The notes beneath the pieces are model-generated. The model worked only from the letters and a program-made list of their open reading frames with translations, made no database searches and had not been told where the DNA came from. 40,301 bases of DNA from PVC group bacterium (GTDB taxonomy: Bacteria; Auribacterota; Erginobacteria; Erginobacterales; Erginobacteraceae), in assembly GCA_043804695.1 (NCBI GenBank), contig JAZDIV010000019.1, positions 1 to 40,301 of the forward strand, written 5' to 3'. How positions within the stretch are numbered: position 1 is the first letter of the stretch; every line of letters begins with the position of its first letter. Shown piece by piece: positions 1 to 40,301 of the stretch. A program made the position numbers and the translations under genes.

Positions 1-76
1 CCGCCGGCGCCCGATGCGCCGGAGAGAGGAGAAAAAGGAAGGCAACCAGAGAGAAACTGGGCAGTCTTTTCAGCAT
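1..76 (-). CDS. 5' end of a gene running off the left edge; probable signal peptide
   Basis: Reverse strand from ATG at 76 reads MLKRLPSFSLVAFLFLLSPAHRAPA, open to the window edge; basic N-terminus, hydrophobic core and AxA motif. Confidence 0.5.
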   Translation of the reverse strand, partial: MLKRLPSFSLVAFLFLLSPAHRAPA

Positions 77-81
77 TACTA

Positions 82-142
82 TATAAAGTAGCGAGCTGTG
101 CTCGCTACTTTATAATGGACCCCGATTGATTCAATCGGGGTC
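82..142. repeat. Two adjacent perfect palindromes (REP-like)
   Basis: TATAAAGTAGCGAGC-tgt-GCTCGCTACTTTATA (82-114) and GACCCCGATTG-att-CAATCGGGGTC (118-142). Confidence 0.6.
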
Positions 143-451
143 TGTTGGTTAACGATACTATTATCATAGAGGCAACACTCTAATAAGGCTTTATAATCTC
201 AGCCAACGTTTTACCTCTAACCCGATTTATTCATAAATCGGGTTAATTTTAAACAATGACGGAACTGTTATTGATAGCAATGCAATCAGGTATTGATCGT
301 ATTGTATTCTTATGCAGTCAGTTGCCGGCAGGTGTCTATTATTGATTGCGTTGTTGCGGGCAGGTAAAAATGTTGGCCGGCCGGATAAGAAAAAACAGTC
401 TACTGAAGACACCTATCCCGGATTATTATGTGTAACATGTTAAACGACAGC

Positions 452-655
452 TTTTAGCCAGTCCATAATTGTATGGACATGTCATTCAGACTGTGTCGCA
501 ATTGATATTTTCGACGATTTTCTGTCATTGCGAGGCCCCCGAACGAAGTGAGGGGGACGAAGCAATCTCAACTTTATGCACAACAAGAGATTGCGTCGCC
601 GCGCTCGCAATGACCGCAATTGTTGATGTTAATATTACAACGGTCGGATTAATAA
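452..655. mobile_element. MITE/REP-like palindromic element, copy 1
   Basis: Shares TCCATAATTGTATGGACATGTCATT...GCAATCTCAAC...GAGATTGC...CTCGCAATGACCGCAAT...TACAACGGTCGGATTAATAA with 32010-32206; nested GTCATTGCGAG/CTCGCAATGAC inverted repeat. Confidence 0.75.
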
Positions 656-3600
656 CTATCCGCGGTTTTATCCGCATCCGGACCCGGCGCTGAAGACGAT
701 TTCTTTCTTGACTTTCTCTTCCGGGGGCGGGCCGCCAGCAGCTTGCGGAACTCCTTGACCCGGTATCCCGACTGTGCGGCGAGTTCCAGCATGGTTTCGG
801 CGGCCCGATGATAAACCATCCCCCGGACCCGGGGCGGCTCTTCTCCGGCCCAGGCCCGCACCGATTTGACAACGGTGGCCGCGGCGATGAGCCAGAAAAG
901 GAGTTCTTCCAGTCTTTCTTTGTTAAACCAGAGGATGTTGTTGTCCCAGTGATAGAGGAGGAACCGCCGGACTTCGCTGTCCTTGAAGACCGGCTCGAGC
1001 AGGTAGAGATGATTCTTCGTCTTCACCCCCTCCATCCGGCGAAGATGCCGGAGGAGGATGACGATCAGGCTCAACTCTCTGCGCGCGGTCTCCCCGCCGC
1101 ACCCCAGGTCCTCAAAGAACCGGACCACCTGCTCGTCCAGGAACCACTCTTTCATCCAGAGAAAATCCGGGGAGGATTTTTTCCCGCTGGAGAGGGCTTC
1201 ACCGACCGTCGCCAGCAGGCTCCAGGTCAGGATCACCCGGAAAAAATCGAGCCGGTCATCGACCGTTCCCGGGATACCGGAGATGAGCTGCCGCAAGGCA
1301 GGGCGGCTGTACCGGGAACTGGTCCAGTGGGGGAGTGTTTCGGATGGAGCCAGCAGAAGGACGGCCGCGCTGAACCGCACCTGGCGTTCCACCTCCCCGG
1401 TCACATCCCGCGTCTGGCCTCTCTGGGAGAGGGCCCGGGTGAAAAATGTTTCCCCGGGAGACGCCAGCAGGGCGGAGACTTCCCGGGTGAGTTCATCGAT
1501 CGACGCCCGTTCTCCGGCCAGAGAGAAAAGGCGGCGGAATAAATCGGGACTGCAGAGATTCCGGAATGTGCGGTAGAGGGCGGCGAAATGAACCCGCTTC
1601 AGCGCTTCATTGATGTTGTCCACCCCTCTCCCGTCGAGCGACGCGCAGAGTTTGGCCAGGAAACCCCGGGCGTCGTCGCGGACTTCCCGGATGTCCGCAA
1701 AGACATGGGTCTGGTAGGCGCGGAGCATGAGGGACACCCCCTTCTCCCGGATCTCCCGGCTGGAACGAATGTATTCCAGGCCCGTCCGCAGGTCTTTGAA
1801 TATTGTGTAGTCGTCATCGGCCGCCCGGAGAGCGAGTCCCCGGGAAATATCGGTCCGGACCAGCTTTTTGCCCCCCCGGACCCCGGTTTCGGCCCGGGAG
1901 ACCGAGATCCGGATCCAGCCGCTCGTGTTCCGGAACCGGTTATTGTACACGATCAGGGAGCGCTCGTTCTCATAGCGGTTGGAGTAGGCGAAGACGTCCT
2001 CATTGACCGCCCCGTCTTCCAGGAAGAAATCATACAGATAAAAGTTGGCGACATCGCTGAAAAGGTGCCGTTTTTTCAGGAGGGGAAATAGTTCCTCTTC
2101 ATGGCGTTTGACCAGGTATCCGTCGACCGGCTCGTCCCAGTAGGCCTTGCGGTACTCCATGCCGTATTTCTCGGTCAGACCTTCGATCTGGCCGTGCCCG
2201 AAGAGCGGCAGTCCCGGCATCGTCACCATCATCGTGCAGACGCCGAAATACTTGTCCCCTTTTCCGAACTGCGCTACCGCGGTCGCTTCATCGGGGTTGT
2301 TCATGAAGTTGACGAAGCGTTTGAGAATCTGGGGATTAAATTCCAGGACCTCCTTGACAACCTGCCGGTACTGGTCGTTCATCTCCAGCTTCAGCATGTT
2401 CATGAAGGCGCTGTTATAGACCCGGTGCACCCCCAGCGACCGCACGAAATACCCCTCGAGCATCCAGAAAGCCTCGGCCAGGAGAAGCGTTTCCGGGATT
2501 TCCTCGGCCACCCGGTCGACAACGTCTCTCCAGAACTCCCGGGGGAAGAGCCGGTCGAATTCGCGGGCGGAGATCCCCCGGCCGGCCCGGGAAGGGATCG
2601 CGCCTCCCTCCCCGGCGGGAGGATACCAGAGCCGATGGAAGTGCTGCCTGGCCAGCACCATGGCGGCGTCGAACCGGATCACCGGGAAGGTCCGGGCCAC
2701 GTGGACGATGGTCCGGATGACAGCCTCCCGCACCTCCGCCTGGAGAAAATCAAGCTGGGCGGTGTCATTCCAGGGCATGCTGGTCCCGTCGTTGCCATGG
2801 TAGATGTACCGCTCCTCCCCGCTTTCCCGGTCGACCCGCTTGAAGACCACCGCCGCGTCGCTCCGGTTCCAGTAGCCGTCTTCCAAACAGACCGCCACCC
2901 GCGGATCGTCGGAGAGGTCCGGGCCGGTAAATCGGTAGTTCGGGAAGGGGGGGCGCGGGGCCTGGATAAACCACCCGGGGTGCTCGATCATCCACCGGGA
3001 GTAAATCCCCATATGGTTGGGCACCATATCGCTGGCGACCCGGATCCCCCTTCGCCAGGCCCGGTCCTTCAGATTGTCGATGGCCGCCTTCCCTCCGAGT
3101 TCGGCGGCGATGACATAGTCATAGAGGGAATACGCGGAAGCGTCCGCCTCGGGGTTGCCGCATCTGCGCTTGATCTTCCGGGAAGCCGGGCTGCGCTCCC
3201 AGAGGCCGATCAGCCAGAGGCTGGTGAAACCCCAGCGCACCAGGCAGTCCAGCTCCTCATCCGGGATCTGATCCAGCCGGGCGATCGGCCGGCCGTAGCG
3301 CCGGGAGAGCTGATCCAACCAGACATAGATATTCTTGGCCAGCAGGACGACTCGCGGCATCCAGTCCAGATCGGGGCTGAAGCGGTCATACGCCTCCCGG
3401 CCGCCGGAATGACCGCGGGCTCCCTCACCGATCCAGTCGCCGCCGATGTCTCCGGCCGGGACGGGGGGGAGGGCCGGGCCGGCCCCCGCCAGGCGGAGCT
3501 TCTCCTCCTCCCTGATGACGTCCCTGGTCACCATCAGGACTTCCAGTAAATCGGGGCTGAGAAGATCGATCCAGTTCTCCTTGATGTAGTCCAGCTGGCC

Positions 3601-4311
3601 GGGGAGCGAATCGGGGGCGGCCCTGACCGGCATCCGGAGAAATTCCGGGAGAGGCAGATTTTCCGGTCCGAAGAAAGGTTCTCCCCGGTAAAATTCTTCC
3701 TGGGAGACCAGCGCCTCCGGCGGGCCGGCAAGATCGTCCAGAACCCGGTCGCGGAAGAGATCGTCCAGAGGCCGGAAGGCCGGGTTCCGCCGGGCCAGAT
3801 CGAGGAGCAACAGTTCGTTGAGGGCTTCCTGCCGGGGCGGAGGGTCGCCGGAGCCTTTCCGGAGGTATTCTACCGCCGCTATTTCCGGGGGAGGATGCTC
3901 CAGCCCGGGGAGCGTCTCGATAAAACCGGCCAGGGTTTGATCGAGTGATTCATTGCCGACCCTCTTCCCCGCGGCTTTCACCGCCCCCTCCAGGGCCCGG
4001 GGGTTTTTGCGCCGGCGGTATTCCGCGGTCAGATGATGAAGGATGTTTTCGATCAGGCAGATGGCGCTCACCTCTCCTCCCCGGACGGCGCGTTCCGGGT
4101 GGCCGGCCGCGTTCCGGCGGCGGTTGATGGATTCGGCCATCAGTTGGGCGGAATCAAAGACATCGGCCGGCGCATCGGCCGCCGCCGGACGGACAACCCC
4201 GAAAAGGTTACAGAGACGCCGGGAGAGACGGAAGGGGGACGGGGGATCGGCGGATGATCTCTCTTTTTCCGGCAGACCGGACGGACTTCCGGTATTCAGG
4301 TCTTTTTTCAT
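649..4311 (-). CDS. Alpha-amylase family (GH13) glycoside hydrolase, large form
   Basis: 1220 aa ORF with GH13 motifs DMVPNH, RFDAAM (nucleophile), LAEAFW (acid/base) and FMNNPDE. Confidence 0.85.
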   Translation of the reverse strand: MKKDLNTGSPSGLPEKERSSADPPSPFRLSRRLCNLFGVVRPAAADAPADVFDSAQLMAESINRRRNAAGHPERAVRGGEVSAICLIENILHHLTAEYRRRKNPRALEGAVKAAGKRVGNESLDQTLAGFIETLPGLEHPPPEIAAVEYLRKGSGDPPPRQEALNELLLLDLARRNPAFRPLDDLFRDRVLDDLAGPPEALVSQEEFYRGEPFFGPENLPLPEFLRMPVRAAPDSLPGQLDYIKENWIDLLSPDLLEVLMVTRDVIREEEKLRLAGAGPALPPVPAGDIGGDWIGEGARGHSGGREAYDRFSPDLDWMPRVVLLAKNIYVWLDQLSRRYGRPIARLDQIPDEELDCLVRWGFTSLWLIGLWERSPASRKIKRRCGNPEADASAYSLYDYVIAAELGGKAAIDNLKDRAWRRGIRVASDMVPNHMGIYSRWMIEHPGWFIQAPRPPFPNYRFTGPDLSDDPRVAVCLEDGYWNRSDAAVVFKRVDRESGEERYIYHGNDGTSMPWNDTAQLDFLQAEVREAVIRTIVHVARTFPVIRFDAAMVLARQHFHRLWYPPAGEGGAIPSRAGRGISAREFDRLFPREFWRDVVDRVAEEIPETLLLAEAFWMLEGYFVRSLGVHRVYNSAFMNMLKLEMNDQYRQVVKEVLEFNPQILKRFVNFMNNPDEATAVAQFGKGDKYFGVCTMMVTMPGLPLFGHGQIEGLTEKYGMEYRKAYWDEPVDGYLVKRHEEELFPLLKKRHLFSDVANFYLYDFFLEDGAVNEDVFAYSNRYENERSLIVYNNRFRNTSGWIRISVSRAETGVRGGKKLVRTDISRGLALRAADDDYTIFKDLRTGLEYIRSSREIREKGVSLMLRAYQTHVFADIREVRDDARGFLAKLCASLDGRGVDNINEALKRVHFAALYRTFRNLCSPDLFRRLFSLAGERASIDELTREVSALLASPGETFFTRALSQRGQTRDVTGEVERQVRFSAAVLLLAPSETLPHWTSSRYSRPALRQLISGIPGTVDDRLDFFRVILTWSLLATVGEALSSGKKSSPDFLWMKEWFLDEQVVRFFEDLGCGGETARRELSLIVILLRHLRRMEGVKTKNHLYLLEPVFKDSEVRRFLLYHWDNNILWFNKERLEELLFWLIAAATVVKSVRAWAGEEPPRVRGMVYHRAAETMLELAAQSGYRVKEFRKLLAARPRKRKSRKKSSSAPGPDADKTADSY

Positions 4312-6794
4312 GCCGGTCGATCCTCCGGCAGTGAACCGTCGAGAAGTTTCCTGATCTCCTCGGCGAGGTCCCCGTGGGGGAACGGCTTCTGGATAAAACC
4401 GCAGCGGTCTTCTCTGATCATCCGGCCGACAACGGGGTCCCGGGCCCAGCCGGTACAGATCAGGACCGGCAGTTCCGGGTGCATATCCCGCATCCGGCGG
4501 AACGTCTCGGGACCGCTCAACCCCTTCATGATCATGTCGAGAAGAACCAGGTCAATCGCATCCCCTTCCCGCTCCAGAATCCGCAGGGCCTCCCGGCCGT
4601 TCACCGACTGGATCACCGTGTATCCGAGTTTTTCGAGCGTGTCCCCGATAACTTTCCTGAAGTCGGGGTTGTCATCGACCACCAGGATCGTTTCCTGCCC
4701 GCCCGGCGGATTCTCGGGCGGCTCCGGCGGCAGGATTTCCTCCTGATCGATTGCCGGGAGATAAACCCGGAAAACGGATCCCCTCCCCTCCTCGCTTTCT
4801 ACCTCAATGCATCCGCCGTGTCGTTCCACGATGCCGCTCACCACCGAAAGACCAAGACCGACCCCGGTTTTGTCTTCCTTGGTGCTGAAGAACGGCTCAA
4901 AGATCCGTTCCCGCATCTCCCTGCCAAATCCCGTGCCGGTATCGGCGAACGCAACGGCGACACAGGGCTTTTTCCCCAGGTCCGGATGAAGACGAAAAAT
5001 CCGGTCGGCCGGGTCGGTATTGCGCGTGGAGACCGTGAGCCGACCGCCGGCGGGCATGGCTTCGCAGGCATTCAGGCAAAGGTTCATGATCACCTGGTAC
5101 ACCTGGCTCCGGTCCCCCAGGATTGACATGACATCCGGAGGAAGCTCCGCTACCAGCTCGATGTTCTTCCCGGCCGTCCGCTCGATCATCGTCAGCACTT
5201 CCCGGATGGCCCGGTTGACATCGAGCGGCGCCGGCCGGTACGTTCCTTTGCGGGAGAAGGCGAGAAGGGCCCCGGTCAGATCGGAGCCCCGCCAGAGCAG
5301 CTTCTCCACGCTGTCGATTTTGGAGGAGAACCTGCCTGCTCCCGGAATCTCCGGAAGACATTCCTTGATCAGGGAAAGATACCCGAGGGCGCCCGCCAGG
5401 ATGTTGTTAAAATCATGGGCGATCCCTCCGGCCAGCGTCCCGACGGCCTCCAGCTTCTGGGAATGGCGAAGCTGTTCCTCGAGTTCCCGGCGCTCGGTCA
5501 CATCAATCGAGACGCCGACCGTGCCGATAATCTTTCCTTCCGGATCGCGCAGCCAGGCCAGGGTCAGGTAGACCCGGATGATTCCCCCGTCTTTCCGGAG
5601 ATTGAATAGTTCTCCCCGCCAGACAACGTTCTCTCCCGACTCCCGGATATGCTCCCTGAGACAGGGCGGGTTACCCGGTATCCCATCGAAGAACTCCGAT
5701 GCCGGATGATCGATCATCTCTCCGGGGGAGTAGCCGAGGGCCTGCCGGACCGCGGCGTTGGCATAGGTGATGACGTGATCCAGGTTGGTGACGATGACCA
5801 TTTCTCCCAGCGACTCCACCGCCAGGGACAGATACGCCAGCCGGGCTTCGCTCCGCTTCAACTCGGCGGTCCGGCGGCCGACCGTCTGCCGGAGCCGGAA
5901 ATTCCAGAGCCAGGTCAGGAGAATGATTAAAAGAACAGCGGCGGACGTAACGATAAGATACGGAAGCCGCCGGAGCAGCCAGTCCGTCGGCCGGCCGTCC
6001 CGGGTCCCCAGCCATTTCTGGCTGATCTTAGCCAGGACGCCGGCCTCCTCTGCCCCGGCGACCGCCTTGTCGAGAATCCCGGCCAGGATCCGGTTCTCCT
6101 CGCTGGTCGCCATGCAGTTGCGCCCGACATAGAGGGGCTCGCCGACCATCTTAATTTTTTCCGTCAGCCCCTGGGAAAAGACATGGTAGATGACGATCTG
6201 CTCATCCCCGATAATCGCATCCGCCCGGCCGGCGGCCACCAGATCAGTGGCCTCCCCGAAGTCTTTCGCCCAGATCACATCGCAGGATATCCCGCGGGAG
6301 TCCAGAAACTCTTTGGCGTAATCGCCGGACTGCATGGCGATTTTTTTCCCCCGCAGATCATCGATTCCGGCGATGTCGGTCCGGCCGGCAGCGACGAAGA
6401 TAGAGGCGGGAACCCGGAAGATCGTCCGGGTGAAGTTGAAAAGCCGGGCGCGTTTTTCACTGTGGAAGAGACTGGTCAGGACATCGGCTTCCCCGGAGAG
6501 GACCGCTTCCTGAGCCTTCTGAAACGAGGTGTCCCGGAACCGGGCCCGGAAGCCGAGTTCTCCCGCCATCCAGCCGGCCAGATCGATCATCATCCCCACC
6601 GGCTGCCCGTCCCGGTCGATAAATTCAAAAGGCGAATAACGGGTCTGGCTGATGAAGACAATCTCCCCCTTCCGGCGCAGATACTCCTCCTCGCCGGGAG
6701 AGAGTTTGACGGCGCCCCGGCAGAGCGGCAAGGGGCAGGCCAGGGAAACTATCAGGACCGCGATGACCCGAAAGAACAAGCTTCTTTTCATCAC
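4308..6794 (-). CDS. Hybrid sensor histidine kinase/response regulator (periplasmic solute-binding domain, TM, PAS, HisKA, HATPase, REC)
   Basis: H-box [12 protein letters not shown]-box [11 protein letters not shown]-boxes DTGTG and GVGLGL, C-terminal REC (ILVVDD, DLVLLD, KPF); N-terminal PBPb-like region. Confidence 0.92.
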
Positions 6795-7954
6795 TCCCCG
6801 GAGCGCTCCTCCTCCTCTTCCCCGAAGGGGAGGAGACCGGCATCGCGCAGCTGTTTCTTCAAGCCTTCCACGACGATCTCGAGATCGGACATCCGGACCA
6901 CCCGGCGGGCCATCGCGTCCACCATGCTTTCCAGCTCGGCGGTGCGCTTGACGACCAGTTCCTCGAGGTGCTCGCGGTGCTTGCGCAGTTCCTGCTCGTT
7001 CCGGATCCGGTCGGTGATGTCGACGACATAGCCGTGATAGTGCGTGATCTCCCCAACATTGTCCCTGCTCACCACCGTGAAATCACTTACCCACCGATAC
7101 CGTCCGCCGGCCGCCCGGATCCGGTAGCACTGTTCGAAGCAGACCTTCCCCGATTCCCCGTAGGTCTTTACTTCCTCGGCAACTCGGGAGAGATCGTCAG
7201 GGTGAACTATGGAAGCATAGAGGATATCCCCGTCGGTGAGCGCCTCCGGTGTATAGCCGAACTGGCTCCTGATGTTTGGAGAGACATATTCAACGGGCCA
7301 GCCCGGGGCGGCCTTCCACTTCAGGACCACGGTCGGGCCGCCGATAAAAAGCCCGTGTTCTTCCCGCAGTTTCTCCTCGACCGCTTTCCGCTCGGCGATC
7401 TCAGCCTGGAGCTCCCGGTTCGCCCGACCCAGTTCCTCCGTCCGCTCCTCCACCCTCTTCTCCAGTTCCCCGTAGGCAGCCAGCAATTTTTCCCGGGCGC
7501 TCACCCGTTCGGAGATATCGTGGATGATGGCGATCACCCGCTTCTCGCCGCCGATTTCGATCAGGGTATTGCTCACTTCCACCGGGAGGGGGGTGCCGTC
7601 TTTCCGGATGTCCACCGTCTCGATATAGACGCCTTCCCGTACGGTCTCGGCCCGGATGATCTCCGGGAGGCGGGCGGCCACCTCGGGAGGGACCAGATCA
7701 CCGACCCTCATTGAGAGCAGCTCTTTCTTGCTGTACCCGAGCATCCGGCAGACCGCGTCATTGACATCCAGTATCCGGCCGTGGACGGTTTCCACAAAAA
7801 TGCCGTCCTTCACGTTATTGACGATCGCGGCGCACTGCCGGTAGTTCTCCCTCACCTTCTTGAGCAGTTTCCGGCGCAGGGCGGCCCTTTTGCGGAGCAC
7901 GGCCAGCTGGCGCTGGAAAAAATTCAACTCTTCCCGCAGCTGTTCATCTGTCAT
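6791..7954 (-). CDS. PAS/PAC domain S-box protein with coiled coils, no obvious output domain
   Basis: Two PAS/PAC units (VNDAVCRMLGYS...; IVHPDD...YRWVSD...DITDR) and LEKRVEERTEEL coiled coil; 4-nt overlap with the kinase gene. Confidence 0.85.
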   Translation of the reverse strand: MTDEQLREELNFFQRQLAVLRKRAALRRKLLKKVRENYRQCAAIVNNVKDGIFVETVHGRILDVNDAVCRMLGYSKKELLSMRVGDLVPPEVAARLPEIIRAETVREGVYIETVDIRKDGTPLPVEVSNTLIEIGGEKRVIAIIHDISERVSAREKLLAAYGELEKRVEERTEELGRANRELQAEIAERKAVEEKLREEHGLFIGGPTVVLKWKAAPGWPVEYVSPNIRSQFGYTPEALTDGDILYASIVHPDDLSRVAEEVKTYGESGKVCFEQCYRIRAAGGRYRWVSDFTVVSRDNVGEITHYHGYVVDITDRIRNEQELRKHREHLEELVVKRTAELESMVDAMARRVVRMSDLEIVVEGLKKQLRDAGLLPFGEEEEERSGE

Positions 7955-8086
7955 CTCGGATTCCCTCAGTTGCCGTCACTGTAACAAAACACCGGGGAAA
8001 GAAAAAGTGAAAAGGCGGTTTTCCTCCGATCCGGACCGACACTCCGCCGCACCGCCGGAACCAGGAGCGATGGTTATTTTTACGGC

Positions 8087-8115
8087 TTGACGGGCATTAT
8101 CTTTGGGGGTATTTT
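8087..8115 (+). promoter_or_regulatory. Putative sigma70 promoter of the tRNA-Val/tRNA-Asp operon
   Basis: TTGACG-17 nt-TATTTT upstream of tRNA-Val. Confidence 0.45.
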
Positions 8116-8149
8116 CCCCATAAAAATGTTCCGGAGGAGAATTTTTACC

Positions 8150-8221
8150 GGGCGGTTAGCTCAGCGGGAGAGCGCTACCCTTACAAGGTAGATGTCACTG
8201 GTTCAAATCCAGTACCGCCCA
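8150..8221 (+). tRNA. tRNA-Val(TAC)
   Basis: GGGCGGT/ACCGCCC acceptor stem, anticodon arm CTACC-CTTACAA-GGTAG, T-loop GTTCAAATC; CCA not encoded. Confidence 0.95.
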
Positions 8222-8338
8222 TAAATTTTTGCTGACGCAAAAATTTATATTTCCTTTTTGGCCCTAAATTGATAGAAGATTATAGATCCAAGGGGATACA
8301 GAACGGCAATCTGATTTCTGGTTATCTTGATATATCCA

Positions 8339-8412
<74 letters not shown>

Positions 8413-8417
8413 TTTTT

Positions 8418-8451
8418 AAAAAGCCTGGAAGCGAGAGCTTCCAGGCTTTTT
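8418..8451 (+). terminator. Intrinsic terminator after tRNA-Asp (left end of cassette 1)
   Basis: AAAAAGCCTGGAAGC-gaga-GCTTCCAGGCTTTTT. Confidence 0.85.
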
Positions 8452-8587
8452 AAAATTTGGAGTTCCACCAATTCTCTTCTAAGGCCTCCTCGTAACTTTT
8501 TTATGTAGAGCTTCCAACAAGCATGTGGTATAAATCATCTTTAGATTGAAACTTTGCATTTTACTGATCAAGCAATGGAGGCTGATA

Positions 8588-8836
8588 ATGAAAGATGAAC
8601 AATTACTTGCACGAATTGTGTTAAATCCTAAGATTATGGTTGGGAAACCGGTTATTCGGGGAACTCGTCTAACCGTGGACTTCATTCTGAATTTACTCGC
8701 TCATGGGACGACTGAAGCTGAAATTTTAAATGAGTATGAAGGTCTTACTTATGAAGACATTCAGGCTTGCTTCCTTTTCGCGACTAAATCCTTAAAAGAT
8801 ACTGCTTTTATGCCTTTGGGTGTGGAGACCGTGTAA
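8588..8836 (+). CDS. DUF433 family antitoxin
   Basis: RIVLNPKIMVGKPVIRGTRLTVDFIL...YEGLTYEDIQACFLFA signature; GGAGG RBS before ATG 8588. Confidence 0.9.
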   Translation: MKDEQLLARIVLNPKIMVGKPVIRGTRLTVDFILNLLAHGTTEAEILNEYEGLTYEDIQACFLFATKSLKDTAFMPLGVETV

Positions 8837-9187
8837 ATGCGTTTTCTGGTTGATGAATGTACCGGACCGGTAGTGGCGAAGTGGCTGAGAGAGCAAGGTC
8901 ATGAGGTATTTTCAGTTTTTGATGAGGCACAAGGACTTGATGACGATGCTGTAATTCAGAAGGCTTTGGAAGGAAACTGGATTTTGATCACCAACGACAA
9001 AGACTTTGGGGCGAAGGTATATCGAGATCGGATTCTTCATGCGGGGGTTATATTACTTCGCATGGAAGATGAACGGAATCAAATCAAGATAAATGCCCTT
9101 GCTCAATTGCTTGATCAATATAGAGATCGTTTAGGGAATAATTTTGTTGTCGTCACAGAAACCCAGGTTAGATTTGCCGGCATCTAA
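8837..9187 (+). CDS. DUF5615 PIN-like toxin
   Basis: MRFLVDEC...LDDDAVI...ILITNDKDFG...HAGVILLR; adjacent to DUF433 gene. Confidence 0.9.
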   Translation: MRFLVDECTGPVVAKWLREQGHEVFSVFDEAQGLDDDAVIQKALEGNWILITNDKDFGAKVYRDRILHAGVILLRMEDERNQIKINALAQLLDQYRDRLGNNFVVVTETQVRFAGI

Positions 9188-9214
9188 ATCAGGGGCTCGT
9201 TAAGACAGACATAT

Positions 9215-9301
9215 CTTCCGGTGCCCAGCCCTCACTGTTCGGAAGCAAATGTTGAGGAAATCCCAGATTAACCACGCTCTGAGACACCCGTCGTCCCCGT
9301 T
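9215..9301 (+). repeat. Cassette-end repeat A, copy 1 (87 bp)
   Basis: CTTCCGGTG..CACTGTTCGGAAG, then TCCCAGATTAACCACGCTCTGAGA, then CCCGTCGTCCCCGTT (identical to 8400-8414). Confidence 0.95.
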
Positions 9302-9304
9302 AGC

Positions 9305-9337
9305 AAGCCCGGAGGGGATTAACCCTCCGGGCTTTTT
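9305..9337 (+). terminator. Intrinsic terminator after repeat A1
   Basis: AAGCCCGGAGGG-gattaa-CCCTCCGGGCTTTTT. Confidence 0.85.
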
Positions 9338-9365
9338 ATTTAAAAAGATAATCTCTAAATTTATT

Positions 9366-10707
9366 GGTTCCTCGCTATTTTCAGTGGCCCGAGGGTTCAG
9401 TATAAGGCATCATCTTATGCATGAAGACACCAGAAAAGTTGTTTAGTGAGTTGTTGGGTCTGGGCCCGGCGTGGGCAGTTGAAGATGCGACATTCAAGGC
9501 CGAAAATAACATTGTAGAGTTGCGCGTTAAAGAGACGCCTGAGCTTTGGAAGATAGAACGTTGCCCCCATGATGGAAGCGATGGCGTGACCTGCCATGAT
9601 CACATACGAGGGCTTCGATGGCGACATTTGAACGTGTTCAACAAAGAAGTTGAAATCGTCTGCGATCTGCCTAGAGGGAAGTGTCCGAAGTGCGGAAAAG
9701 TATGGCGCGTGACCCCACCGTGGGAAGGACGGGCGAAGCATTTTACGAAAGAGTTTGAAGCCTTCGCCCTGACCTTGATGCGGGAGATGCCGGTTAAAAA
9801 GGCCGCGGAGATTCTTGGCGAGCAAGACACCAGAATGTGGCGGGTTGTGAGTGCCTACGTGGAAGAGGCGTACAAGAGCGTGGATATGTCGGATGTTGTT
9901 TCCGTCGGGGTTGATGAGATGTCTCGGGCGAAGGGCCATCGCTACCTGACAGTGTTTGCCGATTTGGTGCTCAAGCGAGTGCTTTTTGCAACTCCCGGGA
10001 AAGACAGCGAGACGTGGGCGGAGTTTGTCAAGGCGTTGGAGGACCATACGGGGCAGGCGGAATCGCTTACGAGCGTATCTATGGATATGAGCAAGGCCTA
10101 TGCGAAGGGAGTGCGCAAGAACTGCAGCAATGCCCGGATAGTCTACGACAAGTTTCACGTGATTGCCCATGCCAACAAAGCGGTGGATCTTGTCCGTCGG
10201 AGCGAAGCCCAGAGTGGCCGCCCGAAGGTTCGGGAGGCACTGGTCAAGAGTCGTTGGATCTGGCTTAAGAACCCGGAAAATCTGACCAAGAAACAGAAAG
10301 CCCGATTGAAGCGGATCGACCAGGATATGCTGCTGACCGGAAGAGCATACCAGATGCGGCTGGCGCTGCAGGAGATTTACCGGCTCGGTTCTGTCACTGA
10401 GGCGGCCAAGCGATTTGGCGAATGGTGCCGCTGGGTTCAACGAGAAGCTCGCAGAGCCAACCGATGGCTTCTTTACCATATGTCCCAGGTTGCCGATATG
10501 ATCGAATCCCATATCGCTGGAATCCTGGCGCACTGGGATCAGGGTGTGACCAATGCTTTTATGGAAGGGATTAATAGTGTTTTCTCCGCTGTTCGACGCA
10601 AGGCTCGTGGGTATCGAAGCTCCCGGAATATGATTACTATGCTCTACTTTGTCGCCGGCAAACTTCCTTCACCTGCTGAACTCAGCCACTGAAAATAGCG
10701 AGGAACC
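9366..10707 (+). mobile_element. ISL3-family insertion sequence, intact
   Basis: Perfect 23-bp TIR GGTTCCTCGCTATTTTCAGTGGC; 8-bp target duplication AATTTATT (9358-9365 and 10708-10715). Confidence 0.95.
9421..10692 (+). CDS. ISL3 family transposase
   Basis: Zinc-finger Cys motifs, VGVDE, SMDMSKAY, YDKFHV, TNAFMEGINS, ARGYRS. Confidence 0.95.
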   Translation: MKTPEKLFSELLGLGPAWAVEDATFKAENNIVELRVKETPELWKIERCPHDGSDGVTCHDHIRGLRWRHLNVFNKEVEIVCDLPRGKCPKCGKVWRVTPPWEGRAKHFTKEFEAFALTLMREMPVKKAAEILGEQDTRMWRVVSAYVEEAYKSVDMSDVVSVGVDEMSRAKGHRYLTVFADLVLKRVLFATPGKDSETWAEFVKALEDHTGQAESLTSVSMDMSKAYAKGVRKNCSNARIVYDKFHVIAHANKAVDLVRRSEAQSGRPKVREALVKSRWIWLKNPENLTKKQKARLKRIDQDMLLTGRAYQMRLALQEIYRLGSVTEAAKRFGEWCRWVQREARRANRWLLYHMSQVADMIESHIAGILAHWDQGVTNAFMEGINSVFSAVRRKARGYRSSRNMITMLYFVAGKLPSPAELSH

Positions 10708-10739
10708 AATTTATTTCTCTAAATTTTTTTGTTGCATGT

Positions 10740-10757
10740 GTTCACATATATGTTAAC
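10740..10757 (+). promoter_or_regulatory. Palindromic operator/promoter of HigBA copy 1
   Basis: GTTCACATATATGTTAAC, conserved at 20744-20765 before copy 2. Confidence 0.6.
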
Positions 10758-10764
10758 TTATGTT

Positions 10765-11115
10765 ATGAGAACAATTATCTTCTATCGAACGGAATCGGGT
10801 AACTGTCCGGTTGAAAAATTCCTTGATTCCCTTAATCCGAAGCAGGCGCAAAAAGTTCTTTGGGTTTTGCAGTTGGTAGAAGAATTGGATCAAGTACCGG
10901 CGCAATATTTCAAGAAGCTGGTTAATACCCAAGATATTTGGGAAGTCCGGGCTCAGGCCGGCAAGAAAATCTTTCGCTTGCTCGGCTTCTATGACGGGTC
11001 CAGATTGATTGTTTTAAACCACGCTTTTCAGAAGAAGACTCAAAAAACACCGGCCGGTGCTATTGCTCTGGCTGAAAAGAGAAAGCGAGATTTCCTGAGG
11101 AGGAAGAAGAAATGA
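10765..11115 (+). CDS. RelE/ParE (HigB/Gp49-like) toxin, copy 1
   Basis: IWEVR...IFRLLGF...IVLNHAFQKKTQKTP motif; toxin-first order. Confidence 0.9.
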   Translation: MRTIIFYRTESGNCPVEKFLDSLNPKQAQKVLWVLQLVEELDQVPAQYFKKLVNTQDIWEVRAQAGKKIFRLLGFYDGSRLIVLNHAFQKKTQKTPAGAIALAEKRKRDFLRRKKK

Positions 11116-11387
11116 GTGATGTTCGAAAATACGTAAAAACCCGAAAAGCACGGGACCCACAATTTGCGGAAAACTTCGATATCGGCTATGCTGATTTCAA
11201 GATTGGGATTTTATTCAAACAGGCGCGGGAAAGTGCCGGCTTGACCCAGGAAGAAGTAGCTAAAAAGTTGAATACTCAAAAATCTGCGATTTCCAGAATT
11301 GAGAATCACGCGGAGGATATCCGTTTATCCACTCTGGAAAAATTCGCCAAGGCATTGGGAAAGCAGGTCAGAGTTCAAGTTACATAA
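11112..11387 (+). CDS. XRE-family HTH antitoxin (HigA-like), copy 1
   Basis: ARESAGLTQEEVAKKLNTQKSAISRIEN HTH; 4-nt overlap with toxin. Confidence 0.9.
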   Translation: MSDVRKYVKTRKARDPQFAENFDIGYADFKIGILFKQARESAGLTQEEVAKKLNTQKSAISRIENHAEDIRLSTLEKFAKALGKQVRVQVT

Positions 11388-11403
11388 TCGCCACTAAAGA
11401 AAT

Positions 11404-11490
11404 CTTCCGGTGCCCATCCCTTACCGATTGGAAGCTGATCTTCAGATAATCCCAGATCAACCACGCTCTGGGACACCCGTCATGCCCGTT
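11404..11490 (+). repeat. Cassette-end repeat A, copy 2 (87 bp)
   Basis: CTTCCGGTGCCC...GGAAG...TCCCAGATCAACCACGCTCTGGGACACCCGTCATGCCCGTT. Confidence 0.95.
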
Positions 11491-11492
11491 GG

Positions 11493-11534
11493 CTCCTCCG
11501 GGGAAGTGTTTCCCCCGGAGGAGTTTTCTTTTTT
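11493..11534 (+). terminator. Intrinsic terminator after repeat A2
   Basis: CTCCTCCGGGG...CCCCGGAGGAG followed by a T-rich tract. Confidence 0.8.
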
Positions 11535-11553
11535 CCCATCTTGAAAAATCCTC

Positions 11554-11582
11554 TTGCATCCCCCCCAGGGATATCGTATCTT
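11554..11582 (+). promoter_or_regulatory. Putative sigma70 promoter of mazEF
   Basis: TTGCAT-17 nt-TATCTT. Confidence 0.5.
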
Positions 11583-11609
11583 CATTGTAGATACCAAAGG
11601 AGGCTCACT

Positions 11610-11852
11610 ATGCAAACCAAAGTTCAAAAATGGGGGAACAGTCTGGCCCTGCGGATTCCCAAGGTTCTGGCTCTGGATGCCCATATCAAGGAAGGCTCTC
11701 TGGTCGATATAGCTGTTTCAAACGGGGAGATTGTAGCCAAACCGACCAAGAAAGCTGTCTTTGATCTAAAAGAACTTGTAAGACAGATCACTCCGAAAAA
11801 TGTTCACAGCGAAATTGAAACCGGCGAACCCGTAGGCCGGGAGTCCTGGTAA
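11610..11852 (+). CDS. mazE: AbrB/MazE antitoxin
   Basis: MQTKVQKWGNSLALRIPK...ITPKNVHSEIETGEPVGRESW; AGGAGG RBS. Confidence 0.92.
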   Translation: MQTKVQKWGNSLALRIPKVLALDAHIKEGSLVDIAVSNGEIVAKPTKKAVFDLKELVRQITPKNVHSEIETGEPVGRESW

Positions 11853-12196
11853 TGAAAAAACGGTACGTTCCTGAGCGGGGCGATGTGGCCTGGCTTACTT
11901 TCACACCACAGGCCGGACATGAGCAAGCGGGGAGACGACCGGCTCTGGTCATCTCGCCGGCTCTTTATAACAAAAAAGTCGGTCTGGCGATTTTTTGTCC
12001 GATTACTTCGAAAGTTAAAGGCTATCCTTTTGAAGTAGAAATCCCGAAAGGCCTGAAGGTCGAGGGGGTTGTGCTTTCGGATCAGGTCAAGAGCTTGGAC
12101 TGGAGGGCAAGAAAAGCGAGTTTTTGTTGCAAGTTGCCCGAAGACGTATTCTCTGAAGTCGTCAATAAAATCGCCAGCCTGATTTTCACTGAATAA
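11852..12196 (+). CDS. mazF: MazF/PemK endoribonuclease toxin
   Basis: YVPERGDVAWLTFTPQAGHEQAGRRPALVISP...CPITSKVKGYPFEV...DQVKSLDWRAR. Confidence 0.93.
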   Translation: MKKRYVPERGDVAWLTFTPQAGHEQAGRRPALVISPALYNKKVGLAIFCPITSKVKGYPFEVEIPKGLKVEGVVLSDQVKSLDWRARKASFCCKLPEDVFSEVVNKIASLIFTE

Positions 12197-12365
12197 CTAA
12201 TCCATATTCCCCTTGGTTAAAATACTCATCAGCGTTATAGTTAATTGCATTGGCAATAAGTAATCGCTAATGTCAAACACCTGGAAAGATGAAAAATAGG
12301 TGTACAAAAATTTTTTGTCAAAATTCAGTCAACTACCCACTTTCTGGCCAAGTTATTGGGTTTAA

Positions 12366-15300
12366 TTGGAGAGCGCTAAGTTGAGAAAGGCCACTTTTAT
12401 CCTGACGGCGAGTATCTTTCCGGCCATTCTTCTCTTCTCTTCCCCATCGGCAGTTACTGCGGCCGAATGGTCGGAACCGACCGATATCGTCGCCCCTTCT
12501 TCCACCTTGAACAAGATTCCCCAGATCGCTCTCGACCCCGCCGGCAATCCCCACGTCACCTGGTACGGCAAGGACGCTTCCTCCAACTACCGGATATGGT
12601 ATGCGACGAAGAACGGTTCCGGCTGGACAACCGCTACCAATATCTCCGGCCCTTCCACTCCCACCTTGAACCGCGACCCCCGGATCGCTCTCGACTCCGG
12701 CGGGAATCCCCATATCGCCTGGGCCGGATCGGATGGAACAACCTACCGGATATATTACGCGGAAAATACCGGCTCCGGTTGGACGGCCGCCACCAACATC
12801 TCCGGGGGTTCGCCCCCCACCAGCAACCAGCTCCCCCAGATCGCGATCGACTCCTCTGGCCACCCCCACGTCACCTGGTACGGGAACGACGGCTCGACCA
12901 ATCGGATCTACTACGCGAAAAATACCGGCACCGGCTGGACGGCGGCCACCAACATATCCCCGGGCGCAGCCCCCACCTCCAACCAGAACCCCCAGATGGT
13001 AATTGACTCCGGCGGGTATCCCCACGTCACCTGGTTCGGATCTAACGGCACCTATAACCGGGCATATTACGCCCGGCAGACCGCAGCGGGCTGGACTGCC
13101 CCCACGGATGTTCTCATGGATCTCTGGAGTCCCTATGTGCAACATTGCGCCTATCCCCTGATCGGGCTGGACTCGGCCGACGATCCCAATATCGTGTATA
13201 TGGGGAATACTCCCGATCTGGGGAACTGCCTCTTCTCTTCATATTTAGCCGATCCCGGAGGGGTCTGGGCCAGCGGTTTACTAGATCAGGCCGAAAGCGT
13301 GGGGATAATGCCCGGAGAGTTGGTGGTGGATTCCGTCAACCGTCCCCACGTCGTGATGAGCTATCTCGGCTGGGGGATGGTGGCCTATTCATGGTCCGGT
13401 GACCGGGTGAACTGGTTCTCCCCGAAATTTTTCAACGTGCCGGGGGCCTCGGACCACGGAACTCCCCGGCTGGCTCTGGATACCGGCAACAACCCCCACG
13501 TCATCTTTGCGGCATATGTGGGCGGTGTCTCCCGGATATATTACACAGCAGCAAGCGGAGCGGTCTGGCCCGCCCCGACGGATATTACACTGGCCGGGGT
13601 CGGGGGAAACTCCAACGCCGTGATCGTACTGGACTCCCACGACCTTTCCCACGTTGTCTGGAAGGGGGGATACGATCCAAACAGCCGGATCTACTACTCC
13701 GCCCTGGTCACCACCCCCACGCCCACGCCGACACCGTTCGGCTACCGGACCCCCTCGCCTTCGGCAACTCCCAGTGCGACGCCGACGCCTTCGGTGACGC
13801 CAACGATGACACCATCTGTAACCCCGACGCCGACACCATCGATCACGCCGACGCCTTCAATTTCGCCGACCCCGAGTGTCACCTCCACCCCCTCGGTTAC
13901 TCCGCCGCCGACCGTGACGCCACCCCCATTAGGTGAGATTTTCGAGGTGCCGATCGTGGTCACCCTCAACTACTCGGGAAGCGGGGACACCGCCGTCTTC
14001 GCCGACAACTACGATAACTATAACTGCATCAAATTCCCGGACCTGGAGACCGGACCCGACGTGGTCTACGCCTTCGAGGTCGCTACCCCGGGGACGATAT
14101 CGATCGATCTCTCCGGCTTTACCTTCGATCTCGACCTCCTCCTCTGCCAGGAGCCCAGCTTCAATGCCTGCGTGGCCAAATCCGATAACGAATGGACCTG
14201 CCCCGAGCATATCTCCTACGCGGCCTCGCCTCAGACCTACTACACGGTGGTCGACGGCTTCGACGGGGCGATGAGTTTCTACAATATCACCATCTCTTTT
14301 ACCACCCCGACGCCGTCACCATCACCGAGTACGACGCCCACTCCCTCGGTGACCCCCACGCCACCGCCCACCATGACACCAACGCCCTCGGTCACACCGA
14401 CGCCTTCTGTCACACCTGCACCCAGTGTTACGCCTACTCCTTCAGTGACACCCACTCCTTCAGTAACGCCGACGCCCTCAGCGACGCCAACGCCTTCGGT
14501 AACTCCTACGCCCTCAGTTACGCCGACGCCCAGTGTCACCCCTACCCCATCGGCAACCCCGACACCTTCCGTTACACCGACGCCCAGCGTTACACCAACG
14601 CCGTCCGTCACTCCAACGCCTTCGGTAACTCCTCCGCCCTCAATGACGCCGACTCCCAGTGTCACTCCAACTCCATCGGTAACCCCTACGCCTTCAGTGA
14701 CCCCGACTCCAACGGTCACGCCTACGCCTTCCGTTACGCCGACGCCCAGTGTCACACCAACCCCGTCCGTTACTCCTACGTCTTCAGTGACCCCGACTCC
14801 AACGGTCACGCCTACGCCTTCCGTTACGCCGACGCCCAGTGTCACACCAACTCCTTCGGTTACACCCACGCCTTCAGTGACACCGACACCTTCGGTCACA
14901 CCGACATTGTCAGTTACGCCCACCTCTTCCGTGACACCGACACCTTCGGTGACTCCGACGCCGACGGCAGTTCCCTGTCTCTCGCCGCTGATGGTAAAAG
15001 ATATTAATTATATTGAAATCTTCGAGGTGAGGGCGTCAGTGAACAACGGCTGGTTCATCAGGGGGCTCTCCTGGAACGATTCCACCGACTTCGGTTATGT
15101 CCCCGACAAGCTCAACTTCTGGTTTGATGCCGGCCGATCGGCAAGCGAGACCCAACTCAAGTTCCGGATCGAGGAGGCGGCGGAGGTGATCGGGATTCAG
15201 GCCGGTGACAGGATCCGGATCGGGTACGACACCTACTACTACCTGGACGTGATCCTGCCGGAGGTTACGGTGGACGGGACGGTACTCTACGTGGGGCTGA

Positions 15301-16352
15301 ACGGGAGCACCTACACGGACCTTGCGCTCTGCTCTATCGCCAAGGGGACGCCGCCGCCGACGGTCACGCCCACGCTGACGCCCAGCCCGACGCCGTCGGT
15401 CACCCCGACCCCGAGTGTTACGCCGACACCGTCTCTAACTCCAACCCCCACCGCCTCAGTGCCTCCCAGCCCCACTCCGACCCCGAGCGCGGTGCCGACC
15501 GCTTCGGTCACGCCCACGCCTTCGCTACCTCCCACTCCGACTTCGACAGCCACACCTCCTCCCACCCCCACGCCCAGCCCCACCTGCGGTCCGACCATTG
15601 ACCCCCAGAGAGCGCTTACCGAGTCGGGGGACTATGACGGCGACGGGACGAGTGAGATCGCGATTTTCCGTCAAATCTCCGGCCTCTGGGCGATCCGGGG
15701 ATTAACGCGGATTCAATTCGGGGAGGGTACCGACCTGCCGGCCTCCGGTGATTACAATGGAGACGGGATAACGGATATCGCGATTTTCCGTCATAGCTCC
15801 GGCCTCTGGGCGGTCCGGGGATTGACCAGGGTTTACTTCGGGAATACCAATGATATTTCGATCCCCGGAGACTATGACGGTGACGGCTCTTGCGACATCG
15901 GCATCTTCCGGGACTCCTCCGGCCTGTGGGGGATCAGGGAAATTACCCGGACCTATTTCGGGACCGGGGGAGACTGGCCGGTGCCCGGCGACTTCGACGG
16001 GGACGATACCCGGGAGATCGCCGTCTTCCGGCAGGCATCAGGCCTCTGGGCGGTCCGGGGATTGAATAGAACATACTTTGGCGGCATCAACGACTGGCCC
16101 GCCGCCGCGGATTACTCAGGCGACGGGACCCGGGAGATCGCTATTTTCCGGCCTTGTACCGGTCTCTGGGCGCTGAAGGGATTGACCCGGATCTACTTCG
16201 GAAGATACACCGACTGGCCCCGGCCCGCGGATTACAACGGCGACCTGATGGATGATATCGGCATATTCCGGCCTGATTCAGCGCTGTGGGCTGTTAGAGG
16301 GGCAACCAGGATCTATTTCGGCACCAACGGCGACATCCCGGTAACGCGCTGA
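12366..16352 (+). CDS. Large secreted/surface protein: signal peptide, ~55-aa beta-propeller-like repeats, long Pro/Thr linkers, C-terminal FG-GAP-like module
   Basis: Repeated PQIALD..G.PHVTW...RIYYA..GSGWT units; TPTPSV tandem repeats; GDYDGDG..IAIFR..SGLWA repeats ending GDIPVTR; start codon uncertain. Confidence 0.8.
14305..14965 (+). repeat. 18-bp (TPTPSV) coding tandem repeat tract
   Basis: Dozens of TPTPSV units; an identical 70-bp block at 14692-14761 and 14782-14851. Confidence 0.9.
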
Positions 16353-16377
16353 TCAAGATAATTTAAACCGAGCAAAT

Positions 16378-16464
16378 CTTCCGGTGCCCGTCCCTCACCG
16401 TTCGGATGGCGATTTTGATGAAATCCCAGATTAACCACGCTCTGGGACACCCGTCATGCCCGTT
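16378..16464 (+). repeat. Cassette-end repeat A, copy 3 (87 bp)
   Basis: CTTCCGGTGCCCGTCCCTCACCGTTCGGATG...TCCCAGATTAACCACGCTCTGGGACACCCGTCATGCCCGTT. Confidence 0.95.
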
Positions 16465-16466
16465 AG

Positions 16467-16501
16467 AAAAGCCGGAGGGCATTATCCCCTCCGGCTTTTT
16501 T
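16467..16501 (+). terminator. Intrinsic terminator after repeat A3
   Basis: AAAAGCCGGAGGG...CCCTCCGGCTTTTTT. Confidence 0.85.
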
Positions 16502-16502
16502 A

Positions 16503-16574
16503 TTGGAATCGAAGGATTCCAAAACACGCAACACCCTGGTGTTGTCCCGGTCCAAGACCAGGATCGTCCCCGTT
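16503..16574 (+). repeat. Triple-hairpin repeat B, copy 1
   Basis: TTGGAATC-gaag-GATTCCAA, CAACACC..GGTGTTG, TCCCGGTC-caa-GACCAGGA, then TCGTCCCCGTT (same as tRNA-Asp 3' end). Confidence 0.85.
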
Positions 16575-16736
16575 AAAAAGATTCAGGCGGTTTTAAACCG
16601 CCTGAATCTTTTTAGTTCTAATTGTTTTTCTATAGCCATCCTCTCCCTTCCCATAGTTACTTTTTCTCCAGCCCTCAGCTTATTATGCTCCGTGCACGTC
16701 TTAGTTCGTAATATATTCCTCAATGCAGAAACCTAA

Positions 16737-18420
16737 CCCGGATTATTCATGAGAAAGTGAAAATTGAGGCATAAAAAATGGGAAAGCTCCAAGCATTCTG
16801 TTAGAATGCAATTAGTTACGGTAATAACCAAGGAGCTTTCCCATGATCACTATACCTCAGCAGGCTGTTTTATTTCCAGAACTATTTTCCAGGCCTGTTT
16901 CTGTCAGCTTTTCCAGGGACCATCTCAGCTCTGACGGAGGCTCGATTCTCCTGAAAGCCGTTGATCAAAAACTTGGCCTTACTCAGCTTGTCGCCGAAAC
17001 TTTTATTGACCGGCGGCAACCGGAAAAGATACGCCACGAAATCCTCGACCTTACCCGGCAGCGGCTCTTCAGCCTGGCTTCCGGTTACCCCGACTGTAAC
17101 GATGCCGGAAGATTGAAACAGGACCCGGTGCTCAAACTCATGTGTGATCGTGATCCGATTACGGGAGATGATCTCGGCTCCCAGCCGACACTTTCCCGGT
17201 TTGAAAACAGCGTCACTCGTTTTCAACTTCTTGAACTATCTACCCGGCTGGCCGAAAAAGTTCTTCGCCACCAGCAAAGCCGCCGGCGCGGCAAGCACAA
17301 ACCGAAACGAATCATCATCGACATTGATCCAACCCACGACGCGACTCACGGGCAACAGCAGATGACATTTTTTAACGGCTATTACGATACCTGGTGTTAC
17401 CTGCCCTTGGTCGTTACCATCTCCTTTAATAAAGAGCGCAGGAAGTACCCCATCGCCGTGATTCTTCGTCCGGGCAACGCCGGAGCAATGACCGGAACAC
17501 TGGCGATCCTTAAACGACTTGTCCCTCGTATCAGATCCTTTTTCCCGAAAGGACGCCTCTTCTTTCGAGCTGACGGCGCTTACTGCAACCCGGATCTCCT
17601 GGACTGGCTGGAAGAAAAATCGATTTATTACACAATACCGATCGGCTCCAACCCCGTACTCGAAAGAATCTCAGCCCCCTGGATGGATCTGGTCCGTCAG
17701 GCGACGCATCTCCATGGCAAGAGCGTTACCATCTACCGAGAAGATTCCTACCAGGCCGGTACCTGGTCTCATCCCCGCCGTCTTGTCTATAAGGCGGAAG
17801 TCCTGGTCCAGTGGAGCGATTACCGGGATAATGCCCGGTACACCATCACCACCCTCCCACATAACTTGGGCGCGGAAGGTGTTTTCCGTTTCTATTACGG
17901 TCACTCCGACATCGAGAATTCGATCAAAGATTTCAAGAATGACCTCAGCCTGGACCGAACGAGCTGTACCTCCTTTTTAGCAAATCAACTCCGGGTTATC
18001 TGGTCTCTATCCGCGTATATTCTGATGCAGGCTCTCCAGGAACGGATCAGCGATCCGATCCTATCGCGGGCGACGATGGGTACATTACGCGAACGTCTCT
18101 TTAAAATCGCCGTCCGGGTAAAGGAATCGACCCGTCAGATCACCTTTCTTTTGACAACGCACTACCCGTGGCAAGGCACCTGGTTGGCGTGCGCCCGTAG
18201 TGTCGGCGCTGTTGCCGGATGAGGCTGGAAAACACAAGTAAATTTTACTGCTCCTATTCCTTTGGGGCGGTGTCTGTTTCAAAACGTTCTTTTGCCCTGT
18301 GCCCTATCCGAAAAGTTTCTCTCCTGTTCCCGGTTTTCGATTTAATCTATCCGATGGAGTAAAGATTCACAATTTGATGATAAAAATAGCCATATTTTCA
18401 GACTTCATGAATAATCCGGG
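16737..18420 (+). mobile_element. IS1380-family insertion sequence, intact
   Basis: 16-bp TIR CCCGGATTATTCATGA / TCATGAATAATCCGGG; 4-bp target duplication CTAA on both sides. Confidence 0.93.
16843..18222 (+). CDS. IS1380 family transposase
   Basis: LSSDGG, GYPDCNDA, LGSQPTLSRFEN, IDIDPTHDATHGQQQ, FRADGAY, ENSIKDFK motifs. Confidence 0.95.
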   Translation: MITIPQQAVLFPELFSRPVSVSFSRDHLSSDGGSILLKAVDQKLGLTQLVAETFIDRRQPEKIRHEILDLTRQRLFSLASGYPDCNDAGRLKQDPVLKLMCDRDPITGDDLGSQPTLSRFENSVTRFQLLELSTRLAEKVLRHQQSRRRGKHKPKRIIIDIDPTHDATHGQQQMTFFNGYYDTWCYLPLVVTISFNKERRKYPIAVILRPGNAGAMTGTLAILKRLVPRIRSFFPKGRLFFRADGAYCNPDLLDWLEEKSIYYTIPIGSNPVLERISAPWMDLVRQATHLHGKSVTIYREDSYQAGTWSHPRRLVYKAEVLVQWSDYRDNARYTITTLPHNLGAEGVFRFYYGHSDIENSIKDFKNDLSLDRTSCTSFLANQLRVIWSLSAYILMQALQERISDPILSRATMGTLRERLFKIAVRVKESTRQITFLLTTHYPWQGTWLACARSVGAVAG

Positions 18421-18680
18421 CTAAGGCAGAGATTTTCTTTGCTTTGAACGACAACGACAGGGTATTATTTATCTGTAAACATAGTAGATAGAGTCATGAT
18501 TGTGGAGCGTAAAAATGGACCGATTCGTTTGAATCGGCGTTGTATTATATTTTGCGATAATTGCCTGTAAGACAATTTTCCGGAAATAGAATACGATGCC
18601 TCGGGATGTGGAGAATGAGCGGTTTGGGCTTGCTTAGTGTAGTTTATTTCTGTATAAGATAATGCCTCCTAGGGGTATTA

Positions 18681-19502
18681 ATGAATACAAAACTAAAACA
18701 ACCGGCCAAGGGGCGACTGGGAAATTTGGAGCAACGGTTCCTTTCCTATGCCCAGTTTATGAAGCTGTCGCTGGTTCGGGTCGGACAGTTGCGGGAAGTA
18801 CTTGAACTGACCGACGAACAAGAGCGCAAAGTACTTTCACGCCTGGCACGGGGGGGGACCATCATTCGCCTCAAGCGCGGGGTGTATCTTGTGCCTTCTC
18901 AATTGCCTCTGGGCGGAGTTTGGAATCCGGGCGAGGCGGTCATCCTTCGGGAATTGATGCGCGCGTGCGACAATGGCCGGTGCCAGTTTTGCGGATGGCC
19001 GGTTTTCAACCGATACGGTTTTACCGAACAGGTCTCCGCTCGGATCTTTGTCTATAACAACCGTATCTACGGGCCCCGGATTATCGGCGGCCGGGATTTC
19101 ACCTTCATCAAGGTTCCGGATCGCCGACTCGGTGGAACGGAGAAAGCGATGATGCCCGACGGCCAGGAAAGCCTCTTGCCCACCAAAGCCCGCGCGCTCG
19201 TGGATGCGGTGGTCGAATGGCCACGCTTTGGCACGCTTCCTAAAGCGTTCGGATGGATTCGAGAAACGGTCGAGAAAGACCCCGGCATGGCCGCATGCAT
19301 AGCTGACGCAGCCTGCAGTTTTGGCAATCAGGGGACGATTCGGCGCATCGGATATGTTCTGGATAAGGCGGGTCTCTCGAATGCATCTCGATGCAAGCTG
19401 CGTGGGAGCTTGCGGAGCAAGACGTCGGTCATTCCACTTGTGCCCGCCCGGCCTGCTCGCGGACCCGTCAATGCTAATTGGGGGACCATAGATAATGAAT
19501 GA
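18681..19502 (+). CDS. abiEi: AbiEi-family antitoxin/transcriptional regulator (type IV TA)
   Basis: wHTH LSRLARGGTIIRLKRGVY, YGFTEQV, IRRIGY and terminal W..IDN motifs; upstream of AbiEii. Confidence 0.8.
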   Translation: MNTKLKQPAKGRLGNLEQRFLSYAQFMKLSLVRVGQLREVLELTDEQERKVLSRLARGGTIIRLKRGVYLVPSQLPLGGVWNPGEAVILRELMRACDNGRCQFCGWPVFNRYGFTEQVSARIFVYNNRIYGPRIIGGRDFTFIKVPDRRLGGTEKAMMPDGQESLLPTKARALVDAVVEWPRFGTLPKAFGWIRETVEKDPGMAACIADAACSFGNQGTIRRIGYVLDKAGLSNASRCKLRGSLRSKTSVIPLVPARPARGPVNANWGTIDNE

Positions 19503-20397
19503 CGTAGTTCTCCAGGCCGCGGAAAAGTGGCTGGACAACGCGGAATTGTTTCGGCAAGCCGTGGAACGAACCGCTCGGGATCATGGGTTTGCCGGAGACC
19601 TCATCGAAAAAGACGCCTTCTGTTCGGTGGTGCTGGCGGTTCTTGCGGCGAACTTGCCTGAGTCTGTGGTATTCAAGGGTGGAACCTGTTTGAGCAAAGT
19701 GTACACGGACTTCTATCGCCTCAGCGAAGACTTGGATTTTGCGATCCCCGTGCCGCTGCAATCGTCCCGCGCCGGACGCCGCCGTCTCATGAAACCCGTC
19801 AAGGCTCTATGCGACAGCATGCCGGCCCACTGTCCTCAGCTTGCCGTTCTCGATCCCATGCGTGGCGCGAATCAGTCCACGCAATACATTCAGACGCTGG
19901 GGTATCAGTCGCGGATTACCGGCAAAACAGCGCAAATCAAGGTGGAATTCGGACTGCGGGAACCAACTCTGATAGCACCGCGGGTTGAACCGGCCGGCAC
20001 CTTGCTTGTAAGCCCTCTGACCGGCCGGCCAGTCTTTCCCTCGTTTCCTGTTCGGGTCATGGCTCTCAAGGAGATGTGGGGAGAGAAAATACGCGCTGCA
20101 CTTTGCCGGCGAGAGCCCGCGATACGCGACTTCTTCGACCTGGACTATGCTTTGCGGACTAACCAATTCGACCTGTCCGCCCCTGATCTCATCACCTTGG
20201 TCGGACGGAAACTCGCGGTGCCGGGGACCGGTCCTCCGCAACTGACGGATGAACGGCGCGCGGAACTGGACCGCCAGAAAGAGACCGACCTGAAACCGGT
20301 CTTGCGCACTCGCAACTTCGATCAATTTGATCTGGACAGAATCTGGACCGCGCTGATCGCAATGGCAAACCGTCTACGGGAAACTAGACATCATTAA
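19495..20397 (+). CDS. abiEii: AbiEii/AbiGii nucleotidyltransferase toxin
   Basis: LIEKD, VFKGGTCLSK, RLSEDLDF, EKIRAAL..R...RDFFDL motifs. Confidence 0.92.
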   Translation: MNDVVLQAAEKWLDNAELFRQAVERTARDHGFAGDLIEKDAFCSVVLAVLAANLPESVVFKGGTCLSKVYTDFYRLSEDLDFAIPVPLQSSRAGRRRLMKPVKALCDSMPAHCPQLAVLDPMRGANQSTQYIQTLGYQSRITGKTAQIKVEFGLREPTLIAPRVEPAGTLLVSPLTGRPVFPSFPVRVMALKEMWGEKIRAALCRREPAIRDFFDLDYALRTNQFDLSAPDLITLVGRKLAVPGTGPPQLTDERRAELDRQKETDLKPVLRTRNFDQFDLDRIWTALIAMANRLRETRHH

Positions 20398-20572
20398 CGC
20401 CTTTCTTAAAGAATAATAAGGAGTCAAATTGGTGTGATTGCCTGGATCCTCAGCCGGGTTGAAAAGTACAACTATAAATGCCCGGACAAGCTTCACATCC
20501 CGGGGACATCCCCCCGGAAAAGAAGCAACGACGTTTTCATAAACGGCCACAAAATCAGCAAGCCGGACAGAT

Positions 20573-20659
20573 CTTCCGGTGCCCGTCCCTCACCGTCCGG
20601 AAGCTGATTCTCAAAGAATCCCAGATCAGCCACGCTCTGGGATGTCCGTCGTCCCCGTT
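20573..20659 (+). repeat. Cassette-end repeat A, copy 4 (87 bp)
   Basis: CTTCCGGTGCCCGTCCCTCACCGTCCGGAAG...TCCCAGATCAGCCACGCTCTGGGA; 20646-20661 identical to 8401-8416; no terminator follows. Confidence 0.95.
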
Positions 20660-20770
20660 TTAAGCTTTGATGACGGATATCTCAAAGCGTTTGCTGGTTG
20701 TGTAATCGCGGGAGAACGTCTTTCCAAAATTTTTTTATTGCCGAAGTTCACATATATGTTAACTTACGTT

Positions 20771-21121
20771 ATGAGAACAATTATCTTTTACCGGACAGAA
20801 TCGGGTAGTTGTCCGGTTGAAAAATTTCTTGATTCCCTTAATCCGAAGCAGGCGCAGAAAGTTCTCTGGGTTTTACAGTTGGTCGAAGAACTGGATCGGG
20901 TACCGGCGCACTATTTCAAGAAACTGGTTAATACCGAAGATATCTGGGAAGTCCGGGTCCGGGTCGGCAAAGAGATCTTCCGCTTGCTCGGCTTCTTCGA
21001 TGGGCCAAGATTGATTGTTGTAAACCACGCTTTTCAGAAGAAGACACAAAAAACGCCGGCCGGAGCCATAGCTCTGGCGGAAAAGAGAAAGAGGGATTAC
21101 CTGAGGAGAAAGAAGCAATGA
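20771..21121 (+). CDS. RelE/ParE (HigB/Gp49-like) toxin, copy 2
   Basis: 13 differences in 116 aa from 10765-11115 by manual count. Confidence 0.9.
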   Translation: MRTIIFYRTESGSCPVEKFLDSLNPKQAQKVLWVLQLVEELDRVPAHYFKKLVNTEDIWEVRVRVGKEIFRLLGFFDGPRLIVVNHAFQKKTQKTPAGAIALAEKRKRDYLRRKKQ

Positions 21122-21393
21122 GTGATGTCCGAAAATATGTAAGATCCAGAAAGGCCCGTGACCCGGAATTCGCGGAAAATTTCGATATCGGCTATGCTGA
21201 TTTTAAGATCGGGGTTCTTCTCAAACAAATACGTGAAAGTGCCGGTCTGACTCAGGAAGAAGTGGCGAAGAAGCTGAATACCAGGAAATCGGCGATTTCC
21301 CGGATTGAGAATCACGCCGAGGATATTCGTCTCTCCACTCTGGAAAGATTCGCTAAGGCTTTGGGAAGGAAGATCAGAGTTCAAGTTACGTAA
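21118..21393 (+). CDS. XRE-family HTH antitoxin (HigA-like), copy 2
   Basis: 11 differences in 91 aa from 11112-11387 by manual count. Confidence 0.9.
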   Translation: MSDVRKYVRSRKARDPEFAENFDIGYADFKIGVLLKQIRESAGLTQEEVAKKLNTRKSAISRIENHAEDIRLSTLERFAKALGRKIRVQVT

Positions 21394-21410
21394 TCGCTAA
21401 CCAGACAAAT

Positions 21411-21497
21411 CTTCCGGTGACCGTTCCTTACTGTGTGGAAGCCAATTTTGAAGACATCCCAGATTAACCACGCTCTGGGATGTCCGTCATGCCCGTT
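21411..21497 (+). repeat. Cassette-end repeat A, copy 5 (87 bp)
   Basis: CTTCCGGTGA...GGAAG...ACATCCCAGATTAACCACGCTCTGGGATGTCCGTCATGCCCGTT. Confidence 0.95.
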
Positions 21498-21501
21498 AGC
21501 G

Positions 21502-21533
21502 AAGCCGGAGGGGAGTATCCCCTCCGGCTTTTT
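21502..21533 (+). terminator. Intrinsic terminator after repeat A5
   Basis: AAGCCGGAGGGGA-gta-TCCCCTCCGGCTTTTT. Confidence 0.85.
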
Positions 21534-21535
21534 CA

Positions 21536-21607
21536 TTGGAATCGAAGGATTCCAAAACCAGCAGCACCCGGAGGGTGTTGTCCCGGTCAAAGACCGGGAT
21601 CGTCCCC
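21536..21607 (+). repeat. Triple-hairpin repeat B, copy 2
   Basis: TTGGAATCGAAGGATTCCAA...CAGCACCC-gga-GGGTGTTG-TCCCGGTC-aaa-GACCGGGA-TCGTCCCC. Confidence 0.85.
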
Positions 21608-21672
21608 TCCGAAAAAGATTAAAATCTTACTTGCGCATTGAAAAAGATATGGTATCATCTATAATACCAAGC

Positions 21673-22101
21673 ATGACAATATACCAAATCGTTATCGATA
21701 CAAATGTTTTTGTTTCAGCTCTGAGATCAAAACGAGGGGCTTCTTATAAGCTGTTCAAGCTTCTTGGCAAAGGGAAGTTCAAGGTTAATGTATCTGTTCC
21801 TTTAATTCTTGAATACGAAAAGACTGCGAAAGAAATCATAAAAACCGCCTCACTCAGTATCAGGGATATCGACGACATTATTGATTATATATGTGCGACT
21901 TCCAAGCATCAAAAGATTTGTTACCTTTGGCGTCCATTTTTAAATGATCCGAAGGATGATATGGTCCTGGAATTAGCGGTGTCAGCGCATTGTGATTACA
22001 TTGTTACTTACAATAGAAAGGATTTCCAGGATATCGATGATTTTGGAATACGTGTAATCAACGCAAGAGAATTCCTGAAAAAAATAGGAGAACTGCCATG
22101 A
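21673..22101 (+). CDS. PIN-family putative toxin
   Basis: IVIDTNVFVSAL...LILEYE...DPKDDMVLELAV...IVTYNRKDF; start moved to the ATG downstream of the repeats. Confidence 0.9.
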   Translation: MTIYQIVIDTNVFVSALRSKRGASYKLFKLLGKGKFKVNVSVPLILEYEKTAKEIIKTASLSIRDIDDIIDYICATSKHQKICYLWRPFLNDPKDDMVLELAVSAHCDYIVTYNRKDFQDIDDFGIRVINAREFLKKIGELP

Positions 22102-22334
22102 GTTCTATCAGCTTGAGGTTGCCGGATTCCCTGCATGAAACCGCTCGCGAACTGGCAAAAAAGGATCACATTTCCATCAACCAGTTAGTTGCGACAGCTT
22201 TGGCGGAGAAGATATCCGCGCTCATGACTCAGGGTTATCTGGAAGAACGGGCCAAGCGGGGGAGACGGAGTAAATTCGACCGCGCTCTGGCGAAAGTTTC
22301 AAACATCGAACCGGAACCAGCGGATCGGCTTTAA
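22098..22334 (+). CDS. Ribbon-helix-helix (HicB/CopG-like) antitoxin
   Basis: ISLRLPDSLHETARELAKKDHISINQLVATALAEK; 4-nt overlap with PIN gene. Confidence 0.85.
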   Translation: MSSISLRLPDSLHETARELAKKDHISINQLVATALAEKISALMTQGYLEERAKRGRRSKFDRALAKVSNIEPEPADRL

Positions 22335-22540
22335 TCTGTCGCTCATTATATCCAAGCTCCGGGCCATCTCCATCTTCCCGGTCACACTCCCGCCCTCTTT
22401 CGGAAAACGAAATTTTCCGTCTGAAACCGGATCTTCGACAAGATCACCTACCTTGACGCCTTAAGACACCGGGCGTGGCGCCTTCAGCAACACCTACGGT
22501 GACGCCATAAGTCAACTTTTTCGCTTCAAACCGGACAAAT

Positions 22541-22627
22541 CTTCCGGTGCCCATCCCGCACCATCTGGAAACGTATCCTCATGGAATCCCATGTCAACCA
22601 CGTTCTGGGACACCCTTCATGCCCGTT
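22541..22627 (+). repeat. Cassette-end repeat A, copy 6 (87 bp)
   Basis: CTTCCGGTGCCCATCCCGCACCATCTGGAAA...TCCCATGTCAACCACGTTCTGGGACACCCTTCATGCCCGTT. Confidence 0.92.
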
Positions 22628-22630
22628 TCT

Positions 22631-22666
22631 AAAAAAGCCGGGAAGCGATAGCGTCCCGGCTTTTTT
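22631..22666 (+). terminator. Intrinsic terminator after repeat A6, homologous to the tRNA-Asp terminator
   Basis: AAAAAAGCCGGGAAGC-gata-GCGTCCCGGCTTTTTT. Confidence 0.85.
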
Positions 22667-22783
22667 AGAATTGGAGTAAAAATTAATTTGTTAATGGTCT
22701 TGAAAAACTGTCGGATCTCTTATTATAATATATTTAGCTTATCGTTATATCTTTATCAATAAATAAACCAGGCGAGGGAACCG

Positions 22784-25700
22784 ATGCACATCAGGCAAGT
22801 GTTTATTCTCCTATCAAATATCGAACAATCTCACACAATCCAGTTTTCCTTGACCCGGGGGAGGAAAACCGTTTTTCAGGGGAGCCGCCTTATGGCGCTC
22901 GTTCTTACCGGATGTTTACTGTCTTTATTCCCGGCAGTGGGGACAGTATCGGCCCAGAACTGGGGAGCTCTCAGCGACGGCTCCATCAACATCATGCTCT
23001 CCTCTCACCAGGACCTGGGCTGGGAGAATTCCATTCCGTATTGTAACAATGTACGGAATGAGAAGATTATCAAGCCGGTCCTCGAGTGGATGGGACAGAC
23101 CGATACCGACTATCGGTACACCTTTGAATACGTCTATTCCCTGATGCATTACCTGGAGACCTATCCGGATGCCCTGGAGACGGTTCGGGAACACACGCAA
23201 TCCGGCCGCTTCCAGTGGGGGGCCGCGTATATCGATTTTTATGAATCGCTCTACTCCAGCGAGGGGGTGGTCCGCCAGTTCTACCTGGGCAAGAAATGGA
23301 TGAAGACCGCGCTGGGAGGGGGCTGTGACTCCCGCACCTACATCAACGTGGACCCGCCCCAGCGAGGGCTCCAGATACCGCAAATCCTCAACAAGGCCGG
23401 CGTCGACTTCCTGGTAACCAGCCGAACAAAATCGGGGTTTCTGAGGTGGTCCAGCCCCAACGCCCATGCCGGCTCAACCGATGATTACAGCGTGCTGGTA
23501 TATTCCAACGGGCAGTACGGCATCCCCTGGATATGGTCATGGGAGGGGACCTGGAATGAGGGGATGCTCTCCCCCTATGCTTATCAATTCAAAGATGATT
23601 CCGGGCCACCTCCTGCATACCCCTCATCTCTTATTTCGGCCCAGACCAAGGTATTATTTTACTGGAGCCAGTACACGGACCCGACGGTTCACCAGGGTTC
23701 GCCGCCCGGGACGACCTGGGAGGGGTATTTTCAGGACAGCGGTTTCCCGGCCCGGTTCCCGATTCTCTACTCCAACGACATGGGCATCCCGGCGCCTTAC
23801 CTCGGCGTCCCGACGGGAGACTACGCATCCGACCTGGTTAAAGATTGGAACCAGTGGAAGGAACACACCGACCCCGGCTGGCCGGAGATACGGTTATCCA
23901 CCTGTGATCAGGCCCTGGGGGCATTCTGGTCCGCCGCCACTGAGATGGGGGCGAGTTTCGAAGAGTGGATGGGGGAACGCCCGAACCTGTGGCTTTACAG
24001 CCACGGTCCCGGGCATCACTGGGCGGGCAGCGCCATCCGGGAAGCCGGCCGGCTCCTGCCGGCGGCGGAGACCTTCGCCACCATTGATTGCCTGCTCTCC
24101 GGGGACTTCAGTTCCTACCCGAGCGAGTATCTGCTGGAAGGCTGGAAGGGCGCTATCTTTCCCGGTCACGGCTGGGGAGGCGTGGATGGCGAAGATACCG
24201 ACAACCGCTTCCTCTGGGCGGCCCAGACCGGCGAACGGGTGGGTCGGGAGGTCCTCACCGACGCCCTGGAATCAATCGCGGCCCGGGTGGATACCGCCGC
24301 CGGGGGAGATCCGATTATCGTCTTCAACACGCTTCCCTGGGAGCGAAGCGACCCGGTAATCTGCCGGGTGGAACCGGAGGGGGAGAACTGGTCCATCGTT
24401 GACGCCGACTGGGCCCCGGTCACCTGCCAGGTGCTGGATGATGCCGGGGGGAGCAAGGAAATCGTCTTCATCGCCCGGAACGTGCCCTCACTGGGATACC
24501 GGACCTATTACCTGTTGGAAGACGGCGAGGGCGGAACCATGCCCGCCCGGAGCGCGGTCCCGGGCGAAAACCAGTATTACCAGTGGGAACTGAGCCCGGG
24601 CGGTTTCACCAGCCTCACCGACCGGGAACTGAACGTAGAGATCCTGGCCACGGCCAAATCATACGGCGGCAAGTCATTCCGCGGCGCTGAGTGTTTCTCC
24701 ATGGGTGCCTGTGACTGTGGGACCGGCACCTGCTGCTGTGGGGCGTTCGAGGTCCAGACGCTCACCCAGCCCGTTCCAAGCGAGGACTTTCGCCAGATGA
24801 GCGATTATGGTGTCGGGTGGACGGAGGTCGAGGAGGGTCCGGTCCGGAACGCGTTTGCGTATGAAGTGGCGGTGGAAAACTGCACCGCCAGTCAGAAGCT
24901 CATCTTCTACCGGGACATAAAACGGATCGATTGCGAGTTCTCGATGCAGTCCTGGAACGGCACCGGTTACCGTGAATGGCGGATGGCGCTGCCGTTGAAC
25001 CTGGATAAGGGCTTCGTGAGCTATGAGGTCCCCATGGGCGTCGTCCAGGTCGGTCGGGACGACCTGCCGTTTCCGGCGGGAGGGCATTTCAACGAGCAGA
25101 CCTGCAGCTACGTCACCCCCCGGGAAGTGCAGAACTTCATCAGCGTCTCCGGCCCGAACCCGGCTTTCGGAGAACAGACCTTCGGGGTGACGATGAGCTC
25201 CAGCGTGGCCGTCAGCAATTACATCTTCCCACCGAATAACGATGTTGGTCCCGACTCACAGGGCCAGATTGCCAATCCGATCCCCCAGCCGATTCTGATG
25301 GCAACCAGGCACAGCAATAAATCAGACGCAGAGGGCGGGAATCTCTGGTCACAGGCGGGAGATCACAATTACCACTTCTCCATATTTTCCCATGAGGGCG
25401 ATTGGAGGAACGGATGGAGGAGCGCCGTCCAGTCCAACAGCCCCCTGATACCGGTGGTGGGGGTCGCACCTTCCGCCGGCGCCGATCTCCCGGAGGAGAA
25501 GAGCTTCTGTTCGGTCTCCCCCGATAACATCGTCCTCACCGCCTTCAAGAAACGCGAAGACGATGTCTTTACCACTGAGGGTACGGCCGATGAAAATCTT
25601 ATCGTGCGCTTCTACGACATTGAAGGCCGGGACACATCCGACGCCGAGATCAGGTTCTTTTTCACGGTGAACGGTGCCGAAAAGACAAACATCATCGAAG

Positions 25701-26590
25701 AACCGATGTCGGGAGGTGGAACCGGAGTCTCGGTTTCCGGGCAGTCGGTGAAACTGTCTGTCGGCCACCACAGCATTGAGACCTTGAAGATCGTCCCCGG
25801 ACCCATCCCTCAACCCACTCCGGACTATATAGTTCTTCAATCCGGTGATTACAACGGTGACGGAATATCGGACATCGCCATCTTCCGGCAGTCGACCGGC
25901 CTCTGGGCGGTGAGGGGTTTGGGAAGGGTGTATTTCGGTACCGCCGGAGATATCCCGGTCAGCGGGGATTATAACGGCGACGGCATCGCTGATATCTCGG
26001 TTTTCCGTCCCGCCACCGGCCTCTGGGCGATTAAATGGATCACCCGGCTTTATTTCGGGGGCGGTGACGATCTACCCGTGCCCGGAGATTTTAACGGTGA
26101 CGGATCGTGCGACGTCGCCGTCTTCGGTAAAACAACCGGCCGGTGGAGCTTGAGGGATATCACCCGGGTTTACTTTGGGACTTTGAACGATCGGCCGGTT
26201 CCGGGAGATTACGACGGCGACGGTGGGACGGATATTTCCATCTTCCGGCCGGCTTCCGGCCTCTGGGCCATCCGGGAGATCAGCCGATGTTACTTCGGAG
26301 CCGGCGGGGACCATCCGGTCCCGGGGGTTTATAGTTGGTACGGCCGGTCATCCGCGAGCCCTTTCAAAGATCAGATCGCTATCTTCCGACCCTCCTCCGG
26401 ACTCTGGGCAATTCGGGGCATTACCCGAGCGTATTTCGGAACCTCGGGTGATACACCGCTTCGCGGTGACTTTGATGCCAATTCTCTCGACAATATAGCC
26501 ATCTTCCGCCCTTATTCGGGCCTATGGGCGGTGAGAGAAATTACCAGAGCTTATTTTGGCACTTTCGGTGATCTTCCGGTGACGAGATAG
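22784..26590 (+). CDS. Secreted GH38 (alpha-mannosidase-like) glycoside hydrolase with C-terminal FG-GAP-like module
   Basis: SSHQDLGW, SEGVVRQF..GK.W, LPQI-like IPQIL, FRW, IVFNTLPWERS and VPSLGYRTY GH38-type motifs; likely start at ATG 22892 (signal peptide); ends GDLPVTR. Confidence 0.8.
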   Translation: MHIRQVFILLSNIEQSHTIQFSLTRGRKTVFQGSRLMALVLTGCLLSLFPAVGTVSAQNWGALSDGSINIMLSSHQDLGWENSIPYCNNVRNEKIIKPVLEWMGQTDTDYRYTFEYVYSLMHYLETYPDALETVREHTQSGRFQWGAAYIDFYESLYSSEGVVRQFYLGKKWMKTALGGGCDSRTYINVDPPQRGLQIPQILNKAGVDFLVTSRTKSGFLRWSSPNAHAGSTDDYSVLVYSNGQYGIPWIWSWEGTWNEGMLSPYAYQFKDDSGPPPAYPSSLISAQTKVLFYWSQYTDPTVHQGSPPGTTWEGYFQDSGFPARFPILYSNDMGIPAPYLGVPTGDYASDLVKDWNQWKEHTDPGWPEIRLSTCDQALGAFWSAATEMGASFEEWMGERPNLWLYSHGPGHHWAGSAIREAGRLLPAAETFATIDCLLSGDFSSYPSEYLLEGWKGAIFPGHGWGGVDGEDTDNRFLWAAQTGERVGREVLTDALESIAARVDTAAGGDPIIVFNTLPWERSDPVICRVEPEGENWSIVDADWAPVTCQVLDDAGGSKEIVFIARNVPSLGYRTYYLLEDGEGGTMPARSAVPGENQYYQWELSPGGFTSLTDRELNVEILATAKSYGGKSFRGAECFSMGACDCGTGTCCCGAFEVQTLTQPVPSEDFRQMSDYGVGWTEVEEGPVRNAFAYEVAVENCTASQKLIFYRDIKRIDCEFSMQSWNGTGYREWRMALPLNLDKGFVSYEVPMGVVQVGRDDLPFPAGGHFNEQTCSYVTPREVQNFISVSGPNPAFGEQTFGVTMSSSVAVSNYIFPPNNDVGPDSQGQIANPIPQPILMATRHSNKSDAEGGNLWSQAGDHNYHFSIFSHEGDWRNGWRSAVQSNSPLIPVVGVAPSAGADLPEEKSFCSVSPDNIVLTAFKKREDDVFTTEGTADENLIVRFYDIEGRDTSDAEIRFFFTVNGAEKTNIIEEPMSGGGTGVSVSGQSVKLSVGHHSIETLKIVPGPIPQPTPDYIVLQSGDYNGDGISDIAIFRQSTGLWAVRGLGRVYFGTAGDIPVSGDYNGDGIADISVFRPATGLWAIKWITRLYFGGGDDLPVPGDFNGDGSCDVAVFGKTTGRWSLRDITRVYFGTLNDRPVPGDYDGDGGTDISIFRPASGLWAIREISRCYFGAGGDHPVPGVYSWYGRSSASPFKDQIAIFRPSSGLWAIRGITRAYFGTSGDTPLRGDFDANSLDNIAIFRPYSGLWAVREITRAYFGTFGDLPVTR

Positions 26591-26678
26591 ATACTGGTTA
26601 TTGGAAAACTTGTTATTAGTAATTGCTAACCGGTATTAGAAACCGGTCGCCGCTTACCGATTACTGCTTACTGCTTTT

Positions 26679-26771
26679 CCCCCGGCGCCCGCCTTGCACC
26701 GTCCGGAAGTAAATCTTTAATATATCCCAGATCAACCACGCTCCCCGGTGACAACCGGGGTCATGCCCGTG
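26679..26771 (+). repeat. Cassette-end repeat A, copy 7 (93-bp variant)
   Basis: CCGGCGCCCGCCTTGCACCGTCCGGAAG...TCCCAGATCAACCACGCT-CCCCGGTGACAACCGGGG-TCATGCCCGT. Confidence 0.9.
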
Positions 26772-26806
26772 AAAAACCCCGAGGGGTTTTCCCCTCGGGG
26801 TTTTTT
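26772..26806 (+). terminator. Intrinsic terminator after repeat A7
   Basis: AAAAACCCCGAGGGG-tttt-CCCCTCGGGGTTTTTT. Confidence 0.85.
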
Positions 26807-26821
26807 ACGTTGATATGATGG

Positions 26822-27124
26822 ATGAGAACCCGCACTGTCATTTTGATAAAATATGTGGTAATATTGAACGATCACGGCGTTGAATACTTATTAGTCGGGG
26901 CCTACGCTGTTATTTACTATACCACCCCGAGGTACACCAAGGACGTGGACGTGTGGGTGAGGCCTACTCCTGAAAACGCTCATAACGTCTGGTTGGCATT
27001 AGAGGAATTCGGCGCACCGTTGGTTGATGTAACCGAAAAAGACTTTACCGACAGGGAAATGGTTTGTCAAATAGGAATTGAAAAGGCGGATCCGGCGAGA
27101 GGGAAAGGAGGGACGGAGCGGTGA
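26822..27124 (+). pseudogene. Probably truncated nucleotidyltransferase (DUF6036-like)
   Basis: LNDHGVEYLLVGAYAV.YY..PRYTKDVDVWV.PTPENA...AL.EFG is the N-terminal half of this family; family-like sequence appears to stop after QIG. Confidence 0.65.
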
Positions 27125-29841
27125 CTTTTTTCCGAAGATGTTTTATCTGCTCGATCCTCCCGAGTGTCTTTCTCCTGACCCCGGCGCCCCGGGGGCAGGC
27201 GGCTCCCCGGTACCTGAGGACCAATCAGCGGGGCTATCTCCCCGGCGATACCAAGGTGGCGATCGCATTTTCCGATGACGACCTCTCCGCGCTATCCTAC
27301 CGCCTGATCGACTCCGCCACCGGCGAGACCGCCTTCGGTCCCCAGGGCATGGGTGCGGATGCCGGAAGCTACTGCGCCTTCTCCCATAACTACCGGCTCG
27401 ATTTTTCCGCTTTCACCGGGTGCGGCACCTATCAAGCGGAACTCAACGATGGGAGCGCAGAATCTTATTACTTCCTGATCTCTCCCAACGCCTATGAGGG
27501 GACCCAGGAGGAGATCCTGGAATATCTCCGTTCTCAACGCTGCGGTTATAACCCGTTCCTCGACGCCACCTGCCATACCCATCCCGAATCGGCTACCGAC
27601 GGAGACGCCTGGAAGGTGGACGCGGGCGCTTTTGCCGACATGTCCGGGGGATGGCACGACGCCGGCGATTACATCAAGTTCCTTCTGACCGTCAGCAATG
27701 TTCTCGACCTGATGCTATTTACCTACCGGGAGAACCGGGGTAAGTTCGCCGACGACTACAGGGCCGACGGCACTCCCGATTCCAACGGGATCCCGGATAT
27801 TCTCGACGAGGCCAGGTACGGTCTCGATTGGGTCTTGAAGTTAAAAGCAGTTCCGGGCCGGCTCTATTATCAGGCAGGGGGGGAGGAGGACCATTCCAGC
27901 GGCTGGCGCCTTCCCCAGAATGATAATACCAATTACGGATATAGCGGCTACCGGCCCGCCTACCAGGGGATCGGCGCCAATATCGCCGGACGCTCGGCGG
28001 CGGCCTTTGCGATGGCCTACCTGATCTGGAAGAACGATCTCGGTGATGACGCCTACGCCGCCGCCTGCTGGTCCGCCGCCACCGAGCTCTATTCGCTCGC
28101 CTGGAGCAACCTTACCGCCCGGGACTCGTATCCTTCCTGGTTTTACGACGAAACGTTCTTTTACGACGATCTCGAGCTGGCCGGGGTGGAGATGTACAAG
28201 GCAAGCGGAGATTTCAATTACCTCTCCGACGCGGTTTACTGCAGTTCGCTGGCCGGCTCCTCCTGGGGCTGGTTCGATTGGGGGAACATCCAGTCGCTTG
28301 CTCATTACGAACTCTACCCCCACGCCGATTACTCCACCCAGAGCCAGCTCCAGCTTTATCTTCGCCAGGACCTGGAGAGTAACCTGAATCAGGCCCTGAC
28401 CAACCCCTTCCGGGTATCCACCATTTACGACTGGGGTTCGGCGGCGGTCATGACCGGGACGGTGGTCATGTGCGATTTTTACCGGAAGCTCTTCCCTCAG
28501 GATACGACTTATGCCGCCCTCCACGACGAGGTAAGGGACTATCTTCTGGGAAAGAACCAGTGGGGAGTTTCCTGGGTGGTGGGGCAGGGAGATAACTATG
28601 CCCGGGACCCTCACAGTCAGGTCTCCGATATCACCGGGATCGATATACACGGAACCTGCATCGAGGGTCCGATGGCCCAATCGACCTGGGACGGTATGGG
28701 GATCAGCCTCAAGGACCCGGACGAGTATGCCGCCTTCCAGTCCGGGGCCGCCGTCTACCACGATGACGTCAACGACTGGGCTACCAACGAACCAACCATC
28801 TGGCAGGCCTCCCTTACCCTCTGTATGTTATCTAATCTGGCTCCTCCGACTCCGAATATGACGCCCACTCCGACACCGATCACACCCACACCGACACCAA
28901 CTCCATTTGGCGATAAAACCCCGCCGCCTTCGCCGACCCCGTCCGTGACTCCGACGCCATCCCGGACACCTACGACAACACCGCCGCCGCCGGTTCCACC
29001 GACAGCACCTCCCCACACGCCAACCGCCGTTCCCGCGACGCCGACCCCGGCACCGACTACCCCGACCCCGGTTCCTCCCACTCCCACTCCCGGTTCCGAC
29101 GCGCCGCCCTGGATCTATGACTACGACGGTGATGGCACCTCCGACATTACCATCTTCCGGGGGAGTTCAGGCCTGTGGGCGGTGAGGGGGATAAGCCGGG
29201 TTTATTTCGGTTCCTCCTCCGATCTTCCAGTCCCCGGAGACTACAGCGGTGACAAAACCACCGATATCGGAATATTCAGAGGCAGTTCGGGCTTATGGGC
29301 AATTCGAGGAGTAACCCGACAATATTTCGGTTCTTCCACAGATCAGGCCCTCCCGGGAGATTATAACGGTGATGGTTCCTGGGACATTGCCATATTCAGG
29401 GGAGGCAGCGGTCTCTGGGCTATCCATGGTTTGACCCGGATTTATTTTGGAACGCTGAATGACGAACCTGTCCCAGGCTATTACAATGGAGATGGAACAG
29501 AGGATATCGGGATATTCCGGCCGAGCTCAGGTCTCTGGGCGCTCCGGGGGATTAGCCGGATCTATTTCGGCGGTTCAAGTGACACTGTCGTTCCCGGCGA
29601 CTACGACGGGGATGCTACCTGGGAGACCGGCATCTTCTGCTCATCATCGGGTTTGTGGGCTGTACGGGATGTTACCAGAGTCTATTTCGGGGCCAGCTCC
29701 GACCGGCCGCTTCCGGCCGATTATAGTGGGGACGCAATAGACGATGTGGGAATATTTCGGCCAACTTCCGGTTTATGGGCAGCCAGAGGGATCACCAGGG
29801 TTTACTATGGAACTTCCGGCGACATTCCGGTGACAAGGTAA
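27121..29841 (+). CDS. Secreted GH9 glycoside hydrolase (Ig-like N-domain, GH9 catalytic domain, Pro/Thr linker, FG-GAP-like C-terminal module)
   Basis: TNQRGYLPGDTKVA, SGGWHDAGDYIKF, DYLLGKN.WG.SWVVG.G...PH, YHDDVNDWATNEPTI; ends GDIPVTR. Confidence 0.9.
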   Translation: MTFFRRCFICSILPSVFLLTPAPRGQAAPRYLRTNQRGYLPGDTKVAIAFSDDDLSALSYRLIDSATGETAFGPQGMGADAGSYCAFSHNYRLDFSAFTGCGTYQAELNDGSAESYYFLISPNAYEGTQEEILEYLRSQRCGYNPFLDATCHTHPESATDGDAWKVDAGAFADMSGGWHDAGDYIKFLLTVSNVLDLMLFTYRENRGKFADDYRADGTPDSNGIPDILDEARYGLDWVLKLKAVPGRLYYQAGGEEDHSSGWRLPQNDNTNYGYSGYRPAYQGIGANIAGRSAAAFAMAYLIWKNDLGDDAYAAACWSAATELYSLAWSNLTARDSYPSWFYDETFFYDDLELAGVEMYKASGDFNYLSDAVYCSSLAGSSWGWFDWGNIQSLAHYELYPHADYSTQSQLQLYLRQDLESNLNQALTNPFRVSTIYDWGSAAVMTGTVVMCDFYRKLFPQDTTYAALHDEVRDYLLGKNQWGVSWVVGQGDNYARDPHSQVSDITGIDIHGTCIEGPMAQSTWDGMGISLKDPDEYAAFQSGAAVYHDDVNDWATNEPTIWQASLTLCMLSNLAPPTPNMTPTPTPITPTPTPTPFGDKTPPPSPTPSVTPTPSRTPTTTPPPPVPPTAPPHTPTAVPATPTPAPTTPTPVPPTPTPGSDAPPWIYDYDGDGTSDITIFRGSSGLWAVRGISRVYFGSSSDLPVPGDYSGDKTTDIGIFRGSSGLWAIRGVTRQYFGSSTDQALPGDYNGDGSWDIAIFRGGSGLWAIHGLTRIYFGTLNDEPVPGYYNGDGTEDIGIFRPSSGLWALRGISRIYFGGSSDTVVPGDYDGDATWETGIFCSSSGLWAVRDVTRVYFGASSDRPLPADYSGDAIDDVGIFRPTSGLWAARGITRVYYGTSGDIPVTR

Positions 29842-29903
29842 TTGGAATTAGGGAATAGGGATTGGGGATTAGGGAATGGGGATTGGGGATTAGGGAATGG
29901 GGA
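29842..29903. repeat. Heptamer tandem repeat (GGGA[AT]T[AGT]-type)
   Basis: TTGGAATTAGGGAATAGGGATTGGGGATTAGGGAATGGGGATTGGGGATTAGGGAATGGGGA. Confidence 0.8.
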
Positions 29904-29939
29904 CTGTGGACTGCTTACCGATTACTGCTTACTGCTTTT

Positions 29940-30032
29940 CCCCCGGTGCCCGCCCCTCACCGTCCGGAAGCAAATCTTAAAGGTATCTTAAATTAACCAC
30001 GCTCCCCGGTGACAACCGGGGTCATGCCCGTT
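29940..30032 (+). repeat. Cassette-end repeat A, copy 8 (93-bp variant)
   Basis: CCGGTGCCCGCCCCTCACCGTCCGGAAG...TTAACCACGCT-CCCCGGTGACAACCGGGG-TCATGCCCGTT. Confidence 0.9.
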
Positions 30033-30324
30033 AGCAGGCCCGGGACGTGGTCTGGCTTACCTTCACTTCGTTCGAGGACAAGCTCATCCTCCGGCTCCAA
30101 AGAATACCGCATCTCTACCCAACCCGACTTCGTCACCTACGATAAGAAAAATTATATACCGCTACCAGAATGAATATAGATTTGTTAATCCTTTCTTTAA
30201 AGCTTGGTTGATTTACAAAAATTATTAAACAACGAGCTCAACGGCCACAAGATCAGCCCGGGCGACTCCCTCTAATGTCACGGGGTTGATGTGGACACAG
30301 GACGGAGACCGGCACGGAGGAAAG

Positions 30325-31803
30325 ATGAGAACATACTTTGCGATTGTCCTGGCAGCAGCAGTCTTCGGCATTGCCGGATGCGGAACTCCAGGCAAGGCGC
30401 CATTAAACGCAGAAACAGAGAGCCCGAAGATTGAAGACGATCAGTTCTTCTCAAACTACCTTTACGCAAAGATGCCCGGGCGGTCCCTGCACACCTTTGG
30501 CGAGAACGACCTGAAGTGCCAGTTTCTAAACATCAGCCCGCAGCTTCATTCGGTATTTACGCCCGAATTCACGGCGGCGGTATTCTCTAAACTCCAGAAG
30601 ATTTACTCCCTCGAAATCGAAACCGCAAGAGAAGGCATCCACTCGGATGAAGAGATGGCCCAGTATCTGCTGGACGGCGGCGTGTTAAAAGAGCTGGGAA
30701 TAAGTAAATCCGCGGCACTGAAGGCTCTCAAAGAGACAGACCCAGGCGCGAACCTGATACACCCCCTGGCCAAATTCACAAGATACCATGCGATTGATCC
30801 CCCCGGCGCGCCGGTGAGGCTGCCGGGCGAGTTTGAGCCCGCGGGTGCGGTCTATGTCTCCTGGCCGCGGTACGACACCTGGGTATGGGACAGGACGGCG
30901 TCGCTCGTAAAAGAGACAAAAGATGTCTCGCCGGCCTGGATATTCGTTCCCAACGAGTACTGGCAGAAGGCAGTTGAGTTATATCTGAGTAAAAAGGGAA
31001 TCGGTTTCTCCAACGTGAAGTTTCTCCACATCCCCACAGATGATGCGTGGGCGAGGAACTGGGGGCAGCTCACGGTTTTCTCCGGCGAGAAGGGAGAACC
31101 GGCATTTATCCGCGCGGCCCTCATCGGATACGCGGGCGGACAGCCGTACGCCAAACAGAGTTCTGAGGCCGTGGCGGCGTTCGGCCAGTACATGGACGTG
31201 CCTGTCTATCAGCTCCCGCTGATTACCGAACTGGGGGGCAATGTCATAACCGACGGGAACGGTACTATCATAACCTCGCAGCATTTTCCCGACCAGAATC
31301 CGGATGTCGGGCGGGAGAATTTCAAGAAGATACTCCGTGACTATCTAGGCTGTGAACAGCTGATCGTTATTCCGGACCTCAAAGGTGAAGTTTGCGGACA
31401 CGCCGACATACTGGTGAAATTCGCCGACCCCCGCACGGTGTTCGTCGCCTCGGTTCCCCAAGGCACCCCGTGGTATGAGGATCTGGAGAAGATTGCCGAA
31501 ATTATCGCCGGTGCAAAATCCCTTTCGGGGGTTAATTATAAAGTGGTAACACTTCCGATGCCTACCAACCAGGATTTCAGCAAGGATTCCAAGGACTGGT
31601 CATATATCAACAGCCTGACGGTGAACAAGAAGATAATCGTTCCCCTCTACGGAGCTCCGGAGGACGAACAGGCGTTAAGGATTTACCGGGAAACTCTGCC
31701 CGGTTACGAAGTGGTCGGCATCGATTGGTCGCCGTATTTCTTCGGGGCCATTCACTGCCAGACCCAGGATGTTCCCCCGGCGGTAACGAACCGGATAAAA
31801 TAG
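30325..31803 (+). CDS. Agmatine deiminase/PPAD-family lipoprotein
   Basis: RLPGEFEP, W.R, GGN..TDG.G, GHAD, SYIN and GAIHCQTQ (catalytic Cys); lipobox IAGC after GGAGG RBS. Confidence 0.85.
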   Translation: MRTYFAIVLAAAVFGIAGCGTPGKAPLNAETESPKIEDDQFFSNYLYAKMPGRSLHTFGENDLKCQFLNISPQLHSVFTPEFTAAVFSKLQKIYSLEIETAREGIHSDEEMAQYLLDGGVLKELGISKSAALKALKETDPGANLIHPLAKFTRYHAIDPPGAPVRLPGEFEPAGAVYVSWPRYDTWVWDRTASLVKETKDVSPAWIFVPNEYWQKAVELYLSKKGIGFSNVKFLHIPTDDAWARNWGQLTVFSGEKGEPAFIRAALIGYAGGQPYAKQSSEAVAAFGQYMDVPVYQLPLITELGGNVITDGNGTIITSQHFPDQNPDVGRENFKKILRDYLGCEQLIVIPDLKGEVCGHADILVKFADPRTVFVASVPQGTPWYEDLEKIAEIIAGAKSLSGVNYKVVTLPMPTNQDFSKDSKDWSYINSLTVNKKIIVPLYGAPEDEQALRIYRETLPGYEVVGIDWSPYFFGAIHCQTQDVPPAVTNRIK

Positions 31804-31889
31804 TTTTTCGTAATTTCTTGTTCAATTTCCTTTTCTCCAACTAATTCCGGGAAAATTAACAACAATAGATTTTATGCGGATCGATGGAT

Positions 31890-31976
31890 CTCCCGGTGTC
31901 CATTCTTTACCGTACGGAAAGCGATTTTGATGAAATCCCAGATAAGCAACGCCCTGGGATATCCGTCATTCCCGTA
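31890..31976 (+). repeat. Cassette-end repeat A, copy 9 (87 bp, diverged; distal array boundary)
   Basis: CTCCCGGTGTCC...TACCGTACGGAAAGCGATTTTGATGAAATCCCAGATAAGCAACGCCCTGGGATATCCGTCATTCCCGTA, followed by an imperfect hairpin to ~32011. Confidence 0.88.
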
Positions 31977-32009
31977 AATTCCTCCATGGGGGTAACTCTC
32001 TGGGGGAAT

Positions 32010-32206
32010 TTATTAGTCAATCCATAATTGTATGGACATGTCATTGCGAGGAGCGAGATCCTTCGCTATCGCTCGGGACAGGCTACGCAATCTCAACTCT
32101 ATGCACAGCAAGAGATTGCTTCCCGCCACGCTTTGCTCGCGGCTTCGGCTAACGCTCGCAATGACCGCAATCCTTGCTGTAAATACTACAACGGTCGGAT
32201 TAATAA
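32010..32206. mobile_element. MITE/REP-like palindromic element, copy 2
   Basis: Homologous to 452-655; ends TTATTAGTC...GATTAATAA form an imperfect inverted repeat. Confidence 0.75.
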
Positions 32207-32279
32207 GTCACAGCCGGCCGTCCCTTTTTCAGGAACAACCGGGTTGCTGGCCGCCCGCGAACCGGGGCTCTTACTTTAG

Positions 32280-32354
32280 TCGGGGCGGGGAGATTCGAAC
32301 TCCCGACCTCACGGTCCCGAACCGTGCGCGCTAACCAGACTGCGCCACGCCCCG
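32280..32354 (-). tRNA. tRNA-Pro(CGG)
   Basis: Reverse complement CGGGGCG...CACGG-TTCGGGA-CCGTG...GTTCGAATC...CGCCCCG-A. Confidence 0.95.
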
Positions 32355-32465
32355 CAATGATAACAAAAAGAATAACATGCTGTCCTTCCGGGGAATAAAT
32401 AAACAGTGAGCTGTAGCCGCCTAAACAAGATTACTATTCGTAATACATTGAACGATAATTATTAA

Positions 32466-32510
32466 CCTGGATTATTCATGAAAATATTTAATTTTCATGA
32501 ATAACCCAGG
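32466..32510. mobile_element. 45-bp MITE with IS1380-type ends
   Basis: CCTGGATTATTCATGAAAAT-attta-ATTTTCATGAATAACCCAGG; ends match the TIR at 16737/18420. Confidence 0.8.
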
Positions 32511-32539
32511 TTACGGGATAAGGGATACGGGTTACGTTG

Positions 32540-33262
32540 TCAAGGGGCAATATCCGTTTTCCGTTTCATCACCTTTTTATGAATCCAGACATAGACGGCC
32601 AGGATCACGGCGCAGGCCGCCAGAATCCAGATCATGTTTTCCCCGACCAGGTCCTTCCCTTTACGGACTATTTCGCCATAGGACAGGGCCGTGGTCTGAA
32701 GGCCGAGGTGATAGCCGATCGCCATCAGCACGGCAATCCAGATCCCGGCCCCCAGCGCGGTGAAGAGAGTGAAGCGCCCGAAGCGCATCCGGGAGAGTCC
32801 GGCGGGGAGGGATATCAGCTGGCGGATGGCCGGGATCAGCCGGGAGACAAACGTCGCCACCTCGCCGTACTCGCGGAATATCTCTTCCGCCCGCTCCATC
32901 TTCTCCGGGGGGAGAAAGAAAAACCGGCCGTATCGGTGGAGGAACGGCCGCCCCAGCCGGAGGGCCAGAAAATAGTTAAAATAGGCCCCGGCCAGTGAAC
33001 CAGCCAGCCCGCAGAGGAAGGCCGCGGCGAGGGCGCCGACGGGATCGCCCGGAAAAAACTCCGATCGGGCGGCCCAGAAACCGGCGGGGATCATGATCAC
33101 TTCACTGGGGAAGGGGATCAGCGACGACTCGACCGCCATGAAAAAAAAGACCAGCAGGGGGCCGCGCCAGGTGATCATCAGGCCGGCCGCATTTTCCAGA
33201 ATCGGGACCAGGTGTTCGATCATGAGATGTGCTTCTGATTTGCCGTTTTGACATTCCGGCAC
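32540..33262 (-). CDS. dedA: DedA family membrane protein
   Basis: ESSLIPFPSEVIMIPAG, RLIPAIRQLISLPAG motifs; start may be 33223. Confidence 0.9.
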   Translation of the reverse strand: MPECQNGKSEAHLMIEHLVPILENAAGLMITWRGPLLVFFFMAVESSLIPFPSEVIMIPAGFWAARSEFFPGDPVGALAAAFLCGLAGSLAGAYFNYFLALRLGRPFLHRYGRFFFLPPEKMERAEEIFREYGEVATFVSRLIPAIRQLISLPAGLSRMRFGRFTLFTALGAGIWIAVLMAIGYHLGLQTTALSYGEIVRKGKDLVGENMIWILAACAVILAVYVWIHKKVMKRKTDIAP

Positions 33263-33314
33263 CGCCGGGGATGAAACGCCTGCCTGCGCCCGGCAGCGCC
33301 GCCGGAATAAGATG

Positions 33315-33977
33315 TCATCCCCGCCAGCCGTACTCCCCGATCAGGGGGACGAAAACGCAGCCTCCTTCGTCACGCTCCACGACCTTATCCCCTGCCCTCC
33401 TCAGGACCAGCAGCCGCTGCGAATAGCTGCCCCCGGCGGGGATGACCAGGCGCCCTCCTTCGGCCAGCTGTTCCAGCAGGGGGGAGGGAACGGCCGGGGA
33501 GCCGGCGGTGACGATGATGCCGTCGTAGGGCGCGTACTCGGGCCAGCCCCGTGTCCCGTCGCCCGTTAGAATGGTGATGTTTTCATGTCCGCCCGTCCTC
33601 AGGATCTCGCCGGCGCGGCGGGCGATCGCAGGGAGACGCTCCACGGAATAGACCCGGGCGGCGAGGCGGGAGAGGATGGCCGCCTGGTAGCCGGAGCCGG
33701 TCCCGATCTCCAGCACTTTCTCGGCGCCGGTCAGGGCCAGGCACTGGGTCATCAGCGCCACCATGAACGGCTGGGAAATGGTCTGCCCCTCTCCGATCGG
33801 CACCGGGTGATCGCCGTAGGCCTCCGGGAGGCTGCAGCCGGGTATAAACGCGTGGCGGGGGACATCACGAAAGGCCTGGAGCACGCGGATGTCTGTTATC
33901 CCGCGGGGCTCCAGCTGACGAGATACCATCTCCTCCCTCAAATAGGAGGCCTCATCATCTTGCTCCTTAATCCACAT
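33315..33977 (-). CDS. pcm: Protein-L-isoaspartate O-methyltransferase
   Basis: GQTISQP, VLEIGTGSGYQAA, APYDGIIVTAG, FVPLIG. Confidence 0.95.
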   Translation of the reverse strand: MWIKEQDDEASYLREEMVSRQLEPRGITDIRVLQAFRDVPRHAFIPGCSLPEAYGDHPVPIGEGQTISQPFMVALMTQCLALTGAEKVLEIGTGSGYQAAILSRLAARVYSVERLPAIARRAGEILRTGGHENITILTGDGTRGWPEYAPYDGIIVTAGSPAVPSPLLEQLAEGGRLVIPAGGSYSQRLLVLRRAGDKVVERDEGGCVFVPLIGEYGWRG

Positions 33978-34030
33978 GATATACCTATATTATAGGCTTA
34001 CTCTAAAGTTTGATCAAAGTGAGGTATCTA

Positions 34031-35089
34031 TCACTTCTTATCCTGTTCTTCCTTGCTATAAACGTACATGAACTCCTCGGCAATAAATCTGCTCCTGCCT
34101 TTCCTCCTTAACAGGAAATATTTTCTGTCTTTACTAAAGATAATTTCAGTTGATCCTACTGTTGAAGATATTTTTAAAGATTCTCTATCTCTATATAGAT
34201 CATTAAAAATGGAGATAATATCATCTATTCCCCGCTTTTCTAACTTATTAATATTTTCCTCACTTGTATCATAGCGGTAATCCGATACATTCCTAAATTT
34301 TATTCTACCTTCATGCGCGGAGAAAATTTTGTAGTCACACGCAAAAAATCTTTGTTCAGAACCATATTGTTTGATTTCGCACTGCCTATATTGAAAAGAT
34401 TCCTTTTCTTGTTCTTGCGAACTGGAATCATCCGGGGTAGTGATAGGGTTTGGCTTAGGAAAATATTCACATTTATTTATGTATGAATCTTTTTTAAAAT
34501 AATATTCATTATTCCCCCTGAAATTTATCCACTGTCCTAAAAGTGCCTGTCGAAGGGACAGTTGAGATCTATCTTTATCGCTGCAAGTGCCCGTCTCTGT
34601 CTTGTCTTCATTCTGCGGTTCAGTCTTGTCATCAACGTATGTCAGGTTATGCTTTCCCCAGAATGAACTACATTTCACAGTCGCATTGTTTCTATCCTCA
34701 CTGAATATAAACTTACATTTTTCTCCAATAATTTTAGGTTCGTTAAGAGGTATTGCAATATCATACTCCCCTATATATCTATCCGTTATTTTAATACCCA
34801 ACGTATTCCTGTCGGTCCAACTTTTTTGCCACCAAAAACGATCTAATGCTCTTTTCGTTTTAACTTCTTCACCTTCAATAAATTTGTTTTCCCTCACAAA
34901 CCAACATTTTTCAGGAGAAAAATAATAGTGAAAAGAAATGCTGTCATCGCCCCATAATCCATATACAGCCCAGTGTCCCAGTAATGCTGCCTCCAGGCTG
35001 AGATTGCTTCGGTCGATTTCTTCGCCGGGGCATAATCCTGGAAATAATAAATAAATAGTTGTTACATAAACTATTGAATAGGATTTCAA
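34031..35089 (-). CDS. AT-rich hypothetical secreted protein with an internally duplicated domain
   Basis: 352-aa ORF; hydrophobic N-terminus; DRSNLSLEAALLGHW / DRSQLSLRQALLGQW repeat. Confidence 0.65.
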   Translation of the reverse strand: MKSYSIVYVTTIYLLFPGLCPGEEIDRSNLSLEAALLGHWAVYGLWGDDSISFHYYFSPEKCWFVRENKFIEGEEVKTKRALDRFWWQKSWTDRNTLGIKITDRYIGEYDIAIPLNEPKIIGEKCKFIFSEDRNNATVKCSSFWGKHNLTYVDDKTEPQNEDKTETGTCSDKDRSQLSLRQALLGQWINFRGNNEYYFKKDSYINKCEYFPKPNPITTPDDSSSQEQEKESFQYRQCEIKQYGSEQRFFACDYKIFSAHEGRIKFRNVSDYRYDTSEENINKLEKRGIDDIISIFNDLYRDRESLKISSTVGSTEIIFSKDRKYFLLRRKGRSRFIAEEFMYVYSKEEQDKK

Positions 35090-35112
35090 ATTTTCAACTC
35101 ACACAGGTATAA

Positions 35113-35808
35113 CTATATCATTGGTTTCAGGGGCGGAAGGTTCCGCAAAACCAGCTTGATAAACCGCAGGGTATCCCGTCCGGGATGGATCTTGCTCGTC
35201 TGCCCGGTGTATATGGTTTTGACCGGAATCGAGCGGATCGTAAAGCCGAGGCGGGAGGCCTGGATCAGCATCTCCGATTCCGTGTCATAATTGCCGGTTG
35301 TTAAGGAAAGCCGCTCCAGGACCCTCCTGGTAATCAGCCGGTAGCCGCACTGGCTGTCCGGAACCTCCTGCCCGATCAGCCGGGAGAGGATTTTGGACAT
35401 CACGCGGTTGGTCCAGTAGCGGACCGGCGGCATCGCTGAAGCCGCCTGCATCCGATTGCCGACGACGATCTCCGCCCCGGTCCGCCGGGCCGCGTCCAGA
35501 AAAGCCGGGATCTCCGCCGGGTCGTGCTGGCCGTCGCCGTCAAGCACGATGATCGGATCGGCCCCCCCCGCGGTCAACGCCTCGAAGCCCGTCCGCAGGA
35601 CGGCCCCCTTGCCCCGGTTTACCGGCTGACGGATCACTTCCGCCCCCGCCCCGGCCGCCCGGGCGGCCGTCTCATCGGCAGAGCCGTCATCGACCACCAG
35701 CACCCGGGAGACGAACTGTCTCGCCCCCTTCACCACATCCGCGATCCGGCCTGCCTCGTTGTAGGCCGGTATCAGGGCCGCCGCCTCCGGCGGAGATCGT
35801 CGTTCCAT
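35113..35808 (-). CDS. Glycosyltransferase family 2 (DPM-synthase-like)
   Basis: IPAYNEA, VVDDGSAD, NRGKGA, DGDGQH, DSQCGYR. Confidence 0.92.
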   Translation of the reverse strand: MERRSPPEAAALIPAYNEAGRIADVVKGARQFVSRVLVVDDGSADETAARAAGAGAEVIRQPVNRGKGAVLRTGFEALTAGGADPIIVLDGDGQHDPAEIPAFLDAARRTGAEIVVGNRMQAASAMPPVRYWTNRVMSKILSRLIGQEVPDSQCGYRLITRRVLERLSLTTGNYDTESEMLIQASRLGFTIRSIPVKTIYTGQTSKIHPGRDTLRFIKLVLRNLPPLKPMI

Positions 35809-35835
35809 ATAAATTAGCGCCTCCGGCTCAACTGG

Positions 35836-35953
35836 GTGACGGTTATGGTAACGAAGCCCGTTTCGTCCGGCGGTTACGGTTACGTGCGCCGGGCGGAGCG
35901 GCCATTACCGTTACCCTCACCGATACGGGCATCGTTACCCTTACCGTTACCAT
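35836..35953. repeat. Intergenic hexamer repeats in inverted arrangement (GGTTAC / TTACCG types)
   Basis: GGTGACGGTTATGGTAACG...CGGTTACGGTTACG...CATTACCGTTACC...CGTTACCCTTACCGTTACC. Confidence 0.55.
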
Positions 35954-35985
35954 TTCCGAATAATCAATTTCCTCACGTCAGCCCC

Positions 35986-36867
35986 TCACTCCCCCCAAAT
36001 CTGGTAGTACATATACCACTGGGTGAGATTCCGCGCAATACACTCCTCCATCTCCCTGACCAGCCCCCGGATAATCTCCTCTTCCTGCGCCTCCCGGCAG
36101 GCGGACCGGTCGATCTCCAGGGGGGGACGGAAGACGGCCCGATAACGGTGGGTGGACTGCCGGACGAAATAGCCGAAGAAAACGGCGGCCCGGGACCGGA
36201 CCGCCAGCCCGGCCGGACCGCGCGGGATCTGAACCGGCCGGCCGAAGAAGGGGACCGCGATCCCCCGCTCGGTGACATCCCGGTCGCCGAGAAGCAGGAC
36301 CAGCTCGTTCTTTTTCAGGGCGCGCAGGCTCTTCAACACCGCCTGGCCGACCGGGATCACGCTCATCCCGGAGAGCGCCCGCTGGTTGACGAAAAGACGG
36401 TTGAGCCGGGTGTTCTGATGAGAGAGCGCGATCGCGTTGACCGGGAATCCGGAAAGAGCCAGCATCATCCCGCCCAGTTCCCAGTTCCCGACGTGGGCCG
36501 TCACCCCCAGCGCCCCCCTGCCCCCGGCCAGGGCCGTCTCAATGTTCTCGACCCCGATGACCTCGACCAGCTTTTTAATCTCCCCGCCCGTGAATCGGGA
36601 AAAGCGGAAAAAATCCACCAGGTAATAGGAAAAGTTGCGGAAATTCTTCCGGCTCAGGATCCGGATCCTCCTCCGGGCGGCCCGGCCCGCCGTCTCCTCG
36701 CCCCGGTAGTTGAGCACGTGGATCAGATTGGCCTGAAAGTTCCGCTTGCTCCGCCGGGAGAACAGAAAGGTCGCTTCGGCCAGAAACGCCCCCACCGCGT
36801 AGGCCAGGCGGGGAGGGATCATCCGGACCACAAACCGCAACAGCTCAAAGAGACAATACCGGACCAT
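35986..36867 (-). CDS. Lysophospholipid/lipid A-type acyltransferase (HtrB/PatA family)
   Basis: TAHVGNWE catalytic motif, LLGDRD, VPFFGR, QWY. Confidence 0.9.
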   Translation of the reverse strand: MVRYCLFELLRFVVRMIPPRLAYAVGAFLAEATFLFSRRSKRNFQANLIHVLNYRGEETAGRAARRRIRILSRKNFRNFSYYLVDFFRFSRFTGGEIKKLVEVIGVENIETALAGGRGALGVTAHVGNWELGGMMLALSGFPVNAIALSHQNTRLNRLFVNQRALSGMSVIPVGQAVLKSLRALKKNELVLLLGDRDVTERGIAVPFFGRPVQIPRGPAGLAVRSRAAVFFGYFVRQSTHRYRAVFRPPLEIDRSACREAQEEEIIRGLVREMEECIARNLTQWYMYYQIWGE

Positions 36868-36901
36868 CTGACATCAGCTCCCGTCGGTTTGGCGTGGTCG
36901 G

Positions 36902-36946
36902 CCCGGATTATTCAGGAAAATTTCTCATTTTCATGAATAATCCGGG
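36902..36946. mobile_element. 45-bp MITE with IS1380-type ends, overlapping the glycosyltransferase stop codon
   Basis: CCCGGATTATTCAGGAAAAT-ttctc-ATTTTCATGAATAATCCGGG. Confidence 0.8.
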
Positions 36947-38078
36947 CTACCGGTTGCTTCGGGATCGAATCAATAATATACCGGGCGGCGGCCCGGGCGG
37001 CATCCGGTTTCCTGACCCCCGCCATCGCTGCCAGCATCCGGCGCCGGAGATCGCCGTCCCGAAGCAGCCGTGAGACCGCCCGCTCCGCTTCAGCCGCGTT
37101 CGGCACGTGGATCGCCGCCCCCCGCTCCCGGAGAAAGCGGGCGTTGAAATCTTCCTGGCCGGGCAGGGGATCGATCAAGACCAGCGGGAGCCGCCTGACC
37201 AGGGCTTCCGCGGTGGTGAGCCCGCCGGGCTTGGTCACGATCACATCGACCGCCGCCATCAGCTCATCAACCCGGTCGATGAAGCCGAAGACCGTGAGCG
37301 GATGGCGCAGGCGATCCCGCAGCCTCTGCAGCCGGGCGTGCTGCCTCAGGTTCCTTCCGGCCAGGGCGGCGGTCTGAAATGTCTCCCCGCTTCGATCCAG
37401 AGCCCGGACCAGCCGCTCCAGGGAGACGGACCCCTCCCCTCCTCCCATCAGCAACACCGCCGGCAGCCCAGGGGAGAGCCCGTGCTTCCGCTTCATCGCC
37501 GCCGGGTCAAGCTTCCGGTTGAATCCCGGGTGAACGGGGATGCCACTGACCCGGATCAGGCCGGGCAAGACTCCCCGCCCGGCCAGCTGGACCGCGCTCT
37601 CCCGGGAAGGGAGTAGATAGAGATCGACTTCATCATATATCCAGTAGGCATGAACCCGGAAATCCGTCGGAACCGCGATCAGGGAGAACGGCATCCGCGA
37701 AAGAGACTTGCACCGGGCGGCCAGTGCGCAGGGGAGAGCCTGCGTGCAGACCACGGCGGCCGGGGTCAGTTCCTTCAATAGAAGACAGACCCGCTTCCGG
37801 GGGAACCGGAGAAGAAGATCCAGAGGCCGGGCGAGCCGCTCTTTTACCTTCTGGTTATCATAGAGATGCGCCCAGAGGCCGGGCAAGACCAGAACCAGGG
37901 CCCGGTATAAACCGGCGATCAGCCGGCCCCAGACAGGACTCCAGAGGTCCATCAGATCAAGACAGACAACCCGGAGGGAGGTTTTTTTCTCCTCGAGAGC
38001 ATCTCGAATCGCGAGGGCCGCCCGGCGGTGCCCCTGCCCGACCGTGACATAAAGGATTAAAATCGTGTTGGAACCCAT
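36912..38078 (-). CDS. MGDG synthase / UgtP-like GT28 glycosyltransferase
   Basis: GQGHRRAA, PTDF..H..W, SGIPV, TKPGGLTTAEAL, PLPGQEDFNA. Confidence 0.9.
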   Translation of the reverse strand: MGSNTILILYVTVGQGHRRAALAIRDALEEKKTSLRVVCLDLMDLWSPVWGRLIAGLYRALVLVLPGLWAHLYDNQKVKERLARPLDLLLRFPRKRVCLLLKELTPAAVVCTQALPCALAARCKSLSRMPFSLIAVPTDFRVHAYWIYDEVDLYLLPSRESAVQLAGRGVLPGLIRVSGIPVHPGFNRKLDPAAMKRKHGLSPGLPAVLLMGGGEGSVSLERLVRALDRSGETFQTAALAGRNLRQHARLQRLRDRLRHPLTVFGFIDRVDELMAAVDVIVTKPGGLTTAEALVRRLPLVLIDPLPGQEDFNARFLRERGAAIHVPNAAEAERAVSRLLRDGDLRRRMLAAMAGVRKPDAARAAARYIIDSIPKQPVARIIHENEKFS

Positions 38079-38112
38079 TTCCGGGGGTAAAATGTGCCTG
38101 TTGCGGGATTTT

Positions 38113-38482
38113 GCGCCGGAGGCGCATCCCGATTGTTATCGGGACAATAAATGTGCTGTGGGAGGGGTTTTCAACCCCGATTTAGTGTGCGGGGAATCGG
38201 GCTTAAAAAGCCCTCCCACAGAAGTTAGCGCGAAGCGCTAAGTTCTTGCTTCGGAATTTTCAGCCAGAGGCTGATGCGCCTCGGGCGCACAATAATTGTC
38301 AAAATGCTAAACAATATTGCGCTCCCACTCCGGCCCCGCCCCCTGTGCATTTTGCCGGGGTGGCGACGAGTAGTTTTAACTTTAGGCACTTTAGGCACTT
38401 CTCCGCCGGAGGCGGATCAGCCTCTGGCTGAAAACTTTAGGCACTTCAGGCACTTCAGAACGTTGCCCGAGCGGAGCGAGGG
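38113..38482. repeat. Cluster of REP-like palindromes and 9-mer repeats
   Basis: CTGTGGGAGGG...CCCTCCCACAG (38156-38221); 19-bp inverted pair 38257-38275 / 38416-38434; ACTTTAGGC tandem units. Confidence 0.7.
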
Positions 38483-39685
38483 CTACGTTCCCCTGTATCC
38501 GGCCAGAAAACAGGCGATTTTCCGGTAGGCCTTTTCCAGCACGGCTTCCGGGGCCAGGTATACCACCCGGAAGTGCCTGGTGCCCGGCTTCTGCCCGAAA
38601 CCGGCGCCGGGGACGACGACCACACCGGTCGCCCTGATCAGCTCCCGCACGAACTGTTCGTCGGTGCCGGTGATGTGGAGGCGGGGGAAGGCGTAAAAAG
38701 CGCCCTCGGGCCTGACACAGCTGATCCCGGGGATCGCGTTCAGCATTTCAACGGTGATATCCCGGCGGCGGGTCAGTTTTTCCCGGGCCTCGACCAGGTG
38801 CGCCCCCTCGCCTTCCAGAGCGGGCTTGATCGCCCACTGCACCGGGTGGCTGGCGGAAAGCCGCGCCCGCAACAGCTTGTTGACCGCTTCCAGATAGTCC
38901 GCGAGCTCTTCCTCCAGACCGCTGACGATCCCCCAGCCGATCCGGAAACCGGGGGCAAGGTAGTTTTTGGAGAGCCCGTTGAACGTGATGACCGCCGCCT
39001 CGGGGTCGAGCGAGGCGGTCGTGATATGCTTCTTCCCGTCCAGGGTCAGGCTGTCGTAGATCTCGTCGGAGAAAATGACCAGGTTATGTTCCCGGGCCAG
39101 GGCGATGATCCCCTTCAAGACTTCTTCCCGGTAGATGGACCCGGTGGGATTGTTGGGGTTGATGATGACGATCGCCCGGGTCCGCCCGTCGATCTTGGCC
39201 GCGATATCCCCGAGATCGGGCTGCCAGTTGTTCTCCTCGTCGAGATAGTACGGTCTCGGCTCGGCGGTCAGCTTATGGATGATCGCGCTGTAAAGCGGAT
39301 AGCCGGGCGCAGGGACCAGGGCGTTGTCCCCCTGGTTCAGGAGCGCGGTCAGGCAGATGTCGATCGCCTCCGAAGCCCCGGTGGTGATGAAAACGTCCTG
39401 GATCCGCTTGATCCCCCGGCGGCGGGCGGCCTCCCGGATCGCCTCCCGGGCTTCTTCAATCCCCGAGGAGGGCGCGTACCCGTTGTAGTTGTTCCGCATC
39501 GCCCGGCAAACGGCCTCGATGATCTCGGGAGACGTGCGGAAGTCGAACTGATTGGGATCGCCGATGTTCAGATAGAGCATCTCCCTGCCCTGACGGGCGG
39601 CTTCTTCCGCCAGGAGAACGATGTCGCGGACCGCGTAGGTTATCTTTTCCGTCCGGCGGGCGGGGATGATTTTCTGCCTCTTCAT
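38483..39685 (-). CDS. Class I/II PLP-dependent aminotransferase (AlaA/AlaT-like)
   Basis: LNIGDP, INPNNPTG, SDEIY, NGLSKNY..PGFRIGW (PLP lysine), GAFYAFP. Confidence 0.92.
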   Translation of the reverse strand: MKRQKIIPARRTEKITYAVRDIVLLAEEAARQGREMLYLNIGDPNQFDFRTSPEIIEAVCRAMRNNYNGYAPSSGIEEAREAIREAARRRGIKRIQDVFITTGASEAIDICLTALLNQGDNALVPAPGYPLYSAIIHKLTAEPRPYYLDEENNWQPDLGDIAAKIDGRTRAIVIINPNNPTGSIYREEVLKGIIALAREHNLVIFSDEIYDSLTLDGKKHITTASLDPEAAVITFNGLSKNYLAPGFRIGWGIVSGLEEELADYLEAVNKLLRARLSASHPVQWAIKPALEGEGAHLVEAREKLTRRRDITVEMLNAIPGISCVRPEGAFYAFPRLHITGTDEQFVRELIRATGVVVVPGAGFGQKPGTRHFRVVYLAPEAVLEKAYRKIACFLAGYRGT

Positions 39686-39770
39686 TGAAATTTCTACCCT
39701 GTAAAAATTTCCATTTTTATTTTTTCGGGAATTGGGGAATTGGGGTCATGGGGAATTGGGGTCTGTGGGG

Positions 39771-40301
39771 TCAAATCTTTCCTCTTGACAATTGGATCAA
39801 CTGATCGTTTAGTTTCTCGAATTTTCTTCTCGCTTCCGGATTCTCCCTCATCCGCTTCTGGAATCTCTTCCGGGCCTGGCTGACCGCGCTATAATCGATT
39901 CCCCCCACCAATCTTCCAATCTCCGGTTGCGCGATCGAACAAAGCCGATACAACAATTCCACAGCATTGCCCGTTCGACCGATCTCTTCCACCTCCGGCA
40001 GATCTCCTCACGAGATATTCCGCTTAACCGCGTAAAATGTTCAACCAACTCCTCGGGCTTGCATGCTTTTTGCAACTCTTTGATCGCCGGCTGTTCTCTC
40101 CTCGTCCCCGCCTTCCTGATAAATCTCTCCTTCACCCGCTCAATGAACTTCTCATCTCCAACAATCCCATGCCCCTTTCCCACTGCTAACGGACTCTCCT
40201 CCTCCCTGCCAATCTCCCGGATAACAAATCCGCGGTATGCCTCCCTCCCCTTGCGATTATCTCCCCCCATGTAATCCAGAATTATTCGATAATCAATAAA
40301 C
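39771..40301 (-). pseudogene. 3' part of a RAYT-like (Y1/HUH) transposase with DnaA_C-like HTH tail, frameshifted
   Basis: Two overlapping frames join as ...AYRGFV...IVGDEKFIE...ERAML / ELLYRLC...EIGRLVGGIDYSAVSQARKRF; TGACCCC at the stop and GGGGTC repeats beyond it; catalytic HUH region is outside the window. Confidence 0.65.

Follow-up and report, generated by a model that had tools for sequence, protein, structure and literature searches.

A tandem array of nine cassettes at the 3' end of a tRNA-Asp gene, probably built by CcrB/DsiB-like large serine recombinases

Introduction

The layout of the locus described here matches that of the Dehalococcoides ssrA islands, which, with the SCC islands, are the closest described case. 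According to McMurdie et al. 2011 (PMC3146451), the ssrA islands are arranged in tandem, 20 bp of the ssrA 3' end being repeated at their borders, dsiB, which codes for their large serine recombinase (LSR), is oriented on the reverse strand with its 3' end overlapping attL, and 15 of the 31 islands have no integration module, which the authors read as cis-mobilisable units moved by accretion. The two systems share tandem islands downstream of a small stable-RNA gene with direct repeats of its 3' end, a CcrB-like LSR at the left edge, on the reverse strand, whose stop codon is set by the upstream sequence, the lack of a recombinase in about half or more of the islands, and a fixed difference between gene end and repeat from which the crossover can be placed. 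They differ in the target and the repeat (ssrA and 20 bp there, tRNA-Asp or tRNA-Glu and a whole severed gene tail of ~105 nt here), in the accompanying genes (DsiA and RecF-, ParB- and Mom-like genes there, a DnaG-like primase and small HTH proteins here) and in the phylum, which is here Auribacterota, of the PVC group.

The composite staphylococcal SCC and SCCmec islands, which are driven by Ccr recombinases and some of whose features are described in PMC3146451, resemble the present locus in their CcrB-type LSR, in their insertion at the very 3' terminus of a conserved gene, which survives it, and in their tandem arrays, which include recombinase-less units and are marked by short direct repeats. 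They differ in that the recombinases found here score far below the CcrB cut-off and no CcrA-like partner was seen beside them, and in that the SCC target is rlmH, whereas here it is a tRNA, with the att site inside the recombinase gene.

Integrons and CALINs are alike in layout, with a fixed anchor, co-oriented cassettes that carry a recombination site at their 3' end, many toxin-antitoxin systems and a cassette content that varies between close relatives. Integrons, however, employ a tyrosine enzyme and a folded attC, whereas here the enzyme would be a serine recombinase and the site is double-stranded and coding; unlike integron cassettes, those described here each bring a terminator and, presumably, a promoter of their own. 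The same genomes also harbour true integrons, whose attC sites are ordinary. In tycheposons, as described by Hackl et al. (bioRxiv 10.1101/2020.12.28.424599), new insertions at a tRNA push the older ones outward, partial tRNA copies lie between them and degenerate remnants accumulate, as in the present array, and the LSR element reported below also has a primase-type replication gene; tycheposons depend on tyrosine recombinases, whereas none is linked to the arrays here. A literature search of limited coverage returned no tRNA-Asp or tRNA-Glu array of this type and no case from the Auribacterota. The principle is already known. The novelty lies in the target and the phylum, in cassettes that are miniature and operon-sized, and in a well-defined tail repeat of ~105 nt.

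Results

The tRNA-Asp anchor

The window, by which we mean the whole stretch of 40,301 nucleotides analysed here (PVC group bacterium, GCA_043804695.1 JAZDIV010000019.1:1-40301), contains an intact tRNA-Asp(GTC) gene, preceded by a tRNA-Val gene (Table 1). The original prediction started from the exact identity of the 15-mer CCCGTCGTCCCCGTT at 8400-8414 with 9287-9301 and of 8401-8416 with 20646-20661, and both identities were confirmed. In the tRNA, 8400-8404 form the 3' strand of the T stem and 8405-8411 the 3' strand of the acceptor stem, followed by the discriminator G8412 and by TT; the last 13 bases of tRNA-Asp and this TT (8400-8414) are the left half and core of attB. When up to three mismatches are allowed, the window holds 8 matches to the 15-mer where 2.79 would be expected, and a count of 8 was reached in 1 of 100 shuffles. 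Apart from chance-level matches, an Rfam scan of 8000-27000 (E <= 1) returned the two tRNAs and nothing else.

The tRNA-Asp sequence is 100% identical in 6 relatives, and over the relatives and metagenome loci the acceptor stem varies by lineage: CATCCCC, which closes some of the repeats described below, is the native tRNA-Asp end in G003 and in four metagenome loci. The suggestion that another tRNA ending in GTCATGCCCG might serve as an alternative target found no counterpart, since no such tRNA is present among the 36 of this genome (none ends in CATGCCCG; the assembly is 88% complete) or, by pattern search, in the 14 same-order genomes (G000-G013, G000 being the genome of this window). The same search gave 11 matches to a CATGCCCG-type end in seven more distant genomes; one of them was tRNA-like (G024:C8), and ARAGORN called no tRNA there.

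Two further observations concern tRNA-Asp genes elsewhere. Upstream of tRNA-Asp on contig C26 of G001 (L244:1040-1560, minus strand) lie three identical 160-nt tandem units, each made of tRNA-Asp bases 1-53, then a T arm with two hairpin insertions and the end CCCGTCATAAATG; these are tandem tRNA-Asp pseudogenes ahead of the real gene. In two distant families of the phylum (L236 of G032 and L237 of G039), a partial tRNA-Asp 3' end with an inserted hairpin stands ~100 nt behind the gene, which suggests that insertions at tRNA-Asp also occur outside the lineage that bears the repeat.

The P1 repeat and the nine cassettes

The 15-mer is the terminal part of a repeat of ~105 nt, which we named P1. 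An nhmmer profile built from six copies and searched against the 2.97-Mb assembly found nine copies in the window, all on the plus strand, with E values from 9e-33 to 5e-12, and a tenth on contig C117; every remaining match had E >= 0.014. The tenth copy (C117:8604-8706, L001) is more diverged and is preceded by PAD_porph-like and FG-GAP genes. Its contig, 24.6 kb long, yielded no tRNA, and the copy may represent a second array or a fragment of one.

The nine copies, each lying directly after the last stop codon of its unit, divide the region 8415-31975 into nine units whose cassette genes are all on the plus strand (Table 1). Their cores fall into the variants that had been listed beforehand: GTCATGCCCGT(T) in copies 2, 3, 5, 7 and 8, degenerate forms in copies 6 (CCCTTCATGCCCGTT) and 9 (TCCGTCATTCCCGT), and the tRNA type in copies 1 (CGTCCCCGTT) and 4. 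Two distinct P1 backgrounds share the tRNA-type core CGTCCCC, and the two variable core positions assort independently of the left and right flanks. The claim that similarity ends right after CCCGT(T) stands for the family as a whole, in which no conserved column follows the T after CCCG in 42 aligned copies; some subsets depart from it, copies 3 and 5 being followed by flanks that are 84% alike over ~110 nt. The flank behind tRNA-Asp itself resembles those behind P1 copy 6 and the C117 copy.

Each unit opens with a G+C-rich, terminator-like hairpin followed by a T run, the sequence of which differs between junctions. After the core, 5 of the 47 type-A junctions keep the final 18 nt of P1 in inverted form, here called the P' arm; the other 42 show the terminator-like hairpin only. 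At the start of cassette 5 this arm lies at 20672-20689, with a spacer of 21 nt and 3 mismatches. The ~110-nt module behind copies 3 and 5 (16465-16574 and 21498-21609) comprises the terminator hairpin, two small hairpins and a T-arm-like hairpin, and ends in CGTCCCCGT(T), a further look-alike of the tRNA-Asp end; in cassette 4 this second tRNA-Asp-like end reads GATCGTCCCCGTT, and in cassette 6 it reads GATCGTCCCCTC (21598-21609). The module is also found directly behind tRNA-Asp in G006 and in many metagenome loci, and may be another type of scar or a spare landing site.

Table 1. Coordinates of the tRNA-Asp gene and of the units of the array, counted from the first letter of the window.
Feature	Position	Strand	Content
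tRNA-Asp(GTC)	8339-8412	+	intact; ARAGORN, Rfam tRNA model 68.7 bits
Cassette 1	8415-9301	+	terminator-like hairpin; DUF433 + DUF5615/PIN-like toxin-antitoxin pair (Pfam); P1 copy 1 (9197-9301)
P1 copy 1 as coding sequence	9197-9301	-	..NGDDGCLRAWLIWDFLNICFRTVRAGHRKICLS, then stop; severed LSR C-terminal tail; same for the other eight copies
Cassette 2	9302-11490	+	hairpin; inserted ISL3-family transposase (9421-10692); Gp49/HigB-like + HTH pair; P1 copy 2 (11388-11490)
Cassette 3	11491-16464	+	composite; hairpin; MazE/MazF (11541-12196); 1328-aa BNR/FG-GAP protein (12366-16352); P1 copy 3 (16357-16464)
Cassette 4	16465-20659	+	~110-nt module (16465-16574); IS4-like transposase; AbiEi/AbiEii (18681-20397); P1 copy 4 (20553-20659)
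Cassette 5	20660-21497	+	P' arm; Gp49/HTH pair, the second HigB/HTH pair (Pfam); P1 copy 5 (21393-21497)
Cassette 6	21498-22627	+	~110-nt module; PIN_3 + HicB/CopG-like pair; P1 copy 6 (22523-22627)
Cassette 7	22628-26770	+	hairpin like that behind the tRNA; 1268-aa GH38 + FG-GAP protein; P1 copy 7 (26682-26770; type B)
Cassette 8	26771-30033	+	100-aa ORF; GH9 cellulase-like protein (906 aa); P1 copy 8 (29943-30033; type B)
Cassette 9	30034-31975	+	PAD_porph (agmatine/peptidyl-arginine deiminase-like) protein, 505 aa; P1 copy 9 (31884-31975; degenerate core)

Cassette 3 is composite, and no repeat now separates its MazEF part from its BNR/FG-GAP part. The transposase inserted inside cassette 4 (DDE_Tnp_1_4) occupies 16843-18222. 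Cassette 9 is the last unit, and behind it lies tRNA-Pro (32279-32354, minus strand). The gene of the 1328-aa protein has long stretches of 18-nt, six-residue coding repeats and 120-nt FG-GAP repeats (13700-15600 and 15620-16250); an FG-GAP unit is common to it and the GH38 protein of cassette 7 (25840-25990), and FG-GAP C-terminal modules are recurrent among the cassette proteins of many arrays.

Arrays in related genomes and metagenomes

P1 is present in 11 of 41 related genomes, this one included, and in all 8 other genomes of the family; in G031 the matches are fragments of 26-27 nt only. In 7 of the 10 P1-bearing relatives (G001, G003, G004, G005, G006, G007 and G010) the repeat lies downstream of tRNA-Asp and is co-oriented with it. 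G008 has its array behind tRNA-Glu(TTC), and there the repeat ends resemble tRNA-Glu instead (CCGTCAGGGTCG vs CCGTCGGGGTCG), while in G002 and G009 the copies are on short contigs without a tRNA. A metagenome scan added 21 contigs with P1, 8 of which reach the upstream tRNA-Val/tRNA-Asp pair, and no other kind of tRNA was seen on them. The tie between these repeats and tRNA 3' ends, on which the original prediction depended, is thus borne out outside this genome, with tRNA-Asp in 7 of 10 relatives, tRNA-Glu in one more and the tRNA pair on 8 of 21 metagenome contigs.

The largest other array belongs to G001, of the same genus, which has seven P1 copies at the same tRNA and an entirely different cargo (GIY-YIG, DUF4238, LRR protein, POT transporter, HicA and SatD among others). 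Cassettes have been reshuffled, homologous ones being found at differing ranks: MazEF, third in the window, is first behind the tRNA in L192 and L196, and in L192 it alone forms the cassette right behind tRNA-Asp, with its own terminal P1; the DUF433/PIN unit, first in the window, stands behind a P1 copy in metagenome locus L178; and HigBA units occur at many ranks, the body of that in cassette 2 being 75-87% identical to cassettes at other positions in at least 9 other loci. The distal flank of the window (tRNA-Pro, VTT, PCMT) was not found within 1.5 kb of tRNA-Asp in the relatives.

A wider scan of genome contigs with an 18-base pattern gave 116 stretches, mostly due to chance; 80 loci were retrieved for nhmmer, which detected P1 only in those of this lineage. 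Viral contigs yielded 7 pattern matches and 2 weak nhmmer matches inside a phage coding region, which are attributed to chance, and contained no relative of the LSR locus of G002 described below. Among public sequencing runs, three hold 10-12% of the sampled words, and these come solely from contigs of related organisms with 90-95% likeness, among which neither a circular form nor an empty site was seen. In one contig of run X3, position 11490, where copy 2 ends, is joined to position 20729 within cassette 5; this junction fits reshuffling in a related organism, and with 35 letters on its shorter side it is too weak to count.

Position of the crossover

Two pairs of homologous cassettes allow the exchange point to be approached. 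In the DUF433/PIN pair (window and L178) the left sides differ up to CCCG and the right sides are alike from the next base, and in the MazEF pair, which stands behind P1 copy 2 in the window and behind tRNA-Asp in L192, the two loci are alike only rightward of CCCG. Because the members of each pair differ to the left of CCCG, where one has the tRNA and the other P1, and agree from the following base, strand exchange would take place within CCCG/T, at or just after the discriminator base, with a precision of 4-5 bases. As a result, the tRNA retains the acceptor strand it had, and the right junctions keep the variant of the element (CATGCCC, CGTCCCC or CATCCCC). A crossover in a short core at the tRNA 3' extremity, which leaves the tRNA intact and lets each right junction retain its own CATG variant, had been proposed from this one sequence, and the comparison of the same cassettes behind tRNA and behind P1 in different genomes supports both parts of that proposal. 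The last 13-15 bases of P1 are tRNA-like because the left half-sites of attP and attB have nearly the same sequence; in copies 1 and 4 the two left halves are identical over 15-16 bases.

P1 is a gene tail cut from a large serine recombinase

On its minus strand, P1 holds the terminal ~33 codons of a CcrB-like LSR gene together with the left half-site of attP, and the stop codon of this tail is the left edge of the repeat. In metagenome locus L195 an LSR reading frame runs on through P', the core and the whole of P1, reading ...RALRHQSGGHDGCPRAWLIWDILALSFRTVRDGHREIRFFVYQ up to a stop codon at the left edge of P1. This frame is free of stops in codons 2-31 in all 42 gapless P1 copies, whereas stops interrupt the remaining five frames in 15 to 42 copies. 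Mean column entropy is 0.58, 0.46 and 0.88 at codon positions 1, 2 and 3, and the AWLIWD-like peptide is retained in frame in 56 of 58 copies. Copies 7 and 8 are of type B, in which the change stays in frame (GHDPGCHRGAWLIWD); in copy 8 an early stop cuts the tail frame.

The integrated LSRs of G002 and G009 have in common ...RAL(G/R)HRSY, after which tRNA-derived codons (GDDGTRTRN... and DPNGSRTRA...) replace the tail. A protein search with the tail alone found one more full-length LSR that retains it, P0001 (577 aa; tail 89% identical), which is nearly the protein of L195 and whose tail diverges from that of L195 past 21 residues. The identity of P1 as an LSR tail explains its length, its left edge as a stop codon and its right edge as the crossover, and also the conservation of its sequence without structural covariation. 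The bias towards third positions would imply that the copies diverged while still within working genes, and they therefore probably come from separate insertions and not from local duplication.

Large serine recombinases beside the sites

When the recombinases of this genome were searched by tblastn against 41 array-bearing loci, a single locus gave a match: L195, whose LSR has its end next to a P1 copy. Related LSRs, with 72% and 67% identity, lie directly against tRNA-Asp in G002 and against tRNA-Glu in G009. In all three cases (tRNA-Asp in G002, tRNA-Glu in G009, P1 in L195) the LSR gene is convergent with the tRNA or repeat and overlaps it, and between LSR and core there is a P' arm, so that the three sites have the same layout of an arm, 9-10 nt and the inverted arm. 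The P' arm matches the P1 subtype of the target (GGGACAC for Asp, GAGACAT for Glu). The proteins have Resolvase, Recombinase and Zn_ribbon_recom domains, and CcrB is the best NCBIfam match of all four LSRs tested, with 136-178 bits against a cut-off of 900. The G002 and L195 elements have in common a DnaG-like primase of 914-926 aa and carry small HTH proteins. LSRs of this clade were found in 2 of the 10 P1-bearing relatives (G002 and G009) and not in G001; no LSR element was recovered whole, with its two ends on a single contig.

The window encodes no recombinase of any kind, and tblastn found in it no LSR gene or fragment of an LSR body; its nine units are all without a recombinase and bounded by direct repeats of the tRNA end. 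The array is best read as a stack of attR scars from LSR elements, none of which is in the window, and the nine LSR-less units as passengers or remnants ('cis-mobilisable' cassettes).

Two recombinase genes of other contigs may be recorded here. The sole LSR of the genome (C49:330-2000, L203; 556 aa) shares 44% identity with the Asp-type LSR. Overlapping its 3' end, on the other strand, is an apparent tRNA 3' part ending in CCA; the genome's own tRNA genes have no encoded CCA. It is not linked to the tRNA-Asp array and may belong to another tRNA-targeting LSR element of different specificity. At the start of contig C32, beside metK, lies an integron integrase gene with an in-frame internal deletion (C32:273-1178, L004), whose product matches TIGR02249 at positions 2-110 and at the C-terminal end only, the catalytic middle being absent.

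Discussion

The observations are best accounted for, with a probability that we put at roughly 0.78, by a tandem stack of nine integrated units that occupies 8415-31975 at the 3' end of tRNA-Asp and was built by CcrB/DsiB-like LSR elements. The layout alone, with its small co-oriented cassettes, a repeat directly after the stop codon and, for most cassettes, a start with TT after G, could also suggest an integrase-less integron array (CALIN), in which P1 would be an unusual attC cut by IntI at G/TT and the tRNA end an attI-like or secondary site. The genome does hold one intI-like gene, which lies on C32 and codes for a truncated integrase (183 bits to TIGR02249, with the central part of the profile absent), IntI scores above its cut-off in 6 of 10 relatives with P1 compared with 5 of 30 without, and P1 copy 5 is closed by the stem CGCTAAC/GTTAGCG. 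The window, however, has no intI, P1 is found at none of 13 intI loci, and the true attC sites beside the intI of G001 are single hairpins of ~67 nt unrelated to P1. Folded as DNA, 9 of the 10 P1 copies of this genome form no single long hairpin and copy 5 alone closes in an R-like manner; the inverted repeats show no compensatory change, observed values equalling shuffled ones (two stem models, 42 copies), and over 58 copies no consistent pairing of a candidate R'' with the bases after GTT was seen. P1 is, besides, protein-coding on the opposite strand and continuous with the LSR gene. The integron reading is extremely improbable and in our view close to refuted, and the likeness to the G/TT crossover of integrons to which the original prediction had drawn attention proves superficial only, the repeat being the severed 3' end of a serine recombinase gene.

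Tandem elements with partial tRNA copies between them are typical of tyrosine-integrase islands (for tycheposons, bioRxiv 10.1101/2020.12.28.424599), and a phage, an ICE, a tycheposon or XerC/D acting in trans might be thought to recombine through a 7-bp overlap in the acceptor strand. The independent assortment of the two core positions is what heteroduplex repair in such an overlap would produce, and XerC and XerD are present in every genome checked, in this one on other contigs. The gene that abuts the junction is nevertheless an LSR and not a tyrosine integrase in three of three cases, and a tyrosine model does not predict a repeat that is the tail of an LSR gene; no tyrosine recombinase (PF00589) lies in or beside the arrays of G000, G001, G004, G007, G008 and G010, and tblastn found none in 41 array-bearing loci, G004 having Xer-type genes and fragments only. 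These facts make a tyrosine enzyme quite unlikely. Still less probable is that P1 would be a non-coding structured RNA, such as one belonging to a 3'-UTR or a terminator, or a REP/MITE-like repeat, which mimics the T arm and acceptor strand of a tRNA and is spread by a Y1 (HUH) enzyme or by homologous recombination. The consensus does contain two inverted repeats, almost every copy is followed by a terminator-like hairpin with a T run, and the genome has 6 Y1_Tnp matches. Against it, P1 matches no Rfam family and shows no stem covariation, 9 of the 10 genome copies are in one array behind one tRNA, the coding signal on the opposite strand is strong, and the hairpins that follow differ from junction to junction. 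The six Y1 transposases were considered as movers and set aside, none of them being linked to the array.

The mechanism that we propose for the LSR-built array combines the position of the attachment site in the recombinase gene with the position of the target at the end of the tRNA. The attP site would lie within the 3' end of the LSR gene, so that integration at the tRNA would split this gene: the LSR body would remain beside the tRNA and then read into it, while the last ~33 codons, with the left half-site of attP, would be carried to the right-hand extremity of the insert. A row of cassettes would result as such insertions recurred at the terminal bases of the tRNA. An LSR 'driver' integrated at the tRNA could then excise together with neighbouring cassettes by means of a more distal attR, take them to another genome and later leave alone, and its solo departure would generate terminator-led, LSR-less units such as those of the window. 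Catalysis by an LSR, the exact base of exchange and the driver and passenger route, including what moves the LSR-less cassettes, are inferences from sequence. Canonical serine integrases recombine attP with attB or attL with attR only, according to PMC3783163, and because of this restriction the movement of LSR-less units is not explained by sequence alone. The missing LSR body in the window, the small share of junctions with a P' arm (5 of 47), the finding of cognate LSRs in only 2 of the 10 P1-bearing relatives and in neither this genome nor G001, and the failure to see a circle, an empty site or a whole element likewise count against the model.

It is conceivable, though we think it doubtful, that the arrays are a working serine-recombinase counterpart of the integron, with functional orphan tails, and not a graveyard. 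Since attP and attB hardly differ in their left half-sites, each right junction (P1, core and terminator) is nearly an attB and could serve as a fresh landing site. If this were true, each cassette would be individually movable by an LSR in trans, and the split gene would act as a switch, a full LSR with its AWLIWD tail being made only from the circle or beside a resident P1.

The LSR-built array would mean that an integron-like store of genes for toxin-antitoxin systems, defence and glycan degradation, variable between strains, can be assembled without an integron. Its builder would be a serine recombinase that is cut in its own gene at each insertion and leaves a 'barcode' of ~105 nt, by which such islands are easy to find. 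Their tRNA-specific serine integrases, with short defined sites, could serve genome engineering. With this locus, the precedent set by the Dehalococcoides ssrA islands would reach further targets, tRNA-Asp and tRNA-Glu, and a little-known phylum, the Auribacterota.

Follow-up and report, generated by a model that had tools for sequence, protein, structure and literature searches.

Among described systems, the closest to the locus reported here are the 'suicidal' integrases of archaea, as judged from a non-exhaustive literature search with subscription journals outside its scope. In the sections of PMC8371274 available to us, self-splitting integrases are stated to be exclusive to archaea, and those covered are tyrosine recombinases. 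Integrases of the SSV1, pTN3 and pT26-2 type have their attP within the gene that encodes them. When such an element integrates, in most cases into a tRNA gene, the integrase gene is divided into two pieces on either side of it, and these fragments persist in chromosomes, with gene capture following (PMC8371274, same sections).

The locus analysed here is similar in these features. It carries a short intergenic repeat, repeat A, which is probably the distal junction (attR) left by elements of Candidatus Auribacterota integrating, by means of a large serine recombinase (LSR), at the 3' end of tRNA-Asp (in relatives tRNA-Glu or tRNA-Gln). The predicted attP is located inside the recombinase ORF, as in self-partitioning integrases, but the enzyme is a serine recombinase in a bacterial host and not an SSV/Phage_integr_3 tyrosine type in an archaeon. 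Furthermore, the split in the archaeal genes removes the catalytic part (PMC8371274, in the sections available), whereas here a bacterial LSR sheds a short tail: its last ~30 residues, beyond the recognised domains, are swapped for ~13 antisense-tRNA residues. Because only this post-domain tail is detached, the integrated LSR gene may stay active. In this way, the LSR works like the 'suicidal' family but is not a member of it.

With the LSRs of phages and integrative elements (phiC31, Bxb1, A118, Ccr), the recombinase shares the set of Resolvase, Recombinase and zinc-ribbon domains, and as in the phiC31 type there are an imperfect-palindrome attP of ~50 bp (here predicted) with a short central crossover and hybrid attL/attR junctions. 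An imperfect palindrome is the usual form of a serine-integrase attP; in classic LSRs the attP is next to the int gene rather than part of it, and attB is mostly found in a protein-coding gene, not at the 3' end of a tRNA gene. To our knowledge, neither a swap of the LSR tail on integration nor an array of many attR sites at one attB is a known feature of these enzymes.

In mycobacteriophage BPs, attP is reportedly located in the 3' end of the repressor gene and the enzyme is a tyrosine integrase, and integration of this type is said to alter the C-terminus of the split regulatory protein and hence its behaviour. This integration-dependent immunity of BPs and its relatives is related to the present case in logic (PMC4557955, PMC3694055, as far as these texts were available), with the difference that the split gene is there the repressor and here the recombinase itself. 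The tRNA-seeded islands and tycheposons of Prochlorococcus, in the available part of their description (bioRxiv 10.1101/2020.12.28.424599), also have a tRNA seed at which successive insertions push older material outward, partial tRNA copies that separate elements, and integrase-less remnants that accumulate. However, they mostly involve tRNA-associated tyrosine recombinases and their remnants keep partial tRNAs only (same source and part), whereas the array described here consists of small cassettes that carry promoters and retains, in addition, an in-frame recombinase tail at every junction. The sedentary chromosomal integrons of the Vibrio type are similar in their co-oriented small cassettes, many of them toxin-antitoxin, each with a family-specific repeat of ~100 nt, in their variable content at a fixed locus and in a recombinase acting in trans; the present array differs in that there are no attC features and no IntI/attI, the anchor is a tRNA gene and the repeat is a gene fragment.

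Array layout and coding on the opposite strand

The window (the whole stretch of DNA analysed) is the entire 40.3-kb contig C19 of the metagenome-assembled genome G000, which is 88% complete. Nine copies of repeat A, all on the plus strand, are spread over 9.2-32.0 kb of the window (Table 1), and every copy starts a few bases past the stop codon of a plus-strand gene. Seven copies are 102 nt long, and two variant copies, with starts at ~26652-26664 and ~29913-29925, are 6 nt longer. On the proposed reading, at least nine attR junctions form an array anchored at tRNA-Asp in the window, each junction closing a cassette made up of a terminator hairpin and its cargo (one or a few genes), and each repeat A copy would record the distal end of an earlier insertion. 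G+C hairpins similar to the tabulated example are present 3' of tRNA-Asp and of copies 2, 3, 5, 6, 7 and 9. The cargo between copies includes toxin-antitoxin pairs (DUF433/PIN, Gp49/HTH twice, MazEF and AbiEi/AbiEii, plus a PIN_3 gene) and secreted-looking proteins, of which three are large (BNR/FG-GAP, GH38-FG-GAP, GH9 and a peptidyl-arginine deiminase), and a minus-strand tRNA-Pro lies 300 nt beyond copy 9. The inverted partial copy GATGACGGATATCTCAAAGCG that follows copy 4 is read as the remnant of a P' half-site. In copy 7, a hairpin CCCCGG-TGACAA-CCGGGG stands directly before the acceptor-like tail, at the position of a tRNA T arm.

Table 1. Features of the array in the window (for repeat A copies, the strand is that of the translation given; lengths of 94 nt are between the anchors defined in the text)
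Feature	Coordinates	Strand	Description
tRNA-Asp(GTC), array head	8339..8412	+	last 13 nt CCCGTCGTCCCCG, the core common with repeat A
Repeat A copy 1	9200..9301	-	encodes GDDGCLRAWLIWDFLNICFRTVRAGHRKICLS, then stop; plus strand ends CCCGTCGTCCCCG, a tRNA-Asp-type tail
Repeat A copy 2	11389..11490	-	GHDGCPRAWLIWDYLKISFQSVRDGHRKI...; closes the first Gp49/HTH cassette
Repeat A copy 3	16363..16464	-	GHDGCPRAWLIWDFIKIAIRTVRDGHRKICSV, then stop; 3' of the gene for the 1328-aa BNR/FG-GAP protein
Repeat A copy 4	20558..20659	-	GDDGHPRAWLIWDSLRISFRTVRDGHRKI...; tRNA-Asp-type tail; then the inverted partial copy
Repeat A copy 5	21396..21497	-	GHDGHPRAWLIWDVFKIGFHTVRNGHRKICLVS...; closes the second Gp49/HTH cassette
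Repeat A copy 6	22526..22627	-	GHEGCPRTWLTWDSMRIRFQMVRDGHRKICPV, then stop
Repeat A copy 7	26664..26771	-	94-nt variant with two extra codons; GHDPGCHRGAWLIWD...
Repeat A copy 8	29925..30032	-	94-nt variant; sole window copy with an in-frame stop (WLI-stop-D)
Repeat A copy 9, last of array	31875..31976	-	GNDGYPRALLIWDFIKIAFRTVKNGHREI...; then hairpin
G+C hairpin with T run directly 3' of core (B'-type, terminator-like), example	9305..9334	+	
'Family B', second kind of tRNA-Asp 3'-half mimic	16535..16572	+	GGTGTTGTCCCGGTCCAAGACCAGGATCGTCCCCG with its own terminator
'Family B', second copy	~21572-21608		

A covariance model built from the nine window copies matches 25 of 101 related genomes (G000 included), with repeat A in 8/8 genomes of the same family and 7/8 of a second family, mostly in co-oriented clusters. 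A pattern scan of the genome collection gave 36 loci; 7 of the 30 scanned with the model were matched, and the remaining six loci were on three contigs matching places already scored in G001, G006 and G053. The canonical dif-like site of G000 (contig C52) is unrelated to repeat A, and in G005 no repeat A was found near the 337-aa integrases that adjoin tRNA genes. For the analyses below, 62 copies from 31 fetched sources were aligned, 54 of them full-length.

The sequence-only reading had described repeat A as a unit of fixed 87-nt length. Positions 9215-9301 indeed run from CTTCCGG to CCCGTT over 87 nt, and copies 1-6 and 9 are equal in this length, which corresponds to 88 nt between the anchors used here (A/T-ATC to the G of CCCG); copies 7 and 8 measure 94 nt between the same anchors. 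Among the full-length copies, 35/54 are 88 nt, 7/54 are 91 nt and 5/54 are 94 nt, so that 47/54 differ mutually by multiples of three (the remaining seven are 86, 89, 107 or 128 nt). The fixed length is a coding constraint, since repeat A is the last ~29 codons, on the opposite strand, of the C-terminal tail of an LSR. The nine window copies translate on the minus strand as G(H/D/N)(D/E)G(C/H/Y)PRAWLIWD...FRTVRDGHRKI with a stop within a few codons after, and eight of the nine are open through the repeat. In a tblastn search with residues 542/544-570/576 of the LSR P0002, all nine copies were matched on the minus strand with 55-72% identity.

This coding identity is also seen across the alignment. 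Frame 1 of the minus strand is open in 49/54 copies, with a stop in the other 5/54, and the remaining two minus-strand frames have stops in 40/54 and 50/54. The conservation of the repeat has a period of three and is weakest at third codon positions (p = 0.005). In the frame of the LSR tail, 35 copies give a pN/pS of 0.41 and the seven window copies of equal length one of 0.34, whereas the two other antisense frames reach 1.04 and 1.12. The sense frame with the same third position is at 0.56, but contains stops in 14/54 copies. What had been taken for phased protein-binding sites at fixed spacing is in this way accounted for by 29 codons of the LSR tail, and the upstream 'leader' noted in several copies is the last few tail codons together with the stop.

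The recombinase, the tRNA core and the predicted att sites

Two metagenome contigs (L174 and L175) carry, antisense to the repeat, an ORF whose product has Resolvase, Recombinase and Zn_ribbon_recom domains; this ORF crosses the downstream hairpin, the core and the entire repeat, and stops at the repeat's 5' edge. The repeat A model matches the opposite strand of this ORF at L174:2899-3017 and L175:9102-9220, and its C-terminus reads ...GGHDGCPRAWLIWDILALSFRTVRDGHREIRFFVYQ (in a longer stretch ...RHQSGGHDGCPRAWLIWDILALSFRTVRDGHREIRFFVYQ) before the stop. While the LSR P0002 and that of L175 bear this repeat-encoded tail, two other LSRs of 560 aa (P0003 and P0004) have the alternative C-terminus ...GGDDGARTRNPRIDSPIL (in a longer stretch ...RHQSGGDDGARTRNPRIDSPIL), and this C-terminus is close to GDDGTRTRNTRIDSPVL, the translation of the window tRNA-Asp on its antisense strand. 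Among relatives, the LSR gene and a tRNA gene (tRNA-Asp, tRNA-Glu or tRNA-Gln) are convergent, with the last LSR codons read from the antisense strand of the tRNA. The LSR of G002:C12 (72% identical; L184:1474-3183, plus strand) overlaps tRNA-Asp (3129-3202, minus strand) tail to tail, that of G009:C234 (69% identical) abuts tRNA-Glu, and less closely related LSRs (35% identical) adjoin tRNA-Gln in both G027 and G019. In G053:C7, a C-terminal LSR fragment is still contiguous with a repeat. The sole LSR of G000, on contig C49 and with 46% identity, extends into a different type of partial tRNA, and no phyletic link was found between repeat A and LSRs of this G000 type. Close LSR relatives (63-72% identity) were found in only 3 of the 25 repeat-holding genomes. 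Searches of phages, plasmids and viral contigs gave no match to repeat A or to the LSR, model and peptide searches found no repeat within 9.6 kb beyond the LSR of G002:C12, and at no locus was an integrated element found in full, with its two ends.

The second component of the junction is the tRNA core. With the terminator hairpin behind it, the window tRNA-Asp, whose 3' end is ...GAGTCCCGTCGTCCCCG, is read as the predicted attB. The last 12-13 nt of the repeat match the 3' end of the tRNA that heads the array, exactly in a minority of copies only: in window copies 1 and 4 the final 12 nt, CCGTCGTCCCCG, are those of tRNA-Asp (13 nt in copy 1), and the remaining ones end CCGTCATGCCCG or close variants. 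A pattern for the tRNA 3' end found 10 matches in the window (2.1 expected), eight of which correspond to the tRNA and to copies of the repeat, with no match for the two of 94 nt (copies 7 and 8). As in tRNA-anchored islands with direct repeats, there is a full tRNA gene, with repeats of its 3' end within the array. Arrays are headed by tRNA-Asp in seven genomes (the window and six others) and by tRNA-Glu in two, the other 21 fetched stretches holding no tRNA; among 26 metagenome contigs identified by a 28-nt pattern of the repeat, a co-oriented tRNA-Asp is upstream in 12.

The tails of the repeats track the tRNA, with CCGTCGTCCCCG in Asp arrays and CCGTCGGGGTCG or CCGTCAGGGTCG, the tRNA-Glu end, in Glu arrays. 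Similarly, at one locus (L070) where tRNA-Asp encodes CCA, both repeats have CCA after the tail. In total, tRNA-type tails account for 8/54 copies and hybrids such as CATCCCCG for 2/54. The commonest tail, CATGCCCG (23/54 copies), matches no tRNA found: no tRNA with this end was found in G000, and a pattern search of the 101 genomes returned only isolated matches that differ at the would-be T arm.

Because the LSR ORF reads through the repeat and the core matches the tRNA, attP is predicted within the 3' end of the LSR gene, and attB at the 3' end of the tRNA gene. Where P' is present, the arms are inverted, 20-21 nt long, 86-90% complementary and 6-10 nt apart, with GCCCG at the centre. The P half-site is CACGCTCTGGGAYRYCCGTCAT; it comprises the 'conserved loop' and 3' arm of what had been described as hairpin 2. 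The candidate attP, of ~50-60 bp, consists of the 3' block of the repeat and P' and can be written CACGCTCTGGGA...GCCCG...P'. The features of an LSR att site that are represented here are a linked Resolvase/Recombinase/zinc-ribbon gene (on L174, L175 and G053:C7, not inside the window), an imperfect palindrome and matching attB/attL sites in genomes. Downstream of the core, 42/53 flanks fold at -10 kcal/mol or below and 34/53 have z at or below -2; these figures are from folding, as a simple terminator scan catches part of the hairpins.

Cassette junctions and alternative readings

The earlier proposal that the site is under selection is borne out for a recombination junction, as opposed to a neutrally decaying duplication, though the mechanism it offered was wrong. 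The test named for neutral decay, namely no covariation together with free indels, gave a divided answer: covariation is absent, as neutral decay predicts, yet indels are not free, because length changes come in threes.

The reading that competes best with the proposed one, although improbable, regards the copies as inert scars, that is, dead 3' recombinase fragments from old insertions, with the cassettes as immobile island genes; in a fossil variant of this alternative, there were nine separate insertions whose recombinase parts were deleted, and the selection signature predates integration. Consistent with it, a tblastn search with P0002 found no LSR body in the window, no cognate LSR of repeat A was found in G000, copy 8 has its in-frame stop and two IS elements are inserted inside the array. 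Additionally, the pN/pS signal could be inherited from divergence of the LSR lineage before integration; selection was possibly laid down at that stage, and it is therefore no proof that the window copies still function. However, the same cassettes are found behind different left partners across genomes, with the breaks precisely at the core. Preceded by homologous hairpins, the Gp49/HTH cassette is found behind copy 1 in the window, behind tRNA-Asp itself in G007 and behind a family-B site in G010 (the second Gp49/HTH cassette of the window has a different leading sequence), and the MazEF cassette with its hairpin is located 3' of copy 2 in the window and 3' of another repeat in G001:C17. The congeneric G001 has wholly different cassettes at the same locus (PAS-domain gene, tRNA-Val, tRNA-Asp). 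The open frame in 49/54 copies and the P half-site block, which is the best-conserved part of the repeat, also argue against scars.

No synteny of the distal flank was found between G000 and G001 within 19 kb. Among sequencing runs, no RNA run was listed as containing this DNA, and three DNA runs contain only ~1/10 of the sampled words. At 85% likeness, these DNA runs yield contigs of relatives, one of which joins a copy-4-like end to a copy-3-type hairpin (20658->16485), a match too weak to count.

Both inverted repeats described by the sequence-only reading are present in the window, as is the extended stem ACATCCCAGA/TCTGGGATGT of copy 5, and the hairpin-2 pattern has seven matches in the window, all on the plus strand (0.27 expected); the hairpins are conserved, as sequence, in the window only. 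RNAalifold and pair counting detected no covariation on either hairpin in the 62 homologues from 31 sources. Pairing reaches 74.5% of cells (75.1% in shuffled controls) and the covariation score is 0.127 (0.129 shuffled). In hairpin 2, pairing at the three central positions is lacking in 29-30/62 sequences, and the 5' arm is replaced by GTCAATAATTGTCAACGC in a whole subfamily. Mutual information in the alignment is dominated by subfamily splits, and single-copy folds were no better than shuffles for two of the three copies tried. A folded ssDNA or RNA substrate, as earlier suggested, is accordingly unsupported, with no covariation, no Rfam match and attC-type flank pairing that is marginal (p~0.05).

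That the repeats are non-canonical attC sites of an integron, with the window as a CALIN served by an IntI elsewhere, is very unlikely. The co-oriented, toxin-antitoxin-rich array with repeats just past stop codons would fit this reading, many family copies end in G followed by TT (G/TT), and IntI is above the cut-off in 24/101 related genomes, with an internally deleted intI on contig C32 of G000. However, this deleted copy is the only one in G000, where no IntI was found at E 1e-30 or better, and four repeat-holding genomes that are at least 94% complete have no IntI match. The flanks of one and the same copy, tested for pairing of the kind formed by the attC core sites R'' (RYYYAAC) and R' (GTTRRRY), give a mean duplex energy of -4.88 kcal/mol versus -4.58 kcal/mol for cross-pairings (marginal, permutation p = 0.047), CCA replaces GTT in 13/54 copies and the triplet varies otherwise. 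Repeats beside IntI (G001:C7, G003, G058) are different, with the canonical attC form in G001:C7, and the repeat A model, run without filters over 94.7 kb around 19 intI loci, gave only two matches, both weak (13.1 and 9.6 bits). Neither R''/R' pairing, nor linkage to intI/attI, nor a structure-conserved hairpin thus places repeat A among attC sites, and the integron reading leaves the coding and tRNA evidence unaccounted for.

It is likewise very unlikely that the repeat is a structured 3' UTR RNA (a stabiliser, processing signal or ribozyme) ending at the following terminator hairpin. The position of the repeat between stop codons and strong hairpins (z at or below -2 in the 34 of 53 flanks noted above), several G-U pairs on the plus strand and the strong conservation of some loop bases would be expected of such an RNA. 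However, pairing and covariation equal those of shuffled controls and a whole subfamily lacks hairpin 2; Rfam, searched to E 10, gave no family at gathering score over the repeat and none there with E <0.8, only three tRNAs reaching gathering score in the window. The tail changes with the neighbouring tRNA gene, which RNA function does not predict, and the conservation pattern is that of codons on the opposite strand.

Finally, the P arm of a tyrosine-integrase attP with phased arm-type sites, the earlier interpretation, would suit the fixed length, the CCGT(C) motif, which recurs in the 88-nt unit (positions 14, 24 and 77), and a core that is a tRNA 3' end, the customary site of tyrosine integrases, but is scarcely tenable, as a serine recombinase ORF reads through the repeat, no PF00589 gene is in or near the arrays of the 10 genomes checked (the sole same-contig case is 340 kb off), G000 has only XerC, XerD and the intI remnant, and the CCGT motifs occur in only 17, 15 and 27 of 35 copies.

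Proposed mechanism and its meaning

Under the preferred reading, in which repeat A is an attR, the unintegrated element would have an LSR ORF that runs through the P' half-site and the core and then through ~29-35 more codons. Integration would leave the LSR body at the tRNA (attL), ending in a few antisense tRNA codons, and the tail codons, P half-site and core would be carried to the far end of the element as attR, i.e., repeat A. Such detachment of the tail would place repeat A antisense to the cargo, starting just past stop codons and ending in the tRNA 3' end, with a length in whole codons. The crossover is probably at the central CC/CG of GCCCG, which would explain that the tRNA keeps its own acceptor strand and most repeats keep CATG; the hybrid and tRNA-type tails would need other crossovers or mismatch resolution.

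Standard LSRs recombine attP with attB only. For this reason, repeated insertion at one tRNA and the cassettes without an LSR would need a model in which alternative attR sites are used. An LSR 'shuttle' may integrate at the tRNA and excise with a more distal attR, moving the intervening cassettes, and may later excise precisely with its own attR, so that the cassettes are left behind and attB is restored. We put this forward tentatively as the origin of the LSR-less cassettes, and the odds are somewhat against it.

A wider and still more doubtful proposal is that the LSR and its detached tails form an integron-like bacterial platform for gene capture, with the tail swap as a built-in switch. 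The tRNA 3' end with its terminator would play the part of attI, and each repeat A would serve both as a functional attR and as an exchangeable final 'exon' of the LSR. Excision with a distal repeat would collect cassettes and give the LSR a new tail, and precise excision afterwards would leave the cassettes and regenerate attB. The C-terminus, repeat-encoded or tRNA-encoded, would then set the direction or the stability of the LSR.

These results indicate that intergenic repeats of fixed length with 'hairpins' can be gene fragments of the opposite strand, and repeat A yields a ready-made candidate attP/attB pair. The self-disrupting recombinase architecture is now found in a bacterial phylum and with a serine recombinase, in a milder form whose C-terminal tail swap suggests a simple state-dependent control for an enzyme class in wide use in genome engineering. 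For Candidatus Auribacterota, it offers a concrete origin for a hypervariable, integron-like and toxin-antitoxin-rich cassette island at a tRNA gene.

Second family of tRNA-Asp mimics and variation of repeat A

Apart from repeat A, a second and distinct kind of tRNA-Asp 3'-half mimic (GGTGTTGTCCCGGTYCAAAGAMCCGGGATCGTCCCCG), here called family B, was detected in the window and in the related genome G010 (see the table). Each family-B mimic has a hairpin on its 5' side and a terminator on its 3' side, and in G010 the mimics form tandem mini-units of 100-200 nt, which carry no genes and are located after tRNA-Asp. They may represent extra attB-like sites, or att sites of another element. In another relative, G008, two repeat A copies contain an extra 19-nt palindrome (CTGCCTGCCGGCAGGCAGG) immediately 5' of the tRNA-Glu-type tail, apparently through insertion of a small hairpin element.

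Locations of the features described in this part
Feature	Genome or contig	Position	Context
Family-B mimics	window	16535-16572, ~21572-21608	
Family-B mimics	G010:C31 (L018)	300-800	
Repeat A with palindrome	G008:C110 (L072)	4412-4536, 8679-8803	
Integron-integrase-like ORF	G000:C32 (L098)	273-1178	contig start
Partial tRNA at recombinase gene 3' end	G000:C49 (L100)	1960-2040	
dif-like site	G000:C52	30654	
GIY-YIG nuclease genes	G001 (L067); G005 (L145)	787-1074; 1960-2290	
ISL3-family element	window	9365-10686	inverted ends 26 nt, ATTGGTTCCTCGCTATTTTCAGTGGC
IS4-like DDE_Tnp_1_4 transposase gene	window	16843-18222	after repeat A copy 3
FG-GAP-like module stretches	window	15620-16350, 25840-26590, 29110-29840	immediately 5' of repeat A

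Other recombinases and tRNA-neighbouring genes

The only large serine recombinase gene of the source genome (G000) finishes within a partial tRNA sequence read in antisense (reverse complement ...AGAGGTTCGAGCCCTCTCCGGGGAGCCA), for which no call was returned by ARAGORN. This looks like a second case of the repeat A recombinase architecture, at another tRNA. The same genome has an integron-integrase-like ORF in which model positions ~110-248 are missing (an internal deletion), which may indicate a decayed integron. It also carries a canonical dif-like site (GGTCGTGATAATGTTCATTATGTAAAGT), at which its chromosome dimers are probably resolved.

Among relatives, near-identical integrases of ~337-360 aa (Int_N + Phage_integrase) were found in G005 (L145, L146, L143, L144) and G006 (L147). 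They are divergent from, and ~150-200 nt upstream (5' side) of, tRNA genes of several kinds (Lys/Glu, Arg, Met and Lys(ctt)), a position that is unusual for a tRNA-associated integrase. These genes are often at contig starts, which have 439 nt in common. Small GIY-YIG nuclease genes in G001 and G005 adjoin tRNA-Asp, or lie within a duplicated tRNA-Glu 5' fragment.

IS elements and a shared module in the cassettes

Two IS elements reside within cassettes of the window, and the first Gp49/HTH cassette has its leader interrupted by the ISL3-family element. A C-terminal FG-GAP-like repeat module with a 120-nt period is common to three large cassette proteins that are unrelated to one another (BNR/PPC, GH38 and GH9), and cassette proteins in relatives also finish with this module. 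It could be a common sorting or anchoring domain for secreted proteins borne on the cassettes.
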